Part shown: positions 1-64,000 of the stretch, piece after piece
How positions within the stretch are numbered: position 1 is the first letter of the stretch
Layout of the letters: every line of letters begins with the position of its first letter
Virus record (IMG/VR): IMGVR_UViG_3300036985_003045
Source: a virus
Taxonomy: Duplodnaviria; Caudoviricetes
Reading direction: 5' to 3' (one strand)
DNA: 64,000 bases
The notes under the pieces: generated by a model
The model's input: the letters and a program-made list of their open reading frames with translations, nothing else
What the model was told of the DNA's origin: nothing
Databases searched by the model: none
Made by a program: the position numbers and the translations under genes

Positions 1-119
1 TCTACAATAAGTTCATTACCATTTTCTAATATGGCAGAATAACGGAAATGATACTTGTAATAAGAACTAAAAGTAACTTCTATATCACCATATTTTTCAA
101 TAAATTCTTCATAATTCAT
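1..119 (-). CDS. hypothetical protein, runs off window start
   Basis: ATG at 119 (MNYEEFIEKYGD...), frame open to position 1. Confidence 0.5.
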   Translation of the reverse strand, partial: MNYEEFIEKYGDIEVTFSSYYKYHFRYSAILENGNELIV

Positions 120-130
120 AATATAATCTC

Positions 131-388
131 TCACCCATTGACCACCCTGAATGCAATCTGTTTCGTTACAATTTCACTTTCTTCCCTCACCAATACCTCT
201 ACTTCATTAGCTCTTAGGATATAACTGGTCACTTTTGTACCACTAAACATTCCTGCATTAATACATTCTTTTGATCCAAACTTATCATTCAAGAAATCTA
301 TGGTTAATTCTTCACTTCTAATTGGTATGTAAATTTTATCATTCATAATATAATCTCTCTTATTTAAATAATTTACAAAACTTCTCAA
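131..388 (-). CDS. hypothetical early protein (start may be ATG 346)
   Basis: ORF track; co-oriented with neighbours. Confidence 0.55.
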   Translation of the reverse strand: MRSFVNYLNKRDYIMNDKIYIPIRSEELTIDFLNDKFGSKECINAGMFSGTKVTSYILRANEVEVLVREESEIVTKQIAFRVVNG

Positions 389-460
389 CTAAATAGGGGA
401 AACTTAAAACAGCCCACCCAAACCCCATTGACATAATCGTATAAAACCATTCAACATTAC

Positions 461-703
461 TCATAACTCATACCCACTAGTGAATCTATCAACTCTGAAA
501 TAATTTACTTCATCAAATGAAACTAGATATCGGGGAACTTCAGTTTTAACATCATCAACTGTCCAACTATAATTTCTTACTTCAGCATCTTTTACAACAC
601 CAACTACTGCATCAACAACACCGTTGATTACAACACCAACAGTCAATCCGATAACTGAAGTAGGATCTTTTTTCATCATTTCAAGTATATACATGTTATG
701 CAC
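461..703 (-). CDS. hypothetical early protein
   Basis: ORF track; overlaps stop of upstream ORF. Confidence 0.6.
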   Translation of the reverse strand: MHNMYILEMMKKDPTSVIGLTVGVVINGVVDAVVGVVKDAEVRNYSWTVDDVKTEVPRYLVSFDEVNYFRVDRFTSGYEL

Positions 704-896
704 TCACTTTGTTAAAAAGTTCATTCCACATTATCTTTTGTTGTATGTACTTATAAAATGATAAAGCAGGAATACCATTAGCACGACATTCAAAACTTGA
801 TTCTTCCCAACCTTCATAGAACATATCCATTTCTTCTTTAGTAGAACTACCAAGTTCTGTCATTAAGGATTTTTCAGCAGGAGTAAATGATTTCAT
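696..896 (-). CDS. hypothetical early protein
   Basis: First ORF behind promoter cassette; GAGG RBS. Confidence 0.7.
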   Translation of the reverse strand: MKSFTPAEKSLMTELGSSTKEEMDMFYEGWEESSFECRANGIPALSFYKYIQQKIMWNELFNKVSA

Positions 897-920
897 AATA
901 TATAGCCTCTTTAATTAGTT

Positions 921-966
921 TATGGGTCTATTATATCATGTATTTTGGAAATGTAAACGTTTTATT
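921..966 (-). promoter_or_regulatory. T4-early-type sigma70 promoter cassette
   Basis: GTTTAC (953-958), 17 nt, TATAAT (930-935); A-rich UP element. Confidence 0.85.
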
Positions 967-1171
967 TCACTTTGTGTGAATATTTTTCATATTTATCTTT
1001 ACTTGATTTCTTTATATCAATAAGCATATCTGGATTATTGATACGTAAATCTTCAAATACAATTTTACAAACTTCTTGCCATTCAATATCTTCATCTGGG
1101 TGAAATGGTATACAATCGTGATATTTTATCGACAATTCAGCATATCGCTTATTTGCTTCTTTTAGTGTCAT
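962..1171 (-). CDS. hypothetical protein
   Basis: ORF track; its TAA lies inside the promoter cassette. Confidence 0.6.
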   Translation of the reverse strand: MTLKEANKRYAELSIKYHDCIPFHPDEDIEWQEVCKIVFEDLRINNPDMLIDIKKSSKDKYEKYSHKVK

Positions 1172-1287
1172 AATTAACTCTTTGGAAAGTAGTCCATAGA
1201 TTTACTAATGCATATTTTGGACTGACAATTCCAACAAGGATAATCGCCAATCCAAATAATATGATAAAGATTCGTTCAAATATAAAT

Positions 1288-1461
1288 CTAACAATCGTAT
1301 TCATTTTTGTAATTTACACCCTCAATTCTAAGATTAACTACTTCAACGAAATCCTTTAATCTTGCTATATGATAACTAACACTATTGGAATCTATTTTCA
1401 TAGATATTTGCTTTAATAAATCAGTATAAACTTTCTTTTCTTCAGTTGTCATTTCATTCAT
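1288..1461 (-). CDS. hypothetical protein
   Basis: Shortened from track ORF to the ATG overlapping the upstream stop. Confidence 0.5.
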   Translation of the reverse strand: MNEMTTEEKKVYTDLLKQISMKIDSNSVSYHIARLKDFVEVVNLRIEGVNYKNEYDC

Positions 1462-1966
1462 AATAGTAATAAAACTCCTCAATTGTTTCTTTCCAAGATG
1501 TGTGCAATATTGCTTTACCACCTTTAGCTCGCCATTGATCTATGTTAGAAATTGTATCATCAATCAATAGTCTATCAGGTCTAGCATAAGTTTGCTTTAA
1601 TATCTTTCCAGGTACAAATATAGCAGGATATTTAATATCATAATCTTTTAACCATTGTTTTTTTTGACTTGATATAGTTTGCTTAAGTTCAATTCTAGCA
1701 GTTGATGATAATATCTTTATGGTAAAATCATATCGTTTAAATGCAAGAATATCTAAAAACCTAATACCTTCATCTAAATCTGGCATAGGATCAAGTGTAG
1801 CAAATTGCTCTTCATCGACCATAGTAGCAAATCTACCTTTATAGGCACTCTTTTCTTTACTTTTAGATGGATAGTCTACTTCAGGTTCTTCTTTAAACCT
1901 TTCTACAAATCTCTTCTTGAAATCTGCCAATACACCATCCATATCCACATATATTGTTTTAATCAT
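1454..1966 (-). CDS. HAD-family 5'(3')-deoxyribonucleotidase (NT5C-like)
   Basis: Motif I YVDMDGVLADF, motif II LSS, motif IV LIDD. Confidence 0.85.
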   Translation of the reverse strand: MIKTIYVDMDGVLADFKKRFVERFKEEPEVDYPSKSKEKSAYKGRFATMVDEEQFATLDPMPDLDEGIRFLDILAFKRYDFTIKILSSTARIELKQTISSQKKQWLKDYDIKYPAIFVPGKILKQTYARPDRLLIDDTISNIDQWRAKGGKAILHTSWKETIEEFYYYYE

Positions 1967-2259
1967 AATTTATATCTATCTTTCATGGAAAATGTTAATG
2001 GAATATCTATTAACTCAGATTCAATCTTTTTTTTTTCAAGCTTAAACTTTGCATAAGCCCAAGTTAATGGCAATATTATTAAATAATAAATTGCAGATAT
2101 TGAAAGTGTAATTAGTATATAAACCGCAGCAACTTTATCAAATGGTTTTGGTAAAAACACAAATGAAAAACATATAACTAAATGGAAAAACAATGCTATA
2201 TAAAAATAATTAATATTCTTAAATATCCACTTTAAAAACTCTACTTTATCTTGCATCAT
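1963..2259 (-). CDS. small membrane protein
   Basis: Two hydrophobic stretches; GGAG RBS before ATG 2259. Confidence 0.65.
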   Translation of the reverse strand: MMQDKVEFLKWIFKNINYFYIALFFHLVICFSFVFLPKPFDKVAAVYILITLSISAIYYLIILPLTWAYAKFKLEKKKIESELIDIPLTFSMKDRYKL

Positions 2260-2264
2260 ATCTC

Positions 2265-2444
2265 CTAACACGGACCAGTTAAATATATTCTTCTATATAC
2301 AATATAGTTATTAGCAACTATCACAAATACAATAGTCATTATACACGAAATAACTAATTCACCCGTTATAATTAAAATAAACAATGAACTAACTATTAAA
2401 AACATCAAAATAAAATCCATAGTATAAACTATAAAAGTCTTCAT
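2265..2444 (-). CDS. small membrane protein (59 aa, not in track)
   Basis: MKTFIVYTMDFILMFLIV...; ATGA overlap with upstream ORF. Confidence 0.5.
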   Translation of the reverse strand: MKTFIVYTMDFILMFLIVSSLFILIITGELVISCIMTIVFVIVANNYIVYRRIYLTGPC

Positions 2445-2602
2445 TCTACCTCTTCTTCTGTATTAACACAAACTGCCCTTTTAATCTTTTTATAATTACC
2501 TACATCTGTTTTCTGAATCAATCCAACTTCACAATCTGATGCATTTGGATATTCATATACTGCTATTTGCCCTGTAAACATTACAATTAGTAATAGGTAC
2601 AT
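2441..2602 (-). CDS. small protein with hydrophobic N-terminus (not in track)
   Basis: MYLLLIVMFTGQ...; TAATG coupling. Confidence 0.5.
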   Translation of the reverse strand: MYLLLIVMFTGQIAVYEYPNASDCEVGLIQKTDVGNYKKIKRAVCVNTEEEVE

Positions 2603-2766
2603 TAATTATTTTCCTTTCTAGCAACTAAACCAAAGTAGAACGACATAACACCTAATGCCAACCATACTGCGGGTTGTACTCCTGGATCAAACTGATTAAC
2701 TTCTATATATAATAAAGAACCAACCATCATTAATGCACCAACAACTAAACGAATTAAACCTTTCAT
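2602..2766 (-). CDS. small membrane protein (54 aa, not in track)
   Basis: MKGLIRLVVGALMM...; GAGGA RBS. Confidence 0.55.
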   Translation of the reverse strand: MKGLIRLVVGALMMVGSLLYIEVNQFDPGVQPAVWLALGVMSFYFGLVARKENN

Positions 2767-2886
2767 TTTTATATCCTCAAATATTAAAAATAAGACTAGC
2801 AGCCATATACAATATACCGGTAGTAATTGCCATTGTTATCATTTGAATTGTTTGTTTCATAATATAATATTCCTCATTTATTTAGT

Positions 2887-2933
2887 TTATGTGTCTATTA
2901 TATCATGTATTTTAGAAATGTAAACGTTTATTT
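2887..2933 (-). promoter_or_regulatory. early promoter cassette
   Basis: GTTTAC 2920-2925, 17 nt, TATAAT 2897-2902. Confidence 0.85.
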
Positions 2934-2944
2934 TCACTAAAGTA

Positions 2945-3346
2945 CTATTTAATTCCTATTCTTTCTAACACAAAGAAGGCAATTGCTCCAAAGTTAAATA
3001 CTGTTGATATCACTAATAATGAAAATAATTTGATGTTCCAATTTTTGTATTCTTGTAAATCATCACCTAGACGTTGAAGTTCTTCAAAATTTTGCATAGA
3101 TTCACTTTGATGTTCTTTAAGGTCATCTTCTCTCCATCTATTAACTTTACTAATTAACACATTAAGTCCTTCAATACACGTTTTATGCGTTTCAATTTCG
3201 TCATTACGATCTCTGATAACATCAAACAATGCGTCTTCACAACCTTTTAGTACAACTTCAAACTCATCATGTTTAACCCATTTACCAGTATCAGATTTAA
3301 TCAGTTGTGCGAACGCACCAGTAAATCTTTGCTTATATCTTTCCAT
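2945..3346 (-). CDS. hypothetical coiled-coil protein with C-terminal TM
   Basis: ORF track; hydrophobic C-terminus. Confidence 0.7.
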   Translation of the reverse strand: MERYKQRFTGAFAQLIKSDTGKWVKHDEFEVVLKGCEDALFDVIRDRNDEIETHKTCIEGLNVLISKVNRWREDDLKEHQSESMQNFEELQRLGDDLQEYKNWNIKLFSLLVISTVFNFGAIAFFVLERIGIK

Positions 3347-3347
3347 T

Positions 3348-3761
3348 TTAATACTCCATTAAATCTTCGTTATCATATGTCACAAACGCTTCAAGTTTTT
3401 CTTCATCAGTCCAAGAACTGCAATAATCATTATCATCATCACATAACTTTAGGACTTGATCTCGGGATACTACTCTATGGGATACGATAGTTTCACCGAG
3501 AGATAATTGAGAGAACTCTTTGGCTTCTTCCATTGTAACTGTATCTAATGCCCAATCTGCGTGTCCAAATGGAACTTCAACAACATAACGCATACGATAT
3601 TGTTGGATACATTCCACTAATACTAATTGCGTTTCTTCACCAGGATACGGTATGCCTCTTGCTTGTTCACTCATTTTCATATCTTCGGTTTTGTCATACC
3701 AATAATTTACTTCACCTGGATACGTTGCACCTGTTGGACCATCTTCTCTAATTTCACTCAT
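3348..3761 (-). CDS. hypothetical protein
   Basis: ORF track; ATGA overlap. Confidence 0.7.
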   Translation of the reverse strand: MSEIREDGPTGATYPGEVNYWYDKTEDMKMSEQARGIPYPGEETQLVLVECIQQYRMRYVVEVPFGHADWALDTVTMEEAKEFSQLSLGETIVSHRVVSRDQVLKLCDDDNDYCSSWTDEEKLEAFVTYDNEDLMEY

Positions 3762-4048
3762 TCTACTGCCTCATAGGTCATTTCAAAAATATCTTCACGG
3801 CATGGATAAATTTCACCCATAACACCTTGGATAATGTAATCATTCATTGTTACTCTTTGTAATCCTTCCAAAGTGACTATTGCTAAATCATCCGGACGTT
3901 CATACATAGGATATAATGCACCAGTTTCCTTTACCTCTTTCTGCCAAGCACGATGTAACCATTCTGGCCAATCACAATTAGAATTTCTTGTTACTTCTGT
4001 AATTTGAAATGCTTCAATTACTACTGGCTTCTTTCTATATTTTGCCAT
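3758..4048 (-). CDS. conserved phage protein of unknown function
   Basis: KYRKKPVVIEAFQ...GEIYPC.EDIFEMTYE signature of a recurrent phage family. Confidence 0.75.
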   Translation of the reverse strand: MAKYRKKPVVIEAFQITEVTRNSNCDWPEWLHRAWQKEVKETGALYPMYERPDDLAIVTLEGLQRVTMNDYIIQGVMGEIYPCREDIFEMTYEAVE

Positions 4049-4242
4049 TATCTTTCCTCATTTTTAAGTTGATTTAGATAATCTTCCCATTCTTTACAAG
4101 CCACATAATGTGCCATCCTAATAATACTATCTACCATCTCATCTGTCGCTTGAGCAACTCTGTATGCAACATATGGTTCTTTTGCTTTATCTAATGGTGC
4201 TTTTGCATAAAGTTCTTGTAGTGCTTTAATTTTATTATTCAT
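4048..4242 (-). CDS. hypothetical protein
   Basis: ORF track; GAGGA RBS. Confidence 0.6.
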   Translation of the reverse strand: MNNKIKALQELYAKAPLDKAKEPYVAYRVAQATDEMVDSIIRMAHYVACKEWEDYLNQLKNEER

Positions 4243-4402
4243 TTTCTTTCCTCAAGTTAAAAGTACCATCATTGTTATCTATCCAAATTATTTTATCACC
4301 ATCAAACCATTTCAATTCTTCTAATAGTTCATCCGGAAGTTTAATTATCAAATCATTATCTGGACCAAACTCATAGACCTCAGTTGTATATGTTTTCATT
4401 AT

Positions 4403-4636
4403 TCAATTCCAAAGTGAAGGTCTTGATATGAATTCAAGACTCGTTTCAGCAAATTTTGATTTTGAGCCCTCACAGGTAATATAATAACCATCTGATACAA
4501 AAAGATGACCTTCGACTAATTCAATTGATTCGATAATTTTTACCTTACCGTCATTTATCCATTTAGGTCCAAAACTACGAAATAAAACCTCTTCAATAAT
4601 TTTTACTTTATCGCCAATCTCAAATCTTGTCATCAT
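4403..4636 (-). CDS. hypothetical protein
   Basis: ORF track; GGAG RBS. Confidence 0.6.
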   Translation of the reverse strand: MMTRFEIGDKVKIIEEVLFRSFGPKWINDGKVKIIESIELVEGHLFVSDGYYITCEGSKSKFAETSLEFISRPSLWN

Positions 4637-4654
4637 TTAACTCCAAAGGTTGTT

Positions 4655-4864
4655 TTATACATCTTCTCTCCAAATCTTACCACACTCTAGGCAGGTAAAC
4701 TTTTTCTCATAACCATCATCAGTAGGATCAAAGTTTCCTGTGCTACCAATATGTTCTACTGTAGTATCTATATGATTACAACACCAATCCCTAATATGCC
4801 GCAATTGCGAATTCAATTGTTCAATCTTGTCTTGGATTTCTTTTACTCGTTCTTTAGTGGACAT
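4655..4864 (-). CDS. small zinc-ribbon-like protein
   Basis: CCNH...CLECG; GAGG RBS before ATG 4864. Confidence 0.6.
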   Translation of the reverse strand: MSTKERVKEIQDKIEQLNSQLRHIRDWCCNHIDTTVEHIGSTGNFDPTDDGYEKKFTCLECGKIWREDV

Positions 4865-5126
4865 TATTAACCTCAAAATATAATTTCTTTTGTAAATCAA
4901 ACATAAACCTACAATCATCGGGGGTAAAAACTTCATCAAAATAAGCAGTTATTAAATTCAACCATTCTTTTGAACAAGTTTTATCCATACGTTTTTTCTC
5001 TAATATTCCAATGATATAATCTGATTGTGCAATTGAGCAATGTTCGTAAAAATCTATAATCTCGGTAACTAAGTCATATTCACTAAGCATAATCATTGAC
5101 TCCCAAATTCTTTTGCATTGATCCAT
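4854..5126 (-). CDS. hypothetical protein (start probably near 5096)
   Basis: ORF track. Confidence 0.55.
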   Translation of the reverse strand: MDQCKRIWESMIMLSEYDLVTEIIDFYEHCSIAQSDYIIGILEKKRMDKTCSKEWLNLITAYFDEVFTPDDCRFMFDLQKKLYFEVNNVH

Positions 5127-5299
5127 TCTTGCACACCGTGCATCTCGCTTGGTGACGCTTCAGACTTATAGTTGCATTCTGTGCAATATACACCATAGTG
5201 CTGAATGAATTTGAATGCAATATATTGTCTCAACCCAACCTTTCCACATTTGTTGCAAACTTTAGTTGTTTGTGCACAATTCCTATCTCTCATAATCAT
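5093..5299 (-). CDS. small zinc-finger protein
   Basis: CNKC and CTEC pairs. Confidence 0.6.
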   Translation of the reverse strand: MIMRDRNCAQTTKVCNKCGKVGLRQYIAFKFIQHYGVYCTECNYKSEASPSEMHGVQEWINAKEFGSQ

Positions 5300-5511
5300 T
5301 GACCCCCAAGTCTTAGGAAAGGTCCAATCTTACCAGATCCTGAGAAGAAATCCAGTGAGTCGGAAGATTCGTGAAAATGTTCTGTCGGAAGTTCTAGGTC
5401 AACCCAATGACAATAACTGCTGTATCCTGATGAATCTTCGTTGAGAACATCAACAGTGGTTTCGGGTGGAAGTGTTTGAAGATAGGTGATAAGTTCTGTT
5501 ACAGTACTCAT
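5296..5511 (-). CDS. hypothetical early protein
   Basis: First ORF behind promoter cassette. Confidence 0.65.
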   Translation of the reverse strand: MSTVTELITYLQTLPPETTVDVLNEDSSGYSSYCHWVDLELPTEHFHESSDSLDFFSGSGKIGPFLRLGGQ

Positions 5512-5541
5512 AATATAATCTCTTTTTATTAAGTATAAGTT

Positions 5542-5580
5542 ATTATACTATATCTGAGGAGAAATGTAAACGTTTTATTT
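5542..5580 (-). promoter_or_regulatory. early promoter cassette (variant)
   Basis: GTTTAC 5566-5571, 18 nt, TATAAT 5542-5547. Confidence 0.7.
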
Positions 5581-5856
5581 TAGTTTTTCTAAATCTTTTT
5601 TCAATCTTTCGTGAAATGTTTCCTCTCCATCATCTCCAGAAAGCAACCAATCTATTCTTTGGGTATAAACCATTGCTTGTTTTAAATACCATACAGCCAA
5701 TTTGAATTCTTGTATAGTATCTTCGCTGAATCCATTACCTCTTTTATCATTATATTCATTAACTTCTTCTGAATCATTATAATAGATTTCATCTTCAATA
5801 TCTGCTGAGATTTGGGCTAGGTTATACTGACTATGGTTGAAAAATCCGCCACTCAT
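5575..5856 (-). CDS. conserved hypothetical phage protein
   Basis: MSGGFFNH...RIDWLLSGDDGEETFHERL; stop inside promoter cassette. Confidence 0.7.
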   Translation of the reverse strand: MSGGFFNHSQYNLAQISADIEDEIYYNDSEEVNEYNDKRGNGFSEDTIQEFKLAVWYLKQAMVYTQRIDWLLSGDDGEETFHERLKKDLEKLK

Positions 5857-6146
5857 TCCTCAACTCCTAATTGTAATACCTCATTCTTTTCCTGCAAACC
5901 TAATTTCCTTCTCACAAGCATTTGGTATGCTGTTATTATTTCTTCATCACTCAAAGGCTCACGTTTTGCATCTTCTACACCTTGTCGGTAATTAACCCAA
6001 TCTGGTTTAAAAGGCTCTTGCTCAGATTGTGCCAATAAATCTTTAATCTCGCCAACAATCAAATCAGTTTGTCTTTGTAAAGGTTCCATATTAGAGCATT
6101 CCAACAATACCTTTACTCTTCTCAATAAAGCTCTTTCAGCACTCAT
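5853..6146 (-). CDS. hypothetical protein
   Basis: ORF track; ATGA overlap. Confidence 0.6.
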   Translation of the reverse strand: MSAERALLRRVKVLLECSNMEPLQRQTDLIVGEIKDLLAQSEQEPFKPDWVNYRQGVEDAKREPLSDEEIITAYQMLVRRKLGLQEKNEVLQLGVEE

Positions 6147-6278
6147 AATCTTTTTCTCAGTTCATTAAATTTATTAAAAATACATTTAAGCATCTTATAC
6201 ATTGTAGCCAATATTAAACCACCAGACAATACACTGATAACTATAAAATTAATTAATTGCAAATCAGTTACTGGCACA

Positions 6279-6542
6279 CTAACCACCTTGATGATATGTA
6301 GGATTCTGTGTGGGATTCCTATCTACTGACCCACACCATTCTGAACCATCATATTCAATCGGGAAGTAAACGTGCCAAGTTGTCCAAAGTGTAAATGGTA
6401 ATCCTGCGGTTCCACCATAACCAGCATCAAACTCAATATCAAGTTCTTCTTCAGTTAAGGTAGTCACATAATTAGTGATATCCTTATCTTTATTTTCCAA
6501 CATCCTTTGCATTATTTCTTTACGCCAAGTTGTCATTCTCAT
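6279..6542 (-). CDS. hypothetical protein
   Basis: ORF track. Confidence 0.65.
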   Translation of the reverse strand: MRMTTWRKEIMQRMLENKDKDITNYVTTLTEEELDIEFDAGYGGTAGLPFTLWTTWHVYFPIEYDGSEWCGSVDRNPTQNPTYHQGG

Positions 6543-6838
6543 AATTTCACCTTTATCATCATAAATAGATTAATATCTGCAAGCATTTTGTTTGTTTTTT
6601 CAATTGAAGTATAAGAACCATGATCCCATTCTAAATCATATTCGTAAATCTGATTCAAAGTTGTTTTATCTTTTGAGATGATTGAAATTAATCGATTCCC
6701 TTCATCAATAACAAAGTCATATTCATTAGGATAAAAATCATCATCCCACTTAATCATATACTTGCCAGTATCAAAGTGTTCTTTAACTTTCTTCGCCCAC
6801 TTAAGGACATTGTTCCATCGGGCTTCATAAATGTTCAT
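6539..6838 (-). CDS. hypothetical protein
   Basis: Track ORF trimmed to ATG 6838 directly after upstream stop. Confidence 0.6.
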   Translation of the reverse strand: MNIYEARWNNVLKWAKKVKEHFDTGKYMIKWDDDFYPNEYDFVIDEGNRLISIISKDKTTLNQIYEYDLEWDHGSYTSIEKTNKMLADINLFMMIKVKL

Positions 6839-6839
6839 C

Positions 6840-7031
6840 TTAATAACTAGACAAACCTTCTTGTAGAAACTTACCAAATTCTTCAGCAATTTCTTTCTCA
6901 CCTTTCCATTCAAGAAAGTCTTGGATACATTTACCAGTCATCCAGTCCTCTGGTCCATACCATTCATCACTATTTGAATCTAAAGTCTTTATAAATTTCT
7001 TCAAATCATTCAAATCTATTGTTACTTTCAT
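6840..7031 (-). CDS. hypothetical early protein
   Basis: First ORF behind promoter cassette; GAGGA RBS. Confidence 0.65.
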   Translation of the reverse strand: MKVTIDLNDLKKFIKTLDSNSDEWYGPEDWMTGKCIQDFLEWKGEKEIAEEFGKFLQEGLSSY

Positions 7032-7054
7032 TTCACTTTCCTCATTAATTTAAT

Positions 7055-7101
7055 TTATGAGTCTATTATATCATGCTTTCTATAAATGTAAACGTTTATT
7101 T
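7055..7101 (-). promoter_or_regulatory. early promoter cassette
   Basis: GTTTAC 7088-7093, 17 nt, TATAAT 7065-7070. Confidence 0.85.
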
Positions 7102-7104
7102 TCA

Positions 7105-7896
7105 CTAAATGTCAATATATTTTAGTTCAAAAGTATCGGCAATTGCTTCATAACCAGCATATCCTCTCGGATTACAAACAACTCTAGTTTTGCCGATCAT
7201 ATAATCGTGTGCAGTATGAGTATGACCATGAATCCAGACCTTAATCTGAGGTCTATTGGTAATGAACTCCTCAAGGTTAGAATGAAATCCACCATTCATT
7301 AATTTATCTTTCTCAAATTCCTTTGAAACACTTCTAAAACTAGGAGAATGATGACCAACTACAACATAATCTCCTTCACCTACTATATCCCAAATGAACT
7401 TCAACATCCTACGATGTTCAAGAATAGCATCATTTGGACTGAACTTTACAATTCCATTCTTAATAATCCTAAAGTCATTCATCCGTGTAAGCATATATTC
7501 TTTAGTAGCAGGATCTTCGTTGTTCATATCAGACCAAAGAGTTCCACAGATAAAGGTAGTTCCAGCAATGGTAATTACTTCTCTATCAAGAATATGTAGA
7601 TTAGGTAGATAACCAAGATTTGTCTTTAATCTACCTATTGTATCGTAGAACTGATGATGATAATGTTCATGGTTACCCATAATATAGATAACCTTTTCAA
7701 ACTTATCACAACAATCCTTGAAAAAGTTATGGATTCGTTGACTTCTAAAGTACCCGATATCAATATCATTTAATGAATCTAAATCTGTAACAGTACAAAT
7801 ATCACCAGCCAATACCAATACCTTAGCATCTTCTGTGTTATTAATTTCAAGGGCTCTGATTTCCAGGTGGATATCTGAGCCATAAGCAATTTTCAT
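7105..7896 (-). CDS. calcineurin-like metallophosphoesterase
   Basis: SDIHLE, LAGDI, GNHEHY, GHH, HGHTH, NPRGY motifs. Confidence 0.9.
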   Translation of the reverse strand: MKIAYGSDIHLEIRALEINNTEDAKVLVLAGDICTVTDLDSLNDIDIGYFRSQRIHNFFKDCCDKFEKVIYIMGNHEHYHHQFYDTIGRLKTNLGYLPNLHILDREVITIAGTTFICGTLWSDMNNEDPATKEYMLTRMNDFRIIKNGIVKFSPNDAILEHRRMLKFIWDIVGEGDYVVVGHHSPSFRSVSKEFEKDKLMNGGFHSNLEEFITNRPQIKVWIHGHTHTAHDYMIGKTRVVCNPRGYAGYEAIADTFELKYIDI

Positions 7897-7897
7897 A

Positions 7898-8179
7898 TTA
7901 TACTCCGTAAAATTGTTTCATAACTAAAAAACCGGCATGAGTTATTCCTACAAGAGAATCTCTTCCTTCTCCTTCATGCCAAACTAAATCAGCATTGATT
8001 AAACTTGCTAAGGTTCCTTTATCTGATGCTGATTCAACGATCATGGAAGTCCAAGTAGCACTGCTAATAGGTTCACTTGATTCAATTAATGCTTTAGCAT
8101 TACCATTGAAACTGGTATAATCAGATTCGACGATTTTAGTTAATAAGTTGAGTTGTAATTCGGTAGGTTTTTTGATCAT
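7898..8179 (-). CDS. hypothetical early protein, possibly winged helix
   Basis: First ORF behind promoter; L..LINADLV...ITHAG pattern. Confidence 0.6.
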   Translation of the reverse strand: MIKKPTELQLNLLTKIVESDYTSFNGNAKALIESSEPISSATWTSMIVESASDKGTLASLINADLVWHEGEGRDSLVGITHAGFLVMKQFYGV

Positions 8180-8205
8180 GATATAATATTCCTCATTTAT
8201 TTAAT

Positions 8206-8254
8206 TTATGGGTCTATTATATCATGCTTTCTGAGAATGTAAACGTTTTATTTT
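8206..8254 (-). promoter_or_regulatory. early promoter cassette
   Basis: GTTTAC 8239-8244, 17 nt, TATAAT 8216-8221. Confidence 0.85.
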
Positions 8255-8424
8255 AAAATAACTATATCCATTGGATCATAATGGATAACTTGATTAATTT
8301 TATTATTCACCCAGACTATAATATTACCACGATTAGATATATCAACTCTATCAATAACAAGATGTTCATTATTTTTTATAATGACTTGACCTTTGGTTAA
8401 ATCCCGTGCTCTATAGGTTTGCAT
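8248..8424 (-). CDS. hypothetical protein (58 aa, not in track)
   Basis: MQTYRARDLTKG...; starts next to upstream stop, ends at cassette TAA. Confidence 0.55.
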   Translation of the reverse strand: MQTYRARDLTKGQVIIKNNEHLVIDRVDISNRGNIIVWVNNKINQVIHYDPMDIVILK

Positions 8425-8694
8425 TTAGTCCTCGTATTTCCAATCTTTTAATTCAACATTAACAAAGTTCTTTGGGTGCCATCTAGTCATTATGAAATGT
8501 AATCTTGTATGATAACATTCCTTCATAATATCATCATCCATTTCATCTATTAAATCCCTTAACTCTTGTATAGAACAACAAAAAGTTATTGTTGAAATGT
8601 CTACATTAGGAAACGGATAAGAATTAATTATGACTTCTTCATTATCCGTTTCCTGATCGCGTTCTACTACATCTACCCATAATATTTTTTTCAT
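8425..8694 (-). CDS. hypothetical protein
   Basis: ORF track; ATGA overlap. Confidence 0.6.
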   Translation of the reverse strand: MKKILWVDVVERDQETDNEEVIINSYPFPNVDISTITFCCSIQELRDLIDEMDDDIMKECYHTRLHFIMTRWHPKNFVNVELKDWKYED

Positions 8695-9098
8695 TTTATA
8701 ACAGTTCTTATTGTTTGAACATCAGTGTTTGGTACTGCAAAGATTCTTGCTCTATAAGTTAATAACATATCATGAGGATTAGTTTGTTTAGTAAATTCAA
8801 TATAATTACTTTTCATTAATTTATCTACTAATGCTCGGGCCAATTCTTGTTTAATTTCATCCTCAGATAACTGATAGTGTCGCAATATAAAATGACTTTC
8901 AGGTTGTTCTTCAATAAACATTTCACCTTTAATTTGAACTAATGAGACTGGCATGTCCACGGAATAACTTGACTTGTATATTATCGGTTGAGGTCCAGTA
9001 GAACTACCTAGAGCAGTAACACCTATTGATGTACTTATATTTGAGGTACTAATACCTGTCGCAACATAAAAATCATCTTGTGGTGTTGCAAATTCCAT
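8691..9098 (-). CDS. hypothetical protein
   Basis: ORF track; GAGGA RBS. Confidence 0.65.
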   Translation of the reverse strand: MEFATPQDDFYVATGISTSNISTSIGVTALGSSTGPQPIIYKSSYSVDMPVSLVQIKGEMFIEEQPESHFILRHYQLSEDEIKQELARALVDKLMKSNYIEFTKQTNPHDMLLTYRARIFAVPNTDVQTIRTVIK

Positions 9099-9099
9099 A

Positions 9100-9354
9100 T
9101 CAATTCCTCATCCAAATAAACAATAATGCAGCAACTGCCACAAACAATGCAATAGATAAACCAACAATGATATCGTGCATCTTTTCTAACTTAATTTCAT
9201 CCACAACAGCCAAACTATTTCTGGCTCTCCAAGACTTTTCAACTAACTTATTAGAATCTAATACTGTTTGGTTATGATCATCATAAGTAACCCAATACCC
9301 ATCTTTATCTTCTACCATTGGCATAGGAACGCCGTCGTGATTATATCGTTTCAT
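9100..9354 (-). CDS. hypothetical protein with C-terminal TM
   Basis: IIVGLSIALFVAVAALLFIW. Confidence 0.65.
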   Translation of the reverse strand: MKRYNHDGVPMPMVEDKDGYWVTYDDHNQTVLDSNKLVEKSWRARNSLAVVDEIKLEKMHDIIVGLSIALFVAVAALLFIWMRN

Positions 9355-9532
9355 TTTTTATCCTGGAGTAGGCTTCATTAACAAGTTTCTTTGCCAGATT
9401 ATGACTAGAACCATCTTTCACTAATTGTTTAACAGATTTCTTTTTTGCTGCTTTAATCTGTTTATCTGATTTCCATTGCATAAGCGATTGTTGCATTTCA
9501 TATCCTATTTTAGTTAAAACTTTCTTCAACAT
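9341..9532 (-). CDS. hypothetical basic protein
   Basis: ORF track. Confidence 0.55.
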   Translation of the reverse strand: MLKKVLTKIGYEMQQSLMQWKSDKQIKAAKKKSVKQLVKDGSSHNLAKKLVNEAYSRIKNETI

Positions 9533-9806
9533 AGTTTACATCTTTAATACCATTTAACCATTCACCATCATATTTACCTTCGATAATATCACGGAATTTT
9601 TCATTTAAAAATTTAGTAGCATATTCAGGATACTGAAGGTCATGGTTTTCGATTTTATAAAAATGTTCAACACAACGTTCGATTCTTACTGCTTCTTTTT
9701 CAATTTCATCACGATTTATAGGTTGTTTTCTTATATCTAAAGATGCAATTGCAATAATTTTAAATCCATTGTCTAAACGATCTTGGATAGGTGTAGTTGA
9801 TTTCAT
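9510..9806 (-). CDS. hypothetical early protein
   Basis: First ORF behind promoter cassette. Confidence 0.65.
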   Translation of the reverse strand: MKSTTPIQDRLDNGFKIIAIASLDIRKQPINRDEIEKEAVRIERCVEHFYKIENHDLQYPEYATKFLNEKFRDIIEGKYDGEWLNGIKDVNYVEESFN

Positions 9807-9832
9807 AATATAGTTTTCCTTAGTTATTTAAT

Positions 9833-9880
9833 TTATGTATCTATTATATCATGGCTTCTGTAAATGTAAACATTTATTTT
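9833..9880 (-). promoter_or_regulatory. early promoter cassette
   Basis: GTTTAC 9866-9871, 17 nt, TATAAT 9843-9848. Confidence 0.85.
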
Positions 9881-9917
9881 TAACCAAATATGAAATAGAC
9901 TGTTTCCTAGGAAGAAA

Positions 9918-10196
9918 CTATTTATATGCTATAAGAACTAATAGAATTGTTTGAAAAAAGAATCCTACTGAATTAGATACTATGTATAATGAATCTTTAT
10001 TAGCAATAGCTCTTAATAAGAATAAGAACAATCCTACCCATATCATAATAGTCATATCTATAGGAGGTATTCTTTCAACATTACCACGAATGATACTGAT
10101 TGAAACTGGGATGGTTGAGGACTGGATAAGAATCATTCCTACCCAGCCACCAAATTCTGATATTTTTTGAAGTCTTGCCTGTACTACTTTATTCAT
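9918..10196 (-). CDS. 3-TM membrane protein, SemiSWEET/PQ-loop-like
   Basis: Three TM helices; Pro after TM1; D..YIVSN in TM3 resembles SemiSWEET D.PII.AN. Confidence 0.45.
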   Translation of the reverse strand: MNKVVQARLQKISEFGGWVGMILIQSSTIPVSISIIRGNVERIPPIDMTIMIWVGLFLFLLRAIANKDSLYIVSNSVGFFFQTILLVLIAYK

Positions 10197-10220
10197 GATA
10201 TAATATCCTCAATAATTAAT

Positions 10221-10268
10221 TTATGAGTCTATTATATCATACTTTATAGAAATGTAAACGTTTTATTT
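10221..10268 (-). promoter_or_regulatory. early promoter cassette
   Basis: GTTTAC 10254-10259, 17 nt, TATAAT 10231-10236. Confidence 0.85.
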
Positions 10269-10415
10269 ATGAGTAGTTCCACAAACAGTGCATTTATAAC
10301 CTTTCTTCTGGTCTTCATTACAAACTCTGTTTCCTTGCCCATATTCTTTATCTTGGAATTTTGCTGCTGGAGTATCTTTGCAAACACATTTTTTAATCAT
10401 TACTGTTGACGCCAT
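10263..10415 (-). CDS. small Cys-rich protein (50 aa, not in track)
   Basis: CVC...C...CTVC; GAGG RBS; stop in cassette. Confidence 0.55.
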   Translation of the reverse strand: MASTVMIKKCVCKDTPAAKFQDKEYGQGNRVCNEDQKKGYKCTVCGTTHK

Positions 10416-10548
10416 CTTTCACCTCTTCTTTTGTTTTAGAATCATCTTGTTTTTTCTTGTTAAAAATAGCATCCCAATTATCATCAAACTTCTTTCTGTC
10501 TGAAATTGGTCTTGGTTTACTACCTTTACCGCCTTTCCAACTACTCAT
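10393..10548 (-). CDS. small conserved phage protein (51 aa, not in track)
   Basis: GGKGSKPRP....FDDNWDAIF; adjacent to upstream stop. Confidence 0.55.
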   Translation of the reverse strand: MSSWKGGKGSKPRPISDRKKFDDNWDAIFNKKKQDDSKTKEEVKDGVNSND

Positions 10549-11379
10549 TTAGTTTACTAATCCTCCGTTAGAGTATTTTGCCAAAGCCCCAATACTACCT
10601 GAAAATGCATAAGTTCCTGTATGTGTGGTATTAGTAAATGGAGCATACCATATATCAATACCTATTTTTCTACACATATAACAGAATTTATAATCTTCTC
10701 CCATATTTACTTTTTGAACAATTCCACCATCTTCTACTTCAGTAATACCTACATTGAAATATGAATAAGATAATTCAATCTTCTTTGCTTCGCCTTTTAA
10801 TTGATAGGAATCTACATCCGGTGAATAATAATAATCTGGATAAGACTCACGGAACTGTCTAAATACATCTCGTTCAATTATCATTAAACCAGTTCCAGTT
10901 CCCTTTACTTTCATAATATCGGCAGAACTATATTCAGCATTTGTATCTACCGGAATAATAGGAAATGAACCTGTTACAGATGGTAATAAACTTGGATCAA
11001 TATCAGGATTCTTCAATATAACATCTTTTATATTGTTCCAATTAATAAGTTTCCTTGGATATGCTCCACCAATAACTTGTTTGCCTGTAGCTAACATAGC
11101 AATTACTTCAATTGCCTTGAATCCTACATCGGCATCAATGAATAATAAATGAGTATATTCAGTTTCCAAGAATTGATTAACAATATGATTACGCGCTTCT
11201 TGTACTAAACTAATATTAGATGTGCTAATTAGTTTAATAGGAATTTCATACTGTAAACATAAATGCTGTAGTTCTAATAAAGCATGTAGATACTCATGAT
11301 AGCATTGACCACCATACATGGGAGTACCAACTAATAGACTTTTACCACCGAGAGTTTCTTTACTTAATTGGATATCCAT
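10549..11379 (-). CDS. GT-A fold glycosyltransferase-like protein
   Basis: TPMYGG, SLV..ARN, DxD motif FIDADV, GTGLM, GEDY..C. Confidence 0.75.
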   Translation of the reverse strand: MDIQLSKETLGGKSLLVGTPMYGGQCYHEYLHALLELQHLCLQYEIPIKLISTSNISLVQEARNHIVNQFLETEYTHLLFIDADVGFKAIEVIAMLATGKQVIGGAYPRKLINWNNIKDVILKNPDIDPSLLPSVTGSFPIIPVDTNAEYSSADIMKVKGTGTGLMIIERDVFRQFRESYPDYYYSPDVDSYQLKGEAKKIELSYSYFNVGITEVEDGGIVQKVNMGEDYKFCYMCRKIGIDIWYAPFTNTTHTGTYAFSGSIGALAKYSNGGLVN

Positions 11380-11380
11380 A

Positions 11381-11650
11381 TTATCTGTCTAATACAGCTA
11401 TAATGAATTCTTCTTTAATCATTACTCGTTGTTCACCATTAATAGTAACAGGATTACCTTTTGACCAATCTAATAATATTTCATCTCCAACTGCAACTTC
11501 AGTAACTTCTGAACCAATTGCTAATACCCGCCCAGTTTCATTATCAATTACAGACCTAACACCTTCAATAATAATACCACCCGTTGAAATGGTTTTTCTA
11601 GCAATTTGGGCAATCAATACTTGTTTTCTAATTGGTGTAACTTCACTCAT
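11381..11650 (-). CDS. groES: GroES/Cpn10 co-chaperonin (gp31 analogue)
   Basis: P...VL, TGGIII mobile loop, GRVLAIGSEV..VAVGD.IL, KEEFIIAV. Confidence 0.9.
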   Translation of the reverse strand: MSEVTPIRKQVLIAQIARKTISTGGIIIEGVRSVIDNETGRVLAIGSEVTEVAVGDEILLDWSKGNPVTINGEQRVMIKEEFIIAVLDR

Positions 11651-11862
11651 TTCACTATCCTTTTATTAATTAAAATTATTTAGTACACTCTTTCTTCCAT
11701 AATACAAACGATTCTTCACGGCATTGTATTAATCCAGACTTTGCTGCTATTTCCATCTTAACAGTATCTTCGTGGTTTACTGTATAAACAGATACACCAA
11801 TCAAACTGCATAATGCGATAATTGATATTATATATTGCATAATTCACCTCATGTTATAAAAT

Positions 11863-11921
11863 TGGTCGCTTATTATGTTCCGAGCGATAGCGGAAACGGA
11901 CTTCTACCACTGGTAGACCCC
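11863..11921 (-). ncRNA. candidate CCA-ended small RNA at 3' end of tRNA array
   Basis: GC-rich, hairpins CTACC-AGT-GGTAG and TCGCT..AGCGA; ends CCA followed by ATTTT like the tRNAs. Confidence 0.35.
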
Positions 11922-11927
11922 TAAAAT

Positions 11928-12004
11928 TGGTCTCCTATGAAGGATTTGAACCTCCGACCCTTCCGCCCCAAACGGAATGCGCTACCAGACTGCGCTAATA
12001 GGAG
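11928..12004 (-). tRNA. tRNA-Pro(TGG)
   Basis: Full cloverleaf; anticodon arm TTCCG-TTTGGGG-CGGAA; TTCAAAT T-loop; encoded CCA. Confidence 0.95.
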
Positions 12005-12010
12005 AAAAAT

Positions 12011-12085
12011 TGGCGGTTCTAATGGGAATTGAACCCATCTCTACGCTGTGACAGAGCGTTATACTAACCAATATACTATAGAACC
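12011..12085 (-). tRNA. tRNA-Asp(GTC)
   Basis: Cloverleaf; ACGCT-CTGTCAC-AGCGT; encoded CCA. Confidence 0.95.
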
Positions 12086-12091
12086 TAAAAT

Positions 12092-12166
12092 TGGTGTCCC
12101 TAATGAGATTCGAACTCATGTTATTGGATTGAAAGTCCAATATCCTAACCGCTAGACGATAGGGAC
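12092..12166 (-). tRNA. tRNA-Glu(TTC)
   Basis: Cloverleaf; TTGGA-CTTTCAA-TCCAA; TTCGAAT; encoded CCA. Confidence 0.95.
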
Positions 12167-12173
12167 ATAATTT

Positions 12174-12248
12174 TGGAGCTCCCTACCGGAATCGAACCGA
12201 TTTATGATGATTACAAGTCAACTGCATCGCCACTTATGCTTAGGGAGC
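12174..12248 (-). tRNA. tRNA-Thr(TGT)
   Basis: Cloverleaf; GTTGA-CTTGTAA-TCATC (one mismatch); encoded CCA. Confidence 0.9.
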
Positions 12249-12507
12249 AAACTATTTAAATGTACTTATACGTAATTAGGAACTATCTCCATAGGTAACC
12301 TAATCAATTACAAATACATTTAAGAAAACACACTAGCCTTACGATACCCCATTTCTGGCTCCAGCAGTTAGACTCGACTCAGTAGGTCTATCTAATGTGT
12401 TTTATTAAAATTAGAGGCGTAATTCAGGGACTCTTACCCCACCATTGTTCCAGTAAAACCGCCCTACTGGTAGTGCCTTACTTTTCGGGTAATTAATCCG
12501 ATTAATT

Positions 12508-12581
12508 TGGAGCGGGATATCAGAATCGAACTGATGACAGAAGTTTGGAAAACTCCAGTTTTACCATTAAACTAATCCCGC
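12508..12581 (-). tRNA. tRNA-Gly(TCC)
   Basis: Cloverleaf; GGAGT-TTTCCAA-ACTTC; U73 discriminator; encoded CCA. Confidence 0.95.
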
Positions 12582-12586
12582 AAAAT

Positions 12587-12661
12587 TGGCTCCTTGAGAT
12601 GGGCTCGAACCACCGACCGGACGATTAACAGTCGTCTGCTCTACCACTGAGCTATCAAGGA
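12587..12661 (-). tRNA. tRNA-Asn(GTT)
   Basis: Cloverleaf; GACGA-CTGTTAA-TCGTC; encoded CCA. Confidence 0.95.
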
Positions 12662-12669
12662 TTAAATCT

Positions 12670-12939
12670 TTATTTAGTTGTGTATCTTCTATGTATGTAT
12701 ACATCATAACGAACAGCATCTGCTAAAGCTATAGTAACAATACTAGTGTTTTTATATTTAGCAGCTGCTGGATTATTCTTTCCTAATCTACCTTTAACCG
12801 ATACTCTAAAAGATTGTTTATTAATCTTATTCAGAGTTTTAACTGTGGTTCTAATAGAAGCTAATTGAGCCATTTCAACAGTAGATTTAGGATCTACAGT
12901 CATAACATAATTTTCTGTTCTCATAATATAATTCCTCAT
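12670..12939 (-). CDS. conserved hypothetical basic protein
   Basis: ORF track; likely start near 12924 after GAGGA leader. Confidence 0.65.
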   Translation of the reverse strand: MRNYIMRTENYVMTVDPKSTVEMAQLASIRTTVKTLNKINKQSFRVSVKGRLGKNNPAAAKYKNTSIVTIALADAVRYDVYIHRRYTTK

Positions 12940-13103
12940 TTATTTCGTTTTATCAACTACTAATACTTTATAGCCTAATTCACTCTTTTTATCGGCAAAT
13001 TCATTTGCTTCAATAAGGGTTTCAAATTTAGTATGCCCTACCATATTGCCATTAACATATACGTATACAATAAACATAATATATAATTCCTCATTTATTT
13101 AAT

Positions 13104-13151
13104 TTATGAGTCTATTATATACAGTTTTCAGAAAAAGTAAACATTTATTTT
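13104..13151 (-). promoter_or_regulatory. early promoter cassette (probably drives tRNA array)
   Basis: GTTTAC 13137-13142, 17 nt, TATAAT 13114-13119. Confidence 0.85.
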
Positions 13152-13166
13152 CACTTTTTATATCCT

Positions 13167-13640
13167 TTATTCGCCTTCTGGCAAGTCCTTTTGACCAGTC
13201 TTCACCGACTTTTTTCTTTCTTTTTTCACCTTTTCCACAGGCACTATAGAAACTAAACCATTATCAAATGCAAATTTATGACTTAAATTTTTATATAATG
13301 GAGTCAAATCCTGTTCTTTAACTGCAAGAATTAACTTAGCTTCTGTAGGATGCAATCCTTCTAATAATTGAACAAAGATAGATTCTCTACGTAATGCTGT
13401 TAAATCAGTACGACAAAAGATGTATAACTTCTTTACTTCCATCATTAAATTACCCGGTGTCATACCTATTGGAGCCACATCTTCTTTATATGGAGGTGCA
13501 CCCTCTGGTAATACCATCTTTTTTGCTGGGTCATAAGCATATTCAAACAATAATCTTAATGCGCCATTTTCTCTATATTTCATTAATGCTGAAGCATCAG
13601 TATTAATTTCATCTAATATTTCTGTTAAATATTTACTCAC
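13167..13640 (-). CDS. conserved T4-like hypothetical protein downstream of RNase H
   Basis: RRESIFVQLLEGLHPTEAKLIL signature; coupled to rnh. Confidence 0.7.
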   Translation of the reverse strand: MSKYLTEILDEINTDASALMKYRENGALRLLFEYAYDPAKKMVLPEGAPPYKEDVAPIGMTPGNLMMEVKKLYIFCRTDLTALRRESIFVQLLEGLHPTEAKLILAVKEQDLTPLYKNLSHKFAFDNGLVSIVPVEKVKKERKKSVKTGQKDLPEGE

Positions 13641-14542
13641 TAAAATTCCTCAATTTTGTCTAATAGTAATTTGCACCTATTTTGAATAAGATAATTCATT
13701 ATTCGCATTCGATCCATTTTGGGTTTGCATTTTATATATTCATCTATAATAGTTTCTTTTATATCAACAGGAATCTTTTCAAATGATATCAATTGTTCAT
13801 TTCTATCCCAATTACGGATTTCAGTATCATTTTTGCAAGCCGCTTTTCCTAATTCTATAAATTCTGCAAGACGTTTTGCTGAAACAGGGGTTTGTCTTAC
13901 ACCTTCTGTGACTATAGCAGAATCATCACTTAGTATATTTGGTATACCGTCATCAGAAGCCTTTACAATATGGGTGATATACTTCTCATAAAGATCTCGC
14001 TTTGACATCTTTAACTGTTTTTTAATTATAGGCGAGAATTGATAAATGTTATCCCATTTTTGTAATTGTAAAAAGTCATGATCAGAACTAATAATCATTA
14101 TTTTCTGTGGTTCCTCAAATAAACCTGTCGATGCTAGTTCATTTGTTTGAGACCATTCAGATAGTATTGCAATAATATCATCTGCTTCTGCTCTATCAAT
14201 ATGCATAACTTTGTATGGAAAATATTCTTTAATATCCTCACGGATACTAGTCATACAATCAAATATTAGTTTCCAGTTCATGTCAGACTTTTCACGGCTT
14301 TTCTTTCTATCTCCTTTATAATAAGGAAATACTTCTTTACGCCAATAGTTTCTACCATCTGCTGCGATTACTACTTGGCCATATTCTTTACTGTACTTAT
14401 TTTTATAAGACAATATAGTATTCAATATAGCATGTCTTACAATATTCTTAACTTGGGTTTCATCACCACCAACCAATAATGGTTTGAATTCACTGTTTGT
14501 TATAACAGACATTGCTATCTGTGAATAATCTAATATAATCAT
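13640..14542 (-). CDS. rnh: RNase H / 5'-3' flap exonuclease
   Basis: IILDYS, YWRK.VFPYYK..RK, EADDII, SSDHDFLQL, DDGIPN. Confidence 0.92.
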   Translation of the reverse strand: MIILDYSQIAMSVITNSEFKPLLVGGDETQVKNIVRHAILNTILSYKNKYSKEYGQVVIAADGRNYWRKEVFPYYKGDRKKSREKSDMNWKLIFDCMTSIREDIKEYFPYKVMHIDRAEADDIIAILSEWSQTNELASTGLFEEPQKIMIISSDHDFLQLQKWDNIYQFSPIIKKQLKMSKRDLYEKYITHIVKASDDGIPNILSDDSAIVTEGVRQTPVSAKRLAEFIELGKAACKNDTEIRNWDRNEQLISFEKIPVDIKETIIDEYIKCKPKMDRMRIMNYLIQNRCKLLLDKIEEF

Positions 14543-15696
14543 CAGAATGCTCCTAATAATATTGTGTCTTCATTCAACCTGCCATTTGGTGTTACTGTTT
14601 TTGCATTAACTGTTTTTACACCGGCACTTAAAGTTTTCTTTGCGATTGCAGTATTATTAAAGAACTCTTCAGGTTTCCTAAGCATAATTTGTATAGATTC
14701 AGTTATATCAAAACCAAGAATTGCTGTACCTTTAATAGTCAATTTAGTATCTTTAACTGCTTTATATACTGCAAGTTTTCTGTACTTAGTATTATAAGTC
14801 CATATTTCATTACTATCAACTAAGGATGTAGGTGAAATAGATTTTAGTTTAAGATCACCAAACTCTTTAAGATACTTAACCTTTTCAATAATTTTATTTA
14901 GAGGTATAGGTTTCTTAACTCTAGGTTTAGATACCTTTGCTGAAACTATACGTTGATTGCATCCATTAACTATAGAAGAAACAAATGTAATAAACTTCTT
15001 TAATTGAGCTTTTGTGAAATTACTATATCCTTCTTGAAGATCTAAATCAGTCTCTACTTCTTCAAGTTCTTTTAATAGTTCATTATAATATGAACCTATA
15101 TCTTTAGCTACAGGACCGGTGATTTCACGTGCTTTTAAATAACTTGTAATATCAAAATCAGATTTTTTATTCTTTACAAAATCATCGATAGCACCTTCAA
15201 TATCTTCAGAATACTGAATTGCTAATTCATGGGTTTTATCTACTTTAATCTTAGGTTCTACTTTAGTAGTAACTAAAAGATCTGGTTCTTTAACTAAACT
15301 GTAAATCTCAATCAACCTTTTAATTGTATCTTCAATATAAGTTGAATGTACATCTTCGAGATATTCTTCTCTAAGTTTTAAACGACATAAAACACCGAGA
15401 GATCTTATTTCAGAATCAGAAGCTTTATTAATAGTAGGGACTAATTTCTTCCTTTCAGTTGAGATAAGATATTCATGAATATATGTTCTAGCTTGCTTAA
15501 AGTCTATATTAAGATTATACCAATTAGTTACATGAACTAGTGACATTTTATAATTGAAAGGATCTGTAGAAGGTTCATCTCCACCTTTAAACTTAGCTTC
15601 GATACTTCTAACCTTATCACGTCTTTTTTCAGCTTTTGCTTTTTTACTTTCAACAAAAGAGTCTGATCGCTCTATTTTTTTAGTTTTAATAGCCAT
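14542..15696 (-). CDS. conserved T4-like hypothetical protein
   Basis: LKSISP..LV...IWTYNTKYRKL..Y block recurrent in T4-like phages. Confidence 0.7.
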   Translation of the reverse strand: MAIKTKKIERSDSFVESKKAKAEKRRDKVRSIEAKFKGGDEPSTDPFNYKMSLVHVTNWYNLNIDFKQARTYIHEYLISTERKKLVPTINKASDSEIRSLGVLCRLKLREEYLEDVHSTYIEDTIKRLIEIYSLVKEPDLLVTTKVEPKIKVDKTHELAIQYSEDIEGAIDDFVKNKKSDFDITSYLKAREITGPVAKDIGSYYNELLKELEEVETDLDLQEGYSNFTKAQLKKFITFVSSIVNGCNQRIVSAKVSKPRVKKPIPLNKIIEKVKYLKEFGDLKLKSISPTSLVDSNEIWTYNTKYRKLAVYKAVKDTKLTIKGTAILGFDITESIQIMLRKPEEFFNNTAIAKKTLSAGVKTVNAKTVTPNGRLNEDTILLGAF

Positions 15697-15719
15697 AATT
15701 GCTCCAATTTCAAAGTACC

Positions 15720-15749
15720 ATTATATATCAAAAGCTGAGAAAAGTAAAT
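15720..15749 (-). promoter_or_regulatory. sigma70-like promoter (variant)
   Basis: ATTTAC 15744-15749, 18 nt, TATAAT 15720-15725. Confidence 0.5.
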
Positions 15750-15925
15750 AGTTAACAAATGCGAAAAAGTGACCTTTTTAATAAAAATTTCATTTTAAAA
15801 TCAATCATTTAGAGACCACCTTTTTCGCTTTTCTGTGAAAATGCTAAGTATATCACCCTTAAAAATAAAAAGTGTGCACCGAACGCATTATTTTTATTTT
15901 GTTACACATAATCAATATGTTAGAA

Positions 15926-16186
15926 TCATTCGGTCTCAAGTAAAGATTCATATAAATGTTGAAATTCTTCTGAATCGGTAACTTGCTCGTTATAGTTTTG
16001 TTTATGATAAGCTCGTGCAATCTTATTGATATGTTTCTTGGGTAACTCAAATTTATCAGCTAAATCTTCAACAATATCTTTGACGAGTTCTTTCTCAGCG
16101 TCAATTCTAGTATACGAATTGCTAATCTCGAATAAGGCATCTTTAATTTTTTTCTTGTCGACTGGATTGCTCACTACTAATGTCAT
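15926..16186 (-). CDS. dsbA: double-stranded DNA-binding protein DsbA
   Basis: 86 aa from ATG 16186; E.VKDI......FELPKK.INKIARAYHKQN pattern. Confidence 0.75.
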   Translation of the reverse strand: MTLVVSNPVDKKKIKDALFEISNSYTRIDAEKELVKDIVEDLADKFELPKKHINKIARAYHKQNYNEQVTDSEEFQHLYESLLETE

Positions 16187-16187
16187 A

Positions 16188-16385
16188 TTATTTTCCTGAA
16201 GTGGTTGAAGTTGTTGATATTTTAAAAATACAAATAAGTACCCATGCTGCAAGATAATTTTCAAATGAAGAATCTATTGCTAACGAAGGAAACAAAGTGT
16301 TCAATGCCCATATTAATAATATGGGCGCAATTGATAATAGTACAAGTAAAAATGTAATTAATAATACTGTTGGGATTGATTTCAT
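16188..16385 (-). CDS. small membrane protein
   Basis: Two hydrophobic segments. Confidence 0.6.
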   Translation of the reverse strand: MKSIPTVLLITFLLVLLSIAPILLIWALNTLFPSLAIDSSFENYLAAWVLICIFKISTTSTTSGK

Positions 16386-16597
16386 AATATTGTTATACCT
16401 TTTCGACTATACAGTTTTTTAGATTTCACGACTTGCATCTTGAACCTTGGAGTTCTTAATGCCTTCGCTACAGGACTTCTCATTTTTTGCACCTCTTTAT
16501 TGTTTCTGAAAATAAATCACATACATCTTGTAAAGCTATTGCAACAAAAGTAAATACACCAGCAATTACAACAAAATATTGAATAAATTGTAACATG

Positions 16598-16816
16598 TTA
16601 TACTCCAAATGTTTGGTCAAATTCTTGTTGACCTTCATCCAGTTCTTTTAAACACTGTTCAAGTTTATTAATTCTTTCACATAGTTTATAATAACCAGCA
16701 TATGATAATGCCATCTCATAAGAACCATCTTGTGATGATTTCCAATGGCTATTACTACTATGAATGGATTCAGCTTTTTCTTTTAGTTCTTGTAAAGTCA
16801 TTTCTTCTAAGTTCAT
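16598..16816 (-). CDS. hypothetical protein
   Basis: ORF track; TAATG coupling. Confidence 0.6.
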   Translation of the reverse strand: MNLEEMTLQELKEKAESIHSSNSHWKSSQDGSYEMALSYAGYYKLCERINKLEQCLKELDEGQQEFDQTFGV

Positions 16817-16983
16817 TATTTAACCTCTTTAACAGTATATTTCTTAATGTCTGAAAGTGGATAACCACTAAGTCTAAGAGTTTCAATTGCAGAAACTTTT
16901 GCTCTTAGCTTGCAATCAGCATCAATATTAGTAATGGAAAAAGTTCCTTTTGGTTTTAGTTTAAAGTCGACGGTGTATTTCAT
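16816..16983 (-). CDS. hypothetical early protein
   Basis: ATG 16983 after GAGGA leader of promoter cassette. Confidence 0.6.
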   Translation of the reverse strand: MKYTVDFKLKPKGTFSITNIDADCKLRAKVSAIETLRLSGYPLSDIKKYTVKEVK

Positions 16984-17010
16984 AATATATAATTTCCTCA
17001 TTTATTTAAT

Positions 17011-17058
17011 TTATGAGACTATTATATACTAGTTTACATCATTGTAAACGTTTATTTT
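17011..17058 (-). promoter_or_regulatory. early promoter cassette
   Basis: GTTTAC 17044-17049, 17 nt, TATAAT 17021-17026. Confidence 0.85.
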
Positions 17059-17084
17059 TAACCAAAAAGGAAATATACTGTTTC

Positions 17085-17528
17085 CTAGGGAGAAATAATA
17101 AGGACTTTATCTCGTATATGATTACCATGCACGCGAATCATTATATTATTATTATAATAATCATTTGATTCTAATACATTACGAAGCATTTGTTCTTTTG
17201 CTTCTAAATAAGAACATGATGCCTTTGATGAGCAGAAATATAGTATTTCACGTTTGAATTTATCTTGACCTAATGTAGATACATCCAAAGATAGTTCAAT
17301 ACTAGATCCATAATAATCTAGCCAATCTGAATCTACCTTTGATTTAATCTTCTTCTTTTTCTTTTCGCCAGTCTTTAGAGTAACAGTTTTTGTTTTTGTT
17401 TTTGAAAACTTGGCTGATTTCTTACCTATATATTTACGACCTGAAGGTATACAAGTTATTAAATATACAAAACCTATACAATTATCAGGTAACTCAGTTA
17501 CCTCAACATCCTTGTAATACCAAGTCAT
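17085..17528 (-). CDS. GIY-YIG endonuclease, endonuclease II (DenA)-like
   Basis: GFVYLIT...RKYIGKK, YYGSS, LEAKEQ, YYNNNI. Confidence 0.8.
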   Translation of the reverse strand: MTWYYKDVEVTELPDNCIGFVYLITCIPSGRKYIGKKSAKFSKTKTKTVTLKTGEKKKKKIKSKVDSDWLDYYGSSIELSLDVSTLGQDKFKREILYFCSSKASCSYLEAKEQMLRNVLESNDYYNNNIMIRVHGNHIRDKVLIISP

Positions 17529-17677
17529 TAATAATAGTCATCCGTATCTTCTTCTAATATATCTGCTCCACATACTGGACAATATACAATTTCTTCTAAA
17601 CTTATATCTTTAGATATAATCACTATTTTGCCTTCAGTTTCACATGATTTGCATTCAAATGTTTTTGATGTTGCCAT
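17528..17677 (-). CDS. zinc-ribbon protein (49 aa, not in track)
   Basis: CKSC...CPVCG; acidic tail; TAATG coupling. Confidence 0.7.
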   Translation of the reverse strand: MATSKTFECKSCETEGKIVIISKDISLEEIVYCPVCGADILEEDTDDYY

Positions 17678-17749
17678 TTCTATCCTTATTTAATTTAATT
17701 TAATTGGCTTACAATATGGTAAACCAATTTACAATTTGTAAAACTTTAT

Positions 17750-19459
17750 TTATCCGTGACAACTAGTACATTCACCTTTACTAACATTTACTCCTGATTC
17801 ACTACGTATATAGTATAGACTCTTTATATATGGATCAAGAAATGCCAATTTATGTACTTCAGAAATATATTCTTCATTTTCATCGGCAGAAAAGAACAAA
17901 TTAATACTTTGTGCTTGGTCTATATATCTTTGTCTACCGGAAGCTAAACGAATAATTTGTTTTTGGTCAATTTCAAATGCAGTTTTAAATACTGATTTCT
18001 CATCTTCAGTCAACCATTCAACATGTTGAACTGAACCATTATGACTAATAATATCTTTTATAGTTTCTTGTGAATATACATCTTTATCTTTCATTACTTT
18101 TAATAAAGATGGATTAACCCGTTCCATTTTGCCGGCAGATGTATTTTGTACATATGCATTCTTATATATTGGTTCAATTCCCTGACTAACAGAACCACAT
18201 ATTAAAGCAGAACTAAGGTTAGGTGCAATGGCTATTCTATGTGTATTTCTAACTCCATAACCTTTACACCATAATGGTGAACCCCATTCTTTTGCCATCC
18301 ATTCAGTAGCTCTTTTAGACTCTGAATCTAGATGTTGGAATATTTCGCCATTCTTAAAGTATGCTTCCATTGATTCAAAAGCAATCATATGGTCTTGCAA
18401 ATACGTATGAAATCCTAATAGACCTAAACCTAATGCTCTACTCTTTTCAGCAAAACGAACTACCTTTTCCATGCCTGGAGTTCGTTTACCTATTTCAATT
18501 AAGTCTGAATTAACACAATCTAAAAATACTGTAGCATCAAAAACAGCATCTGTATCTTTCCATTCATCATATAGACTTGCATTCATTGAAGATAATACAC
18601 AAGAAAAGGTATGTTCTTCATCTGAAAATAATGCAATTTCTGTACATAGATTACTTGCTTTTACAGTAAGATTTCTATCTTTATACATTTGAGGATTTTG
18701 TTTATTGACTTTGTCAATGAAATTAAAATATCCTTTACCTGTGACCATCTTTAACTTTAATGCTTTTTGGTATCTCTCAATAGCATCTTTATCACCTGCT
18801 TCTAATCTAGCAATAAATTCATCTGAAATATTCCAACCAATATTAGCATCATCTGGATTTTTATTAATATAGTTAACTAATTCATAAAAATCATTATGAT
18901 CTATTTCAATATAACCTGCCCAAGCCCCTCGTCTTTGAGAACCTTGACTAATATCTCTTGACATTTGCACAAAGTCTTTAAAAACTGGTAATACACCTGA
19001 AGCAGCACCTTTAATACCGGCAATCTTAGCACCTCTAGGTCTGATTGCTCCTAAATAACCAGATGTACCAAATCCATTTTTTGATAGAACTGCAGCTTCT
19101 TGTTGAGCACCATAAAATGAATAAACAGAATCTTCAAGGAATCCACCTGAACAACTTACAGGACATCCAATTCCAGTACCCATATTAGATAATACAGGAG
19201 TAGAAGCTGCCAGGTAACCATTCCATAATAGATTAAAGAACTTATTTTCCCATAATATTTGATTTGATGTATACTTTGCTGCATGCGAGGCTACACGTGT
19301 ATAAACTGATTTCAAATCTGGATAATCTTTTGAAAGATAATTCTCTTTGAGCATCTGATATGCAGGTGTAGTTACCCATTCAGGTAACATGCCTTCAGAC
19401 TGGAGTTGCTTGCGTTCTTCTCCTAATTCATCGTATATACTTTTAAATTTTACCATCAT
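17750..19459 (-). CDS. nrdA: class I ribonucleotide reductase alpha subunit (short, no ATP cone)
   Basis: STPVLSN, SNLCTEI, SCVLSS, IAPN, SLYYIRS, C-terminal CxxC. Confidence 0.93.
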   Translation of the reverse strand: MMVKFKSIYDELGEERKQLQSEGMLPEWVTTPAYQMLKENYLSKDYPDLKSVYTRVASHAAKYTSNQILWENKFFNLLWNGYLAASTPVLSNMGTGIGCPVSCSGGFLEDSVYSFYGAQQEAAVLSKNGFGTSGYLGAIRPRGAKIAGIKGAASGVLPVFKDFVQMSRDISQGSQRRGAWAGYIEIDHNDFYELVNYINKNPDDANIGWNISDEFIARLEAGDKDAIERYQKALKLKMVTGKGYFNFIDKVNKQNPQMYKDRNLTVKASNLCTEIALFSDEEHTFSCVLSSMNASLYDEWKDTDAVFDATVFLDCVNSDLIEIGKRTPGMEKVVRFAEKSRALGLGLLGFHTYLQDHMIAFESMEAYFKNGEIFQHLDSESKRATEWMAKEWGSPLWCKGYGVRNTHRIAIAPNLSSALICGSVSQGIEPIYKNAYVQNTSAGKMERVNPSLLKVMKDKDVYSQETIKDIISHNGSVQHVEWLTEDEKSVFKTAFEIDQKQIIRLASGRQRYIDQAQSINLFFSADENEEYISEVHKLAFLDPYIKSLYYIRSESGVNVSKGECTSCHG

Positions 19460-19647
19460 TCCACCAATAAAGTTTGTTTCTCACTAATTTCACCTAGACC
19501 TTCATCTAACTTATCCAGTTGTTCTTTTAATTCTTGTCTTCTTTTAGGATCAGTTGCCTTTGCTAGTTCCATTCTTAAATATCTTACTTGTGCTTCTTCT
19601 ATCATTTTTAATTGCTCAGTTACCATTGGAATTTGCCTTCTGACCAT
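19456..19647 (-). CDS. hypothetical protein between nrdB and nrdA
   Basis: ORF track; overlaps both neighbours. Confidence 0.45.
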   Translation of the reverse strand: MVRRQIPMVTEQLKMIEEAQVRYLRMELAKATDPKRRQELKEQLDKLDEGLGEISEKQTLLVE

Positions 19648-20612
19648 GCTCTATTATAATCATTGCCAGTGGATGAAAAGAAATCGTGTAATGTGCTTGA
19701 CTCTAAATCTCGATAGAACCAATCTGCTATAGGATTATATGATGGTTTAAATATCATTTTATATCCTAGATTCTTAAGACATGTATCAAGTCTTGATTCT
19801 ACAAAGTTTTTTAATTGATTTTCGGTGATGCCTTTGATATGTCCTTTTTCGAATATCTTATCTATAATAACGGTTTCATGCTCAAGAATAACTTTTGTAG
19901 TATCTTCAAGTTCAGTTCTTAGTTCTAATAATGCTTCTTCTGATATAACACCGGCATCAGTTGCTTCTTTCAATAGAGTTCTAAATAACCAAGCACCTGC
20001 TTGACTATGCAATGTTTCATCTATTGCTGAAAAGTTAATACCCGCATTAATGTTTATAAGTTTATTTTTGCCAACATTATTAAAATGTTTAAGAAAAGCA
20101 AATGAACTGTATAATATAGCACCTTCAATCATTGAGAAAATACCGATTGATTTAAGGATATTATAGACAGTATCTTGTTTTTCTACACGTTTGCCTATCC
20201 ATGCCATTCTATTCTTTAGTACATCATCATTTAGATAATCATTATAAAACTCATCGGTATCTAGACCCAGAATCTCATTGATTTTATTATAGAATGGCGC
20301 ATGAACTCCTATTTCCATAAATGCAAAAGTTGTAGCCATTCGCTGAATATCCGGTCTTTGGAATATTTTACCTACATAATTCTGCCAATAATCATTACCA
20401 ACTGATAATTCATATATTGTAAACAGTTTCAAAGTAGATATAACACCATGGTATTCTGCTTCTGTGAAGTTCGTTTTTAGATCGTGTAAATCTTTTTCTA
20501 CTTCAATTTCATCCGGCAACCAGAATATTTCTGCTTGCTGCTTAGCAAATTCTATTGCAGTTGGATAATCTACTGTATACGTAGACTTTTTCTCTAATAG
20601 TCTTATCGACAT
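19620..20612 (-). CDS. nrdB: class I ribonucleotide reductase beta subunit
   Basis: FWLPDE, E..HAPFY, IEG, DETLH, DFF tail. Confidence 0.92.
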   Translation of the reverse strand: MSIRLLEKKSTYTVDYPTAIEFAKQQAEIFWLPDEIEVEKDLHDLKTNFTEAEYHGVISTLKLFTIYELSVGNDYWQNYVGKIFQRPDIQRMATTFAFMEIGVHAPFYNKINEILGLDTDEFYNDYLNDDVLKNRMAWIGKRVEKQDTVYNILKSIGIFSMIEGAILYSSFAFLKHFNNVGKNKLININAGINFSAIDETLHSQAGAWLFRTLLKEATDAGVISEEALLELRTELEDTTKVILEHETVIIDKIFEKGHIKGITENQLKNFVESRLDTCLKNLGYKMIFKPSYNPIADWFYRDLESSTLHDFFSSTGNDYNRAWSEGKFQW

Positions 20613-21448
20613 TATTTATTTCCTTTATTATATATGTTAGCTTCTACAGTAACTCTATGTTGAATCCATCCTTTAAAATTCTTATTAAATGAATCAGTTG
20701 TTGCAGCGGAAGCTTGATGTTCTGTTGGAGAAGCATGTAATGGTATTGATCCAACAAGATCATTAAATAGTTTTAAATCTTTTTCTATTGAAGGTATCTG
20801 TTTATCATGAGTAAAATATGATACTCGTGCACATCTTGCTGCAGATATTTCCATTAATCTTCCGGTGGTATTGTCATGTCCCAAAGCAATATAGTCAGAA
20901 TTAGTAATATAAGGAAGGTGAAAAACCCGTTCTGCAGGAGTAGAATTGTCCATTGCATTTTTCATTTCTCTCGCTAATTCTTGTATTTCAGGTTGGGCAT
21001 CTGGATGATTTCTTAATTCAAAGAAATTATCCCATTCAGTAGATGTTACTATAACAGATATATATTGCCAAGGTTCTAGCAACCGGTTGAATACTTGTTT
21101 ATGGGGACTACTAACTTTATTAGTTATCCATACTAAAGAACACACTATGCGTCCTGAAGTTTTCCACATAAACTGAGCAAACCATTTCTTGAATCCAGTT
21201 AATTCAACACGCGCTTTCATACCTGGTTGATTTGCGCCCCAATGAATAGGTGTCGCAGGATCATTCCAAACTTGTTTAAGAAATGTTGAAACAGGTATTG
21301 CTCTAGAACTTGATGCATTGCGACTAAATACTCGGTGAGTCATGAATTCTGCATGAATGCCTCTCCAATATTTTAATTGCATTGTAGTTAATCTTATTTT
21401 ATTATGGGGATTTAAACTATCCTCTATCACTTTTACTTCACACGCCAT
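20612..21448 (-). CDS. thyX: FAD-dependent thymidylate synthase
   Basis: THRVFSRNASSSRAIP ThyX motif, SAARCARVSY, HASPTEHQA. Confidence 0.9.
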   Translation of the reverse strand: MACEVKVIEDSLNPHNKIRLTTMQLKYWRGIHAEFMTHRVFSRNASSSRAIPVSTFLKQVWNDPATPIHWGANQPGMKARVELTGFKKWFAQFMWKTSGRIVCSLVWITNKVSSPHKQVFNRLLEPWQYISVIVTSTEWDNFFELRNHPDAQPEIQELAREMKNAMDNSTPAERVFHLPYITNSDYIALGHDNTTGRLMEISAARCARVSYFTHDKQIPSIEKDLKLFNDLVGSIPLHASPTEHQASAATTDSFNKNFKGWIQHRVTVEANIYNKGNK

Positions 21449-21460
21449 TAATTTCTCCTA

Positions 21461-21655
21461 TTATATAAAATAATGTATTCCAAAGTATATTAAGGTGATT
21501 ATAATAGCAATTACTATAATAATAGAACCTGCACCTATGAATAATGCAATAATAAATCCTATAATAGCAGCAATGATTCTCATGCTACAAATAGCCATTA
21601 ATATTAAAAGGAATGCACCTAATGTTTGTAATATTTCTAATGTTTCTGGACTCAT
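21461..21655 (-). CDS. small membrane protein
   Basis: Highly hydrophobic; GAGG RBS. Confidence 0.55.
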   Translation of the reverse strand: MSPETLEILQTLGAFLLILMAICSMRIIAAIIGFIIALFIGAGSIIIVIAIIITLIYFGIHYFI

Positions 21656-21772
21656 AAATTCCTCACTTAAAATAATGTATTATAGTTGATATAATTACCA
21701 ATGGTCCAAATGTAAATATTGTTGCCATAGTAATTGATATTAGCATTAAAATTATATAATAAAATATAAATT

Positions 21773-22093
21773 TCATAAATTTAAAACTTTTGCAATATCT
21801 GTATGAGGTAACTTATCATTACCTGTTTTATATCTTTCGATGACATATAATTTATACAATTCTGAATTTATCTTTTCTAAAAAAGATCCAAGTGAACTAC
21901 TATATTGACAATTGTGACATTTTACAAATAGACTTGTAAATCTTTTATAGATGAATAATCGAGCTTTTTTGAGGTTCTTTTTTGAATCACCGCATAAACA
22001 ACATCTTGAATTCCAAACAAATTCAGATTTTTGTTTACCGTTTTGTAATTGGGGGATTATTAAATTCGCATACTTAACATCTATATCAATCAT
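21773..22093 (-). CDS. isolated N-terminal zinc-binding domain of T4-type primase gp61
   Basis: ID.KY, RCCLCGDSKK...KAR.FIY, KCHNC, Y..ERYK; stops at 106 aa. Confidence 0.75.
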   Translation of the reverse strand: MIDIDVKYANLIIPQLQNGKQKSEFVWNSRCCLCGDSKKNLKKARLFIYKRFTSLFVKCHNCQYSSSLGSFLEKINSELYKLYVIERYKTGNDKLPHTDIAKVLNL

Positions 22094-22243
22094 AATGAAT
22101 TACCTATTTAGTTTAATAGGGTTATTATATCATGTAGATGTTATTTTGTACATTAAAATATATTTTTATTTTACTGTTTACAACTGTTTACTTTTGTGAT
22201 ATACTGGTTATACCAGGTTTTTCTAGGTTAATGCTTAGTTAGT

Positions 22244-22648
22244 TTATTTGAATATATCAAAATGTTTAATTAGAAAACCTACTGCTACTGCACTACCTAC
22301 TACCATCCATTTCCAGTTTTCTAGTACTGTTAGTCTATCTGATATTGATTTATGTTGGGATACGGATTTATCTGAATGCTCTTTTAACTTAAGTTCTATT
22401 CTTTCTTCCATATCCTCTAGTTTTTCAACTATTTCCTTTGTATTTTCATTCATTTTCTTATACAATTCGCGAACATCTGTTGAAGTTTCTCTACTGCCAA
22501 ACTCTAAATTACCTATACGTGAATCATGAACTGCTAATAATCTTGTCACCTCAGTAGATGATTTTGCTATTTCAGCTACAGCTGAATCTATTTTATATAC
22601 TACTGATTGCAGAACGGCTACTTCAGTTTTTAGTTCATTAACCATCAC
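22244..22648 (-). CDS. coiled-coil protein with C-terminal TM (lysis region)
   Basis: Heptads then LENWKWMVVGSAVAVGFLI. Confidence 0.65.
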   Translation of the reverse strand: MMVNELKTEVAVLQSVVYKIDSAVAEIAKSSTEVTRLLAVHDSRIGNLEFGSRETSTDVRELYKKMNENTKEIVEKLEDMEERIELKLKEHSDKSVSQHKSISDRLTVLENWKWMVVGSAVAVGFLIKHFDIFK

Positions 22649-22937
22649 TCAATTCCTTTTGCTTTCTAATCCATTCTTGTAATGATTTTAATTGTTCTAC
22701 TACTTTATAGTATGTTCCGTAATTTTTACTAACTGTTATTGCTACATCAGAGAGTTTAACATCGGAGGTTCCTTCATTAATATCTCTGGAGGTGTTGGGA
22801 ACTTTTGTTTGACCTATAGTATTTAAATCTTTAGGTTCCTTCATTAACATCTCTGGAGGAGTTGGGAACTTTTGTTTAACTGGAACCACAGTTGAACACC
22901 CACTTATCAATAAAGAGCATATTATTATTTTAATCAT
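22638..22937 (-). CDS. outer-membrane spanin lipoprotein (Rz1-like)
   Basis: Lipobox ISGC, Pro-rich linker, NYGTYY...LQEW. Confidence 0.7.
   Translation of the reverse strand: MIKIIICSLLISGCSTVVPVKQKFPTPPEMLMKEPKDLNTIGQTKVPNTSRDINEGTSDVKLSDVAITVSKNYGTYYKVVEQLKSLQEWIRKQKELSDG
22766..22877. repeat. 45-bp direct repeat (2 mismatches), copies 67 bp apart
   Basis: 22766-22810 versus 22833-22877. Confidence 0.9.
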
Positions 22938-23616
22938 TGATATGCTCTTTATTGATATGATTTTCTAATTGCTTTTTATATTTATACGTTTTAGTACAAT
23001 GCGTGCAACTTAATATATCTTTTTTTAAAACACTTGTAGAACGATTATTTGTTCTTTTGTTGAGATTATTATATAATTCGTCAAGTTTTTCTGGTAGTAT
23101 ATTTGGATTATTTTTACAGTTATCAAAATGCCAAAACTTCATATTTCTAGAACCACCTAAAATATCACAATGAGGGCATTTTACAACAGAGTCTTTAACA
23201 TTAGAAAATAAAATAGATAGTTTTTCGTAGTGATCTGGTTTTGTAGCATTTAACCAATGACCTATTTTTCCTTTATTGACATTATTTTTTGATATAGCAT
23301 CTTTGGCCTTTTGAGAATGTTTAAATACTCCTTTTACCCCTTTATTTGCAGGAATGTATCCACACCCCATTCCTTTATTATATGTAGTTTTTCTATCTTT
23401 TAAAAGGGATTTAATAATAACTTGTTCAAAAATATAAGATTCTTTTGTAGAACCTTGAAATAATATAGTTCTAGTAAAATCTGACATTCTTAATTTGTAT
23501 TGTTCATTCATTTCTTTACTAGAACATATATAACCATCATCAGTTTTACCTTTATGAAATCCTACATACACTTTGGATGTCTTTAGGTCTGACCAACAAT
23601 ACACAAATGCTTCCAT
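22930..23616 (-). CDS. GIY-YIG-like homing endonuclease with C-terminal zinc fingers
   Basis: FVY.W......YVG.HKG..DDGYICSS; CPHC...WHFDNCK; CTHC...H....H. Confidence 0.7.
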   Translation of the reverse strand: MEAFVYCWSDLKTSKVYVGFHKGKTDDGYICSSKEMNEQYKLRMSDFTRTILFQGSTKESYIFEQVIIKSLLKDRKTTYNKGMGCGYIPANKGVKGVFKHSQKAKDAISKNNVNKGKIGHWLNATKPDHYEKLSILFSNVKDSVVKCPHCDILGGSRNMKFWHFDNCKNNPNILPEKLDELYNNLNKRTNNRSTSVLKKDILSCTHCTKTYKYKKQLENHINKEHIND

Positions 23617-24053
23617 TATTTTTTCCTAGGATTAGTCGCTGCCATATTAATTAAAGTGACAAACCCATTATTAATAGTACACTTATCATCAGATTCTTTG
23701 GTAATATAAATTGGTACTTTCTTAATAATTTCATGGGTTTTTCCTTCAACAATTTTAACTCTATCAACATATTTAGTTACAACTTCATGACTAATCTTTT
23801 CTGCCTCAAGTTCTTTCTTAGCAATTTCTGCTTCCATCTGTTTGACTTTTAATTGCCATTCTGCTTCATTAGACATACCACCAATAAAGAATATACCTAC
23901 AACTAATAGAAATGCAGATAAAATCTGTAATCCTAATTTATACGGTAAAGGTATTAAACCACCAAATATCATAACTAAAACTGTACCTACTCCGCCAGCA
24001 AATGCTAACGCATAAAATATCCAATCAGGTAGGAAGTTTAATAATAACATCAT
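23616..24053 (-). CDS. inner-membrane spanin (Rz-like)
   Basis: N-terminal TMs, coiled coil, VTKYVDRVKIV, KCTI.NGFV. Confidence 0.7.
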   Translation of the reverse strand: MMLLLNFLPDWIFYALAFAGGVGTVLVMIFGGLIPLPYKLGLQILSAFLLVVGIFFIGGMSNEAEWQLKVKQMEAEIAKKELEAEKISHEVVTKYVDRVKIVEGKTHEIIKKVPIYITKESDDKCTINNGFVTLINMAATNPRKK

Positions 24054-24592
24054 AGTGTTTTTTGATTAATGTCAATAGCAATTTGTTTCATTGATTGCCT
24101 TTTTACAATAGGAGGTCTTTTCTTTCTAATAACTGGTTCTTGCGTTGATACTAGACCAGTTGTTTTATTAGTAGGCTCTGTAGAAGCAACAACCTGCCCT
24201 TGACCTACAATAGCACCATCTTCAAACATTTTTACCTGTAATGTCTCTTCGGCAAGAATAACATTAAGGTTTATAATTCTTTGTAATTCTTGTTCTGAAA
24301 TAGTTTCCAATTCAGATTTAGAATTCCATTGTTCTTTGATTAAAAACAAGGCAGCTACTATATTTTTTAATTTAGTATCTCCACCCGGTAGTTTATTTAT
24401 CAATTTTTTCATATTGAATGTCAATCGACTTAGGTAATCGTAAGAATCCTTTTCTTGTTCAGTTTTAGGATCTCTTATTTTTTTACCTGTTTTATCGATT
24501 ATACCAAACTTGAATGCTTCTGTTTCAGGAAATGGTTTAACGAGCATCGAGAGGACTCTGAATGCTATAAGATTATCAACTATGCGTGACAT
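24050..24592 (-). CDS. conserved T4-like hypothetical protein
   Basis: AF..GIID..G, RL.FNMKKLI..LPGG...AALFLIKE. Confidence 0.7.
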   Translation of the reverse strand: MSRIVDNLIAFRVLSMLVKPFPETEAFKFGIIDKTGKKIRDPKTEQEKDSYDYLSRLTFNMKKLINKLPGGDTKLKNIVAALFLIKEQWNSKSELETISEQELQRIINLNVILAEETLQVKMFEDGAIVGQGQVVASTEPTNKTTGLVSTQEPVIRKKRPPIVKRQSMKQIAIDINQKTL

Positions 24593-24972
24593 TAAATTTT
24601 CCTTAGGTTTGAAACAATATAATCATCAAGTAAATAATCAGATGTGATAATACCATATTGAGGTAATGTATCAGGCATCCTATTTAAATAAATTAGGAAT
24701 GTAATCAATATATTCCAATATTCGTTATCTATTTTATAAAATAATATATTTACTGTAGCATCATTAAATAAATTAAATAGAACGATAAAATGGTTTAATA
24801 TTAATCGTTCTCTTAATTCATCTTTATTATTAATATATCTTGTCAATAATTTCTGAAGATATAAAACCCTATTCAAATCCTCTTCAAATTCCTTTAAGGA
24901 AGTACATTGAGGATTATCATAATGTTTCATACAATAAAGTATAAAATTATCTTTATTTAATATTTCAATCAT
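24592..24972 (-). CDS. conserved T4-like hypothetical protein
   Basis: NF.LY.MKHYDNPQC...EF.EDL, RLILNH. Confidence 0.75.
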   Translation of the reverse strand: MIEILNKDNFILYCMKHYDNPQCTSLKEFEEDLNRVLYLQKLLTRYINNKDELRERLILNHFIVLFNLFNDATVNILFYKIDNEYWNILITFLIYLNRMPDTLPQYGIITSDYLLDDYIVSNLRKI

Positions 24973-24979
24973 AATAAAA

Positions 24980-24997
24980 GGGGAGCCTTAACTCCCC
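24980..24997 (-). terminator. Rho-independent terminator
   Basis: GGGGAG-TTAAGG-CTCCCC followed by TTTT on - strand. Confidence 0.8.
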
Positions 24998-25005
24998 AAT
25001 ATTAA

Positions 25006-25800
25006 TTATGCAGTAACAGTCAATGTTTTAGGTGTAGATGTTTTGCTTGTGCAACCATCAGAACTAATTACACAACGGAATCTATAACCATCATATCCTG
25101 TGACATCACTAATTGATAATGTTGCTAAAGTTACATCGGAGAATACGCCTGAATTACTTAAATCAGCATAAGTGGGGAAAGCATCTGTAGCAGTTTGCCA
25201 TTTATATGACAATGTAGTTCCACCAACTAGTGTAGCAGCAACTACAAATGTTGTTGGTAAACCTGCAGCAATAGTTCTATTAGAACCTTGTGAAGTAATA
25301 GTAATTGTACCGTCAACAACAGTTGCATCATCAGCAGCATCACTTGATACAGCAGGTAATACAGAAAATGCAACTAAATGCTCAGCTTTATTACGAACTT
25401 GACCTTGAGCATCAGTATATGTTTTGTAGAACCACCAACCTGGTTCATTTAAACCTTTAACAATGTTTTCTTCTTGTTGAGCTTCTACTTGATCTAAAAA
25501 GAATACATATTGTAAATCTTGTTGAAGAATATACTTAGGAATATCTGCACCTTTAAGATTAGTATTTAATACTGTAGCAGTAGAACCTGCAAAGTTAACA
25601 ACTAAAGTTAATACTGTGGCTGAATTAATTTTAAAAATTTTATACTTAACACCGGTAATAACAATTGTATCACCTTCTTGAAAGTCTGTTAAGAATGTAG
25701 TATCTGTAGCACCATTGCTAGTAACAGTAGGTGAACCATTTACTACACTAACGCTTGTACCTGTGATTGAGAATGAATCTCTATTGCCCCAAAGTGCCAT
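25006..25800 (-). CDS. virion structural protein with C-terminal Ig-like domain
   Basis: MALWG start, PGWW.Y; LSYKWQ...YRFRCVIS Ig-like tail; late promoter upstream. Confidence 0.7.
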   Translation of the reverse strand: MALWGNRDSFSITGTSVSVVNGSPTVTSNGATDTTFLTDFQEGDTIVITGVKYKIFKINSATVLTLVVNFAGSTATVLNTNLKGADIPKYILQQDLQYVFFLDQVEAQQEENIVKGLNEPGWWFYKTYTDAQGQVRNKAEHLVAFSVLPAVSSDAADDATVVDGTITITSQGSNRTIAAGLPTTFVVAATLVGGTTLSYKWQTATDAFPTYADLSNSGVFSDVTLATLSISDVTGYDGYRFRCVISSDGCTSKTSTPKTLTVTA

Positions 25801-25829
25801 TTCTTTATTCCTTATTTAAGTTTATTAGT

Positions 25830-25837
25830 TATTTATA
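25830..25837 (-). promoter_or_regulatory. T4 late promoter TATAAATA
   Basis: Exact consensus, intergenic, 30 nt upstream of a structural gene. Confidence 0.75.
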
Positions 25838-25841
25838 ATGA

Positions 25842-27908
25842 TTAGTTTACATACATATTCAGTTCATTATTCTTTGGTATTGTATTACCTCGGTTATAAA
25901 CTTGAATATGCGCTACTTTTTTAGATTTTACACCATCTTTATGTAATGGTACATGTAGTTGAACAGTTTTACCCTCAGATGGCTTAGATGGACCATGACT
26001 GATATGTTGTTGCCAATCATCAGGATGAATGTCATAACCTTGTTTGTTTAGATGTTTCTCAGCGTGTTGAAGTGCAGCAGAGTAACCAGTATGGTAAACT
26101 TCCATTGGTTCTTTCTTTGCTTCTTCTAATTCAATAGATTCTCTGGTCAATTTATTGATCGCTTTCTCTGTATTTCTTTCTCTCTTGACTGCCTTTTCGC
26201 CAGCATCGATTCTTTTGTCAACACCTGATCCTGGAACATTTTTGACCGAAGGATCACCAGCAATTCTGGTTTTATGGGCAGCATCTACTATTGATTTTTT
26301 GATATACGAACCTAGAGTTTTTTTGCTCAATTCTTCTAACTCTTCAACTTCTTCTTTAACATCAGGCATCTTTTGAGCAATTTTTGTAGCAGTTGCATAC
26401 ATAACACCTTTTGCCTTTTCGCCATACTTATCTTTGAAAGATTGGATGTTTTTCTTCATGCCCTTTACAACTTTTTCTTTTTGCTTAACATCTGTATCTG
26501 TTAATTCTTTTTCGTCAAGTTCAACTGATTCTTTGACTTTACCTCTTGGACCTCGAGTAATAACCTTTGCTCCAGGATGTTTTTCATCACGGTCTTTTTC
26601 AGCCTTAGCTTTATCATAGTAAGCAGCCAAACTTAATGGTTTGTTTTCTTTATCAACAATATGATGAGTGTCTGGTCTAGGTTGCTTTTTACCAATATTC
26701 ATTTCATCCAATTCAACTTCTTCTTTAGCAAGAATCTTACTAACTCTTTGAGAGTTTTGAGCTTTAGTTATATTCAATTTCAAATCAGCATTATGGTCAA
26801 CAGGTTTTTTTGTTGCTGCGTTAGCTTTACGTTTTGCTACCAAAGCATCCCATGCATCACCATTTTCTTCTAATTGTTCTTCAACTTCTTCTTTAAGATG
26901 ACCCGCAGCACTAGCGTCTCTATAAATCTTACGTCCATGGGACATACTAGTAATTTTAGAAATAGGATACTTTGAATGATGTTCAGGTTTAATTAAATCT
27001 TTGATTTGAGATTTTGCTACATCAATTTCTTCAGAAGACTTAACCTTTGAATCACCGTGTGAACTTAATTTATTAAAAGCCAGTGCTCTACCAGCTTGTC
27101 TTTTAAATCCAGGTTCATCAAATGATTTCTTACGGTAACTATCTAAAGTAGCTATAGAAACTTCATCTAAGTCTTCAACTGATTCTTTAGTCAATTTGGC
27201 AACTGCTTTTGAAATGCCTTTTTGTCTTTTGTCTATCTTTGATCCATGATACTCAGCATTTTTAATGTTAAAGTTTCCTACAGAACCCATCAAATTAGTG
27301 CCATGTGATGCAAGTTTACCAGATGCTTTATTGACATAAGAACCTAAAGTCTTTTTAGATAATTCATCTATTTGCTCAACTGATTCTTTAATACCATATA
27401 ATCCTAATCGCTTCTTTTCTGTTGCAATTCTTTGATTAATTTTATTTCTATCAAGATTAGGATTTGGGTTAGTTAATTCATTTTGTAATCGCTTTATTGC
27501 CCCTTTTATTGCTTCTATATCTTTTTTATCACTGGCAGTTAATGCTTCTTCTAACTCAACTTCTTCACTATAAGAACGATTAGACTTTTTATCATAATCA
27601 CCTAACTTATACTTGTCACTTGAAGTTCCAAGTGCGGGTGGATTAGGATTAGTTTCTTTTCTTTTAGCAATTAAAGCATCTCTTGCTGCTTTTTGATCAG
27701 CAACCGAACCTCTTGCCTTAGCACCTTTAATGAAAGATAGATCCATTTCTTCTAAGTCTTCTTTCATTGAACAATCTTCTTTAGTTGATTGTTTTTTCTT
27801 TCTTAATAACTTAAAATCATCAGCATCAAGTTTGCCATTGTAATTAGCATCTAATTTTTTATGATTAGAATGCACAAACCCTTCTTTGAATTCTTTATAA
27901 CTTTTCAT
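25842..27908 (-). CDS. large charged repetitive internal-head-like protein
   Basis: MKSYKEFKE leader; ELSKKTLGSY twice; many (E/S)VELxE linkers. Confidence 0.6.
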   Translation of the reverse strand: MKSYKEFKEGFVHSNHKKLDANYNGKLDADDFKLLRKKKQSTKEDCSMKEDLEEMDLSFIKGAKARGSVADQKAARDALIAKRKETNPNPPALGTSSDKYKLGDYDKKSNRSYSEEVELEEALTASDKKDIEAIKGAIKRLQNELTNPNPNLDRNKINQRIATEKKRLGLYGIKESVEQIDELSKKTLGSYVNKASGKLASHGTNLMGSVGNFNIKNAEYHGSKIDKRQKGISKAVAKLTKESVEDLDEVSIATLDSYRKKSFDEPGFKRQAGRALAFNKLSSHGDSKVKSSEEIDVAKSQIKDLIKPEHHSKYPISKITSMSHGRKIYRDASAAGHLKEEVEEQLEENGDAWDALVAKRKANAATKKPVDHNADLKLNITKAQNSQRVSKILAKEEVELDEMNIGKKQPRPDTHHIVDKENKPLSLAAYYDKAKAEKDRDEKHPGAKVITRGPRGKVKESVELDEKELTDTDVKQKEKVVKGMKKNIQSFKDKYGEKAKGVMYATATKIAQKMPDVKEEVEELEELSKKTLGSYIKKSIVDAAHKTRIAGDPSVKNVPGSGVDKRIDAGEKAVKRERNTEKAINKLTRESIELEEAKKEPMEVYHTGYSAALQHAEKHLNKQGYDIHPDDWQQHISHGPSKPSEGKTVQLHVPLHKDGVKSKKVAHIQVYNRGNTIPKNNELNMYVN

Positions 27909-27914
27909 TTATTA

Positions 27915-28088
27915 TTACCTTTTTGGTTCGTCAGACTGACTGGGTTCACCGCCAGATCTGCTATTTTTAAAATCTACCATATGTGGATGTATTTTTCTAG
28001 AACGAGTAACCCCATTATGATCCACATATTTTTTAACTTTAATATCTGATGTTGCAATATCTTCAAGCAACTCTTTATAAGTCTTCAT
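27915..28088 (-). CDS. small internal-protein-like ORF (57 aa, not in track)
   Basis: MKTYKELLE leader; fills the gap between dps and the 688-aa gene. Confidence 0.65.
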   Translation of the reverse strand: MKTYKELLEDIATSDIKVKKYVDHNGVTRSRKIHPHMVDFKNSRSGGEPSQSDEPKR

Positions 28089-28089
28089 A

Positions 28090-28527
28090 TTACTTTGCTA
28101 ATGCTTTTAATTGCCATCCATGTTTTGCATGGACATCTAAACGATCTGCAAGAAAATTACATAGTCCTTGCTTTTTAGAATATGTTGCAATGTCAAATGC
28201 TTTATTTAGACTTTCGATAACTGCATCGTTAGCATCAATAAGATTTAAAAACATTTGCTTTGTTAATACTACTCTTGAAGAGTCATCTGCTGCAGTTTTA
28301 GCATCATAAAGATCGGCAAGACCAACGGGTGCATATTGATCAATAGCACGAATCTGTTCTGCCATAGGATCTACTGCATCATGCAATTCTTCATACAATC
28401 CACCGAAATAACCATGGTAATCACTGAAGTTAGGTCCTTCTATATTCCAATGATATGAATGTGCCTTAAAGTACATTACAAAAGTATTTGCCATAGCAAT
28501 TTTCAATGCTGCTGATAATTCATTCAT
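28090..28527 (-). CDS. dps: Dps / ferritin-like DNA-protecting protein
   Basis: KAHSYHWNIEGPNF..YH..F..LYEE...D..AE.IR ferroxidase signature. Confidence 0.9.
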   Translation of the reverse strand: MNELSAALKIAMANTFVMYFKAHSYHWNIEGPNFSDYHGYFGGLYEELHDAVDPMAEQIRAIDQYAPVGLADLYDAKTAADDSSRVVLTKQMFLNLIDANDAVIESLNKAFDIATYSKKQGLCNFLADRLDVHAKHGWQLKALAK

Positions 28528-28529
28528 TA

Positions 28530-30764
28530 TTATTTCCTAGTAAAGTTTTTATGTGATAATCTTTCTTTTTCAGTTTGACGAACTCTAGATGTAAGTTTCA
28601 TAGCCATACGACTTAAAACAGGTTTTTTCTTTTCTATAATTCTATCAATTCTTTCTCTTTCAGATGTAGCCAAAGTAGAAGAATCTCGACCTTTTAGTAA
28701 TTTTTTACGCATTAAACTAATTGCAAGGTGACGTGCTCTTTTATTTATCTTTTTTGAATCTGAATGCTTCTTCAAAGCTAACATTCTTGCACGATCAATT
28801 TTAGCTCTATTCTTGGAAAATCTTAATCTTGCTTTCATTCTTTCAATTTTAGAAAGAACTTCCAGTAAAGTTTCTTCTTTAATTGGTTTATCTTCTTCAT
28901 CTGGTTCGCCCGTTTCAGCATCAACAACTTGAAACTCGTCATCATCATAAGCATCAAGAATATCTTCATGCTCTAATGAACCAATCATTTTATCTATTTC
29001 TTCATCTGATTCTTCTTCATCATGTTCACCACATTCTTCTTCATTCATATACTTGACTTTCATTCTGTCAATAGTATCTGAACCTTTTGGTCCAGAAGTT
29101 AGATGAGCTCCAACGTGAGTAATTTCAGATTGACCAACTCCATGTGGAGGAGTGCCTAAAGTTGCATGTCCAGTTGCAGCAAGATTTTCAATCTTTTCTA
29201 CATCATCCTTTGGTAATGGTTTGCCTTTAACAAATGCTTTTGCTTCATTAACCCAAGCAGTATCAATAGGGTTAGGGAAACGTCTTCCATAACGTTCTGC
29301 CCTCTCAGTAGCTAATTGAAATTGTTCTTCAGTTAGATTACTTTTTGAGATATTTTTAATTGCTTTCTTATCATAGTTAATACCAACTTCATCGGCAAGT
29401 TTTAACATTTTAGAAACTATTTTCAAAGAATCTTTATTCAATGTTTTAGTTTTACGTAATGCACTGTTTACCAATACTTCAGCATTACTTGATTTCTCAG
29501 CATCGTCAAACCCTAGAATAGTTGCAATCATTCTAGCAACTTTAAGTTTGTCATTAGTTTTTAATGTTTTGTCTGTTAATTCTTCAGTCATACCATTTGC
29601 CGTTGATGCTCTAAATTGATTAATCATTAGTTCTATTTCAGTTCCATGCATATGCCAATAGTCTAAATGGTGTAGGAAATCTCCATTTCTTTCCAATGCT
29701 TGTTTAGCTCTTAAATGAGCATCTTCCCATTGGTTTAAATCTTTTTCATCAGGAACCTGTTCTTGTTCAAGGTGTTTATCATTAATACCCATATAGATAT
29801 CTGTTGCTTTCAAAGCATTTAAAACAGATACTGGATCATGATCACCGGATATTTTTATAGTTTGTATGAATGCTCTAATAGCATCTTCTGAATGATGAAG
29901 ATTTTTTGTTGTATAACCTTTGAACGTGATTTCAGAAGGTATAGTTCCAGGTTGAATATCTTCAAATAAAGTTTGTTCTGACATTACTACGTCCTGTATC
30001 CATTTTTTACTAGTTTCACCAATTGAGTTTACAACAGTAAGATAATTACTGCCTCTGTCTAATATCTCAAATGGTTCGTTATTTGATTCTACAATATCGC
30101 CAATATTGAATATTTCTTTTTTAAAATATTTTTCTCTGAGTTCATCAACATTTAATTTAATTTGTTCTTTAATAATGTCAAGACCCATTCCTTGTCTAAC
30201 ATCATTCATTAATCGTTTAGCATCAATATCACGTAGTGTGGATGGTAAACCTTTCTTAAAACTTTGATAATCACCTTCAGAAGCTGCCGATCTCATCTTA
30301 GTACCAGACATACCGGAAGCATCATCAGCATCTGGATCTCTTTCGCCGGCTGAAATTACTTGAATAGAATCATAATTGTATTCTTTACCATTATACTGGT
30401 TAAGTAATCTTTCAAAGTCTGAAATGCGATCAGAACCTGCAATCATGACAAGATTTTTATATTTAGAGTTTAATGCTTTCGCAACCTCTATGAAAGTGCG
30501 CTCTGTATCAGTTGCAGGTTTGAAATTGGTATGTGGAAACATTAGATTCAAATAATGAACCTTTTTATCCACAGATAAAGGATTCTTCTTTTTATCTTGA
30601 GTTCTTGAAGCATAGATTGCATAATCTGCTTTATTAGCAGTCGCAATCTTCTTAACTACATTAATAAGTAGTCCATGCCCCGTGGTCGGAGGAGAAAATC
30701 TGCCAAAAGCAAATACAATTGTTTTGGCAGGCATTTCCTTTAGGAATTGTCTATACTGTTTCAT
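28530..30764 (-). CDS. HxGH-type (cytidylyltransferase-like) nucleotidyltransferase with long C-terminal extension
   Basis: FGRFSPPTTGH, AGSDR, SAGERDPD, MSGTKMR; MKQYRQFLKE leader. Confidence 0.8.
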   Translation of the reverse strand: MKQYRQFLKEMPAKTIVFAFGRFSPPTTGHGLLINVVKKIATANKADYAIYASRTQDKKKNPLSVDKKVHYLNLMFPHTNFKPATDTERTFIEVAKALNSKYKNLVMIAGSDRISDFERLLNQYNGKEYNYDSIQVISAGERDPDADDASGMSGTKMRSAASEGDYQSFKKGLPSTLRDIDAKRLMNDVRQGMGLDIIKEQIKLNVDELREKYFKKEIFNIGDIVESNNEPFEILDRGSNYLTVVNSIGETSKKWIQDVVMSEQTLFEDIQPGTIPSEITFKGYTTKNLHHSEDAIRAFIQTIKISGDHDPVSVLNALKATDIYMGINDKHLEQEQVPDEKDLNQWEDAHLRAKQALERNGDFLHHLDYWHMHGTEIELMINQFRASTANGMTEELTDKTLKTNDKLKVARMIATILGFDDAEKSSNAEVLVNSALRKTKTLNKDSLKIVSKMLKLADEVGINYDKKAIKNISKSNLTEEQFQLATERAERYGRRFPNPIDTAWVNEAKAFVKGKPLPKDDVEKIENLAATGHATLGTPPHGVGQSEITHVGAHLTSGPKGSDTIDRMKVKYMNEEECGEHDEEESDEEIDKMIGSLEHEDILDAYDDDEFQVVDAETGEPDEEDKPIKEETLLEVLSKIERMKARLRFSKNRAKIDRARMLALKKHSDSKKINKRARHLAISLMRKKLLKGRDSSTLATSERERIDRIIEKKKPVLSRMAMKLTSRVRQTEKERLSHKNFTRK

Positions 30765-30794
30765 TTGGTCCCATCTATAAAATAAACTGTATAG

Positions 30795-30802
30795 TATTTA
30801 TA
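30795..30802 (-). promoter_or_regulatory. T4 late promoter TATAAATA
   Basis: Exact consensus, intergenic, 30 nt upstream of 30764. Confidence 0.75.
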
Positions 30803-30821
30803 CTTTTTAAAACTTCAATTA

Positions 30822-32375
30822 TTAAATATGTTCTTGCCAAGTTACTACACCTACAGCATCATCATTATTGGTAGTAGATATAGCAGCTAGACACCAAATA
30901 TCACTGACTCCACCTATGGTACGACCAATCTGTTGGCTAAAATCTACATCATTGGAAGTAATAGATGCTGAACCACCTTTGTTAGATCCTGCAAAAATTC
31001 CTTGGTCAATAACCGTTCCGCCAGATAATGCGGTGGCAGAAAGGTCATACTGTACTGAACTATTAGCACCAGATGAAACCCAACTAGCACCAGTTAATGT
31101 CGGGTTTATTATAATGCGATAACCAAATGCTGCTAATTGTAATCCAAAAATATCAAATTTAACAGGAACAACTACTGATTCAATATTGGCAGAATTTAGT
31201 CTAATACATACTAAAGGTCTATACACATTATTACTTAAATCTTTACCAGTTAAACCAGTTCCAATACTTCGAGTAATACTACGATTCATATATCCACCTT
31301 CAGACATAACAGTAGAACATATTGCTCTCATAGTGCCAGCAGGTCCAGTGCTTGTTAATTCATATCTAACTGGCAACGTTGCAGTAGTCATATAAACCTT
31401 GTTTAGGGTATTAGCATGGTGGAATGTATGACAAACTATAAATTGTCCATCAATAACAAATCCACAACGAACAGACCCCACACCAAGCCATTCAATATCG
31501 CACCAAAAAATTTGTGCTTTAGACACATCTAAAGTTATACCACTAGCACCTGTGCCATTAAGTTTATCACCATTCCAGTTTGCTTGGGCAAACTTTTCTG
31601 ATGTATCGTCTACTGCTCCAGATGTATATTTTCTTATGACCATATTTACAGTTGTGCCATCTACTTCAAAGTAAACACCATTTTGAGCACCGAACAATCC
31701 AACACGTTGACGCAATCCCGCTGTTGGTGCAGTCATTACAAAAGTTGCTAGTGTTAATAGACTTTTTCCAGGCTGATAAGCAAATACGGATTTTGTCTGT
31801 CTAGTAGATGAATCACCATTACCAGATACTGACATTAAAACTGAACTCTCATTTACAAGAAATGTTGATGTCGCTGCGCCAGTATCTACTTGATCCCACT
31901 TAAATGGATCGTCTCGATATCTTTGAGCTCCATCAAATAGTGTATGTGGATTACTTACTCTTAATCTACCAAAAGCATCAGACTGAGTTGGGTGAAAGAA
32001 AGAAGTGTCAGATGTGCCCTTAACAAATATTGGGTTTCCATCAGAGTTTACTGTGGTGTTTTTAGATACTGGAATAGGATTTCCAGTATCATTTTTAATT
32101 TCACCATCAAACACTGCTGGAATAACTAATCCAGTATCAACATATATTGGATTTTCAGCAGAATTATCATTATTATCTCTTGATATTGATATTGGATTAC
32201 CAAGTTCATTTTTAATTTCACCATCAAACGCTGCTGGAATAACTAATCCAGTATCTACATGTATTTTATTTGTAGAACTATTAATATTAGTGTTCTTTGA
32301 TATTGATATTGGATTACCAATTTCATTCTTAATTTCTTGGTCATTTGTAAAAAGATATGTCACACTATTCTCCAA
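30822..32375 (-). CDS. probable virion structural protein with N-terminal 39-aa repeats
   Basis: EIKN..GNPI.IS repeats; DAFGRLRVS block; beta-rich body. Confidence 0.6.
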   Translation of the reverse strand: MENSVTYLFTNDQEIKNEIGNPISISKNTNINSSTNKIHVDTGLVIPAAFDGEIKNELGNPISISRDNNDNSAENPIYVDTGLVIPAVFDGEIKNDTGNPIPVSKNTTVNSDGNPIFVKGTSDTSFFHPTQSDAFGRLRVSNPHTLFDGAQRYRDDPFKWDQVDTGAATSTFLVNESSVLMSVSGNGDSSTRQTKSVFAYQPGKSLLTLATFVMTAPTAGLRQRVGLFGAQNGVYFEVDGTTVNMVIRKYTSGAVDDTSEKFAQANWNGDKLNGTGASGITLDVSKAQIFWCDIEWLGVGSVRCGFVIDGQFIVCHTFHHANTLNKVYMTTATLPVRYELTSTGPAGTMRAICSTVMSEGGYMNRSITRSIGTGLTGKDLSNNVYRPLVCIRLNSANIESVVVPVKFDIFGLQLAAFGYRIIINPTLTGASWVSSGANSSVQYDLSATALSGGTVIDQGIFAGSNKGGSASITSNDVDFSQQIGRTIGGVSDIWCLAAISTTNNDDAVGVVTWQEHI

Positions 32376-33277
32376 CCATTTCTATAAATCATTTGTATTG
32401 CACCGTTATCTAATTGTATTATAAATCCACCTGTATCATTATCTACAGTACCAAGAACAGTAATGGGATTAGTTGAAGCATTACCAGATTCGTCTTTAAT
32501 TATAATCATTCTACCTGAACTTGGAGTAGCTGGTAATGTTATTGTAACTGGACCAACATAATTAACACCCATATAATATTCATCACCACCAACAAGATAT
32601 GTTGGTGTATCTATTAAAATTGTAGTGTATACAATATCATGTGGATTTACTTCGGCAAACTCAAATTTCTTTAAAGTATCATTATATCGTAAAAATCTAC
32701 CATCTGATATACTAGGTCTATAAACATCATCTAACCACCTAAGATTTACCTCACCTGAACCAGGTCCTGTAGCAGCAATTTTACCAATTGCTTGTTCCAT
32801 GAACTTTAGTTTCTTACGGATGTCATCCATCTGTGGAGTAACTAAATCAGGATCAGGTTGTTGGAATGATTTACCGGTATGTATTTTTTCTAGTTCTGCC
32901 GGAGAATATTGCTGTGCTGCAGGTTTTATTTCAGGTACAGGAACTTCTTCTATTATTTGAGCAACTTCTTCTATCTGTTCTGCAACTTCAATGATAACCT
33001 CATCAAATCTACCTTCTAAAGGTTCTACTTTAGTCGCAATCTCAGACAATTGAGCAAATAAAGAACCTAAATCAGATTTGACGTTCTGTTTAACGGTTTC
33101 TATCTTTTTATTGACAGGATCATTTACCTTTGCTTCACTTAATTGACCAAACAAAGAACCCAAATCAGATTTGATATTCTGTTTGACTTCCTCTAACTTT
33201 TTGCCAACAGGATCATTTTCTTTATAATCTTGTTTACCCTCGGCAACTAGTTTTAAGAAATCCTCGAATTCACTCAT
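32360..33277 (-). CDS. probable structural protein with 31-aa tandem repeat
   Basis: NDPV.KK.E.VKQN.KSDLGSLF.QLSE twice; GSGEVNLRWLDDV. Confidence 0.6.
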   Translation of the reverse strand: MSEFEDFLKLVAEGKQDYKENDPVGKKLEEVKQNIKSDLGSLFGQLSEAKVNDPVNKKIETVKQNVKSDLGSLFAQLSEIATKVEPLEGRFDEVIIEVAEQIEEVAQIIEEVPVPEIKPAAQQYSPAELEKIHTGKSFQQPDPDLVTPQMDDIRKKLKFMEQAIGKIAATGPGSGEVNLRWLDDVYRPSISDGRFLRYNDTLKKFEFAEVNPHDIVYTTILIDTPTYLVGGDEYYMGVNYVGPVTITLPATPSSGRMIIIKDESGNASTNPITVLGTVDNDTGGFIIQLDNGAIQMIYRNGWRIV

Positions 33278-33301
33278 TTTATTAATCCGTGCCTTTTAGC
33301 A

Positions 33302-33616
33302 TTAGATGTATTTGTCATTTGATTTTTTAGGAAATGGTTTATCATTCTTAATAGCATCGGCTAAATCATGCGCAAAAAGTTTAGCAAGACTAAGTTTACT
33401 AAAAACATACCGTCTTAAATCATCTACTTTATGACCTGGTTTGGGTTCACCATCATTTACAGACCAGTCATTATGCTCTGTTTTAAATATGGCTACAGCC
33501 CTAAGAATTATACCATGTTTATCTTCTTCAACATCAATTTGGTACCAATCTTTATTCACCTTTCTAATCTTTAAGGAATTTGCCGATTCGGTTAAAAAAT
33601 CAGAGAATGATTTCAT
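33302..33616 (-). CDS. internal-protein-like hypothetical protein
   Basis: MKSFSDFLTE leader. Confidence 0.65.
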   Translation of the reverse strand: MKSFSDFLTESANSLKIRKVNKDWYQIDVEEDKHGIILRAVAIFKTEHNDWSVNDGEPKPGHKVDDLRRYVFSKLSLAKLFAHDLADAIKNDKPFPKKSNDKYI

Positions 33617-33617
33617 A

Positions 33618-34748
33618 TTAATCTTCTGGGTTAAATGCTGCGGCGTAACTTACTAATTCTTGTTTACACCTTGCAAGAGAATTAAATTTTTGTGGATGTT
33701 CTTCATTTGGATCAACTAAAATCCATTCTTTATTAGATATCTTTTTAATTGACCAATCAGTATCTTTCTTAGTTTTACTGTTATATACATTCCACTCATT
33801 GGCTCTATACTTTGATTTTTTAAGAACAGGAGTTGATTCTGTATTTTCTTCTAAAAAATCAGAGAATGATTTCATAGTACTTTCTCCAAATATATCCATT
33901 ACTTTTTTAATTGCTGCTTCTTTATCTCTACCCTTCTGAGTACCTACTTCACCGGACTTAACACTAATCATGGAAGTAAATACACCTTTCATTCTATTAG
34001 AACTTCTGGGGTTTTTTAATTTAACTTTTGCTTGTTTAATTAAATCTTCAAAGGAAGAGTCAAGATCATATTGATATAGAATCTTTTTTAGATCTTCAAA
34101 ACTACGTGATTTCCAAACAACTTCTCTTTTTAGTTGTTTGTATGAACCTGGTTCATAGGTAACTTTTCTCAACTGTATCTCTACACTTGATAGGTTAAAT
34201 TCATATTCTTCATTTTCAGGAAGTTTAGAAGGAACTTTAATACCAACCTTTTTAAACAAAGTAGGTACTGGAGTTTCAATAGTAGCAACCTTAGTTAAAC
34301 CTAATATTAAACCTTGCTTCTCGGCAGGTAGATCAAGAAAGTTTAATTTAAATCCTGCTTCAGTACGGTCAAGTGCTATGATATTATCTATTTGGACACT
34401 GTAGCCAAGTTCTTCATCATGGTATCGAATAGTAACAATTTCACCTGTATTAAGGAACTTCTTGCCTTTATATCTTTCAGACTTAAATGGAACTATGACT
34501 GAATCGGGAAGTTTAGCAAGATGCGCGGCTAATTCTTTTTTAACTGTAGCTTTATCTTTATTAGATTCAATATGAGTTATAAGATCTATATCACCGAAGT
34601 CTTGTTTACTTAGATTAGAGTTATAAGAACCAGAAGGTTTTATTGAAACAAATCCTGGGAACTTCTTTAATAAACTTTCATAAGAAACAAGAAACTTCTT
34701 GAAGTGTTCTCTACTTTGGATTCTATCCGCTCCGGTGCTTCCGCTCAT
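33618..34748 (-). CDS. Pol-beta-superfamily nucleotidyltransferase with fused C-terminal module
   Basis: SGSY......DFGDIDLI, VQID; internal GGAG plus ATG 33875 (MKSFSDFLEE). Confidence 0.75.
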   Translation of the reverse strand: MSGSTGADRIQSREHFKKFLVSYESLLKKFPGFVSIKPSGSYNSNLSKQDFGDIDLITHIESNKDKATVKKELAAHLAKLPDSVIVPFKSERYKGKKFLNTGEIVTIRYHDEELGYSVQIDNIIALDRTEAGFKLNFLDLPAEKQGLILGLTKVATIETPVPTLFKKVGIKVPSKLPENEEYEFNLSSVEIQLRKVTYEPGSYKQLKREVVWKSRSFEDLKKILYQYDLDSSFEDLIKQAKVKLKNPRSSNRMKGVFTSMISVKSGEVGTQKGRDKEAAIKKVMDIFGESTMKSFSDFLEENTESTPVLKKSKYRANEWNVYNSKTKKDTDWSIKKISNKEWILVDPNEEHPQKFNSLARCKQELVSYAAAFNPED

Positions 34749-34749
34749 C

Positions 34750-35715
34750 TTACAATCCTTTTAATGCTGAGTTATCAGGCAAGAACTTTCCAGTCAAACC
34801 TAATTTTGCTTTACGTTTCTTCCATTCTGCATGAAGGTCATCTGGAATATCGGCTCTAGTACTATCAAGTATCTTCAAGTAAATATCAACCATACTAGAA
34901 TAATCTTTTGGTTTGAGTTTGGTCTTCAATAATTTATGTAACTTGTAATAATCTTCAGCATCTGCTCTTGTAATCTTAATACCTAACTTCTTACCCAATA
35001 CTGATAAAGCATCTTCTGGATTATGAGCAATAATAACTCCAGTATCTTTATCCTTGACACCAGTTACATGGTTAAATGAATAATTTGCTACTTGGAATGC
35101 AGACAACATCAACTGAGTTCTATGTAATCCTTTTACATTAGAATTAGCAGGATATGCAGCTGAATGATAAGAAAAAGTCAACCATTGTAGATCACCAATC
35201 ATCCAATCTATTTGAACTCCAATACCAACTTCATATCCTTTATCATTAATTTGTGGAAACAATCCAAAGATGTTACCATTTGTAACTTTCTTTTCGTCAC
35301 AATATAATGATGGAGCATGTGAATTGATATATAATGTTAGTTCTTTAAGAAATGCTTTCATTAATAACATTTCAGGCGAAGCAGACTTTGCTCTCTTTTC
35401 TAACTTTGCAAATTCAATATGAACTGCCTTAGGATCAATATTCCAATCAGACATAGACTTATCTGACATAGTATGATCAAGCAAACTCTTTGAATCAATA
35501 CCCAAGTCTATATCCCCTGACATAGGCTTTTTACCTACTGAACCTAGCGGTTTGAAATGATTTAGATTAAATATTGCGGCTTTCTTTGGAAAGATATGTT
35601 TAAGTTCTTTGAAATATGCTTCAAGTGTAGGAGCAATATGTTCTAGTTTAATAGAGGCAGTTTTATCTTTAAATACATTGCCGCCTTCTGTTAAAAATTC
35701 TGTGAATGATTTCAT
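34750..35715 (-). CDS. Pol-beta-superfamily nucleotidyltransferase
   Basis: LGSVGKKPMSGDIDLGI, VQIDWM; MKSFTEFLTE-GGNVF leader. Confidence 0.78.
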   Translation of the reverse strand: MKSFTEFLTEGGNVFKDKTASIKLEHIAPTLEAYFKELKHIFPKKAAIFNLNHFKPLGSVGKKPMSGDIDLGIDSKSLLDHTMSDKSMSDWNIDPKAVHIEFAKLEKRAKSASPEMLLMKAFLKELTLYINSHAPSLYCDEKKVTNGNIFGLFPQINDKGYEVGIGVQIDWMIGDLQWLTFSYHSAAYPANSNVKGLHRTQLMLSAFQVANYSFNHVTGVKDKDTGVIIAHNPEDALSVLGKKLGIKITRADAEDYYKLHKLLKTKLKPKDYSSMVDIYLKILDSTRADIPDDLHAEWKKRKAKLGLTGKFLPDNSALKGL

Positions 35716-35724
35716 CTATTGTCC

Positions 35725-36771
35725 TTAAGATTTTTTAATACGAGTTTTAATCATCTTCATACCAATTCTATTTCCTACTGGGTTTGGAGCACTAGAAGGT
35801 GAATGAAACTTAAATGTAGCATCTGAAAAAGTACGAACAGCATAAGTAAGATTACTAGATTTATAATCAAGATTAATTTGATTAACAGTTAAGGTTCTTG
35901 CAGCTAATGTTAAAACTTCTATTGCTCCATTTGCAGGATTATTTAACCATTTCATAACTTCACTAGTTATAGGAAAATGTATCATACCCCATTTTTTATA
36001 TCTTGCACTCGCGGTACCACCAAAAACAGATTTCATTTTAGCTTCACTACCTATAGCAAATGAAGCAGCTTTAAATAATTCTTTACATTGAATAACACAA
36101 GAATCATAACTACCCATAGCATTTACCGCATTAATAAGTACATCTTGATCTGGTATATTAATACCTCTATAGCCAGTTTTTAAATCTGTTCTTTTTATTA
36201 ATTTAATTAATTGGTTATAACCAGGCAAATCTAAATATTTTGCTACTTCTAAAACTCCACCATAAACAGTACCCTTATTAATTAATTTTAATACAGTCAA
36301 TGCTTTCTTATTTATAGTACTAAGAGATTCGGGATTTATATTATTTAATGCTCCTTCAACTGCTGTAATAGCTGGAGCTCCACCTTCACCTGATTTTGCA
36401 GAAAACTTTTCATCAATGCCATCTCTAACAAGATAGTAATCTACAAGTCGCATATTTTCATCTTTAGGAAATTTAGCATGTGTATAGTTTTGTCCTGAAT
36501 TTAACATATACAATGCACCACATACTTCTCCAAAATCAGATGTTATTATTCCAATATCTTGAGTAGTTAATCCATCAAATTTACCTGGAAAACTATTAGA
36601 ACCTATAATAGATTGTTTAACTATATAATTACAAGCCTCTTTAGCAGCAGGTGTAATATTTAAAGTCTTTATATACTTAGTAACAATAGTTTCTATTTCA
36701 ACAGATGTAAAAGGATTCATAGTATTTAATGAAAACTTTGATGGTGTTAAGGATTTTTTTATAAGTGCCAT
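35725..36771 (-). CDS. hypothetical protein, possible PD-(D/E)xK-like fold
   Basis: DFGEV ... LVDYY ... FSAKSG spacing; weak. Confidence 0.5.
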   Translation of the reverse strand: MALIKKSLTPSKFSLNTMNPFTSVEIETIVTKYIKTLNITPAAKEACNYIVKQSIIGSNSFPGKFDGLTTQDIGIITSDFGEVCGALYMLNSGQNYTHAKFPKDENMRLVDYYLVRDGIDEKFSAKSGEGGAPAITAVEGALNNINPESLSTINKKALTVLKLINKGTVYGGVLEVAKYLDLPGYNQLIKLIKRTDLKTGYRGINIPDQDVLINAVNAMGSYDSCVIQCKELFKAASFAIGSEAKMKSVFGGTASARYKKWGMIHFPITSEVMKWLNNPANGAIEVLTLAARTLTVNQINLDYKSSNLTYAVRTFSDATFKFHSPSSAPNPVGNRIGMKMIKTRIKKS

Positions 36772-36808
36772 AGATATAATAATAATAATAATGAATTTTA
36801 TCTATTTA

Positions 36809-37846
36809 TTAAAAGAAATCCTCGAGTGTAGATTCTTTTTGTTTAATACCTTTATTCCAATAATCAAACCTATGATTTACTGGTGCAAGATGTACAGACT
36901 TTGGTTTTTCCATACATGTTTGCATGAAATCAATTGGACTATATGTATAGAATTGTTCAGGCCATTTAAAAACTGACCAGTTATTTCTGTTGCACATTTC
37001 TATTAATGCATCGGTAAAATATTGTCTTATGCTATCTCTTTCTTGTCTAGAACCAAAGAATGGAGTACCTTTATACCAACCTGTTTTAGGCAATTTACGT
37101 GTCTCATCTTCTATAGGTAAAGGTAACACAACTTCAATATTCTTAATGTTTAATACCTTTATTTGATTCTCATATTCAGATACTAAATCATCTACATATT
37201 GGGTTGGGTTTTCTTCTCGACAGATATGATGTCTAATATCAATATTGCCATAATAACATGTAAGATGAGTAAGGTTTTCTTTTAATCCTGGCATGAAATC
37301 ATCTATTTCTTTCGTAATAGTTTTTCTTAATACACCTGCTAGAGTTCTACCATCTTTACGAAATGTCATATATCCAGGTTGATATGCAGAAAATGAATGA
37401 CTATCACCTAATACTAATTTAGTTGTAACCACAGGATGCAACATTTCAGGTATAGAGTTACAAACATTTGATAATGCATCCCAATCTATGGCAGACCAAT
37501 ATTCATCTGCATTCTTAAGTCGATTCTTACATAGTCTACCATAATCAGGCATAGGAATATCAAGAGATACTAATGACTTATTCTTATGTGTTAGGATTCG
37601 TTCGAAGAAGACAGCATTTTCTTTAGTTGCTCCTCCAAAGAGATTAAGAGTTTCTCCATCTTGTTCCATAGAATGATATAAAAATATAGTATCATAATCA
37701 TCCCATGACTCTCCATGGAGAACATCGATCTCAATATTCAAGGCATCTTCAAGTTGGCATTTTCTGAGCATAGCCCAACCAAATTTATGAGAATATTGAG
37801 ATGATGTTAATTTACCAGGTAATAAATCTAAAGCATATTTTTTCAT
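36809..37846 (-). CDS. SGNH/GDSL-like protein with C-terminal clamp-type motif
   Basis: LGDSHS, YYGNIDIRHH, SVHL; SH..GW and LNLFGG blocks; ends STLEDFF. Confidence 0.6.
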   Translation of the reverse strand: MKKYALDLLPGKLTSSQYSHKFGWAMLRKCQLEDALNIEIDVLHGESWDDYDTIFLYHSMEQDGETLNLFGGATKENAVFFERILTHKNKSLVSLDIPMPDYGRLCKNRLKNADEYWSAIDWDALSNVCNSIPEMLHPVVTTKLVLGDSHSFSAYQPGYMTFRKDGRTLAGVLRKTITKEIDDFMPGLKENLTHLTCYYGNIDIRHHICREENPTQYVDDLVSEYENQIKVLNIKNIEVVLPLPIEDETRKLPKTGWYKGTPFFGSRQERDSIRQYFTDALIEMCNRNNWSVFKWPEQFYTYSPIDFMQTCMEKPKSVHLAPVNHRFDYWNKGIKQKESTLEDFF

Positions 37847-39012
37847 TAAAAGAAGGAGTCCAAGGTTGCAGTATTTTGTTTATTATATACTAATTGCTCC
37901 GCTTTGTACAACTCTTTTTCAATATCAATAGTTCCTATTCTTGCTACTTTGCGGCGTTCAATAGCTTTTGTATCATTGCGAATCTTGCAAAAGATCCCAT
38001 ACTGGCACATGCCGACCTCCGAACCGTACGTCATCATCTCAGTCTGGTCTTTGCTTAGAATCTTATTATTGTTATGATCAAGTACATTATGGAAATGTTC
38101 ATGGATCTTAATATCACCGAACCCAAAGAACTTCTGATTATGCCTGAACCATACAACTAAATCTCCATTTGTTATTTCCTTTGATGATGCCTTTGGGAAT
38201 AGTAACTTAAGAGTGTATTGCGCTCCAGGACCGGGTTTAACAAAGTTCTCATCATTATCCCATGATAGTTTTGGATTCACTGAATTAGAAGTAGTACAAT
38301 GGTATCCATAATAAGATCCAATACCTTCAATCTCAGTTAATATTTTAAAAGTATTAGAAGCAGCACCTGATTGTTGCATTCTATTAAAGAATCCTTGTTC
38401 TCCTAATCCTGCTACCCAATCCATGATATTACCTGGATGTACTTTATCTGCATTAGGTCCAAATCTTTGTAACTGATACTTGTTCGCTGCACCAAATAAA
38501 GAAGTACGTAACTCAGTTGAACCATAAATTGGTAACTTAATTGATGCTGCTAACTCTAGATTCTTCCGTACCCGGGCACGCTCACCTGTGGTAAAATAGT
38601 TCTCAAAATCAACATGTGCAGTTTGTGGATCATTATTTCTAGTAGCAATCTGATGGATACCTCTAGCTCCATAAAAATGCGAGATGATTGTATTACCAAT
38701 CTTATTATGAACCGAGAGTTTATCATCAGGTAATGATACTATATTCTTCATAATGTATACCATACGATCATCACAGGTAATCATTGGATGGAAGTACTCA
38801 GTATCTGGATTTAATGCATACTCTGTATATTCATACTTTTCTGTTAATCCATATTGCCATTCAGTTCTTTTATTAACCTGTTCAACAAAATATTTAAAAT
38901 CAAGAAACTTCTCAACATCACATAAAGAAAAATACTTTACTAAAGGATAATCAACATTATTAGATACAAAGTTATTAGCTTCTATATACTCTTTACCTAC
39001 AGCATCTATCAT
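37846..39012 (-). CDS. aGPT-Pplase / amino acid:DNA transferase-like protein
   Basis: DDR..YI, HhH-like IEGIGSYYGY, DE.FVKPGPGA...L..LF, E..MCQY; ends ATLDSFF. Confidence 0.65.
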   Translation of the reverse strand: MIDAVGKEYIEANNFVSNNVDYPLVKYFSLCDVEKFLDFKYFVEQVNKRTEWQYGLTEKYEYTEYALNPDTEYFHPMITCDDRMVYIMKNIVSLPDDKLSVHNKIGNTIISHFYGARGIHQIATRNNDPQTAHVDFENYFTTGERARVRKNLELAASIKLPIYGSTELRTSLFGAANKYQLQRFGPNADKVHPGNIMDWVAGLGEQGFFNRMQQSGAASNTFKILTEIEGIGSYYGYHCTTSNSVNPKLSWDNDENFVKPGPGAQYTLKLLFPKASSKEITNGDLVVWFRHNQKFFGFGDIKIHEHFHNVLDHNNNKILSKDQTEMMTYGSEVGMCQYGIFCKIRNDTKAIERRKVARIGTIDIEKELYKAEQLVYNKQNTATLDSFF

Positions 39013-39404
39013 TTAGATTCCCATTCAGTATGGCGAACATTTTCCTTTTCAGTTAAATCATGTTGCATGTACACAATATTAATATGTGGAACTATTTTTT
39101 TAATCATTTCTATTTGTATTGGATCATCTTCAAAATGAATGCCTATTTTATATCCTTGCTCTTCTAATTTAATAATAGTATTTCCCTTATGAATACCGGA
39201 AGACTCTCTACTCTTATTATCAAAAGACAATTCATTAAACATTACTTTGTTATGAATACCTTTTTTGGTAAGCATGCCAAGAGTTTCTTCTGATTCTTCA
39301 AAAGATCTACCGGTTATAATAATATCGTTAAGACCGGGGTAAACACCTCCATATTTACCCATGTATATGACACCATCTATATCAAAAGTATTAATATTAT
39401 TCAT
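39009..39404 (-). CDS. capless HAD phosphatase
   Basis: FDIDGV, ITGRS, HKG, FEDD. Confidence 0.8.
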   Translation of the reverse strand: MNNINTFDIDGVIYMGKYGGVYPGLNDIIITGRSFEESEETLGMLTKKGIHNKVMFNELSFDNKSRESSGIHKGNTIIKLEEQGYKIGIHFEDDPIQIEMIKKIVPHINIVYMQHDLTEKENVRHTEWESK

Positions 39405-40674
39405 AATCTGTTTGACCTGCTTGGAAAGTATACGGTAAATCCTTTGCTATAGGTTTATTTTCTATTAATTGAGGTTTAGTTAACTCAGTCAATATTCGTC
39501 TTGCTAAGGCGTCACACTCAAACTTTGCATCTTCTGTTTTCAATTGCAAAGGCGGAGTTTTTTGAGTCCATGCTGAAGGACCTCTTAAGAATCCAACGAT
39601 ACCCATTTCAGAAGCAACTTTACAAAATCTAATTGCCGATATAACTACACCACCAGAGTTTGGACTATCTTGTACAGATAATCTAGCAGTTAATTCATAT
39701 CGAGCTCCGCCAAAACCATAACCAATAATATCAATATTACATACTTTATTATCAGAACCTACATAAGTACCACCTGGTTTTTGTTGAACAGTTAATGAAG
39801 GACCTGCATATAATGTCATACCTGAATATGGTTCATCACGTACAATATTCTGACCTTTCAAAACATTCTCTTTTGAGATATGTTTATTATGTAATCTTTC
39901 TTGCTTTGCCATATTCAAGAAGTCAGTATTAGCAGTTCTTCCTGTACGGATATGCTCTTGACCTTGTGTAGAACCGCAGGCCATATTTAATTGAATATGT
40001 TGAGTTACTAATATACCTGAATCTATCATAGCACCTTGAAGAACTTCAGATAATCTAGAAGCACCCCAAGCAGATCTCATATCAGAACCAACAATTGTTA
40101 GACCTTTATCGATAAACTTCTGCTCAATAATCTGAGTTTCTTTAGTGGCAATAATAGTTGGGATACAATTAACAAAATGTACACCTGCTTCTAATGCTAC
40201 ATCAAGATAAAATCTAGTAGCCTTTTCTGAACCTACTGGAAGATAGTTAATAAGTACATCTACACCAGTTTTCTTAACAATCGATACGATATCATCGTAT
40301 GATTTTGCCGCTTCTGCACCAGTCCTAAATGAAACATTCTCTGGATAATCAAGCATATGCTCAGCAACACCATCAAGTTCAGGACCTGAAAATACTGTTG
40401 CATCTTTTGGAACACATGTATTATCTATTTCAGATACATGATCCATTGCGCAATTTGGTAAAGCTCTTAAAGCTTCAATTAAGGATTTATTTACTTTACG
40501 ACGATCGACATCAAATCCTACTACGAATTCCATATCTTCTGATGTATATCCTCCAATATCTGGATACATGAGTCCAACTTTATCGTGTGGATTTTGAATA
40601 TAGTATTGAACTCCTTCAACTAACGACTTAGCGCAATTACCTACGCCGATGATACCAACTTTAATTTTTGACAT
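39397..40674 (-). CDS. ino1: myo-inositol-1-phosphate (inositol-3-phosphate) synthase-like protein
   Basis: GVGNCA Rossmann, FDVD..KV, NYLPVGSE.A..FY, N.DFLNM, DSPNS.GV, KTPP. Confidence 0.9.
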   Translation of the reverse strand: MSKIKVGIIGVGNCAKSLVEGVQYYIQNPHDKVGLMYPDIGGYTSEDMEFVVGFDVDRRKVNKSLIEALRALPNCAMDHVSEIDNTCVPKDATVFSGPELDGVAEHMLDYPENVSFRTGAEAAKSYDDIVSIVKKTGVDVLINYLPVGSEKATRFYLDVALEAGVHFVNCIPTIIATKETQIIEQKFIDKGLTIVGSDMRSAWGASRLSEVLQGAMIDSGILVTQHIQLNMACGSTQGQEHIRTGRTANTDFLNMAKQERLHNKHISKENVLKGQNIVRDEPYSGMTLYAGPSLTVQQKPGGTYVGSDNKVCNIDIIGYGFGGARYELTARLSVQDSPNSGGVVISAIRFCKVASEMGIVGFLRGPSAWTQKTPPLQLKTEDAKFECDALARRILTELTKPQLIENKPIAKDLPYTFQAGQTDYE

Positions 40675-40749
40675 TTTTATTTTCCTTACATTTCAGTTTT
40701 AAGACAATTGGTCCCACTTTGGGGAGTAGGTCTATCTAGTTATAACAAT

Positions 40750-41208
40750 TTAATGCATTAATAAATTATATTGTACTCCGGCTTCTTTGAACATATTTTC
40801 AGTGTCAACCCAAGAATCCTGCCAGTTATCTGGAACTTTCTTATCTCCAGTCCACATAACTACTCTTTTTACTCCAACTTGAATAATACCCTTTGCGCAT
40901 TCAGAACAAACTGGTAATCCATACACATATAATGTAGATCCATTTAGTGATACTCCATTAAATGTGGCATTATATATTAGATTCATTTCTGAATGTACAA
41001 CTAATTTATACTTGGTTGGTTTATGCTCATATCTTTCTACTGCATCTAGGATTCCACGTGGGAATCCATTATATCCAGTAGAAATAATATTCTTTTTGAT
41101 AGGATCTACTGCTATAGAACCTACTTTAGTTGATGGATCTTTACTCCAATTAGAAACGTTTTTAGCCATTTCTAAGAACCGTATATCCCATTTAGTAATA
41201 TCAGACAT
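40750..41208 (-). CDS. cd: dCMP deaminase
   Basis: SKDPSTKVG, GYNGFPRG, HSEMN, PVCSECAK. Confidence 0.9.
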   Translation of the reverse strand: MSDITKWDIRFLEMAKNVSNWSKDPSTKVGSIAVDPIKKNIISTGYNGFPRGILDAVERYEHKPTKYKLVVHSEMNLIYNATFNGVSLNGSTLYVYGLPVCSECAKGIIQVGVKRVVMWTGDKKVPDNWQDSWVDTENMFKEAGVQYNLLMH

Positions 41209-41232
41209 CTTTTATATAAGTTAGTTATAATA

Positions 41233-41275
41233 GATCTATTATATCATAGTTTCTAGAAATGTAAACATTTATTTT
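41233..41275 (-). promoter_or_regulatory. early promoter cassette upstream of cd-ino1 operon
   Basis: GTTTAC 41261-41266, 17 nt, TATAAT 41238-41243. Confidence 0.85.
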
Positions 41276-41916
41276 ATTAAGTGAAAATGTTTTTCATATA
41301 CATGCAAACTAGTGCAGTTCCACATAATAGTACCTACTTCTACATCAAGATCCTTAGCAAGTTTTTTCAAAACATATTCTTGCCAATAGTAATCATTCTT
41401 ATATCCAAACACGACATCATTTGATCTCATTTGTACATTAGCATGGAGTTTACCATCTCTAATCATATAACCTACAGCATTAGTGCAGATGAAATCAGAC
41501 ATACCATGTTTATTATAATCAGTCCAAATAGAAGGTCTATTATAAACCATAGTAGCACGTCTAGAGAAAGGATTCTGTTTCAATTCATTTAATACATTTT
41601 TATATTGGTAACCATTCTCTTCAGAGAAGATTAAGTATCCATAGTTACTATTAATACATCCACCTCCACCAGAAATTGCTAACCAGATAGCTGGAGTTTC
41701 ACCGGGTATATCATGTACATTTAAAGATTGAGATTCATACCATTCAACTTCGCGTTTAGCATAATCAGTATTTAATGTACCAAAAATTACAGGTTCATCT
41801 GCATTAAAAGATGCACCCATAATCTCAAGCATTTTACAACCAGTTTTATCGATTACAAAATCAGCATGCATTAATTTATATAAGAACTCTTTTCTTATAT
41901 CTTTAACATTAAGCAT
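41269..41916 (-). CDS. thymidylate synthase-fold dCMP hydroxymethylase (gp42-like)
   Basis: INSNYG, SRRA, DFICTN, MRSNDVVFGYKNDYYWQ with Asp at the dCMP-specifying site. Confidence 0.82.
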   Translation of the reverse strand: MLNVKDIRKEFLYKLMHADFVIDKTGCKMLEIMGASFNADEPVIFGTLNTDYAKREVEWYESQSLNVHDIPGETPAIWLAISGGGGCINSNYGYLIFSEENGYQYKNVLNELKQNPFSRRATMVYNRPSIWTDYNKHGMSDFICTNAVGYMIRDGKLHANVQMRSNDVVFGYKNDYYWQEYVLKKLAKDLDVEVGTIMWNCTSLHVYEKHFHLIK

Positions 41917-42352
41917 TTTTAGAACCTCTTTTTACTGGAATTTCTTCTGCTTTTCCATTAAAATCAACAATAATTACCGGTTCAACTCTAAATGTAGTGG
42001 GAATTAATGGCGAAGTTGAATCATTAGGTTTATTAAAGATATCGCGATCTGGTCTTTGACCTGGGACTTGGCCACGCATATACGCAGCAAGAAATGATGT
42101 ATAGTTAATAAGATCTAATGCAGAATCTTCGACTGATTCATAATTGACTTTACCACCTGCTTCCATAGTTTCAAGTACTGATACCATTCTTAGATACTTG
42201 CCATTAATAGTATCAAGAATAGACCACACACCATGAACATAATAGTCTGCTTGTTGAACTCTAGAAACTGTGTTATTATAATCCTGGCCTTTTTTCTCCT
42301 GAATTTCTGCAGCTTCTAATAAAATATTTGCTGAAGGTCTTGTGTATGTCAT
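41909..42352 (-). CDS. nucleotide-modification-associated domain protein (DUF1599-like)
   Basis: KKGQDY, K..R, ESVEDSALDLINY. Confidence 0.7.
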   Translation of the reverse strand: MTYTRPSANILLEAAEIQEKKGQDYNNTVSRVQQADYYVHGVWSILDTINGKYLRMVSVLETMEAGGKVNYESVEDSALDLINYTSFLAAYMRGQVPGQRPDRDIFNKPNDSTSPLIPTTFRVEPVIIVDFNGKAEEIPVKRGSKNA

Positions 42353-42354
42353 AA

Positions 42355-42801
42355 TTATTTCTCAATAAATGTTGATTTTGAAAGGGATCTCATTTTTGTT
42401 GCTAATTCAGGATATTCATCTTCATGACATAATTCCATTTGTGATATAGGAAATCCTATCATGTTATTGCCTGCTCTAGTTGTATATGTAATGTACTTTT
42501 CTCTATTTGTGCATTTCCAAATTCTAATGTAATTATTTGCACGTTTAACACCATATTCTACAAAATATAAATTGTCAACATTCATACATTTAGTTTTTTG
42601 ACTTACGTTAATAGTAAGATAACCTATTCCAAATATGTCATATCTACATTGAGTCTTTACTTCAAATGTCTCACCATTTGGAAGAACACCATCTTTTTTC
42701 ATATCATACTTATTTTCAGATAAAGTACCGCCTTCTTTATATACAAACCAGTTTTCACCTATATCACCTAATTCTTTACTATTTTTTTGTTGTTCAGTCA
42801 T
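42355..42801 (-). CDS. PD-(D/E)xK-type endonuclease
   Basis: GDIGE ... KKDG ... FEVKTQ. Confidence 0.6.
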   Translation of the reverse strand: MTEQQKNSKELGDIGENWFVYKEGGTLSENKYDMKKDGVLPNGETFEVKTQCRYDIFGIGYLTINVSQKTKCMNVDNLYFVEYGVKRANNYIRIWKCTNREKYITYTTRAGNNMIGFPISQMELCHEDEYPELATKMRSLSKSTFIEK

Positions 42802-42830
42802 AATATAATTCCTTAATAATTGATTTGTAG

Positions 42831-42870
42831 GATCTATTATAACATAAATCCAGGTAATGTAAACATTTTT
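42831..42870 (-). promoter_or_regulatory. early promoter cassette upstream of modification cluster
   Basis: GTTTAC 42859-42864, 17 nt, TATAAT 42836-42841. Confidence 0.8.
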
Positions 42871-43832
42871 TACATATTTTTATAAGCAAATTCAATAGCT
42901 CTACTTGCTTCAGTATTCAAAGGACGTTTGGCATAGATATTAGATGTTTCTCTATCTAACTCTAAAATTAACTGAACAATTTCATATTCAGTTATAGGAT
43001 ACTGCTTCTTAACTGCGAAGCACGCAATTGATGTCATGAGTTTATAAATCATCGAGTATCGACCAGAACCATCCATACCTGATATAGATTTGTACTCAGT
43101 GACCAATTTATGGTTAACAAATGGACAATCTTTATATGAATTCCAATTATAATCTCTTTTAGTTTCTTCTAACTTAGCCTTTCGATGACTAATAACCTCA
43201 TCTCTTAAATCATCCGGTAATCTATCAATGAATGAATTACTATTAACTGGTGCAGTGAATTCATATTTACATATTAACTCCGTAGGATCAACCAAGGTAC
43301 CACGATTGCTAAAGATAAAGTTATTAGCACCAGGGTATTGCGCAGGGACGTAATACATTCTACTGAGGTCTTTAGTTTGGAGATCTCCCATGCATCCAAA
43401 TTCAGAGTTGAGAGCGAACCAGAAGTGTTTGATTTCACTCGACTCAACCAGTCGAGTAAGTGGGAACACGAGTCTAAACTTCGGGAATGCAACAGTGCTG
43501 CTTGCAGTACTATAACAAATGTAATCCCAATCACCAAACCGTCGATAAAGCTCATCTTCTAAGTTTCCTTCAAATTCATGTGTATCTACATCGATAGCTG
43601 CCCATTTACCCCAATTTATTACATTAGCATTGGCTCTAGTAGTACCAGGAGTATAGGTTGCCGGTGAAATAAGAGGCGAAGTCTTTTTAAGGTATTCACC
43701 TCTCTTTGCTTTGTACCCATTTAAAGTTGAGAGATGATATAACGATCTCTCAAACTCTTCAAATGTTTTAAAGTCAACGCGAGAATCAGTTTTATTATCA
43801 AAGATACTCTTGAAAACCGTGAGTGAATACAT
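42870..43832 (-). CDS. AEP / primase-polymerase-like protein
   Basis: LISPA.Y, AIDVD, YST.S, KFRLVFPL, DLSRMYYVP. Confidence 0.75.
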   Translation of the reverse strand: MYSLTVFKSIFDNKTDSRVDFKTFEEFERSLYHLSTLNGYKAKRGEYLKKTSPLISPATYTPGTTRANANVINWGKWAAIDVDTHEFEGNLEDELYRRFGDWDYICYSTASSTVAFPKFRLVFPLTRLVESSEIKHFWFALNSEFGCMGDLQTKDLSRMYYVPAQYPGANNFIFSNRGTLVDPTELICKYEFTAPVNSNSFIDRLPDDLRDEVISHRKAKLEETKRDYNWNSYKDCPFVNHKLVTEYKSISGMDGSGRYSMIYKLMTSIACFAVKKQYPITEYEIVQLILELDRETSNIYAKRPLNTEASRAIEFAYKNM

Positions 43833-43834
43833 TA

Positions 43835-44236
43835 TTAATCAAACACCTGTGCAAACAATCCAACATTGTCAACATGGGTAGGGGCAGTCCAACCTTCAGG
43901 TTTTAGTAAATCCGGAAGTCCCCATGGATTAGGTCGACCTTCTTTAATACCAACTTGTTTTGCTAAATTAGCATCTAATACTCTATTCCATGCAGTATAT
44001 GCATCTACTTCATATGAATCTAAAGTACCAATAGCAAATACAACTAAATCTATTAGAGCATCAACTGCATCATCGGCTGTTTTAGCTTCTTTTAACTCAT
44101 CCAATTCTTCTTGTAAACAACCTATACGGAATGACAAAAACTTAAGAAGTTTGTCATTATCAAAGTTTCTAACAACTTCATTAACACCAAAACCTTCATG
44201 CATATTTGCAATATCATTTACCCAATTATTACTCAT
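43835..44236 (-). CDS. MazG/PRA-PH-like all-alpha NTP pyrophosphohydrolase
   Basis: EELDEL, DALIDL..FA.G, N..K, LLKPEGW..P. Confidence 0.8.
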   Translation of the reverse strand: MSNNWVNDIANMHEGFGVNEVVRNFDNDKLLKFLSFRIGCLQEELDELKEAKTADDAVDALIDLVVFAIGTLDSYEVDAYTAWNRVLDANLAKQVGIKEGRPNPWGLPDLLKPEGWTAPTHVDNVGLFAQVFD

Positions 44237-44253
44237 ATTATCTCCAATTAAAA

Positions 44254-44290
44254 ATCTATTATATCATATTTTCCTAGAAAGTAAACCCTT
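44254..44290 (-). promoter_or_regulatory. early promoter cassette overlapping gp41 stop
   Basis: GTTTAC 44281-44286, 17 nt, TATAAT 44258-44263. Confidence 0.75.
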
Positions 44291-45653
44291 TTGTTTCAAT
44301 TTGTGACTTTTTATTTCTTTCAACCAAGAATTGAGTCGCAGGTTGACCACTTTCAGAAATATCTTTCTGCGCAGATTCTTCAACATCATATAGTTTCATT
44401 CTAGATCTATCAACTCCTATAACAAATCGTTTATAATAACCAGGATCGGCATATCGATTCTTAAGTTGTTTAACCATTATTTGGTTTAAGTTTTCAAGTT
44501 CTTCTGTAGCAATTAAAGCAAACATCATATCTGCCGTTGCAGGTAAACCAAACGATTCTGAAGTATCAGTTAATTCTACATCAGTATTACCAAAACCACC
44601 TCTAGTAGTTTGAGTCGCACTTAATAATGGTACATCATATTCAACTGCAAGACCTCTAAGTTCTTCAGCTATTGATTTAACATAAGTGTATGAATTAACA
44701 CCTGCACCATTTTTAATACGTGAAGAGCAACAGATATTTAGATAATCGATGATTATCATATCAGGTTTGAAGTTACGTTTAATCTTTAGTTCTTCAAGCA
44801 ATGCCTTAAAATGACCTGAATGTGCAGTTGAAGTAGGATACTGTTTAACTATAAGTTTACCGGAGGTCTTCTTAATCAATTTGTTAATACGATTATTATA
44901 TGTAGGTAAATCTATTGTAGCCATCTCATTCATATTCATATTAAGAAGATTAGCATCAATACGTTCGGCAATTCTCTCTTCGGCCATTTCCATAGTGATA
45001 TACAAAACATTCTTATTTTGTAGAAGACTAGAAGCAGCAACATGACACATGAATAATGATTTACCTACGGCAGTACCAGCCAATATGATATTCAAAGTCT
45101 TTTTAGATAATCCACCCTTTGTAATCTTATTAAAGATATCGAGATCAAATGGGATCTTTTCTTCTACTCTATGATAGAAATCATAACGTTCTTGATAATC
45201 TTCAAGGTAATCATGACCTACCGAAGAATCAAAACTAACTGCTAATGCATCTGATAAAAGACTTGGTATAGCATCTTCAGTTTTGTCTTTATGTTTACCT
45301 TCTACTATATCATAAGCATCGATAATCGCATTAATAACGGCTCTATTTTTACAGAACTTTTCTGTATTATCATAAAGCCATTGTTCATTATCAGTTTTAA
45401 ATGTCAACTCATTGATATATTTTTCAATATCCTGTAATTGGTTTTCACGTAATTCAGATCTATTACTAATCTGAATTGCCAATATATCAAGAGTTATTGC
45501 TGAATTATATTGATCAAAAAAGTTAATAATTTCTTGTGAAATTACTTTCTCAAATTGATCATTAAAATATTCAAGTTTAATGAAAGGAATGACTTTTCTT
45601 GCGTATGTCTCATTATGAATCAAGTTGCTCAATATAGTCTGTGTTATCGTCAT
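44274..45653 (-). CDS. 41: replicative DNA helicase gp41
   Basis: AG..VGKS Walker A, ITMEMAEE.I..RIDAN, IIIDYLN, SESFGLPATAD, LKNRY; GGAGGA RBS. Confidence 0.95.
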   Translation of the reverse strand: MTITQTILSNLIHNETYARKVIPFIKLEYFNDQFEKVISQEIINFFDQYNSAITLDILAIQISNRSELRENQLQDIEKYINELTFKTDNEQWLYDNTEKFCKNRAVINAIIDAYDIVEGKHKDKTEDAIPSLLSDALAVSFDSSVGHDYLEDYQERYDFYHRVEEKIPFDLDIFNKITKGGLSKKTLNIILAGTAVGKSLFMCHVAASSLLQNKNVLYITMEMAEERIAERIDANLLNMNMNEMATIDLPTYNNRINKLIKKTSGKLIVKQYPTSTAHSGHFKALLEELKIKRNFKPDMIIIDYLNICCSSRIKNGAGVNSYTYVKSIAEELRGLAVEYDVPLLSATQTTRGGFGNTDVELTDTSESFGLPATADMMFALIATEELENLNQIMVKQLKNRYADPGYYKRFVIGVDRSRMKLYDVEESAQKDISESGQPATQFLVERNKKSQIETKGFTF

Positions 45654-45960
45654 CAATTCCTCCGGTATATGTAATGTCATTTCTAGATAATTGGTGCACG
45701 ATTAACTCTATAAGAAAATCACCAATATATTTTTCGAACTCATCTACATTATATTCTATTCCAGCATTATTGTAAACCTCATAATCAAATTTTATTGGGC
45801 AATCTTCTCCTTCTAAAGCATCTTCAGGAAATTCAACTTTACCATAACTAAAAATTATACCTTCATATGGAGCATCTGTCAACTTAATTGCTGAAAGACC
45901 TTCTTCATTATGGTGTTCTACTATTTTATGTCCAACTAAAAACTTAAAATCATCACTCAC
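45613..45960 (-). CDS. conserved T4-like protein at the gp40 position
   Basis: Between uvsX and 41; GIIFSYGKV, IGD.LIEL. Confidence 0.55.
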   Translation of the reverse strand: MSDDFKFLVGHKIVEHHNEEGLSAIKLTDAPYEGIIFSYGKVEFPEDALEGEDCPIKFDYEVYNNAGIEYNVDEFEKYIGDFLIELIVHQLSRNDITYTGGIDDDNTDYIEQLDS

Positions 45961-47041
45961 TATCTTCTCCTAAATCATCCTCAATTAATGCCAATTCTTC
46001 TTCAATAGATTCATCTGATATAATAGCACCATTTGAAACTTGATAATTCTTTTTAATCCATTCTTGGAAACTTACTGTTGATATAATAGGTAACCAAAAG
46101 TCTTTAGTATCCGTATCTTTTATACGATACTTTTTATCTTCTACTTCGCCTGTTTCAGTGTTAACTTTAGAATACCAACCATTACTTGGTTTAACTACAT
46201 GACCGGATTCTAACGCCATTTCTAATAGACCTGACCATTTGCTAATACCACCTTCAAACTTAACAGTAACTGGTATTTTAGACTTTTCACGTGACTGTCT
46301 AGACTTTTCTACATTGATAATGAAGTTATAACCAGCCAATTCAGTTCCGTCTTTCTCTTGTTGTCTACCAAGTATAAAAATGTTATCTGCAGAAAGGTAT
46401 ATACCTGATCCACCAGACACTACTGGCTTACTATACATTTCTTGTGTCATATAGATATGGTTCACTGCAACCATAGGAATATCATACTTAACTAGATATG
46501 GAGTAATCATTCTAAAGATAGATTTCATTTGACGAGCTCTACTCATATCTTGAGTTGATTTACCATCAATAGCATCATCCATTTCTTTCTTTGATGACAT
46601 ATTACCAAGTGAATCTATAATGAATATAACTTTATCACCGCGTTTAATTTCTTGTAATTGGTGCATTACATCAAATTTGAACTCTTCCATATTCATAATG
46701 GGTGTATGTACTACGCGTTCTTTATCAATGCCAAGAGAATCGAAATAAGATTCAGGTGTACCAAACTCACAATCATAGAATACTAGTACAGATTCTGGAT
46801 ACTTATCCATATATGACTTAGCAAGGATCAAAGAGAATAATGACTTGAAATGCTTACTTGGTCCACAGAATAATGTAAGACCTGGAGTTAATCCACCATC
46901 AATTCTACCGGATAACGCAATATTGAGAGCTGGAATTGGGGTTGTTACCATATCTTTCTTAGTAAAGAACTTTGAAGATGATAATATTGAAGAATCTTTA
47001 ATCGTACTATTCTTTTTAATTCGTTCTAATAATGCACTCAT
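45953..47041 (-). CDS. uvsX: UvsX RecA-like recombinase
   Basis: LNIALSG, GPSKHFKS, FYD.EFG, IDSLGN, DMSRA, GG.G..LSAD. Confidence 0.95.
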   Translation of the reverse strand: MSALLERIKKNSTIKDSSILSSSKFFTKKDMVTTPIPALNIALSGRIDGGLTPGLTLFCGPSKHFKSLFSLILAKSYMDKYPESVLVFYDCEFGTPESYFDSLGIDKERVVHTPIMNMEEFKFDVMHQLQEIKRGDKVIFIIDSLGNMSSKKEMDDAIDGKSTQDMSRARQMKSIFRMITPYLVKYDIPMVAVNHIYMTQEMYSKPVVSGGSGIYLSADNIFILGRQQEKDGTELAGYNFIINVEKSRQSREKSKIPVTVKFEGGISKWSGLLEMALESGHVVKPSNGWYSKVNTETGEVEDKKYRIKDTDTKDFWLPIISTVSFQEWIKKNYQVSNGAIISDESIEEELALIEDDLGEDSE

Positions 47042-47069
47042 TAATTACCTCATTTGTTAATTTATTCAA

Positions 47070-47103
47070 CTATTATATTATAAATTATGAATATTGTAAA
47101 CTA
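47070..47103 (-). promoter_or_regulatory. early-type promoter upstream of uvsX
   Basis: GTTTAC 47096-47101, 18 nt, TATAAT 47072-47077. Confidence 0.6.
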
Positions 47104-47106
47104 TTA

Positions 47107-47664
47107 TTATGGATTATTTTTAGAATGCGGTACATCGAATACAAAGGTAATTCTTATACAATCACCTAAGTTTTCTGTTCCATGTTCTAACTTATTATTA
47201 AACCAAAGTAATGTTCCAGGTTCTACAATAACAGACTCATCTCCTACTGAATATCGATAAGTTCCTTGAATTGATAAATGATACCTATCTCTTGTAAGAT
47301 AATAATCTCCAATATCAATATGTTTGCCTACAATACCTCCAATAGGTAAAGATAGAAATCCACATCGACTATGGGATTTAAAATGTCGTTTCAAAAATCC
47401 TACAATTTCAGTATGTCTTTTATATGCAGGAGTCTCTATACAGATATCTGTATCGCCAACATATTGATCAAGGTTTTCTACTCCGCCCATTACTAATTGA
47501 AGTACTCCTGCTTGAATTTCTGGAAAACCTCTATCAAGCATAGACATTGATCCTTCTAACGTCTTTTGAGCACCCCAATCATTTGGGTATTTTTCTAATT
47601 GTTTTAATATCTTTGAGACATTAATTCCAGTTTTGATTATTCTAATATTATCCAAAGAAGTCAT
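47107..47664 (-). CDS. 2OG-Fe(II) oxygenase (aspartyl/asparaginyl beta-hydroxylase-like)
   Basis: HID facial triad, RYHL, WFNNKLEH, RITFVFD. Confidence 0.8.
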   Translation of the reverse strand: MTSLDNIRIIKTGINVSKILKQLEKYPNDWGAQKTLEGSMSMLDRGFPEIQAGVLQLVMGGVENLDQYVGDTDICIETPAYKRHTEIVGFLKRHFKSHSRCGFLSLPIGGIVGKHIDIGDYYLTRDRYHLSIQGTYRYSVGDESVIVEPGTLLWFNNKLEHGTENLGDCIRITFVFDVPHSKNNP

Positions 47665-50152
47665 CCAAGTTTGCCGAGTTATTTAATTTCCAACCAATAG
47701 GTTCAAGCATAATTTGCAAAGGGTTTATAAATACTTTTTCAAATTGTGTATCATAATCAATATATTTTTCTAATCCAAATTCTTCCGGTATTTTATCTTT
47801 GATGGATATTACATTTTGATTAATGGGATTTGGAGTTCTCAAGAATACTACTTTAACTTTATCACTATCAAGTATTTTTTCATACGTCTTTGATAGTTTA
47901 TATTTGTCTATTAAATGATTATACCAAAGAGCTCCGCGTACATGCATGGGAGTACCTTTAGCAAATACATTAGTCTTATCACTAAACTTCTTAAGACCAT
48001 TAATACCTGAAGGTCGACCGATACTTGCTGAGGCAAGAGATTCAAATTCAATTTTAAAGTCATTGACATACTTATTGATTTGATCTTGATCACCATCCAA
48101 TATAATATTCAATGAGTCTTTTAGTTTTTTCCTACATACCTGAGGTGTAGAAGACTTAACTAGTTCTAAACCGGTTACTTTTAGTTTAGGTTCTGCATAT
48201 TGAACACCTTCAGAATTATACACTCGAAGAAAGTATCTTTTCTTGGCTACAAATACACCTACATCGGCTAGTACTTCACGCTTCATTTTCATTTTCTGTT
48301 CATAGGCATTCATATAGTCTGCCATTTTTATATATGAACGATCAATTAATGGTTCAACTATTTTAGCACAAAATGTATCCATGAATGCTATCTTTTGATC
48401 GACAGATTTATCTTTACATACAGATTCTACAACTGCTTCTAAAGTTACATAATTAGAATCTGTATCACCGGCAATAACATATTGGATATCTTCAGTTTTA
48501 TTTGCTTTATTAAAGTACTCATCCAACATAATAGCATTCCATCTATTGGATAACTGACCTGATAGCGTAATACTTTCTGCCATTCTTAAGTCATAATACC
48601 TGAACCATGAATTACCTATTGCGCCATACACACTGTTCAATGCTTCTTTTACTGCTAATTGCATAGCATTAGAGGAACTTTGAGCATTCTGATATTCTTT
48701 ATTGTACTTATCAGATTCAAGTAACTGCTCATACTTAAGCATTTCATTTTTATAATTACTACGGTCGGCATATACCTCTTCCATAATTTCAGGTAGGAAG
48801 CCACGAACATCTCGACGATAACACCAACCATTTGCAGTTAGAGATAAATTCTGCTCTTTAATATAGAAATTATCAAATGACTTTGATAATAGTTCATCTA
48901 CAGTACAAGGGATTCTAGTATCAGTAAGAGTCTCAGGACTAATATTGTATTGCATAATCAAATGTGGATATAGAGATGCCAAATCGAATGATGCAATGTA
49001 CTTATGCTTACCTACTACTGGAACTTGAACATATGCACCTTCATACTTACCAGTTTTGATTGAATTCTTCTTTGGTGGTATAACAATGTTCTTATTCTTT
49101 AATCGATTATAAATGATTGAGTCCCACATATTTACTGGTCCATACACTTCATCTAGATTGATTTTAGAATAATATGCAAGTGATACCGCAATCTGAATCA
49201 GTTTAAGTTTTTCATCTAACTTATCGACAAGTCTAACGTCATGTCTATTATAGTCTACAAATAAAGACCAATCTTTTGTATAAAAGTCTTTGAATGAATT
49301 ATAAGGATTTTCAAGTTTCTTTTCACCAAGAACTGTATTGGCAACAGTATCAAGTTTCATATCATCTACTTGAATTTTACCAAACTTAGCAAATAGTTCT
49401 TTATAATCGAGCATGGCAATGCCCTCGATATTATAACCTATCTTTTCATTACCATTCTGATCTTTATACAATCGTTCACGAACGCGACCCCAAGGAGATA
49501 GTTTATTAATGATTTGATCATCTATAACTCTTGACATTCTACGAATTAGATATGGAAAATCATATCCATTTGTATTCCAACCAGTTACAATATCAGGATA
49601 GTTTAGAGTCCAATGAGTCATGAACTCACGTAATAAATGTGCTTCACTTTGGCATTTAATATATGGACCATCATCATTTACCTTGTCATAAGGTCTTGTA
49701 CCAAAGGTTACGATATCAGTCGAATTTCTATTCTTTACTGATATAAGTGTGATCTCTTCTATAGGATCTTTAATCACCTCATCAATACTTAGACCATGTT
49801 CAGTAGTAGTCTCAATATCAATAGTTGTGATATTCATTACTGATTGGTCATATTCTATTTCACCTGGATAATATTCAGATATGAATTGCTTTGTGAAGTC
49901 TTGCATCCCATATATTTTGAAGTTCTCTACTTCACCATAACTTTTGATAAACTCTTTAGTGTCATGGATACTACCAGGTTGGATTTCACCTACATATTCA
50001 TTAGTAAGAGTCTTCCATTTGGTTGGAGTCTTGGATGAGACAAATAAGGTAGGTTTGAAGTCAACCTTGGTATGGATTCGTTTGCCATCTTCATAACCTC
50101 GAAGTAAGATGTTATTAGATACTTGTAGTACACTTGTATAGAATTTAGACAT
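47648..50152 (-). CDS. 43: family B DNA polymerase gp43
   Basis: DIET ExoI, WN...YD ExoII, YN.HD ExoIII, DLASLYP, K..LNS.YG, GDTDS; ends NLDDFFG. Confidence 0.97.
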   Translation of the reverse strand: MSKFYTSVLQVSNNILLRGYEDGKRIHTKVDFKPTLFVSSKTPTKWKTLTNEYVGEIQPGSIHDTKEFIKSYGEVENFKIYGMQDFTKQFISEYYPGEIEYDQSVMNITTIDIETTTEHGLSIDEVIKDPIEEITLISVKNRNSTDIVTFGTRPYDKVNDDGPYIKCQSEAHLLREFMTHWTLNYPDIVTGWNTNGYDFPYLIRRMSRVIDDQIINKLSPWGRVRERLYKDQNGNEKIGYNIEGIAMLDYKELFAKFGKIQVDDMKLDTVANTVLGEKKLENPYNSFKDFYTKDWSLFVDYNRHDVRLVDKLDEKLKLIQIAVSLAYYSKINLDEVYGPVNMWDSIIYNRLKNKNIVIPPKKNSIKTGKYEGAYVQVPVVGKHKYIASFDLASLYPHLIMQYNISPETLTDTRIPCTVDELLSKSFDNFYIKEQNLSLTANGWCYRRDVRGFLPEIMEEVYADRSNYKNEMLKYEQLLESDKYNKEYQNAQSSSNAMQLAVKEALNSVYGAIGNSWFRYYDLRMAESITLSGQLSNRWNAIMLDEYFNKANKTEDIQYVIAGDTDSNYVTLEAVVESVCKDKSVDQKIAFMDTFCAKIVEPLIDRSYIKMADYMNAYEQKMKMKREVLADVGVFVAKKRYFLRVYNSEGVQYAEPKLKVTGLELVKSSTPQVCRKKLKDSLNIILDGDQDQINKYVNDFKIEFESLASASIGRPSGINGLKKFSDKTNVFAKGTPMHVRGALWYNHLIDKYKLSKTYEKILDSDKVKVVFLRTPNPINQNVISIKDKIPEEFGLEKYIDYDTQFEKVFINPLQIMLEPIGWKLNNSANLDDFFG

Positions 50153-50711
50153 GTTTTCCCTTAATCAACATCATTACATCATAACAGATATCGTGGACTG
50201 GATGGTGCTTGATTACTTTATCTTTACTAAAGTCTTCAACTTCGCAATATCCATTGGATGAACCATACATAATATCAATTGCAGTTCTAAGATCTCTATA
50301 GTTATTATATCTCATAATTGGTTCGGTGGATACTGCTTTAGATAAACTATCAAACATTGGTTGGTCCATTGATCCTCTAACCCAGATGGTTTGATTGTCT
50401 GGATTTGGGAACATGTTAATATAGTCTTTTACTTTTTGAATAGCTTCTTCAGCTTTTAGGTCGTCGGGTTTTGGATGCAGACTAATATCTTGGAGATATT
50501 TGTGCTGCTTAGACCACCATTCTAGAGTACCTTTGTCCATTACTCTATTAAGGCGTTTGACTTGATCTTTGACATCAAGTTTTAGGAACAAAGTTCTGTT
50601 CAATAGTTTATCATAATCTAACTCTTCAGTTGGATCAAAATAAACTATAGCAACAGATAATACGACAGAGTTGGATTCAACTCCCAAACTTTCTAAATCA
50701 AAACAATACAT
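50145..50711 (-). CDS. DEDDh 3'-5' exonuclease (DexA/Rv2179c-like)
   Basis: DLESLG, WW.KQ, RGS.D, RDLRT, HHPVHD. Confidence 0.8.
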   Translation of the reverse strand: MYCFDLESLGVESNSVVLSVAIVYFDPTEELDYDKLLNRTLFLKLDVKDQVKRLNRVMDKGTLEWWSKQHKYLQDISLHPKPDDLKAEEAIQKVKDYINMFPNPDNQTIWVRGSMDQPMFDSLSKAVSTEPIMRYNNYRDLRTAIDIMYGSSNGYCEVEDFSKDKVIKHHPVHDICYDVMMLIKGKHV

Positions 50712-50730
50712 TTCACCTCCAATTTATATA

Positions 50731-50768
50731 GATCTATAGTATCATATAATCTATAAAATGTAAACCAT
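50731..50768 (-). promoter_or_regulatory. early-type promoter upstream of exonuclease-gp43
   Basis: GTTTAC 50760-50765, 18 nt, TACTAT 50736-50741. Confidence 0.6.
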
Positions 50769-50958
50769 TATAAAAATAATATTTAAGAATGTGTTGGAAC
50801 GTATAATCTACACACCATACTTTGGAATAGTTCAAATGCTTCCTTTGGTGTTGCTCCACTTCCTTGGCAATGGAATGAACCAAATTCGCAATACCATAAT
50901 CCATTTTTATAGTAAAATTTATGTCGCATTATTATAAGTTATTAATATTAAACATTAT

Positions 50959-52299
50959 TTATTTAATTTTAATAGAACTATCAGCAATTTCTTTATCATT
51001 TCTTACTTCAAGAAAGATAGGAAGGAATAATGACTCTTCACCATTTGTATTTTTGATTCTAGCATTATACTTTACAGATATGATTTTGCCATAATAATCT
51101 GATGGAGGAGCATTTCTTTGTTCATCAGTAAATCCAGAACCAACATATACCTTCAATAAACCATCGGCAGATTCACAGCATAATGAACCTATCATATCAG
51201 CATATTTACCAGTACCACCTATTACAGAAACTACTTTCAAATCACAATCCAATTCTGCTTTGAACTTGATTTGACCTTTGGATCTTTTGTTTTCCCATAA
51301 TGAATTAGGATCTTTAAGAATGATGCCTTCTTGATTTTCATCAAGATAGTTTTGAAATATTCTTTGAGTTTGTTCTAAAGAATCTACCTCAAAAGTTTCT
51401 ACTAAATCAAGTTTCCTTAATTTAAATTTACTTAATTTATAAATAAGATTTTTTAATTGCCTAAATCTATAACTGTAAGGTTGGTCACATTTACCAGCAA
51501 TGAAATCTTGATATGGAATTTGATCCCAAAGAGTAGCAAATACTCTATCTGCTTCTTCTTTTGATATAGTTCCCTTTACTGCTTTGTTTAGAATACCATT
51601 ACCAGTTTGACGATCACATATCTTACCGTTTGAATCTGTTTCAACTGTATCATATACCAGAAGTTCACCATCAAACACAGTGTCTTTATGATCTGCTAAT
51701 TCGATAAATTCTTCTTCAAGACTACCTAGTAATGAAATCTCTTTACCACTTCTAGAACGAAATTCAACCGTACCATAAAAATCATCATCGAATTTAACTA
51801 TGGCATTAAACCTCATACCATCTTCTTTCTTTTGAACTATGGCAGGGAATGTAATCTTATCAACTAATTTCTGCTCGAAAGGAGAACATAACATACAAGG
51901 GAACTCTGGTATTAGATTCTTCCAGACTTTATTGACGGTAGAGGTAGAAACACCGCACTTCAGATCTTTTTGGATAATTCTCTCGACGACCTTGGCGTTG
52001 CTCTCGGATACATTCTCAAGGACGAATACGAGGTGAGAAATAGCATTGTTGCCAGTGATCTTGCGAGATGCTAACTGTTCAACCAATTCTTGGATAGCCC
52101 AATCGAGGTTGTCGTCGCTCAGGAGAAATGTGCTTGGAGTGTACGATGGGATCTTGCGTTGGTAGAACTGAGTGAATGGATCGTTAGCAAGACGACATAC
52201 CTCTTTCAGAAGATCGTTATCCTTGTGCTTGGTAAGCAAATCGATCTTGAAGTTTCTAGAGTTGTTCGATTCGAGTTCTTGTAGTATTTCTAGTATCAT
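50959..52299 (-). CDS. 30: ATP-dependent DNA ligase gp30
   Basis: KEDGMR motif I, SRSGK, FDGEL, EGIILK, KRS, VGSGF; start trimmed to ATG 52299. Confidence 0.93.
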   Translation of the reverse strand: MILEILQELESNNSRNFKIDLLTKHKDNDLLKEVCRLANDPFTQFYQRKIPSYTPSTFLLSDDNLDWAIQELVEQLASRKITGNNAISHLVFVLENVSESNAKVVERIIQKDLKCGVSTSTVNKVWKNLIPEFPCMLCSPFEQKLVDKITFPAIVQKKEDGMRFNAIVKFDDDFYGTVEFRSRSGKEISLLGSLEEEFIELADHKDTVFDGELLVYDTVETDSNGKICDRQTGNGILNKAVKGTISKEEADRVFATLWDQIPYQDFIAGKCDQPYSYRFRQLKNLIYKLSKFKLRKLDLVETFEVDSLEQTQRIFQNYLDENQEGIILKDPNSLWENKRSKGQIKFKAELDCDLKVVSVIGGTGKYADMIGSLCCESADGLLKVYVGSGFTDEQRNAPPSDYYGKIISVKYNARIKNTNGEESLFLPIFLEVRNDKEIADSSIKIK

Positions 52300-52325
52300 T
52301 ATGTATGTTTCTCTCAATAATTAAT

Positions 52326-52370
52326 TTATGGGTCTATTATATACTGTTTTCTGGGAATGTAAACGTTTAT
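52326..52370 (-). promoter_or_regulatory. early promoter cassette
   Basis: GTTTAC 52359-52364, 17 nt, TATAAT 52336-52341. Confidence 0.85.
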
Positions 52371-52576
52371 ATTAAATTAATATCAATTGTTTCACCAACT
52401 CTGAAGATTCTAACTTTATACTTCATTTCAAAAAATCGTTTTTCATCTCTAGTCAAAACTGCATTATAACCTTGAGCGCATTTCTTAGCATCTTCTTTCT
52501 TGTCGAAAGATTTTACCATAGTAGTACCTTCTTCGCCATTTGCACCATTAAAACTATAAACACCATATTTAAACAT
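52367..52576 (-). CDS. hypothetical protein
   Basis: ORF track; stop inside cassette. Confidence 0.6.
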   Translation of the reverse strand: MFKYGVYSFNGANGEEGTTMVKSFDKKEDAKKCAQGYNAVLTRDEKRFFEMKYKVRIFRVGETIDINLI

Positions 52577-52578
52577 AA

Positions 52579-52770
52579 TTAAACCTCTTTGTAGTAAGAA
52601 GGGTCGTCAAAAACGACTTCATTGATAATCCAAGCAATGATAGAATCTCTATCAGTTGGATCAATATGACAAGGGCGAACCCCATTAACATCTTTGAACC
52701 AGTCAGAGAATACTCCAAATAGTTCATCGATTGGCATTGCTTTGCATTTTTCAACGATTTTGTTGCTCAT
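52579..52770 (-). CDS. hypothetical protein
   Basis: GAGGA leader. Confidence 0.6.
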   Translation of the reverse strand: MSNKIVEKCKAMPIDELFGVFSDWFKDVNGVRPCHIDPTDRDSIIAWIINEVVFDDPSYYKEV

Positions 52771-52920
52771 AATATATAATTCCTCAATAATTTAAATGTT
52801 ATCCAATGCAAGGATAACTGTTGGGATGATTAACTGAAACATAACTGGTATGCTTAGTAGTAAATCTGTTACGGGTTTTAATATTTCTTTATTCATAATA
52901 TAGTATCTCAATTAATTAGT

Positions 52921-52968
52921 TTATGGATCTATTATATCATACTTTCTAGAAATGTAAACGTTTATTTT
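52921..52968 (-). promoter_or_regulatory. early promoter cassette
   Basis: GTTTAC 52954-52959, 17 nt, TATAAT 52931-52936. Confidence 0.85.
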
Positions 52969-52971
52969 CAA

Positions 52972-53586
52972 TTATTTCATTAATTTTATTGATCCATCCT
53001 GACTAACAAAATATGCTTCAAATTTTATCTTCGGGAATAGTTTTTTTAATTCAAGGAACTTAGTCAAATTAGTTATAGCATCATCGAATAGACTTACTCG
53101 GTCAAATTGACCTGTCTTTAGATAGTTGTGTATGATTACAAACTTTTTATCGGCAGCTGCAGCAATATCAATTATATTACCCGCGCGTTCTACACGAACA
53201 TCATCAATATTGAATTTATATTTTCTGAATGTATTTAGGAAAACTTCTTTATTATCGAAGTTTGCTCTTGCAGTAACAACTATGACTTTACTAAGTGGAT
53301 TTTTAACTGAATGTGATAAGATTGCTTTTGCTCTATCAAACATTCTTGAGATGGGTTTAGATTCTTTATTAAACTTTTTAGCATCTTTGAATTCTCCAAA
53401 ATCAAAAGATTCGCCTTTTTTTAATATGTATGTATTAAATTCTTGATTAGATAGTTTTTTTAGAACTTTGCCATCTTTAATTAATGCAATTTGCGCAGTT
53501 GTATGAAATAGTGTATCGTCTATATCAAATATACTAAGTCTACCCAATTTATTGTCTTCTGATAAAAACTTTTTAAATGATTCCAT
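52972..53586 (-). CDS. HAD-superfamily phosphatase with internal-protein-like leader
   Basis: MESFKKFLSE leader (AGAG RBS); FDIDDTL, VTAR, KK, FDD. Confidence 0.78.
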   Translation of the reverse strand: MESFKKFLSEDNKLGRLSIFDIDDTLFHTTAQIALIKDGKVLKKLSNQEFNTYILKKGESFDFGEFKDAKKFNKESKPISRMFDRAKAILSHSVKNPLSKVIVVTARANFDNKEVFLNTFRKYKFNIDDVRVERAGNIIDIAAAADKKFVIIHNYLKTGQFDRVSLFDDAITNLTKFLELKKLFPKIKFEAYFVSQDGSIKLMK

Positions 53587-53626
53587 TCTCTTTACTTCTT
53601 TTATTAACATTTACTTTATTTATCTT

Positions 53627-54046
53627 TTAACCTCTAGCAAATTTATTTGAAAATGCATTTTGTTCAGATTTCATTTCTGCTTCAAACACCATACGATTCA
53701 TTTCTCTATCATCTTGTTCTGCTTGAAGTCTTGCTTTTTGCAAGGATATTTCGAGGAGTTGACCTGCGTACTTGCATATACGGGGAGTGCCTTTAGCATT
53801 TGGTTTTTTCCAATAAGCTAATTGTTTTTCAGATAGTTTTTTAAACTTATCATAATAAGTTGCCATTGAAGTACCCATATGAGCATCTGCAGGAGTAAAT
53901 CCACGTCCATTTGCACTAATGGTTCCTAACGCAGTCTTTTCAGTTTCAGTTTGTCTTTCATTAATAACTACTAAAGCTCGGCAAATAGCAGTATCATTAT
54001 TGTTTAATAGATTTATAATATCTTGTTTGTTCATTTTATTCCTCAC
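53627..54046 (-). CDS. conserved hypothetical phage protein
   Basis: RAL..I..RQT..E.......NG.GFT..DA, KYAGQL. Confidence 0.7.
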   Translation of the reverse strand: MRNKMNKQDIINLLNNNDTAICRALVVINERQTETEKTALGTISANGRGFTPADAHMGTSMATYYDKFKKLSEKQLAYWKKPNAKGTPRICKYAGQLLEISLQKARLQAEQDDREMNRMVFEAEMKSEQNAFSNKFARG

Positions 54047-54513
54047 TTTCCTAAATTAAATTTTTCTTCAAATTCAACCATTGATAAACTATCAAATGCA
54101 GTTCTTAAAATATTAATGTTATATTTAGATTTTAAAGAATCCATATCTGATTTATCATATTTTTTCCAGAACATTTGTCTAGCAGATTGTTCTTTTTTTA
54201 CAGCTTTAGTTTTCTTTTCTCTTAAAACTTTAATATGTTGTATTGCATTGCATTCAGATGATTCAATAAATTCTGCAAGAGTTTCAACTGAATAGAATAT
54301 TTGAGCAATTTCTTCTTTTGGATTTGAAGAATATTTACGAATACCAATAGGACGATAGTTAGCATGTCCTGCGGCAGCATTAGCATAATCTAAAAGTTCT
54401 TCTGAAAGAACTAAGTTTATAGCATCTTCACCGGGTATGTACAAAGTAGGATTTGATTCTACTTTTGCATGGTAATGATTGTATAATTCTTTTACTGCAT
54501 TTAAATCTAACAT
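54043..54513 (-). CDS. hypothetical early protein
   Basis: First ORF behind promoter cassette. Confidence 0.7.
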   Translation of the reverse strand: MLDLNAVKELYNHYHAKVESNPTLYIPGEDAINLVLSEELLDYANAAAGHANYRPIGIRKYSSNPKEEIAQIFYSVETLAEFIESSECNAIQHIKVLREKKTKAVKKEQSARQMFWKKYDKSDMDSLKSKYNINILRTAFDSLSMVEFEEKFNLGK

Positions 54514-54539
54514 AATATATAATTCCTCATTTATTTAAT

Positions 54540-54588
54540 TTATGAGTCTATTATATCATACTTTATAGGAATGTAAACGTTTTATTTT
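54540..54588 (-). promoter_or_regulatory. early promoter cassette
   Basis: GTTTAC 54573-54578, 17 nt, TATAAT 54550-54555. Confidence 0.85.
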
Positions 54589-54618
54589 GGAAATAGACTA
54601 TTTCTTTTAAAGAAACAA

Positions 54619-54810
54619 TCAACGCGAAGCCTTTATGTATTCTAATTGAGTGTTCAAATACTCTTCGTAATCATCTAATAATTTAACTGATTTGATTTTA
54701 CTATACATCTTTTCAAAATCACCTTGTCCATCTCCATGATAAAAGTATATAGGTTCACCATCAGATGTGGTATTAACAACACTAATTTCATTTATAAAGT
54801 TTTCAATCAT
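54619..54810 (-). CDS. hypothetical protein
   Basis: ORF track. Confidence 0.5.
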   Translation of the reverse strand: MIENFINEISVVNTTSDGEPIYFYHGDGQGDFEKMYSKIKSVKLLDDYEEYLNTQLEYIKASR

Positions 54811-54839
54811 TAAAAGGCCTCAAGTAAAAGTAAATAAAT

Positions 54840-54847
54840 TATAAATA
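54840..54847 (+). promoter_or_regulatory. T4 late promoter TATAAATA heading the + strand operon
   Basis: Exact consensus 29 nt upstream of ATG 54876. Confidence 0.8.
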
Positions 54848-54875
54848 GGATATATATATTTAATGGATTAATTAT

Positions 54876-55307
54876 ATGGATATCGGATTTCCAAACCTTG
54901 ACTTCTTCAGTCTTGTCCAACAATGTGGATTCCCTATAGCACTAGCAGTGGTATGTGGATGGTTCATAATGCAAGCAATTTCATTAGTGCTTGGATCAGT
55001 AATAAAATCAATCAAAAAAATTATAGGACTCATTAAGTCGATGGACGGCAGAGTGCGTCAAATGAATGTTGATATATTGGAATTAGATATATTAGTATCT
55101 AATTCACTTGATGTTGATTCACTTCCGTTAAAAGTTCATCATGAAGTTGCAGCAATAATGAATAATAACGGGGCTCCTCCTGTTACGCTTACACCAAAGA
55201 AACAATCAACTATAATGAAAAAGATTTCTGATACTGTTGAAAAAGCTCAAGAAGTAGTTGATGATGCTACTAAAATAGTTGAGAAAGTAGGAAAACTTAA
55301 GAAATGA
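54876..55307 (+). CDS. single-TM coiled-coil membrane protein (paralogue 1)
   Basis: GFPI, TM, D.RV..MNVDI..LD. Confidence 0.7.
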   Translation: MDIGFPNLDFFSLVQQCGFPIALAVVCGWFIMQAISLVLGSVIKSIKKIIGLIKSMDGRVRQMNVDILELDILVSNSLDVDSLPLKVHHEVAAIMNNNGAPPVTLTPKKQSTIMKKISDTVEKAQEVVDDATKIVEKVGKLKK

Positions 55308-55588
55308 ATCCAGAATATATTAAATTCTTTTCTGACACATTAACTCCAATACTTGGTAGTTGTGTACTTGGAGCATTCATATTTACAGCATTAAAATTTG
55401 TTTTGGGCGATGTTATTACTTCAGTTAAAACATTAGCAAGTATTGTAATGGCTTTAGAGAATAGAGTTAAAACTTGTTCACATGAATTAATTAAAATTGA
55501 TGTAACTATATCATCAGTATTAGGACTTAGACCAGATTTGGATAGAATATCCAGAATGGATGGCAAAAATGATGCTAGGAGAGACTAA
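55304..55588 (+). CDS. single-TM coiled-coil membrane protein (paralogue 2)
   Basis: PILG, TM, ENRV....ELIKID. Confidence 0.7.
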   Translation: MNPEYIKFFSDTLTPILGSCVLGAFIFTALKFVLGDVITSVKTLASIVMALENRVKTCSHELIKIDVTISSVLGLRPDLDRISRMDGKNDARRD

Positions 55589-55851
55589 TGGACATAACAC
55601 AAATTGCAGAACTTATAAACAAATATGGTTTTCCAATCATAGCTGCAGGTTATATGTTACGCATGGTAAAGTATGTATGGTCATTTACCATTGAAGAAAT
55701 TAATCCTGTATTAGGTGAAGCATCAAAAGAATTAATCACTTTGATTGATAGAATACGATTACTTGATAATGATTTACTTAGACTCACAGCAAAACTAAAC
55801 ACTGTGTTACAAATGCGGGAGAATGCACATAAGCAAAAGGATATCGAATGA
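55588..55851 (+). CDS. single-TM coiled-coil membrane protein (paralogue 3)
   Basis: YGFPI, TM, DRI..LDNDLLRL. Confidence 0.7.
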   Translation: MDITQIAELINKYGFPIIAAGYMLRMVKYVWSFTIEEINPVLGEASKELITLIDRIRLLDNDLLRLTAKLNTVLQMRENAHKQKDIE

Positions 55852-56276
55852 GAATTCTAATATTATTTTTATTATCAAGTAATGTATTAGCAGAACAAAC
55901 TTTTTCATTTAAATCACCTGCATTTAGTGGTATAGGATATTCTTCACATGTTCAAACAATAGAGAATACTGAAACTACTAGAAAACAAGCATTAGAGGCA
56001 CAGAAATTACAAGATGCCAAGGATGCTGCAGCATTAGTTAAGAACACGAATCTTTCGAAATTTCTGAATAACTTTGAGAGTCGTGTTTATGCACAACTGT
56101 CAACTCAATTGATTAATAACTTATTTGGTGAAAATCCAAAGAATAGTGGAACAGTTCAGATTGAAGGTAATACTATAACATATACCAAGACAACTGACCA
56201 AATATCAATGACTATTACTGGTGCAGATGGTAATGTAACACAAGTAATAATACCGGTCGGTAGTTTTACATTCTAA
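55848..56276 (+). CDS. csgF: curli assembly protein CsgF-like
   Basis: Signal peptide, F.FKSPAFSG, F..N.ESR..AQLS.QL, G...I.G.TI.Y. Confidence 0.8.
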   Translation: MRILILFLLSSNVLAEQTFSFKSPAFSGIGYSSHVQTIENTETTRKQALEAQKLQDAKDAAALVKNTNLSKFLNNFESRVYAQLSTQLINNLFGENPKNSGTVQIEGNTITYTKTTDQISMTITGADGNVTQVIIPVGSFTF

Positions 56277-57064
56277 TGCGTATTATATTATTGTGCATAT
56301 TATTAACTGGATGTTCTGGTGGTATATTAACTCCGTTTAATGTATTCACTAATGAACCTGAAGTATTGGCATTTAAGGAAAAAAGAGAAATAATCTTACC
56401 TCCTCCTAAAGACGGTAAGGTAGTTGTTGCTGTATATTCATTTTTGGATAAGACTGGTCAACGAAAAGATTCTGCTACTATAGCAAAATTATCATCCGCT
56501 GTAACACAAGGTGGTGAATCTATATTATTAAAATCATTGGAAGATGCTGGGGAAGGTAATTGGTTTAGAGTTGTAGAACGAGTAGGGCTAGATAATTTAT
56601 TAAAAGAAAGACAATTGATTAGGTCTGCTCGTGATGAAGCACAAGATGATAAACAAATAGGTTCGATTCTTTATGCTGGTATGATAATTGAAGGATCAAT
56701 AGTATCATATGATACTAATATTAGAACTGGTGGTATTGGTCTTCGTTATATGGGAATTGGACCAGATACACAATATCAGGAAGATATGGTAACTGTTTCA
56801 TTAAGGGCAATTAGTACACAAACTGGTGAAGTATTACTCACTATTAATGTACAAAAGACGATCTTAAGTTATACGGTTGGTGTTGCTGTATTTAAGTTTT
56901 TTGATATGGGAACACAATCATTTGAAAATGAAGTTGGTGCTACTAAAACTGAGGCAGGAATATATGCATTGAAAGCAGCATTAGATTTAGCAGTAGAAGA
57001 ATTAATTATTAAAGGTGAAAGAAAAAGATTATGGAAATTTTCATCCACTTTTAGGAATAATTAA
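56276..57064 (+). CDS. csgG: curli secretion channel CsgG-like lipoprotein
   Basis: Lipobox LTGC, VAVYSF.DKTGQRK, AVTQGG, WFRVVER.GLDNLLKERQLIR. Confidence 0.93.
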   Translation: MRIILLCILLTGCSGGILTPFNVFTNEPEVLAFKEKREIILPPPKDGKVVVAVYSFLDKTGQRKDSATIAKLSSAVTQGGESILLKSLEDAGEGNWFRVVERVGLDNLLKERQLIRSARDEAQDDKQIGSILYAGMIIEGSIVSYDTNIRTGGIGLRYMGIGPDTQYQEDMVTVSLRAISTQTGEVLLTINVQKTILSYTVGVAVFKFFDMGTQSFENEVGATKTEAGIYALKAALDLAVEELIIKGERKRLWKFSSTFRNN

Positions 57065-57775
57065 ATGAACATCATAAGAAATATATTATTGTTTGTTATG
57101 CTTACAATAATAAACCAATCATCAATTGGAGACAGTGGCGGTAATTCTGTTTATATTGATCAAACTAATGCTGATAATTCTACTGTAAATATTACACAAA
57201 CAGGAGCAAATAATACTGTAGGTGACCCAGATTCTATTGGTTCACCGTCTTTTCAAATAGAAGGCAACTCTATGTTGTTTGATATTATACAAGATGGTAT
57301 GAATAATGCTATAACAGGTAATCTAATTGGCGGCGGAGCAACTGCTGATATTACTCAAACTGGTAATAGCAACTCTACCGATTTAAATATGGGTAATATG
57401 GGTACTGGTTCAGGTACTTTAAGTTTGAACTTCACTGGTAGTAATAACACATCAGTATTGAATATTGGTGTATTACATGATTCTGGAAACTATTCATATC
57501 TTTCAAACATTACAGGTAGTAATAACACTTTAACGAGCACTATTAATAGTAAATATACTGAGAATAATTTTATTGTAACGGGGTCAGGTAATGCAATCAC
57601 AACTACTCAAACTGGGGCTAATGGTACTAATCTTATTGCTGGTAATAATATCGCCATATCCAATATTGGAAGCAATAATACCATAGGGATTAGTCAAGAT
57701 GGAACAACAAATCCAAATTCGGCCATTGTCAATCTTACTGGTTCTGATGCTACTGTTAATATCACGCAACATTAA
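57065..57775 (+). CDS. curlin-repeat protein (CsgA/CsgB-like)
   Basis: Signal peptide; repeated I.Q.G..N units rich in N/G/S/T. Confidence 0.7.
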   Translation: MNIIRNILLFVMLTIINQSSIGDSGGNSVYIDQTNADNSTVNITQTGANNTVGDPDSIGSPSFQIEGNSMLFDIIQDGMNNAITGNLIGGGATADITQTGNSNSTDLNMGNMGTGSGTLSLNFTGSNNTSVLNIGVLHDSGNYSYLSNITGSNNTLTSTINSKYTENNFIVTGSGNAITTTQTGANGTNLIAGNNIAISNIGSNNTIGISQDGTTNPNSAIVNLTGSDATVNITQH

Positions 57776-58757
57776 TGCTGGTATTGGTACAGTAATAAAT
57801 CATAAAGGCAATGCTTCTATTACACGTGATAAGACAGTAATAGAATCAAAGAAAGATGTTAGTATAGAATCATTAGATATAGTTGAAACAGGTAAAGGTG
57901 AAGTAGGTATATCTTTTGATGATGATACACAAGTAAAAGTAACAGATAATAGTAAGTTGGTGATAGATGATTTCGTCTATGATCCTAATAACAAGTCTGT
58001 CGGTAAGTTGGCATTGAAATGTGCTATTGGTACTGTACGATACGCCTCTGGTAATATTGCACATGCTAATAATAAGAATGTGGCTATTAATACACCTACA
58101 GCAACTATAGCGGTTCGAGGTACAGCATTCACTATGACAGTTGATGAAATTGGTCAGTCAATGGTTATATTGTTACCTAACTTAGATGGTTCAGTAGGTG
58201 AAATTGAAGTTAGAACCGCGGTAGGTTCTGTTGTATTGAATCAAGCTTTTCAAGCAACAGTAACTACTTCAAATGAAATTAAACCTATGAAGCCGGTGGT
58301 GTTATTAATAAATGAATCTGCTATCACTAATTTTATGATAGTTGCTCCACCGAAGGAAATAGCTCAAAAAATGATTGAGGATAATAAATCTGGTTCATCA
58401 CTAGATTTTAATGGATTAGATAAAGATGCTTTATCTGTAAGAGTATTCATTGATCCATATGCAAAGTTTAATGAATTAAATGTTGATGCTTTATTAATAG
58501 AATATTTGGCAAATGGATTAGAAGATGCTTTTGCGGTAGGTACATTTGCTCCTGGATATAATTCACAGAATCAAGTTTACATATTTGATAAACAGACTAA
58601 TTGGATGATACAAAGATCAGTGAAACAGAGTGCTACATTATTAATCAACAAAGACCGAGGTTACAATATAACACTTGTACAGGATGGAACAACAGTAAAA
58701 TTGCAAAGTGCAGATACAACCACTAATAAAATTTTTATTAAACAAGGAGCAAATTAA
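57699..58757 (+). CDS. FecR-domain protein (start may be 57747)
   Basis: D.V.T..G...I.F.DDT...V..NS.L.ID, TPTATIAVRGT.F. Confidence 0.85.
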   Translation: MEQQIQIRPLSILLVLMLLLISRNINAGIGTVINHKGNASITRDKTVIESKKDVSIESLDIVETGKGEVGISFDDDTQVKVTDNSKLVIDDFVYDPNNKSVGKLALKCAIGTVRYASGNIAHANNKNVAINTPTATIAVRGTAFTMTVDEIGQSMVILLPNLDGSVGEIEVRTAVGSVVLNQAFQATVTTSNEIKPMKPVVLLINESAITNFMIVAPPKEIAQKMIEDNKSGSSLDFNGLDKDALSVRVFIDPYAKFNELNVDALLIEYLANGLEDAFAVGTFAPGYNSQNQVYIFDKQTNWMIQRSVKQSATLLINKDRGYNITLVQDGTTVKLQSADTTTNKIFIKQGAN

Positions 58758-58758
58758 T

Positions 58759-59115
58759 ATGGCAGATATAGTAGTGAGAAAACCTAGAAAACCAGTAATT
58801 AAAAAGGAAATTGAACCAATGATTGATTTAGCAAAAGAACCTACGGCAGTCACACCTGTAGCAAAAGAAGATTTTATGACTTCTAAATGGCGACCAATGA
58901 TGGCTATTAGTTATATGGCAATTTGTCTATTTGACTTTATGGTCGGTCCAATTCTATATAATGTACTTCAATATATGAATCCTGGACAACATTTAGAAAT
59001 GTGGCAAGCAGTTACTTTACAGGGCGGCGGATTATATCATCTATCCATGGGTGCTATTATCGGTATTACTGCTTTTGGTAGAACTAAAGAAAAAATGGCT
59101 GAAGTTAAAGAATAA
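58759..59115 (+). CDS. holin-like membrane protein (3TM/GTA holin-like)
   Basis: KWRP.M...Y...C.FDF, GA..G..A.GR..EK; AGGAG RBS. Confidence 0.65.
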   Translation: MADIVVRKPRKPVIKKEIEPMIDLAKEPTAVTPVAKEDFMTSKWRPMMAISYMAICLFDFMVGPILYNVLQYMNPGQHLEMWQAVTLQGGGLYHLSMGAIIGITAFGRTKEKMAEVKE

Positions 59116-59130
59116 TGTATTAAATATGAT

Positions 59131-59167
59131 ACATAGTGTACATAATAAGTCTTTATGTACACTATGT
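59131..59167. terminator. perfect 15-bp inverted repeat between convergent operons
   Basis: ACATAGTGTACATAA / TTATGTACACTATGT, 7-nt loop. Confidence 0.7.
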
Positions 59168-59223
59168 GATACATTTACCTATTCAAAATATAACAAGTAA
59201 CTTCAAATCCTAATCTGATATCT

Positions 59224-59370
59224 TTATAAGTCGGGGTTTTCCACTTCATCTTCTTTTCCTAATTTATACATAAAGTCTAAGAATTCTTCAAATGTTAGAC
59301 CTCCTGGCATTGTATAGAATGTACATTCTATAGATTCTTTCATTCTTTCTAAATCGAACTGAGCTTCCAT
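59224..59370 (-). CDS. hypothetical protein (48 aa, not in track)
   Basis: MEAQFDLERMKE...; TAATG coupling. Confidence 0.55.
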   Translation of the reverse strand: MEAQFDLERMKESIECTFYTMPGGLTFEEFLDFMYKLGKEDEVENPDL

Positions 59371-59555
59371 TATTCTCTTAATTTAGTCCAAGGTTTATCG
59401 TTACCTGCCCAATCTTGTACCTCGCTACTCCATCCCATCAACTTGTTATAAGTTGGATATAACCAACCCCAATCAAGATAAGACATTGGATAACTAACCC
59501 AATCTCCAAGTAGAAATAATATCTCACTTACAATTCTTCCAAATACTTTTTTCAT
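59370..59555 (-). CDS. hypothetical protein
   Basis: ORF track; AGGA RBS. Confidence 0.6.
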   Translation of the reverse strand: MKKVFGRIVSEILFLLGDWVSYPMSYLDWGWLYPTYNKLMGWSSEVQDWAGNDKPWTKLRE

Positions 59556-59561
59556 AATATC

Positions 59562-61610
59562 CTACTTGCTTGTTGCGACAAATGTACCTTTCCAGTTCTT
59601 AGGGAAAGATGGATCACTCATATATCCATGAATTCTTTTACGCATCATATCATAATAGTAATCTAATTCACCATTGAATGAACCTTTCAAATCCATACAA
59701 TGTGTAATGGCGTATGCCCATTCTTGTTTGCAATAATGTTTGAACATTTTCTTATGAATCGTTCTAGCGTTTGCAAATTCTAATCTATTATATCTGTCTG
59801 GTTGTAATACTGTATAGATATCCAATCCAATTGTCTTACCTTTTACTGCAATGTTGTCTAACTTAATAACGAAATAATCATCTTTAACAAGTTTAGCAGT
59901 TTCTGGTCCAATGATTAATAATACACCATAAGACTTAGTTTGTCCTTCTAATCTAGCAGCAGTAGATACTGAGTCGCCTAATACATCATATCCAAATCTA
60001 GATTTAGAACCAATGTTACCTATAAGAGTTTGACCAGTATTAACACCAGCACCCATACCAATAATTGGTTTACCTTGTGCTACTAGAGTTTCATTGAATC
60101 CATCAACAGAAGCAATCATTTCTAAGGCTGTTTTAACAGCATTCTTTGCATGATTGATATCATCTAAAGGTGCACCGTGAACGTGAAGACTAGCATCTCC
60201 AATAAACTTGATAAGACAACCATCATTCTTTAATACTGGTTCTGATATAGCAGTCATATAATCATTCATAATAGAAGTTAATCCTTCTACATCATCACCA
60301 TAAGATTCACCTAGAGTGGTAAAACCTCTGAGGTCGGTCATAACAATAGATAATTCTTTACGTTCACCACCAAGTTTAATCAGTTCTGGATTCTTTTGTA
60401 ATCTTTCAACCATTACTGGAGAAACATAAGAACCAAATTGTTTTTTAATTTGGAGTTTCTGACCTAATTCAGTTAAGAATTTGACCGTATAAGTGTGACC
60501 ATAAACTGCGACAATTGCGAATACAGGTACTGTAATATCGAAAAGATAATATAGGTTGGTATATAGATAATTAGAAATAGGATAAAGAGAGATAATGATG
60601 CTACAAAATATAAGAATTCCATATTTCCACCGTGCTATTAAAATTGATATGATACTTAATACCAATACAGTAAGTAACTCTGCACCAGTGCTCCAATCGG
60701 GTCTTGATATATTTATACCTTTAGTAAGTGTGTCTAAAATTGCTGCTTGAACATGATGTGGAAAGACTGATCCAGCAGAAGTTGCAACGGGGTTATTGAG
60801 CCCTCTTCCAGTGAGTCCAACAATGACGATTGCTCCACTAAAGGACTCTGGGAGTTTGCTTGATGAATATTCACTAATGGTATTTGGTTTAATCCAAATG
60901 CGACCGAGGGAGTCTGTATTGATTCTTCCGAACTTTGGTATTCTGACTGCTTCGATTGATCCATTGTTGACTTTGACTTGAAATGATGGATCTCCTGATG
61001 CCACACGCAAGGTTTCGAGACTGATACTCGGATACAATAATCCTTTGGAACTGACCACCATTGGGATTCGTCTGGTAACGCCATCAATTTCTGGGAGTGT
61101 ATTAACAACCCCAATACCATTAGCATTATCATTGAAGACTTGTATATTCGGAAGTATGTTTCCATATTTAACTCCTACATCACCAGTACCAATAACAGAA
61201 ACTCCTGGTCTAAATGGTTTATAAGTTTCAGTAAAAGGTTCATTAGTACCAGTTTGAGGTAATACAACTGGGTATTCCTGAAGAACTTGTGTTAAGGCAT
61301 CATCTTGCCTAAATCTATCTGCCTCAGGCATAAACAGATTAAAAACAACAAGACCTGCGCCTCGAATATACAACTCCTTAATAAGATTAGCATATTCGTT
61401 TCGAGGGAATGGGAATTGACCTTTTTCTTTAAGGGATGCGTCATCTATATTTACTATTTTTATATCTGATTGTTGAATATCTTGTGTAAGTAAAGTATCA
61501 AAATACCTCAACCTTACTGATTCTACAAAAGATGGGTCAACTACTCTTAACCCTATAATTAAACCTAATGTTACTAACGATAACCATGGAGACAAGAGTA
61601 GTTTTTTCAT
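59562..61610 (-). CDS. CHASE2-domain class III adenylate cyclase
   Basis: N-terminal TM, IVNIDD.SL...GQFPFPR, DGV.RR.P, three TMs, TDLRGFT, KFIGDA, YDVLGD, AARLE. Confidence 0.92.
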   Translation of the reverse strand: MKKLLLSPWLSLVTLGLIIGLRVVDPSFVESVRLRYFDTLLTQDIQQSDIKIVNIDDASLKEKGQFPFPRNEYANLIKELYIRGAGLVVFNLFMPEADRFRQDDALTQVLQEYPVVLPQTGTNEPFTETYKPFRPGVSVIGTGDVGVKYGNILPNIQVFNDNANGIGVVNTLPEIDGVTRRIPMVVSSKGLLYPSISLETLRVASGDPSFQVKVNNGSIEAVRIPKFGRINTDSLGRIWIKPNTISEYSSSKLPESFSGAIVIVGLTGRGLNNPVATSAGSVFPHHVQAAILDTLTKGINISRPDWSTGAELLTVLVLSIISILIARWKYGILIFCSIIISLYPISNYLYTNLYYLFDITVPVFAIVAVYGHTYTVKFLTELGQKLQIKKQFGSYVSPVMVERLQKNPELIKLGGERKELSIVMTDLRGFTTLGESYGDDVEGLTSIMNDYMTAISEPVLKNDGCLIKFIGDASLHVHGAPLDDINHAKNAVKTALEMIASVDGFNETLVAQGKPIIGMGAGVNTGQTLIGNIGSKSRFGYDVLGDSVSTAARLEGQTKSYGVLLIIGPETAKLVKDDYFVIKLDNIAVKGKTIGLDIYTVLQPDRYNRLEFANARTIHKKMFKHYCKQEWAYAITHCMDLKGSFNGELDYYYDMMRKRIHGYMSDPSFPKNWKGTFVATSK

Positions 61611-61611
61611 A

Positions 61612-61953
61612 TTATTGGTGTACTGGTATTGAAATGATTGGGTCATCCCTCATTATTGCTTCAAGAACAACAATATCTTTTTTTAATACTTTCAAAGTTG
61701 CAGCAAGTTGTTGTTTGTATATTGGTTTTTTACATTTCTGTATAAAATTACACGGCATTGGAGCAAACCCATCAATAATTATTTTAGAATTTAATAATGA
61801 TGTTTCTACTATATGTTTATTAAATATTTTAACTTCATCTATAAGATCAATATCACATTCAGGACATATTGCAGTAGGGTTTACTTGTATATCTCCAGCA
61901 GCAAACATAGGTATTGAAAATAATAGTATAGATAATAAGAGTACTTTTTTCAT
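61612..61953 (-). CDS. secreted hypothetical protein
   Basis: Signal-peptide-like N-terminus; four Cys. Confidence 0.55.
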   Translation of the reverse strand: MKKVLLLSILLFSIPMFAAGDIQVNPTAICPECDIDLIDEVKIFNKHIVETSLLNSKIIIDGFAPMPCNFIQKCKKPIYKQQLAATLKVLKKDIVVLEAIMRDDPIISIPVHQ

Positions 61954-62222
61954 CAGATCGCTTTAGCTGCTGTAGCAGCAATAGTAATTGCGGTATCAAT
62001 AATAAACTTCAATTGAGCTTTAGCATTCAAATCAGAAGCATCCATTGTAATAGACTTTTCTAATTGTAAATCAGATAACAGTTCTTGGTACTCAGAATCA
62101 GATATGCTCTTTTCTTCATACATCTTTGTTAATTCAAGTAGCATTGAAGCAATAGTTTCCAGTTCTTCATTTTCTTTAGCATCATAACCATTTAACTGGT
62201 TTAAAACTTCATTTATTTTCAT
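61953..62222 (-). CDS. hypothetical protein
   Basis: ORF track; coupled to neighbours. Confidence 0.65.
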   Translation of the reverse strand: MKINEVLNQLNGYDAKENEELETIASMLLELTKMYEEKSISDSEYQELLSDLQLEKSITMDASDLNAKAQLKFIIDTAITIAATAAKAI

Positions 62223-62620
62223 CGTGGCTTAGTTCCTAATACAGTTTGAATAGTTTTAGCAGATCGTTCAATAATGCTCATTTTAGTAGTACAATATGTA
62301 ACGGATGGTTCAGCAGTTTTATATCTATCTGACAATCCTTGAACTTCAAGTAAAAGACTCTTAGACATATTAGTAGCTTCTTCATTATGAGGAATACTCG
62401 AAGTATAATTCTTGAACTCAGTTGCAACACTTAAGATACTACTAACATTACGTCTAGTTAATGCTACATCAGGACAATCTGTTTTAGATATTTCTGCCTT
62501 TGATCTAACTTTTGTTGCTAGTTGATATTCATTAGCATCAAACCCTGCCATATTATAAGCATCGAGCATTGCACAACCAGATAAGGTTGTAAACATTAAA
62601 ACCAATATTAATCTTTTCAT
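62219..62620 (-). CDS. lipoprotein
   Basis: Lipobox LSGC; Cys pair. Confidence 0.75.
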   Translation of the reverse strand: MKRLILVLMFTTLSGCAMLDAYNMAGFDANEYQLATKVRSKAEISKTDCPDVALTRRNVSSILSVATEFKNYTSSIPHNEEATNMSKSLLLEVQGLSDRYKTAEPSVTYCTTKMSIIERSAKTIQTVLGTKPR

Positions 62621-63375
62621 TTATTCCAATCTTCGTAATTTGCGACAATAGTTTCCAAAGGTTTTAAATCTTTAGGAATTTTAGGTGAAAAATCAATACC
62701 AGTTTTAGCCTCTATGTCCTTAACTGATACTACATATTTTGCAATTTGCTTTGGATCTAATTTTTCATTTGGATACCAAAAAGCAATCATACGTTTATTT
62801 TCTGGTTGAATAACAATCTTATAAACATGAGTAGGAATACCTACCTTATTACCCATTGTTTTATAACCTTTATCAAAGTGAGTACCTGTTATTGCATACA
62901 CATCTGATTTGGTTGCCCAAGCTCGGACACGTTCTTCTGTTGACTTCCAAATACCTCGATTATTTCCTGGTGCTTGAGGCATCATATTAGATAAGAAAAA
63001 AGATTCAGACATTAACTTAGAGTCAGATACAAAATCTGCTGCCGGAGCCATATGTCCTCTATCCAAACCGGAACCTGTATAATCTTTTAAAGTTACTCTA
63101 TACTGAGCGGGAACTTCTGTATCTTCTCGAAAATCATCTTTTCTAGAAGCAGATTTAACTGCAATTTCATCTTTAGTAATATGTTCAACTACAAAATAAG
63201 CTACTTTAGTCTTATAATCATAATTTATAGCATAATCAGATTTACATATGTATTGATTATTGCCTTCTTTAGTTATTTGAGGAGCACCCCAAATAGCTAC
63301 TTTAGGACATTTATCATCAATACCATTGGCAAATACATTACTAGATAACAATAGCAATAATAAAAATTTATTCAT
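62617..63375 (-). CDS. secreted DNA/RNA non-specific endonuclease (NucA-like)
   Basis: Signal peptide; DRGHMAP, NMMPQ, N..IW...E. Confidence 0.92.
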   Translation of the reverse strand: MNKFLLLLLLSSNVFANGIDDKCPKVAIWGAPQITKEGNNQYICKSDYAINYDYKTKVAYFVVEHITKDEIAVKSASRKDDFREDTEVPAQYRVTLKDYTGSGLDRGHMAPAADFVSDSKLMSESFFLSNMMPQAPGNNRGIWKSTEERVRAWATKSDVYAITGTHFDKGYKTMGNKVGIPTHVYKIVIQPENKRMIAFWYPNEKLDPKQIAKYVVSVKDIEAKTGIDFSPKIPKDLKPLETIVANYEDWNK

Positions 63376-63383
63376 ATTATATC

Positions 63384-64000
63384 CTAAAACAAATCAGAGA
63401 AGAAGTTACCAATTGAATCTAACCAATCATCATCTTTCTCTACTGCTTCGGCATCAGGTATAGCAACTTCAACTAATACAATAGGAGCAATGATTGCAGC
63501 AGCCACGGCAGGTGCTACAGCAACAACTGGAACTGGTTTAGAAAATACATCTTCATCAATAGCACTTAATGCGATATCATAATGATGTTGTCTATCTTTC
63601 AAACCAATAGTACCACCATTAATTCTTTTAGTTAATGTAGTAAACTCACTAGAATCACAATATTGATTTAGTTTATTAGTTTGCCAGAAGAATGCACCTG
63701 AACAAATAGCACCCTCTAATGTTTCACAATATGCAACTGTTTCATCTAATGTTTTACCGATAGACTTTGCAAACTTTGAATAGTTATCTTTACCAGTTAA
63801 TTGAATACATCCTCGACCTCGGAATTTGAATCCTTCACCAGATGCTTCTGAACCATTACCCATTCTATCTGCATAAACCTTATTAGCAATCTTTTCTGGA
63901 TTACGATTATAAGGAGCAGCCATTGCAACAGAGATAAATCTTTTAGGCCAAACTTTACAAAGACCATCAGCAGAATAATTCAAGTTTTCTTTCAATGCAG
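63384..64000 (-). CDS. GH19 endolysin (chitinase-like), 5' end outside window
   Basis: ENLNYS, IAN.VYA.RMGN, FRGRG.IQLTGK.NY, INGG..GL.DR; frame open to window edge. Confidence 0.9.
   Translation of the reverse strand, partial: ALKENLNYSADGLCKVWPKRFISVAMAAPYNRNPEKIANKVYADRMGNGSEASGEGFKFRGRGCIQLTGKDNYSKFAKSIGKTLDETVAYCETLEGAICSGAFFWQTNKLNQYCDSSEFTTLTKRINGGTIGLKDRQHHYDIALSAIDEDVFSKPVPVVAVAPAVAAAIIAPIVLVEVAIPDAEAVEKDDDWLDSIGNFFSDLF

What the first reader, a model, noticed from the sequence alone, without database searches (positions are those of the whole stretch)
36809..42352. Candidate new DNA hypermodification: inositol synthesis wired into a hydroxymethylcytosine cluster
Seen, in transcription order: DUF1599-like protein, gp42-like hydroxymethylase, early promoter, dCMP deaminase, myo-inositol-phosphate synthase, HAD phosphatase, aGPT-Pplase-like transferase and SGNH-like protein. 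The last four overlap start-to-stop (39397-39404, 39009-39012, 37846). Known: MIPS converts glucose-6-P to inositol-3-P, HADs dephosphorylate sugar phosphates, aGPT-Pplase/AADT enzymes substitute activated C5-hydroxymethyl pyrimidines in DNA, and T4-like phages decorate hmC with sugars. I know of no described inositol-bearing DNA base. Inferred: the phage makes a cyclitol, attaches it to 5-hmC (or hmU) in DNA and may acylate it, to evade restriction and CRISPR. No activating kinase is visible in this window.
Basis: partly seen in the sequence, partly recalled or inferred. Interest (0 to 1): 0.95.

Follow-up and report, generated by a model that had tools for sequence, protein, structure and literature searches.

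The report
Phage inositol kit for DNA hypermodification
An uncultured freshwater T4-like phage links two genes that make inositol to two enzymes built to act on hydroxymethylcytosine in DNA, which points to an undescribed cyclitol-bearing DNA base that nobody has yet shown chemically.

Summary
The hydroxymethylase is a true T4 gp42 orthologue, so the base is hmC. It is followed by dCMP deaminase, an inositol-3-phosphate synthase 78-80% identical to cellular ones, and a capless HAD phosphatase. Next comes an all-helical 388-aa protein of the helix-hairpin-helix (HhH) DNA-glycosylase fold. It hits Pfam HMUDK_hel, and its nearest solved structure is a 5-phosphomethyl-dU glycinyltransferase. Last is a 345-aa protein with an N-terminal alpha/beta domain and an SGNH domain.

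The decisive result is comparative. In all 77 of 80 viral contigs where it could be tested, a 388-family gene (39-100% identity) has the synthase beside it, although the synthase gene itself has been swapped between close relatives. No kinase or other fifth gene is conserved. Three cultured phage groups (Cr30, RP13, Moby) also place the synthase among DNA-base-modification genes. Both terminal enzymes end in the polymerase's own C-terminal tail motif.

Most likely an inositol-derived group is attached to hmC in DNA. The chemistry, the activation step and the SGNH role are inferred. No paper describing this was found. This scan has noted the same kit before on other DNA.

The parts
43835..44236 (-). 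MazG/PRA-PH-type nucleotide pyrophosphohydrolase. It is a likely counterpart of the T4 gp56 dCTPase, which clears dCTP.
   Evidence: PF01503, 25.6 bits against a cut-off of 21.3. The same family lies upstream of the module in L011. The dCTPase role is inferred.
41909..42352 (-). 147-aa protein of unknown function, translationally coupled to the hydroxymethylase
   Evidence: phrog_1485 and phrog_18404; no Pfam hit. It overlaps the next gene by 8 nt.
41269..41916 (-). dCMP hydroxymethylase (T4 gp42 orthologue), which makes 5-hydroxymethyl-dCMP
   Evidence: PDB 1b49/T4 gp42, E 3e-79. The catalytic Cys (FICTN), the Asp at the E. coli D169 position (RSND) and the Asp at the N177 position (KNDY) are all kept. 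The 5hoC-synthase marker D169N from PMC13326640 is absent.
41238..41265 (-). sigma-70-like promoter in the gap between the hydroxymethylase and the deaminase
   Evidence: TTTACA-16-TG-TATAAT, 11 of 12 matches. This is a consensus match only.
40750..41208 (-). dCMP deaminase (T4 cd type). It supplies dUMP for thymidylate and is an ordinary T4-like gene.
   Evidence: PF00383, E 6.6e-18; phrog_174, E 8.7e-44.
39397..40674 (-). myo-inositol-3-phosphate synthase (NAD-dependent; glucose-6-P to inositol-3-P)
   Evidence: PF01658, 36 bits against a cut-off of 27. M. tuberculosis Ino1 (1gr0), E 4e-55 over residues 3-386. It is 78-80% identical to cellular homologues, one of them next to a CDP-alcohol phosphatidyltransferase on a 1.8-Mb bacterial contig.
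39009..39404 (-). 131-aa capless HAD phosphatase, the conserved partner of the synthase
   Evidence: Motifs FDIDGV, ITGRS, K and FEDDP read from the sequence. phrog_415, the polynucleotide-kinase phosphatase type, E 7e-9. Homologues directly follow the synthase in Moby (48% identity), RP13 (37%) and L006 (61%).
37846..39012 (-). 388-aa all-helical HhH (DNA-glycosylase-like) protein of the HMUDK_hel family. It has no P-loop. Predicted to bind or flip hmC and act as the transferase.
   Evidence: PF18723, 43.9 bits. Model pLDDT 90.9. VIA-align best match 8z2m, a 5-PmdU glycinyltransferase (Z 9.2, 229 residues), followed by HhH glycosylases. AlphaFold DB matches are HMUDK_hel proteins. hhalign to the stand-alone HMUDK_hel of RP13, E 1.8e-4. 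C-terminal tail TLDSFF.
36809..37846 (-). 345-aa two-domain protein: an N-terminal alpha/beta domain (about residues 1-135) plus an SGNH-fold domain (139-336). The family is found only in viruses.
   Evidence: phrog_13881, E 7e-71. Model pLDDT 92.7. SGNH fold Z 13.5. Invariant GDSH 147-150, GNID 200-203 and H319. Atlas clusters are 100% viral. C-terminal tail TLEDFF.

Best explanation
This is a four-gene hypermodification module attached to a T4-type hmC pathway.

The proposed steps:
1. gp42 makes 5-hydroxymethyl-dCMP, which is polymerised into phage DNA. (Enzyme identity shown; incorporation inferred from T4.)
2. The synthase turns glucose-6-P into inositol-3-P, and the small HAD removes the phosphate. 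This happens either before coupling, giving free myo-inositol, or after coupling, on the DNA-bound adduct. A capless HAD fits a macromolecular substrate. (Enzyme identities shown; order inferred.)
3. The 388-aa HhH protein, a relative of the base-binding domain of 5-hmdU DNA kinases and of the fold of the 5-PmdU glycinyltransferase, flips hmC out of the helix. It replaces the 5-CH2-OH oxygen substituent with an inositol hydroxyl, giving a 5-(inosityl-O-methyl)cytosine ether. (Inferred.)
4. The 345-aa SGNH protein works on the same DNA. It either activates the hydroxymethyl group as an ester in place of the missing kinase, or acylates or trims the adduct. (Inferred; its role is the least certain step.)

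Both terminal enzymes carry the polymerase-type C-terminal tail, so they probably ride the sliding clamp behind the fork. The likely benefit is protection from host nucleases, as for other bulky hmC adducts.
For: - hmC is the base. The hydroxymethylase matches T4 gp42 at E 3e-79 with Cys148, Asp171 and Asp179 equivalents kept. All 26 TS-like genes found near the module in related loci keep both Asp residues, so they differ from the D169N 5hoC synthases.
- The synthase is canonical. It aligns over its full length to Ino1 and is 78-80% identical to cellular enzymes in a lipid-synthesis context.
- The HAD has all four motifs and follows the synthase in unrelated phages.
- Linkage is tight. Of 80 IMG/VR loci with a 388-family gene, 77 carry the synthase and 76 carry the HAD within about 4 kb. 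The three without the synthase end within 800 bases of the 388-family gene.
- Clustering of 83 loci finds only these four families in more than 75 loci.
- The synthase gene has been replaced while its neighbours have not. L012 against L027 shows 95% identity for the 388-family protein but 45% for the synthase, and the two families' identities disagree across lineages. A DNA run shows a joint exactly at the synthase gene borders.
- Independent contexts agree. In Cr30 the synthase directly follows PF18724 ADDT (E 1e-52). RP13 has HMUDK_hel, the synthase, the HAD and HMUD2. The Moby group has FolE, the synthase, the HAD, QueC, DpdA and QueE.
- The 345- and 388-type proteins are fused in Aeromonas phages 44RR and 31, next to a vSGLT-like sugar symporter. 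That arrangement again supplies a free polyol or sugar rather than an NDP-sugar.
- C-terminal tails: polymerase NLDDFFG, 345-aa TLEDFF, 388-aa TLDSFF. An aromatic tail occurs in 91% and 72% of the two families, against 10% of other ORFs and 0% of the synthase and HAD families.
Against: - There are no chemical data. The inositol adduct is inferred only from gene linkage.
- No activating enzyme (kinase or nucleotidyltransferase) is identified, so the energetics of ether formation are unexplained.
- The 388-aa protein shows no sequence similarity to ADDT or HMUD2. Its fold Z of 9.2 is within the range that helical proteins can reach by chance (note).
- About 30 of 80 loci carrying the 345 family lack the synthase, the HAD and the 388 family. 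In Aeromonas phage 25 the 345 homologue sits beside a UDP-galactopyranose mutase.
- 44RR and L106 have 388-like domains without a synthase.
- The Moby group has the synthase-HAD pair but no detected TS-like, HMUDK_hel or ADDT gene.
- The loci are related to each other, so the counts are not independent events.
Confidence: 0.58

Rival explanations
1. Inositol-3-P or inositol takes part in the DNA-modification pathway but is not the final adduct. It could serve as a phosphoryl donor, with the HAD acting as a phosphotransferase that activates the hydroxymethyl group. It could also be a transient carrier, or a bound cofactor of the 388- or 345-aa enzyme. The group that stays on DNA would then be something else, such as an acyl group, an amino acid or a phosphate.
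For: No kinase is conserved in the module, so a phosphate source is needed if the chemistry resembles that of 5-PmdU transferases. HAD enzymes pass through an aspartyl-phosphate intermediate and some act as phosphotransferases (general knowledge). The SGNH domain implies ester chemistry.
Against: 44RR-type phages run the fused enzyme with a sugar symporter and no phosphate donor of this kind. A whole NAD-dependent cyclase is a costly way to obtain a phosphoryl donor when ATP is available. The synthase is kept even through gene replacement, which argues that the cyclitol itself matters.
Confidence: 0.17
2. The synthase and HAD are an auxiliary metabolic pair that reprograms host inositol supply, for lipids, osmolytes or signalling, and has nothing to do with DNA. 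They sit beside DNA-modification genes only because both kinds of cargo accumulate in the plastic replication and nucleotide-metabolism region of T4-like genomes.
For: The phage synthase is 78-80% identical to cellular enzymes that lie next to a CDP-alcohol phosphatidyltransferase. In Moby no hydroxymethylpyrimidine genes were detected. Start/stop overlaps are common in phage genomes whatever the gene functions.
Against: The synthase is present in all 77 testable loci that carry a 388-family gene, across 39-100% identity and several gene orders. It has been replaced by a different synthase at exactly the same position. It is adjacent to unrelated base-modifying enzymes in Cr30 and RP13.
Confidence: 0.1
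3. The module attaches a cyclitol or sugar other than myo-inositol, or acts on a substrate other than hmC in double-stranded DNA, such as the nucleotide pool, single-stranded DNA at the fork, or RNA.
For: The synthase family includes a five-membered cyclitol-phosphate synthase (6k96, E 4e-25). Some loci add an FkbM-type methyltransferase, either between the HAD and the 388-family gene or fused to the 388-family protein. The specificity of the 388-aa protein is untested.
Against: The window enzyme is far closer to Ino1 (190.7 bits) than to the five-membered-ring enzyme (92.1 bits), and to cellular inositol synthases. The clamp-type tails and the HhH fold point to DNA.
Confidence: 0.1

Closest known systems
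Thymidine hypermodification pathway: 5-hmdU DNA kinase plus aGPT-Pplase/amino-acid:DNA transferase, as in phages M6, ViI, PhiW-14, SP10 and PaMx11 (PMC8989533; PDB 8z2m)
   Same: Both modify a 5-hydroxymethylpyrimidine after replication. Both use an HhH, DNA-glycosylase-like enzyme encoded beside the genes that make the base. ViI already uses an oxygen nucleophile (serine), which gives an ether.
   Different: Here the base is hmC, not hmU. No P-loop kinase is present or conserved. The HhH protein is HMUDK_hel by sequence, not ADDT. The supply genes make a cyclitol instead of drawing on an amino acid or polyamine. An SGNH-domain protein is the constant partner.
T4 glucosyl-hmC system (gp42, gp56, alpha- and beta-glucosyltransferases)
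   Same: Both have a gp42 orthologue, a likely dCTPase, a dCMP deaminase and a T4-like replication module. Both decorate hmC with a bulky polyhydroxy group. The predicted nucleoside has the same mass as glucosyl-hmdC.
   Different: No GT-B glucosyltransferase or NDP-sugar route was found in the cluster. The adduct would be a non-glycosidic ether to a carbocycle.
Arabinosyl-5-hydroxycytosine clusters of RB69 and DLP3 (PMC13326640)
   Same: Both are Straboviridae-type clusters that join a TS homologue, a small HAD-type phosphatase and sugar-supply genes to DNA transferases.
   Different: Those TS homologues carry the D169N change and make 5-hydroxy-dCMP. The sugar there is activated as UDP-arabinose and added by GT-B enzymes.
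Cellular inositol synthesis (Ino1 plus a phosphatase), as in mycothiol and phosphatidylinositol pathways
   Same: The first enzyme is the same and is highly conserved. It is followed by a dephosphorylation step. In mycothiol synthesis the inositol phosphate is coupled first and dephosphorylated afterwards.
   Different: The phosphatase here is a 131-aa capless HAD rather than an IMPase. The neighbouring genes concern DNA bases, not lipids or thiols.

Membership tests
T4 gp42-type dCMP hydroxymethylase | Full-length similarity to T4 gp42 with the catalytic Cys148 | tested here: met
   1b49, E 3e-79, residues 3-214. The Cys in FICTN aligns with T4 FMCTN.
T4 gp42-type dCMP hydroxymethylase | Asp at the E. 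coli ThyA N177 position (cytosine specificity), and Asp rather than Asn at the D169 position (hydroxymethylase, not 5hoC synthase) | tested here: met
   The motifs are KNDY and RSND. The criterion is taken from PMC13326640.
myo-inositol-3-phosphate synthase | Pfam PF01658 above its gathering score, and end-to-end alignment to a solved Ino1 | tested here: met
   36 bits against a cut-off of 27. 1gr0, E 4e-55, residues 3-386 against 15-360.
myo-inositol-3-phosphate synthase | N-terminal NAD-binding GxGxxA motif and the conserved Lys/Asp active-site positions | tested here: inconclusive
   GIIGVGNCA, NTDF...NKHISK, DNK, QDSPNS and QKTPP align with the Ino1 counterparts. Which of these residues are catalytic rests on memory of the literature, not on a tool. 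The score is below the NCBIfam mycothiol_INO1 equivalog cut-off (216 against 638 bits), as expected for a different clade.
HAD phosphatase | Four HAD motifs (DxDx[TV], [ST], K/R, DD) | tested here: met
   FDIDGVI, IITGRS, K and HFEDDP are read from the sequence and conserved in the Moby, RP13 and L006 homologues. The Pfam match is only sub-threshold (18.7 against 27 bits).
aGPT-Pplase / amino-acid:DNA transferase (ADDT, PF18724) | Sequence match to the Pfam family models | tested here: not met
   There is no ADDT or aGPT-Pplase hit at E up to 10. hhalign of the family profile against the Cr30 ADDT protein gives E 0.39.
aGPT-Pplase / amino-acid:DNA transferase (ADDT, PF18724) | HhH DNA-glycosylase-like fold resembling a solved member | tested here: met
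   8z2m ranks first with Z 9.2, rmsd 4.3 and 229 aligned residues. It is followed by OGG, EndoIII, AlkA and MutY. The Z is moderate for a helical protein.
aGPT-Pplase / amino-acid:DNA transferase (ADDT, PF18724) | Co-occurrence with a P-loop 5-hmdU DNA kinase that makes the phosphorylated substrate | tested here: not met
   No kinase was found in the window ORFs scanned. No fifth conserved family appears across 83 loci. The rest of the genome could not be searched.
5-hmdU DNA kinase (5-HMUDK) | HMUDK_hel helical domain | tested here: met
   PF18723, 43.9 bits against a cut-off of 25. AlphaFold DB matches are HMUDK_hel proteins. hhalign to RP13 ORF120, E 1.8e-4.
5-hmdU DNA kinase (5-HMUDK) | N-terminal P-loop kinase domain | tested here: not met
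   No Walker A motif appears in the family consensus. The whole chain is helical and is covered by the HhH fold.
SGNH/GDSL hydrolase-acyltransferase | SGNH fold with block I GDS and block III GxND | tested here: met
   Z 13.5 over residues 139-336. GDSH 147-150 and GNID 200-203 are invariant in 55 sequences.
SGNH/GDSL hydrolase-acyltransferase | Block V DxxH catalytic His/Asp, and a Pfam match above threshold | tested here: inconclusive
   Invariant E313 and H319 are candidates, but their geometry could not be checked because no coordinates were available. PF00657 gives only E 0.13.
T4 beta-glucosyltransferase-like GT-B | Detectable similarity of the N-terminal lobe to a GT-B acceptor domain | tested here: inconclusive
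   Neither the profile-against-PDB sequence search nor the Atlas feature search returned anything.

The most novel reading that the evidence does not exclude
The 388-aa HhH enzyme makes 5-(myo-inosityl-O-methyl)cytosine without ATP. An invariant cysteine (C336) attacks C6 of the flipped hmC, water leaves, and the exocyclic methylene is trapped by inositol. The equilibrium is pulled by the millimolar inositol that the phage's own synthase and phosphatase supply; in 44RR-type phages a symporter brings in the polyol or sugar instead. The clamp-tethered SGNH partner then esterifies the adduct. This would be the first cyclitol-bearing DNA base and the first kinase-free route from a hydroxymethylpyrimidine to an ether adduct.
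Probability: 0.2. Interest if true: 0.95.

Novelty: new variant of a known kind. Interest (0 to 1): 0.85.

Why it matters
Phage DNA hypermodifications decide which restriction, CRISPR and glycosylase defences a phage escapes, and they have supplied tools for epigenetic sequencing and DNA labelling. Known adducts on 5-hydroxymethylpyrimidines are sugars added from NDP-sugars, or amino acids and polyamines added after phosphorylation. A carbocyclic polyol joined by a non-glycosidic ether would be a new chemical class. It would resist glycosidases and DNA glycosylases that recognise sugar-hmC, and it would have the same mass as glucosyl-hmC, so it could easily have been misread in mass spectra.

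The module is common in freshwater, sediment and marine viromes. The search with the 388-family alignment found 210 relatives and the search with the 345-family alignment found 561. Related kits exist in culturable phages (Cr30, RP13, the Moby group, 44RR/31), so the question can be tested directly. The absence of any kinase also raises a mechanistic question about how the hydroxymethyl group is activated.

Tried and rejected
- Megablast of the region against the phage collection found no near relative.
- The window's own assembly is not held. The nearest record, G001, is a 28.7-kb fragment with no HMUDK_hel hit. The rest of the genome therefore could not be searched for a kinase, dNMP kinase or glycosyltransferases.
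- Complex prediction on the 388-aa and 345-aa proteins returned no verdict (score 0.00). This is evidence neither for nor against binding.
- Sequence profiles of both families against the PDB found nothing at E up to 10.
- Foldseek against the PDB found nothing significant for the 388-aa model. Only VIA-align and AlphaFold DB placed it.
- hhalign of the 388 family against the Cr30 ADDT protein and the RP13 HMUD2 protein showed no similarity.
- The Atlas feature search on the N-terminal domain of the 345-aa protein gave no usable hit.
- I tested whether the 348-aa protein downstream (35725-36771) is the nrdC.10-type AAA protein seen near the module in 44RR, phage 25 and L008. It is not, and it is not conserved with the module.
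- I tested whether 44RR's symporter is an inositol carrier. It is closest to the Vibrio Na+/galactose transporter (E 3e-103), so it argues only for uptake of a free sugar or polyol.
- Contigs from three metatranscriptome libraries cover most of the cluster. Contigs cannot show transcription, and DNA carry-over is possible.
- Seven literature searches on inositol, the synthase or HMUDK together with phage DNA modification found no description of this pathway. The library lacks most subscription journals.

Full report
OBSERVATION

The window is a 31% GC stretch of a T4-like phage genome. It carries UvsX, a gp41-type helicase, a primase, a family-B polymerase, RNase H, ribonucleotide reductase, a ligase and ThyX. 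A strong sigma-70-like site (TTTACA-16-TG-TATAAT) lies in the gap between the hydroxymethylase and the deaminase. The region as a whole has no more such sites than shuffled sequence.

WHAT EACH GENE IS

- The 215-aa TS homologue is a close relative of T4 gp42 (PDB 1b49, E 3e-79). It keeps the catalytic Cys and an Asp at the position that makes T4's enzyme cytosine-specific. A 2026 paper shows that some phage TS homologues instead make 5-hydroxy-dCMP, and that these are marked by Asn at the E. coli D169 position (PMC13326640). The window enzyme has Asp there (RSND), so it is a hydroxymethylase. A MazG/PRA-PH-type pyrophosphohydrolase upstream is a plausible dCTPase.
- The deaminase is ordinary.
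- The 425-aa protein aligns end to end with M. tuberculosis Ino1 (E 4e-55). It is 78-80% identical to homologues on bacterial contigs. One of these lies on a 1.8-Mb contig close to a CDP-alcohol phosphatidyltransferase. It is therefore a canonical inositol-3-phosphate synthase, not a diverged paralogue.
- The 131-aa protein has all four HAD motifs and no cap domain. It resembles the phosphatase domain of polynucleotide kinase.
- The 388-aa protein has no P-loop. It matches Pfam HMUDK_hel, the helical domain of 5-hmdU DNA kinases. A confident model (pLDDT 90.9) is all-helical. Aligned against 48,161 solved chains, its best match is 8z2m, the 5-phosphomethyl-dU glycinyltransferase of phage PaMx11 (Z 9.2). 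A run of HhH DNA glycosylases follows. AlphaFold DB matches are HMUDK_hel proteins. It has no sequence similarity to ADDT or HMUD2, but it aligns with the stand-alone HMUDK_hel protein of phage RP13 (E 1.8e-4).
- The 345-aa protein (pLDDT 92.7) is an N-terminal alpha/beta domain plus an SGNH-fold domain (Z 13.5, residues 139-336). GDSH and GNID motifs are invariant. Its family is purely viral.

COMPARATIVE EVIDENCE

This is the core of the case.

A scan of IMG/VR with the 388-family alignment returned 80 loci at 39-100% identity. The synthase is present in 77 of them, the HAD in 76 and the 345 family in 74. The three loci without the synthase end within 800 bases of the 388-family gene. Clustering every ORF of 83 loci shows that only these four families are shared by more than 75 loci. 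The next most common family is a polymerase fragment found in 44, and no kinase appears.

The linkage survives gene replacement. L012 and L027 share 95% identity in the 388-family protein and 92-97% in the HAD and 345-family proteins. Their synthases are only 45% identical and differ in length. Across lineages, synthase and 388-family identities disagree. A DNA metagenome holds a contig whose joint lies exactly at the synthase gene borders. Selection therefore keeps the synthase function next to this enzyme.

Wherever a TS homologue lies nearby, including ones only 30-35% identical, it has the two Asp residues of a dCMP hydroxymethylase.

Cultured phages give independent cases:
- In Caulobacter phage Cr30 the synthase directly follows a PF18724 amino-acid:DNA transferase (E 1e-52).
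- Ralstonia phage RP13 has HMUDK_hel, the synthase, the HAD (37% identity) and HMUD2 within 10 kb.
- The Stenotrophomonas Moby group places the synthase and HAD (48% identity) between FolE and QueC-DpdA-QueE.

In Aeromonas phages 44RR and 31 the 345- and 388-type proteins are one 795-aa polypeptide beside a vSGLT-like symporter. This has the same order of parts as a 5-hmdU DNA kinase, namely a catalytic domain followed by HMUDK_hel.

The 345 family is broader than the module. About 30 of 80 loci lack the synthase, the HAD and the 388 family. In Aeromonas phage 25 the 345 homologue sits next to a UDP-galactopyranose mutase.

DNA TARGETING

The polymerase ends in NLDDFFG, the 345-aa protein in TLEDFF and the 388-aa protein in TLDSFF. 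A C-terminal aliphatic-aromatic tail occurs in 91% and 72% of the two families. It occurs in 10% of other ORFs and in none of the synthase or HAD proteins. In T4 and RB69 such a tail tethers the polymerase to the sliding clamp; this point rests on my own knowledge and was not checked here.

MECHANISM

Shown: the enzyme identities, the tight linkage and the absence of a conserved kinase.

Inferred: inositol, or inositol-3-P that is later dephosphorylated by the capless HAD, is the nucleophile that replaces the hydroxyl of hmC held by the HhH protein, giving an ether.

Two ways round the missing kinase are open:
1. The SGNH protein esterifies the hydroxymethyl group to make a leaving group. This would fit its being the most widespread component and its fusion in front of HMUDK_hel.
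2. The HhH enzyme uses covalent C6 attack by an invariant cysteine, C336, to expel water directly, with a high inositol concentration driving the exchange. From memory, C5-methyltransferases without cofactor can couple thiols to hmC in this way.

In the second case the SGNH protein would acylate or edit the adduct. I cannot decide between these two routes.

RIVALS

- The synthase and HAD could be metabolic cargo unrelated to DNA. The linkage data argue strongly against this.
- Inositol phosphate could be a donor or cofactor rather than the adduct.
- The cyclitol or the target could differ from what I propose.

COMPARISON AND NOVELTY

The system works most like the thymidine hypermodification pathway (PMC8989533). 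It fails two defining tests for membership: the ADDT sequence match and the partner kinase. It shares its upstream half with the T4 hmC pathway but has no glucosyltransferase in the cluster. I found no paper describing an inositol-bearing DNA base. It is best filed as a new variant of post-replicative hydroxymethylpyrimidine hypermodification.

Earlier notes of this scan reached the same reading on other genomes. They are not independent evidence.

LIMITS

- There is no chemistry behind any of this.
- The rest of this genome was not available.
- The loci are related to each other.
- The fold match of the helical protein is moderate.
- The complex prediction gave no verdict.
- The phage occurs in freshwater and sediment metagenomes from ten studies and in RNA libraries. 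Transcription is not proven.

Noticed in passing
window 56276-61646: A phage-borne island holds a CsgG curli-secretion homologue (E 3e-54), a curlin-repeat protein and a FecR-domain protein on the plus strand. Next to it, on the minus strand, is a 694-aa CHASE2 plus adenylate/guanylate cyclase protein. This is unusual cargo for a T4-like phage.
   Followed up: no
window 28530-30764: A 744-aa protein has an N-terminal cytidylyltransferase-like (HIGH-motif) domain (PF01467, E 7.8e-5). A similar domain occurs in a 533-aa protein of L030 about 6 kb upstream of that locus's 345-family gene. It could be a nucleotidyl-activating enzyme, but it is not conserved with the module.
   Followed up: partly
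window 39404-40665; loci L014, L015, L027: The synthase gene is a swappable cassette. Near-identical phages carry a 405-aa synthase only 45% identical to the window's, and a DNA-run contig joins exactly at the gene borders.
   Followed up: yes
L002 (Stenotrophomonas phage Moby) 6207-11621: The synthase and its HAD partner sit between FolE and QueC, DpdA and QueE. No TS-like, HMUDK_hel or ADDT gene was detected in that genome. This hints at an inositol link to 7-deazaguanine DNA modification.
   Followed up: partly
L005 (Aeromonas phage 25) 3776-7047; L004 (44RR) 4384-8364: The 345-family homologue lies next to a UDP-galactopyranose mutase in phage 25. In 44RR it is fused to a 388-like domain beside a vSGLT-like Na+/sugar symporter. 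Both phages encode a gp42-like enzyme but have unknown hmC adducts.
   Followed up: partly
window 42836-42863 and 41238-41265: Two promoter-like sites have the same hexamers and spacing (TTTACA-16-TG-TATAAT). One is ahead of the 148-aa gene and the other ahead of the deaminase.
   Followed up: no
window 47107-47664: A 185-aa cupin / Asp-Asn beta-hydroxylase-like protein lies immediately downstream of the DNA polymerase gene and overlaps its end.
   Followed up: no
window 20612-21448: A 278-aa protein matches ThyX only over a short C-terminal stretch (residues 135-171, E 1e-8). It lies next to the ribonucleotide reductase genes and may be a divergent flavin-dependent thymidylate synthase.
   Followed up: no
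L026 9258-10001; proteins P0169, P0178: In some lineages an FkbM-type methyltransferase lies between the HAD and the 388-family gene, or is fused to the 388-family protein. This suggests a methylated variant of the adduct.
   Followed up: no

What the first reader, a model, noticed from the sequence alone, without database searches (positions are those of the whole stretch)
36809..39012. Both terminal cluster enzymes end in the polymerase's sliding-clamp-type motif
Seen: C-termini STLEDFF (36809-36832) and ATLDSFF (37846-37869) match gp43 NLDDFFG (47648-47671). I noticed no other ORF in the window ending this way. Known: T4/RB69 gp43, gp55 and gp33 bind the gp45 clamp through C-terminal (S/T)LxxL/F-F peptides, and T4 alpha-glucosyltransferase is reported to interact with gp45. 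Inferred: the transferase-like and SGNH-like proteins act on nascent DNA at the fork. This supports the DNA-modification reading independently of gene order.
Basis: partly seen in the sequence, partly recalled or inferred. Interest (0 to 1): 0.78.

Follow-up and report, generated by a model that had tools for sequence, protein, structure and literature searches.

The report
Clamp-docking tails on DNA-modifying enzymes
Two neighbouring DNA-modification enzymes of an uncultured T4-like phage end in the short peptide that the phage's DNA polymerase and late sigma factor carry for docking on the sliding clamp, and this tail changes together with the polymerase's tail across phage lineages, so DNA modification is probably physically tied to replication.

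Summary
ORF 36809-37846(-) ends ..STLEDFF, ORF 37846-39012(-) ends ..ATLDSFF and gp43 ends ..NLDDFFG. L[DE]xFF occurs only three times in about 19,000 residues of window proteome, each time at a C-terminus.

The polymerase tail aligns with the clamp-binding tail of T4 and RB69 gp43. A relative with a 95% identical polymerase (G007) encodes gp45, gp44/62 and a gp55 that ends ..PLEDFYS.

The enzyme tails are kept in about 85-90% of 240 homologues. They change class together with the polymerase tail of the same contig (..IVQF, ..SLKxF, ..SLF, ..LLEF). A third, unrelated enzyme in relatives, a C5 DNA methylase, carries the same tail.

A co-fold with the clamp gave only weak support (0.60 against 0.29 for the best control). 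Binding is untested, and the T4 alpha-GT/gp45 precedent has been contested.

The enzymes are a helical protein whose nearest solved fold is PUGT, followed by DNA glycosylases, and an SGNH-fold protein. They sit in a cluster with a T4-type dCMP hydroxymethylase, so the substrate is probably 5hmC DNA, not 5hmdU.

This scan has noted similar clamp tails on DNA-modifying enzymes in several other phage genomes. I found no paper describing them.

The parts
36809..36832 (-). C-terminal tail STLEDFF plus stop of the SGNH-fold enzyme; candidate sliding-clamp-binding peptide
   Evidence: AF2 pLDDT falls to 78 and then 63 over the last 15 residues, with a short helix at 341-344. The tail class is conserved and co-varies in homologues.
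36809..37846 (-). 345-aa enzyme (phrog_13881): an uncharacterised N-terminal alpha/beta domain (about 1-135), an SGNH/GDSL-fold domain (about 136-337), a 9-residue linker and the tail
   Evidence: PHROG E 6.8e-71. AF2 pLDDT 95.6. VIA Z 12.6, 166 aligned residues, rmsd 3.1 to GDSL esterases, and Z 10-11 to the peptidoglycan O-acetyltransferases PatB and OatA. G147-D148-S149-H150 and G200-N201-x-D203 are invariant.
37846..37869 (-). C-terminal tail ATLDSFF plus stop of the helical PUGT/glycosylase-like enzyme; candidate sliding-clamp-binding peptide
   Evidence: The tail follows helix 364-380 and forms a short helix at 384-387; pLDDT is 70 in the last block. It is conserved in homologues.
37846..39012 (-). 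388-aa all-helical enzyme with a Pfam HMUDK_hel domain; probably a DNA-binding, base-flipping transferase or subunit
   Evidence: PF18723 E 2.6e-11. AF2 pLDDT 92. The best solved fold is 8Z2M, PaMx11 gp46/PUGT (Z 9.5, 228 aligned residues, rmsd 4.1), followed by helix-hairpin-helix (HhH) DNA glycosylases at Z 5-9. It is fused to the SGNH-fold protein in phrog_17781 and in Aeromonas phage 31 ORF233c.
47648..47671 (-). C-terminal tail NLDDFFG plus stop of DNA polymerase gp43; reference clamp-binding tail
   Evidence: It aligns end to end with T4 gp43 ..ASLDFLFG and RB69 gp43 ..ASLFDMF. These tails are established gp45 ligands (PMC2988020).
47648..50152 (-). T4-type family-B DNA polymerase (gp43), 834 aa
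   Evidence: 46-47% identity over its full length to cyanophage gp43; matches T4/RB69 gp43 structures.
39009..39404 (-). HAD-like phosphatase (131 aa); cluster context
   Evidence: Weak Pfam Acid_phosphat_B hit and phrog_415. It is conserved next to the MIPS-like gene in relatives.
39397..40674 (-). Divergent inositol-3-phosphate-synthase-like enzyme (425 aa); cluster context
   Evidence: PF01658 E 8.8e-9. TIGR03450 E 8e-64, but 216 bits against a cut-off of 638.
40750..41208 (-). dCMP deaminase; cluster context
   Evidence: PF00383 E 6.6e-18; phrog_174.
41269..41916 (-). T4 gp42-type dCMP hydroxymethylase, which makes 5hm-dCMP; it defines the likely substrate base
   Evidence: PDB 1B49 (deoxycytidylate hydroxymethylase) E 3e-79 over residues 3-214. 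Thymidylate synthases score only 1e-13 or weaker.

Best explanation
The last six residues of both enzymes, [ST]-L-[ED]-x-F-F, are a T4-type sliding-clamp-binding peptide on a flexible linker. It is the same kind of hydrophobic and acidic C-terminal epitope through which gp43, gp55 and gp33 dock on the gp45 trimer. The tail would tether the helical, probably base-flipping, PUGT/glycosylase-like protein and the SGNH-fold protein to clamps loaded on replicating or freshly replicated phage DNA. That would couple post-replicative modification of 5-hydroxymethylcytosine to DNA synthesis in space and time. Shown here: the motif, its non-random placement, its conservation, its co-variation with the polymerase tail, the homology of the polymerase tail to the T4/RB69 epitope, and a gp45 clamp and loader in a near-identical relative. 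Inferred: physical binding to gp45, action on nascent DNA, and 5hmC as the substrate.
For: (1) L[DE]xFF occurs only three times in 19,268 residues, all at C-termini, against about 0.004 expected.
(2) The polymerase tail aligns end to end with T4 gp43 ..ASLDFLFG and RB69 ..ASLFDMF. These are experimentally established gp45 ligands and are interchangeable with the gp55 and gp33 tails (PMC2988020; PMC7892883).
(3) G007 has a 95% identical polymerase and about 91% nucleotide identity over window 42087-53628. It encodes gp45 (phrog_223 E 3.5e-66; RB69/T4 gp45 E 1e-20 to 1e-22), gp44, gp62 and a gp55 ending ..PLEDFYS.
(4) About 85% of 120 HMUDK_hel homologues and about 90% of 120 SGNH-fold homologues keep a hydrophobic or aromatic C-terminal tail, although the linkers vary in length and sequence.
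(5) The tails co-vary within contigs. L032: polymerase ..SLEDFFV, enzymes ..TLEDFFE and ..SLEQFM. G013..SLKAFF with ..SLKNF and ..LSKYF. G012..SIVQF with ..KIVTF and ..QIIQF. G017 to G028..STSLF with ..INSLF and ..QNALF. The true pairing scored best of 720 permutations. The two enzyme tails from one locus are far more alike than shuffled partners over 34 distinct loci: 7.44 against 0.41 +/- 0.96, with 0 of 5000 shuffles reaching it.
(6) In relatives a third, unrelated fold follows the pair, a C5 cytosine DNA methylase (PF00145), and it carries the same tail.
(7) Both tails lie beyond the folded domains, on stretches of reduced pLDDT, and each ends in a one-turn helix.
(8) Co-fold of the G007 clamp trimer with residues 345-388 of the helical enzyme: verdict weak support. 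The score was 0.60 and the best of 3 controls 0.29. The mark was reached by 58 of 80 solved complexes and 2 of 110 mismatched pairs, but a score of 0.60 or under was seen in only 7 of those 80 and in both mismatches that passed. The runs share at least 82% of contacts and the partner's pLDDT is at least 52. A like complex is solved (RB69 gp45 with peptide, 1B8H), so the pass may come from memory.
(9) The cultured Aeromonas phage 31 fuses both enzymes into one 795-aa protein with a single tail..SLDGLFAI. Its gp43B ends ..NLFDMFDI and its gp55 carries ..NLDNFYEDEPET.
Against: No binding has been measured. The co-fold is only weak support and may reflect memory of solved clamp-peptide complexes. 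The clamp gene is not in the window and the window's own assembly is not held, so the clamp used comes from a 95%-identical relative. The only experimental precedent for a phage DNA-modifying enzyme on gp45, T4 alpha-GT, was not reproduced. Some 10-15% of homologues lack any tail, so tethering is not needed for catalysis as such. In the distant lineages with ..SLF..LLEF or ..IVxF tails I found neither a gp45-like nor a DnaN-like clamp on the mostly partial contigs, so the shared partner there is unidentified. The co-variation samples are related to one another and were chosen after seeing the data.
Confidence: 0.77

Rival explanations
1. The shared tail docks on a replisome or host partner other than gp45, which the polymerase also contacts. 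Candidates are the host beta clamp, the phage SSB (gp32) or a helicase loader.
For: Distant relatives with ..Q-x-x-LF or ..SLF tails resemble the bacterial beta-clamp motif, and no phage clamp gene was found on their contigs. Co-variation shows only that there is a common partner, not which one.
Against: The window's polymerase tail is positionally homologous to the T4/RB69 gp45 epitope. The late sigma factor gp55, a known gp45 client with no role at SSB or beta, carries the same tail in the near-identical relative. The window motif lacks the Gln and the spacing of QL[SD]LF. In the co-fold, replacing the clamp by an unrelated protein gave a score of 0.00.
Confidence: 0.1
2. The tails join the modification enzymes to each other, assembling a multi-enzyme complex, or fold back on their own domains. 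Their likeness to the polymerase tail is convergent.
For: The two enzymes are fused in Aeromonas phages and in a complete 225-kb phage, so they do work together. Their tails match each other very closely.
Against: This does not explain why the polymerase tail, and in G007 the gp55 tail, change in the same way. It also does not explain why an unrelated C5 methylase carries the tail. The tails have low pLDDT and do not pack on the domains in the AF2 models. The fused form still keeps one terminal tail.
Confidence: 0.06
3. The tail is a stability or turnover signal, such as a C-terminal degron or protease tag, shared by early and middle proteins. It is not a tether.
For: C-terminal hydrophobic tags are used by bacterial proteases. 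I have no direct evidence for this reading.
Against: Only three of about 97 window proteins carry the tail, and they are DNA-acting. Lineage-specific co-variation with the polymerase is not expected of a host-protease tag. The homologous T4 tail has a demonstrated clamp-binding role.
Confidence: 0.03
4. Chance or compositional coincidence in an AT-rich genome, where Phe codons are common.
For: The genome is 32% G+C, and 'ttc ttt' is used for FF in all three copies.
Against: About 0.004 ORFs are expected to end this way and three do; there are no internal occurrences. The motif is conserved at 40-95% identity and also in a contig of 55% G+C.
Confidence: 0.01

Closest known systems
C-terminal sliding-clamp-binding motif of T4/RB69 gp43, gp55 and gp33 (RB69 gp45-peptide structure 1B8H)
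   Same: A short hydrophobic and acidic peptide at the extreme C-terminus on a variable linker. The anchors are shared: [ST]-L at positions 1-2 and hydrophobic-Phe at positions 5-6 (T4 SLDFLF, RB69 SLFDMF, here TLEDFF and TLDSFF). The same phage group has gp45, gp44/62, gp43 and gp55.
   Different: The carriers are not replication or transcription proteins. They are DNA-modification enzymes of three unrelated folds. Binding has not been measured.
PIP box of PCNA clients, including eukaryotic DNMT1 (my own knowledge, not checked here)
   Same: The L-x-x-F-F spacing equals h-x-x-a-a of Qxx[LIM]xx[FY][FY]. The logic of tethering a DNA-modifying enzyme to the clamp behind the fork is the same, and a C5 methylase in relatives carries the tail.
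   Different: There is no conserved Gln; E, T or S sit at that position. The clamp is the gp45 trimer, not PCNA. The tail is strictly C-terminal.
T4 alpha-glucosyltransferase/gp45 interaction (Sommer et al. 2004, cited in PMC6024577)
   Same: The same idea: an hmC-modifying enzyme riding on the phage clamp.
   Different: That interaction rests on one in vitro study and was not reproduced in vitro or in vivo (PMC13216743), although the enzymes in that work carried C-terminal His tags. I know of no report of an epitope on alpha-GT like that of gp43; I did not inspect its sequence here. In this phage the evidence is a conserved, co-varying motif.
PaMx11 gp46/PUGT (5-PmdU glycinyltransferase, PDB 8Z2M) and the helical domain of the 5-hmdU DNA kinase
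   Same: PUGT is the best structural match of the 388-aa enzyme (Z 9.5, 228 aligned residues), and the protein hits Pfam HMUDK_hel. PUGT flips the target base out of dsDNA (PMC11472151).
   Different: About 10% identity. For a helical protein Z 9.5 is only suggestive. There is no P-loop kinase domain. The phage makes 5hmC, not 5hmdU. In the papers I read, no clamp tail is mentioned for PUGT.
SGNH/GDSL hydrolases and O-acetyltransferases (PatB, OatA)
   Same: Same fold (Z 10-12.6), with invariant GDSH and GNxD blocks.
   Different: It has an extra N-terminal domain, its final catalytic block is not the canonical DxxH, it sits in a DNA-modification cluster, and it carries a clamp-type tail.
Bacterial beta-clamp-binding motif QL[SD]LF
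   Same: A short hydrophobic client peptide. Distant homologues end ..EQ-x-ALF or ..SLF, as do their polymerases.
   Different: The window motif has no Gln and a different spacing. No DnaN gene was found in those relatives.

Membership tests
T4-type sliding-clamp-binding motif clients (gp43, gp55, gp33 type) | Hydrophobic and acidic peptide at the extreme C-terminus, with Leu at position 2 and hydrophobic-Phe at positions 5-6 | tested here: met
   TLEDFF-stop and TLDSFF-stop against T4 SLDFLF(G), RB69 SLFDMF(DF) and the window's own gp43 NLDDFF(G).
T4-type sliding-clamp-binding motif clients (gp43, gp55, gp33 type) | The epitope is joined to the body by a variable, unstructured linker | tested here: met
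   pLDDT drops in the last 10-15 residues. Linker length and sequence vary widely among homologues while the terminal motif is kept.
T4-type sliding-clamp-binding motif clients (gp43, gp55, gp33 type) | The phage encodes a gp45-family clamp and its loader | tested here: met
   They are not in the window. They are present in G007 (polymerase 95% identical): gp45 phrog_223 E 3.5e-66, gp44 phrog_168, gp62 phrog_225. For the window's own genome this is inferred.
T4-type sliding-clamp-binding motif clients (gp43, gp55, gp33 type) | Established clients of the same phage carry the same tail | tested here: met
   Window gp43 ends ..NLDDFFG. G007 gp43 ends ..NLDEFFG and its gp55 ends ..PLEDFYS.
T4-type sliding-clamp-binding motif clients (gp43, gp55, gp33 type) | Physical binding of the peptide to gp45 | tested here: inconclusive
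   Only a co-fold was possible: weak support, 0.60 against 0.29 for the best control. This needs a bench measurement.
PIP box (Qxx[LIM]xx[FY][FY]) | h-x-x-a-a spacing of the hydrophobic and aromatic residues | tested here: met
   L-E-D-F-F and L-D-S-F-F.
PIP box (Qxx[LIM]xx[FY][FY]) | Conserved Gln three residues before the Leu | tested here: not met
   That position holds E (K-E-S-T-L), T (N-T-A-T-L) and S (N-S-A-N-L).
Bacterial beta-clamp-binding motif QL[SD]LF | Gln followed by L-[SD]-L-F | tested here: not met
   The window tails have no Gln and a different spacing. Only distant homologues end ..Q-x-x-LF.
5-hmdU DNA kinase (5-HMUDK) | HMUDK_hel helical domain | tested here: met
   PF18723 E 2.6e-11, residues 170-294 against profile positions 118-237 of 281.
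5-hmdU DNA kinase (5-HMUDK) | Kinase domain (P-loop type, from my own knowledge of the family, not checked here) | tested here: not met
   There is no other Pfam or NCBIfam hit. The AF2 model is all-helical with no alpha/beta nucleotide-binding domain.
5-hmdU DNA kinase (5-HMUDK) | The phage supplies 5-hmdU in its DNA (needs a dUMP hydroxymethylase) | tested here: not met
   The cluster's thymidylate-synthase homologue is a T4 gp42-type dCMP hydroxymethylase (E 3e-79 to 1B49).
PUGT / amino-acid:DNA transferase (aGPT-Pplase-like) | Two-bundle helical fold with a base-flipping groove | tested here: inconclusive
   The best VIA match is 8Z2M at Z 9.5 (228 aligned residues, rmsd 4.1), followed by HhH glycosylases. 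Z below about 13 is not decisive for helical proteins. Foldseek found nothing at E <= 0.001.
SGNH/GDSL hydrolase superfamily | SGNH fold | tested here: met
   VIA Z 12.6, 166 aligned residues, rmsd 3.1, over residues 136-337. Foldseek probability 1.00.
SGNH/GDSL hydrolase superfamily | Block I GDS(L/H) serine and block III GxND asparagine | tested here: met
   G147, D148, S149, H150 and G200, I202, D203 are invariant over 76 sequences; N201 is conserved in at least 90%.
SGNH/GDSL hydrolase superfamily | Block V DxxH catalytic histidine | tested here: inconclusive
   E313 and H319 are invariant but are not spaced as DxxH. I did not inspect the active-site geometry.

The most novel reading that the evidence does not exclude
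The gp45 trimer acts as an assembly platform, a 'toolbelt', for a split DNA-hypermodification enzyme. The helical base-flipping subunit and the SGNH-fold catalytic subunit each dock by their own tail on neighbouring clamp protomers behind the polymerase. In relatives a C5 methylase docks too. Together the enzymes add a small molecule to 5hmC. The phage makes that molecule itself with its inositol-phosphate-synthase-like enzyme and HAD phosphatase, whereas Aeromonas phages may import it through a phage-encoded Na+/solute symporter. This would be a non-glycosyltransferase, clamp-coupled route to a new hypermodified cytosine. More generally, lineage-specific C-terminal tails could serve as a sequence signature for finding unknown DNA-modifying enzymes in phage genomes.
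Probability: 0.3. Interest if true: 0.85.

Novelty: new variant of a known kind. Interest (0 to 1): 0.72.

Why it matters
Whether phage DNA hypermodification is physically coupled to the replisome is an open question. The one experimental claim, T4 alpha-GT on gp45, has just been contested.

This case offers a sequence signature that is conserved and co-varies with the polymerase tail. It appears on three unrelated enzyme folds and in many uncultured phages, and also in cultured Aeromonas phages (31, 44RR, 25), whose hmC DNA has no known further modification enzyme. That makes the question directly testable.

Tail-matching to the polymerase could also be used to pick out unknown DNA-acting enzymes in phage genomes. 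The finding further points to an undescribed modification of 5hmC made without a glycosyltransferase.

Tried and rejected
**Searches that gave nothing**
- Clamp in the window: tblastn with a relative's gp45 found nothing, and Pfam/PHROG annotation of about 40 window ORFs showed no clamp. The window's own assembly is not held, its nearest record G001 has no clamp, and a look-up of the window's own protein returned only a 10.8-kb fragment. I therefore used the clamp of G007.
- blastn of the two genes against cultured phages gave no match.
- Foldseek against the PDB for the helical enzyme gave nothing at E <= 0.001. VIA-wide was needed.
- The clamp partner of the ..SLF..LLEF and ..IVxF lineages could not be identified. 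Neither a gp45 profile nor the DnaN model TIGR00663 hit any of 17 records, most of which are partial.
- Whole-contig tail scans added little. In G014 only the two enzymes end ..LLEF. In G022 the polymerase half, the SGNH-fold enzyme and a 147-aa unknown end ..[ST]LF, and a FEN/RNase H-type exonuclease ends ..GGLF. The RNR small subunit there ends ..DDLF, which I take to be its own subunit-binding tail.
- ENA contigs (L032, L034) cannot be searched whole. The polymerase tail that would pair with L034's ..LDSLFE and ..LDELFK could therefore not be read.

**Readings rejected**
- Thymidine (5hmdU) hypermodification, suggested by the Pfam name, because the hydroxymethylase is of the dCMP type.
- Structural proteins of G002 ending ..SFFI and ..DFFG (baseplate and tail tube) as clamp clients. 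They lack the Leu anchor and the acidic residues.
Full report
**Observation.** The window is 32% G+C and carries a T4-type replication module on the minus strand. It includes gp43, UvsX, the gp41 helicase, a DNA ligase, RNR and an RNase H-type exonuclease.
- ORF 36809-37846(-), 345 aa, ends ..KESTLEDFF.
- ORF 37846-39012(-), 388 aa, ends ..NTATLDSFF.
- gp43, 47648-50152(-), ends ..SANLDDFFG.

No other window ORF of 60 aa or more ends this way. In 97 non-overlapping gene-like ORFs (19,268 residues), L[DE]xFF occurs three times, always at these C-termini. About 0.004 such endings are expected from composition. The codons differ among the copies, so this is not repeated DNA.

**What the proteins are.** The 388-aa protein has a Pfam HMUDK_hel domain (E 2.6e-11). 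Its AF2 model is confident (pLDDT 92) and all-helical. Its best solved neighbour is PaMx11 gp46/PUGT, a base-flipping transferase that acts on modified dU in double-stranded DNA (Z 9.5, 228 aligned residues). Helix-hairpin-helix (HhH) DNA glycosylases follow (PMC11472151). For a helical protein this Z is suggestive, not decisive. The protein has no kinase domain.

The 345-aa protein belongs to phrog_13881, of unknown function. It folds with pLDDT 95.6 into an N-terminal alpha/beta domain and an SGNH/GDSL domain. The best match has Z 12.6, and the peptidoglycan O-acetyltransferases PatB and OatA score Z 10-11. The GDSH and GNxD blocks are conserved: all their residues are invariant over 76 sequences except N201, which is kept in at least 90%.

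The two proteins are one polypeptide in phrog_17781. That family includes the 795-aa ORF233c of the cultured Aeromonas phage 31. They are also fused in a complete 225-kb phage. They therefore work together.

Upstream in the same operon lie four more genes:
- a HAD-like phosphatase;
- a divergent inositol-3-phosphate-synthase-like enzyme;
- a dCMP deaminase;
- a thymidylate-synthase homologue.

The last is clearly a T4 gp42-type dCMP hydroxymethylase (E 3e-79 to PDB 1B49). The base being modified is therefore most probably 5-hydroxymethylcytosine, not 5-hmdU as the Pfam name would suggest.

**Is the polymerase tail a clamp tail, and is there a clamp?** The last 120 residues of the window's gp43 align end to end with T4 gp43 (..ASLDFLFG) and RB69 gp43 (..ASLFDMF). 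These hydrophobic and acidic C-termini, with those of gp55 and gp33, are the established and interchangeable gp45 ligands. They sit on unstructured linkers (PMC2988020; PMC7892883).

The clamp gene is not in the window, and the window's own assembly is not held. However, IMG/VR contig G007 has a 95% identical polymerase and about 91% nucleotide identity over window 42087-53628. It encodes the following:
- gp45 (phrog_223 E 3.5e-66; E about 1e-20 to 1e-22 to RB69 and T4 gp45);
- gp44 and gp62;
- gp46 and gp47;
- a gp55 late sigma factor that ends ..YSPLEDFYS.

So two textbook clamp clients of this phage group carry the tail class found on the two enzymes.

**Conservation.** Among 120 homologues of each enzyme, about 85% (HMUDK_hel family) and about 90% (SGNH-fold family) keep a hydrophobic or aromatic C-terminal tail. 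The preceding linker varies freely in length and sequence. By the same loose classifier, the background in whole phage contigs is about 20-30%.

The tail comes in lineage-specific classes: [ST]L[ED]xF[FML], ..LLEF/..LIEF/..LIVF, ..[ST]LF and ..I[VI]xF.

**Co-variation.** Where the polymerase lies on the same contig, its tail belongs to the class of the enzymes' tails:

| Contig | Polymerase tail | Enzyme tails |
|---|---|---|
| L032 | ..SLEDFFV | ..TLEDFFE, ..SLEQFM, internal ..SLMDFLE |
| G013 | ..SLKAFF | ..SLKNF, ..LSKYF |
| G012 | ..SIVQF | ..KIVTF, ..QIIQF |
| G017 to G028 | ..STSLF or ..ASALF | ..INSLF, ..QNALF, ..TQALF |

With one representative per class, the true pairing scores highest of all 720 permutations. 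Over 34 distinct loci the two enzymes' tails are far more alike within a locus than between loci: mean BLOSUM62 over the last 4 residues is 7.44 against 0.41 +/- 0.96, and 0 of 5000 shuffles reach it.

Absence is coordinated too. In loci such as L144 and L156 the SGNH-fold protein has no hydrophobic tail. There the helical protein also lacks one and instead carries an extra C-terminal domain of about 130-170 residues.

These samples are related to one another and were chosen after the fact. The numbers therefore illustrate rather than prove, but at least five distinct tail classes behave the same way.

**A third fold.** In relatives (G002, L007 to L015, L032) a C5 cytosine DNA methylase (PF00145, E 1e-16 to 1e-21) follows the pair. 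It ends ..SLEEFFA..TLEAFI..SLESFF or ..SLEQFM. The tail is thus a portable module on three unrelated DNA-modifying folds. G002 also has gp45 and its loader 2-3 kb downstream of the cluster.

**Structure and co-fold.** In both AF2 models the tail lies outside the folded domain. pLDDT falls there, and the tail ends in a one-turn helix.

A co-fold of the G007 clamp trimer with residues 345-388 of the helical enzyme returned 'weak support'. The score was 0.60 and the best of three controls 0.29. The mark is reached by 58 of 80 solved complexes and 2 of 110 mismatches, but scores of 0.60 or under were seen in only 7 of those 80 and in both passing mismatches. The runs share at least 82% of contacts, and the partner's pLDDT is at least 52. 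Replacing the clamp gave 0.00. Because the RB69 gp45-peptide complex is solved, this pass may come from memory. It shows likeness, not binding.

**Literature.** I found no paper that describes clamp-binding tails on phage hypermodification enzymes. The thymidine-hypermodification papers do not mention the clamp.

That study used C-terminal His tags.

Aeromonas phages 44RR, 31 and 25 have gene 42 but no glucosyltransferases, and what they do with hmC was left open (PMC2993671). Their fused SGNH-helical protein ends ..SLDGLFAI, beside a gp43B ending ..NLFDMFDI and a gp55 carrying ..NLDNFYEDEPET. It is a good candidate and a tractable model.

**Mechanism proposed.** Shown: the motif, its placement, its conservation, its co-variation and the presence of the clamp system. 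Inferred: each enzyme docks by its tail in the hydrophobic site of a gp45 protomer on replicating or freshly replicated DNA. That would raise its local concentration on unmodified 5hmC DNA and race host nucleases.

Because the clamp is a trimer and the two enzymes are fused elsewhere, a toolbelt arrangement is plausible but untested. In it the helical subunit flips the base and the SGNH-fold subunit does the chemistry.

The appended group is unknown. The inositol-phosphate-synthase-like enzyme and phosphatase here, and a Na+/solute symporter in the same position in Aeromonas phage 31, hint at a small polyol-type molecule. This is speculation.

**Earlier notes of this scan.** Several follow-up reports on other phage genomes describe the same kind of polymerase-like clamp tails on DNA-modifying enzymes. 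They agree with this reading. They are unchecked AI notes, and I did not use them as evidence.

**Verdict.** The clamp-tether reading is the best-supported explanation (about 0.77), and direct binding has not been tested. This is a new use of a known device, not a new device.

Noticed in passing
L123:1226-2749 (Aeromonas phage 31, PHG31ORF234c), compared with window 39009-40674: In Aeromonas phage 31 the gene just upstream of the fused SGNH-helical protein is a Na+/solute symporter (PF00474, E 7e-53). In the window the equivalent place holds an inositol-3-phosphate-synthase-like enzyme and a HAD phosphatase. The two phages may import or make the same small molecule that is put on 5hmC.
   Followed up: partly
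window 41269-41916: The 'thymidylate synthase-like' gene is a T4 gp42-type dCMP hydroxymethylase (E 3e-79 to 1B49). A separate thymidylate synthase (phrog_85, weak thyX hit) lies at 20612-21448. Two MazG-like NTP pyrophosphatases (41909-42352 and 43835-44236) could play the dCTPase role of gp56.
   Followed up: partly
window 54876-59115 (+ strand): A plus-strand block inside the replication region encodes CsgG (PF03783, E 3e-54), a curlin-repeat protein and a FecR-domain protein. A relative (L034) has CsgF and CsgG. Curli-secretion genes are carried by a phage here. The block is absent from the 95%-identical relative G007.
   Followed up: no
G007 3884-6154 (L119), compared with window 45953-47041: In the near-identical relative the uvsX gene is split into two ORFs (231 and 287 aa) by an insertion of about 1.1 kb carrying a 262-aa ORF with no window homologue. 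It is probably a mobile intron or homing-endonuclease insertion.
   Followed up: no
L144, L156, L163, L164, L196, L202; proteins P0048, P0050, P0053, P0055: Long forms (480-560 aa) of the helical enzyme lack the terminal motif and carry an extra C-terminal domain of about 130-170 residues ending in K/R-rich ..G[RK]xY.. sequences; residues 340-527 of P0053 gave no Pfam hit. In L144 and L156 the partner SGNH-fold protein also lacks a hydrophobic tail; in the other four it ends ..VVFSF. This may be an alternative way to stay on DNA.
   Followed up: partly
P0049, P0058: Some homologues fuse an FkbM-type methyltransferase domain (PF05050) N-terminal to the HMUDK_hel domain. The helical domain seems to serve as a general DNA-presenting module for different catalytic partners.
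   Followed up: no
G017, G019, G021-G024, G027, G028 (loci L207-L224): Many distant carriers of the SGNH-fold enzyme have a family-B polymerase split into about 470-aa and 400-aa ORFs several kb apart, as is known for Aeromonas phages 25, 31 and 44RR. Only the C-terminal half carries the ..SLF tail.
   Followed up: partly
G022 55653-56096 and 70460-71680 (L233:17653-18096, L234:13460-14680): In the ..SLF lineage, a 147-aa protein of unknown family ends ..KINSLF and a FEN/RNase H-type exonuclease (phrog_107) ends ..LDGGLF. They are possible further clients of that lineage's unidentified clamp.
   Followed up: partly
window 47107-47664: A 185-aa cupin / Asp-Arg-hydroxylase-like protein (PF05118, E 5e-6; phrog_32420) overlaps the end of gp43 and is conserved in G007. 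Its function is unknown.
   Followed up: no
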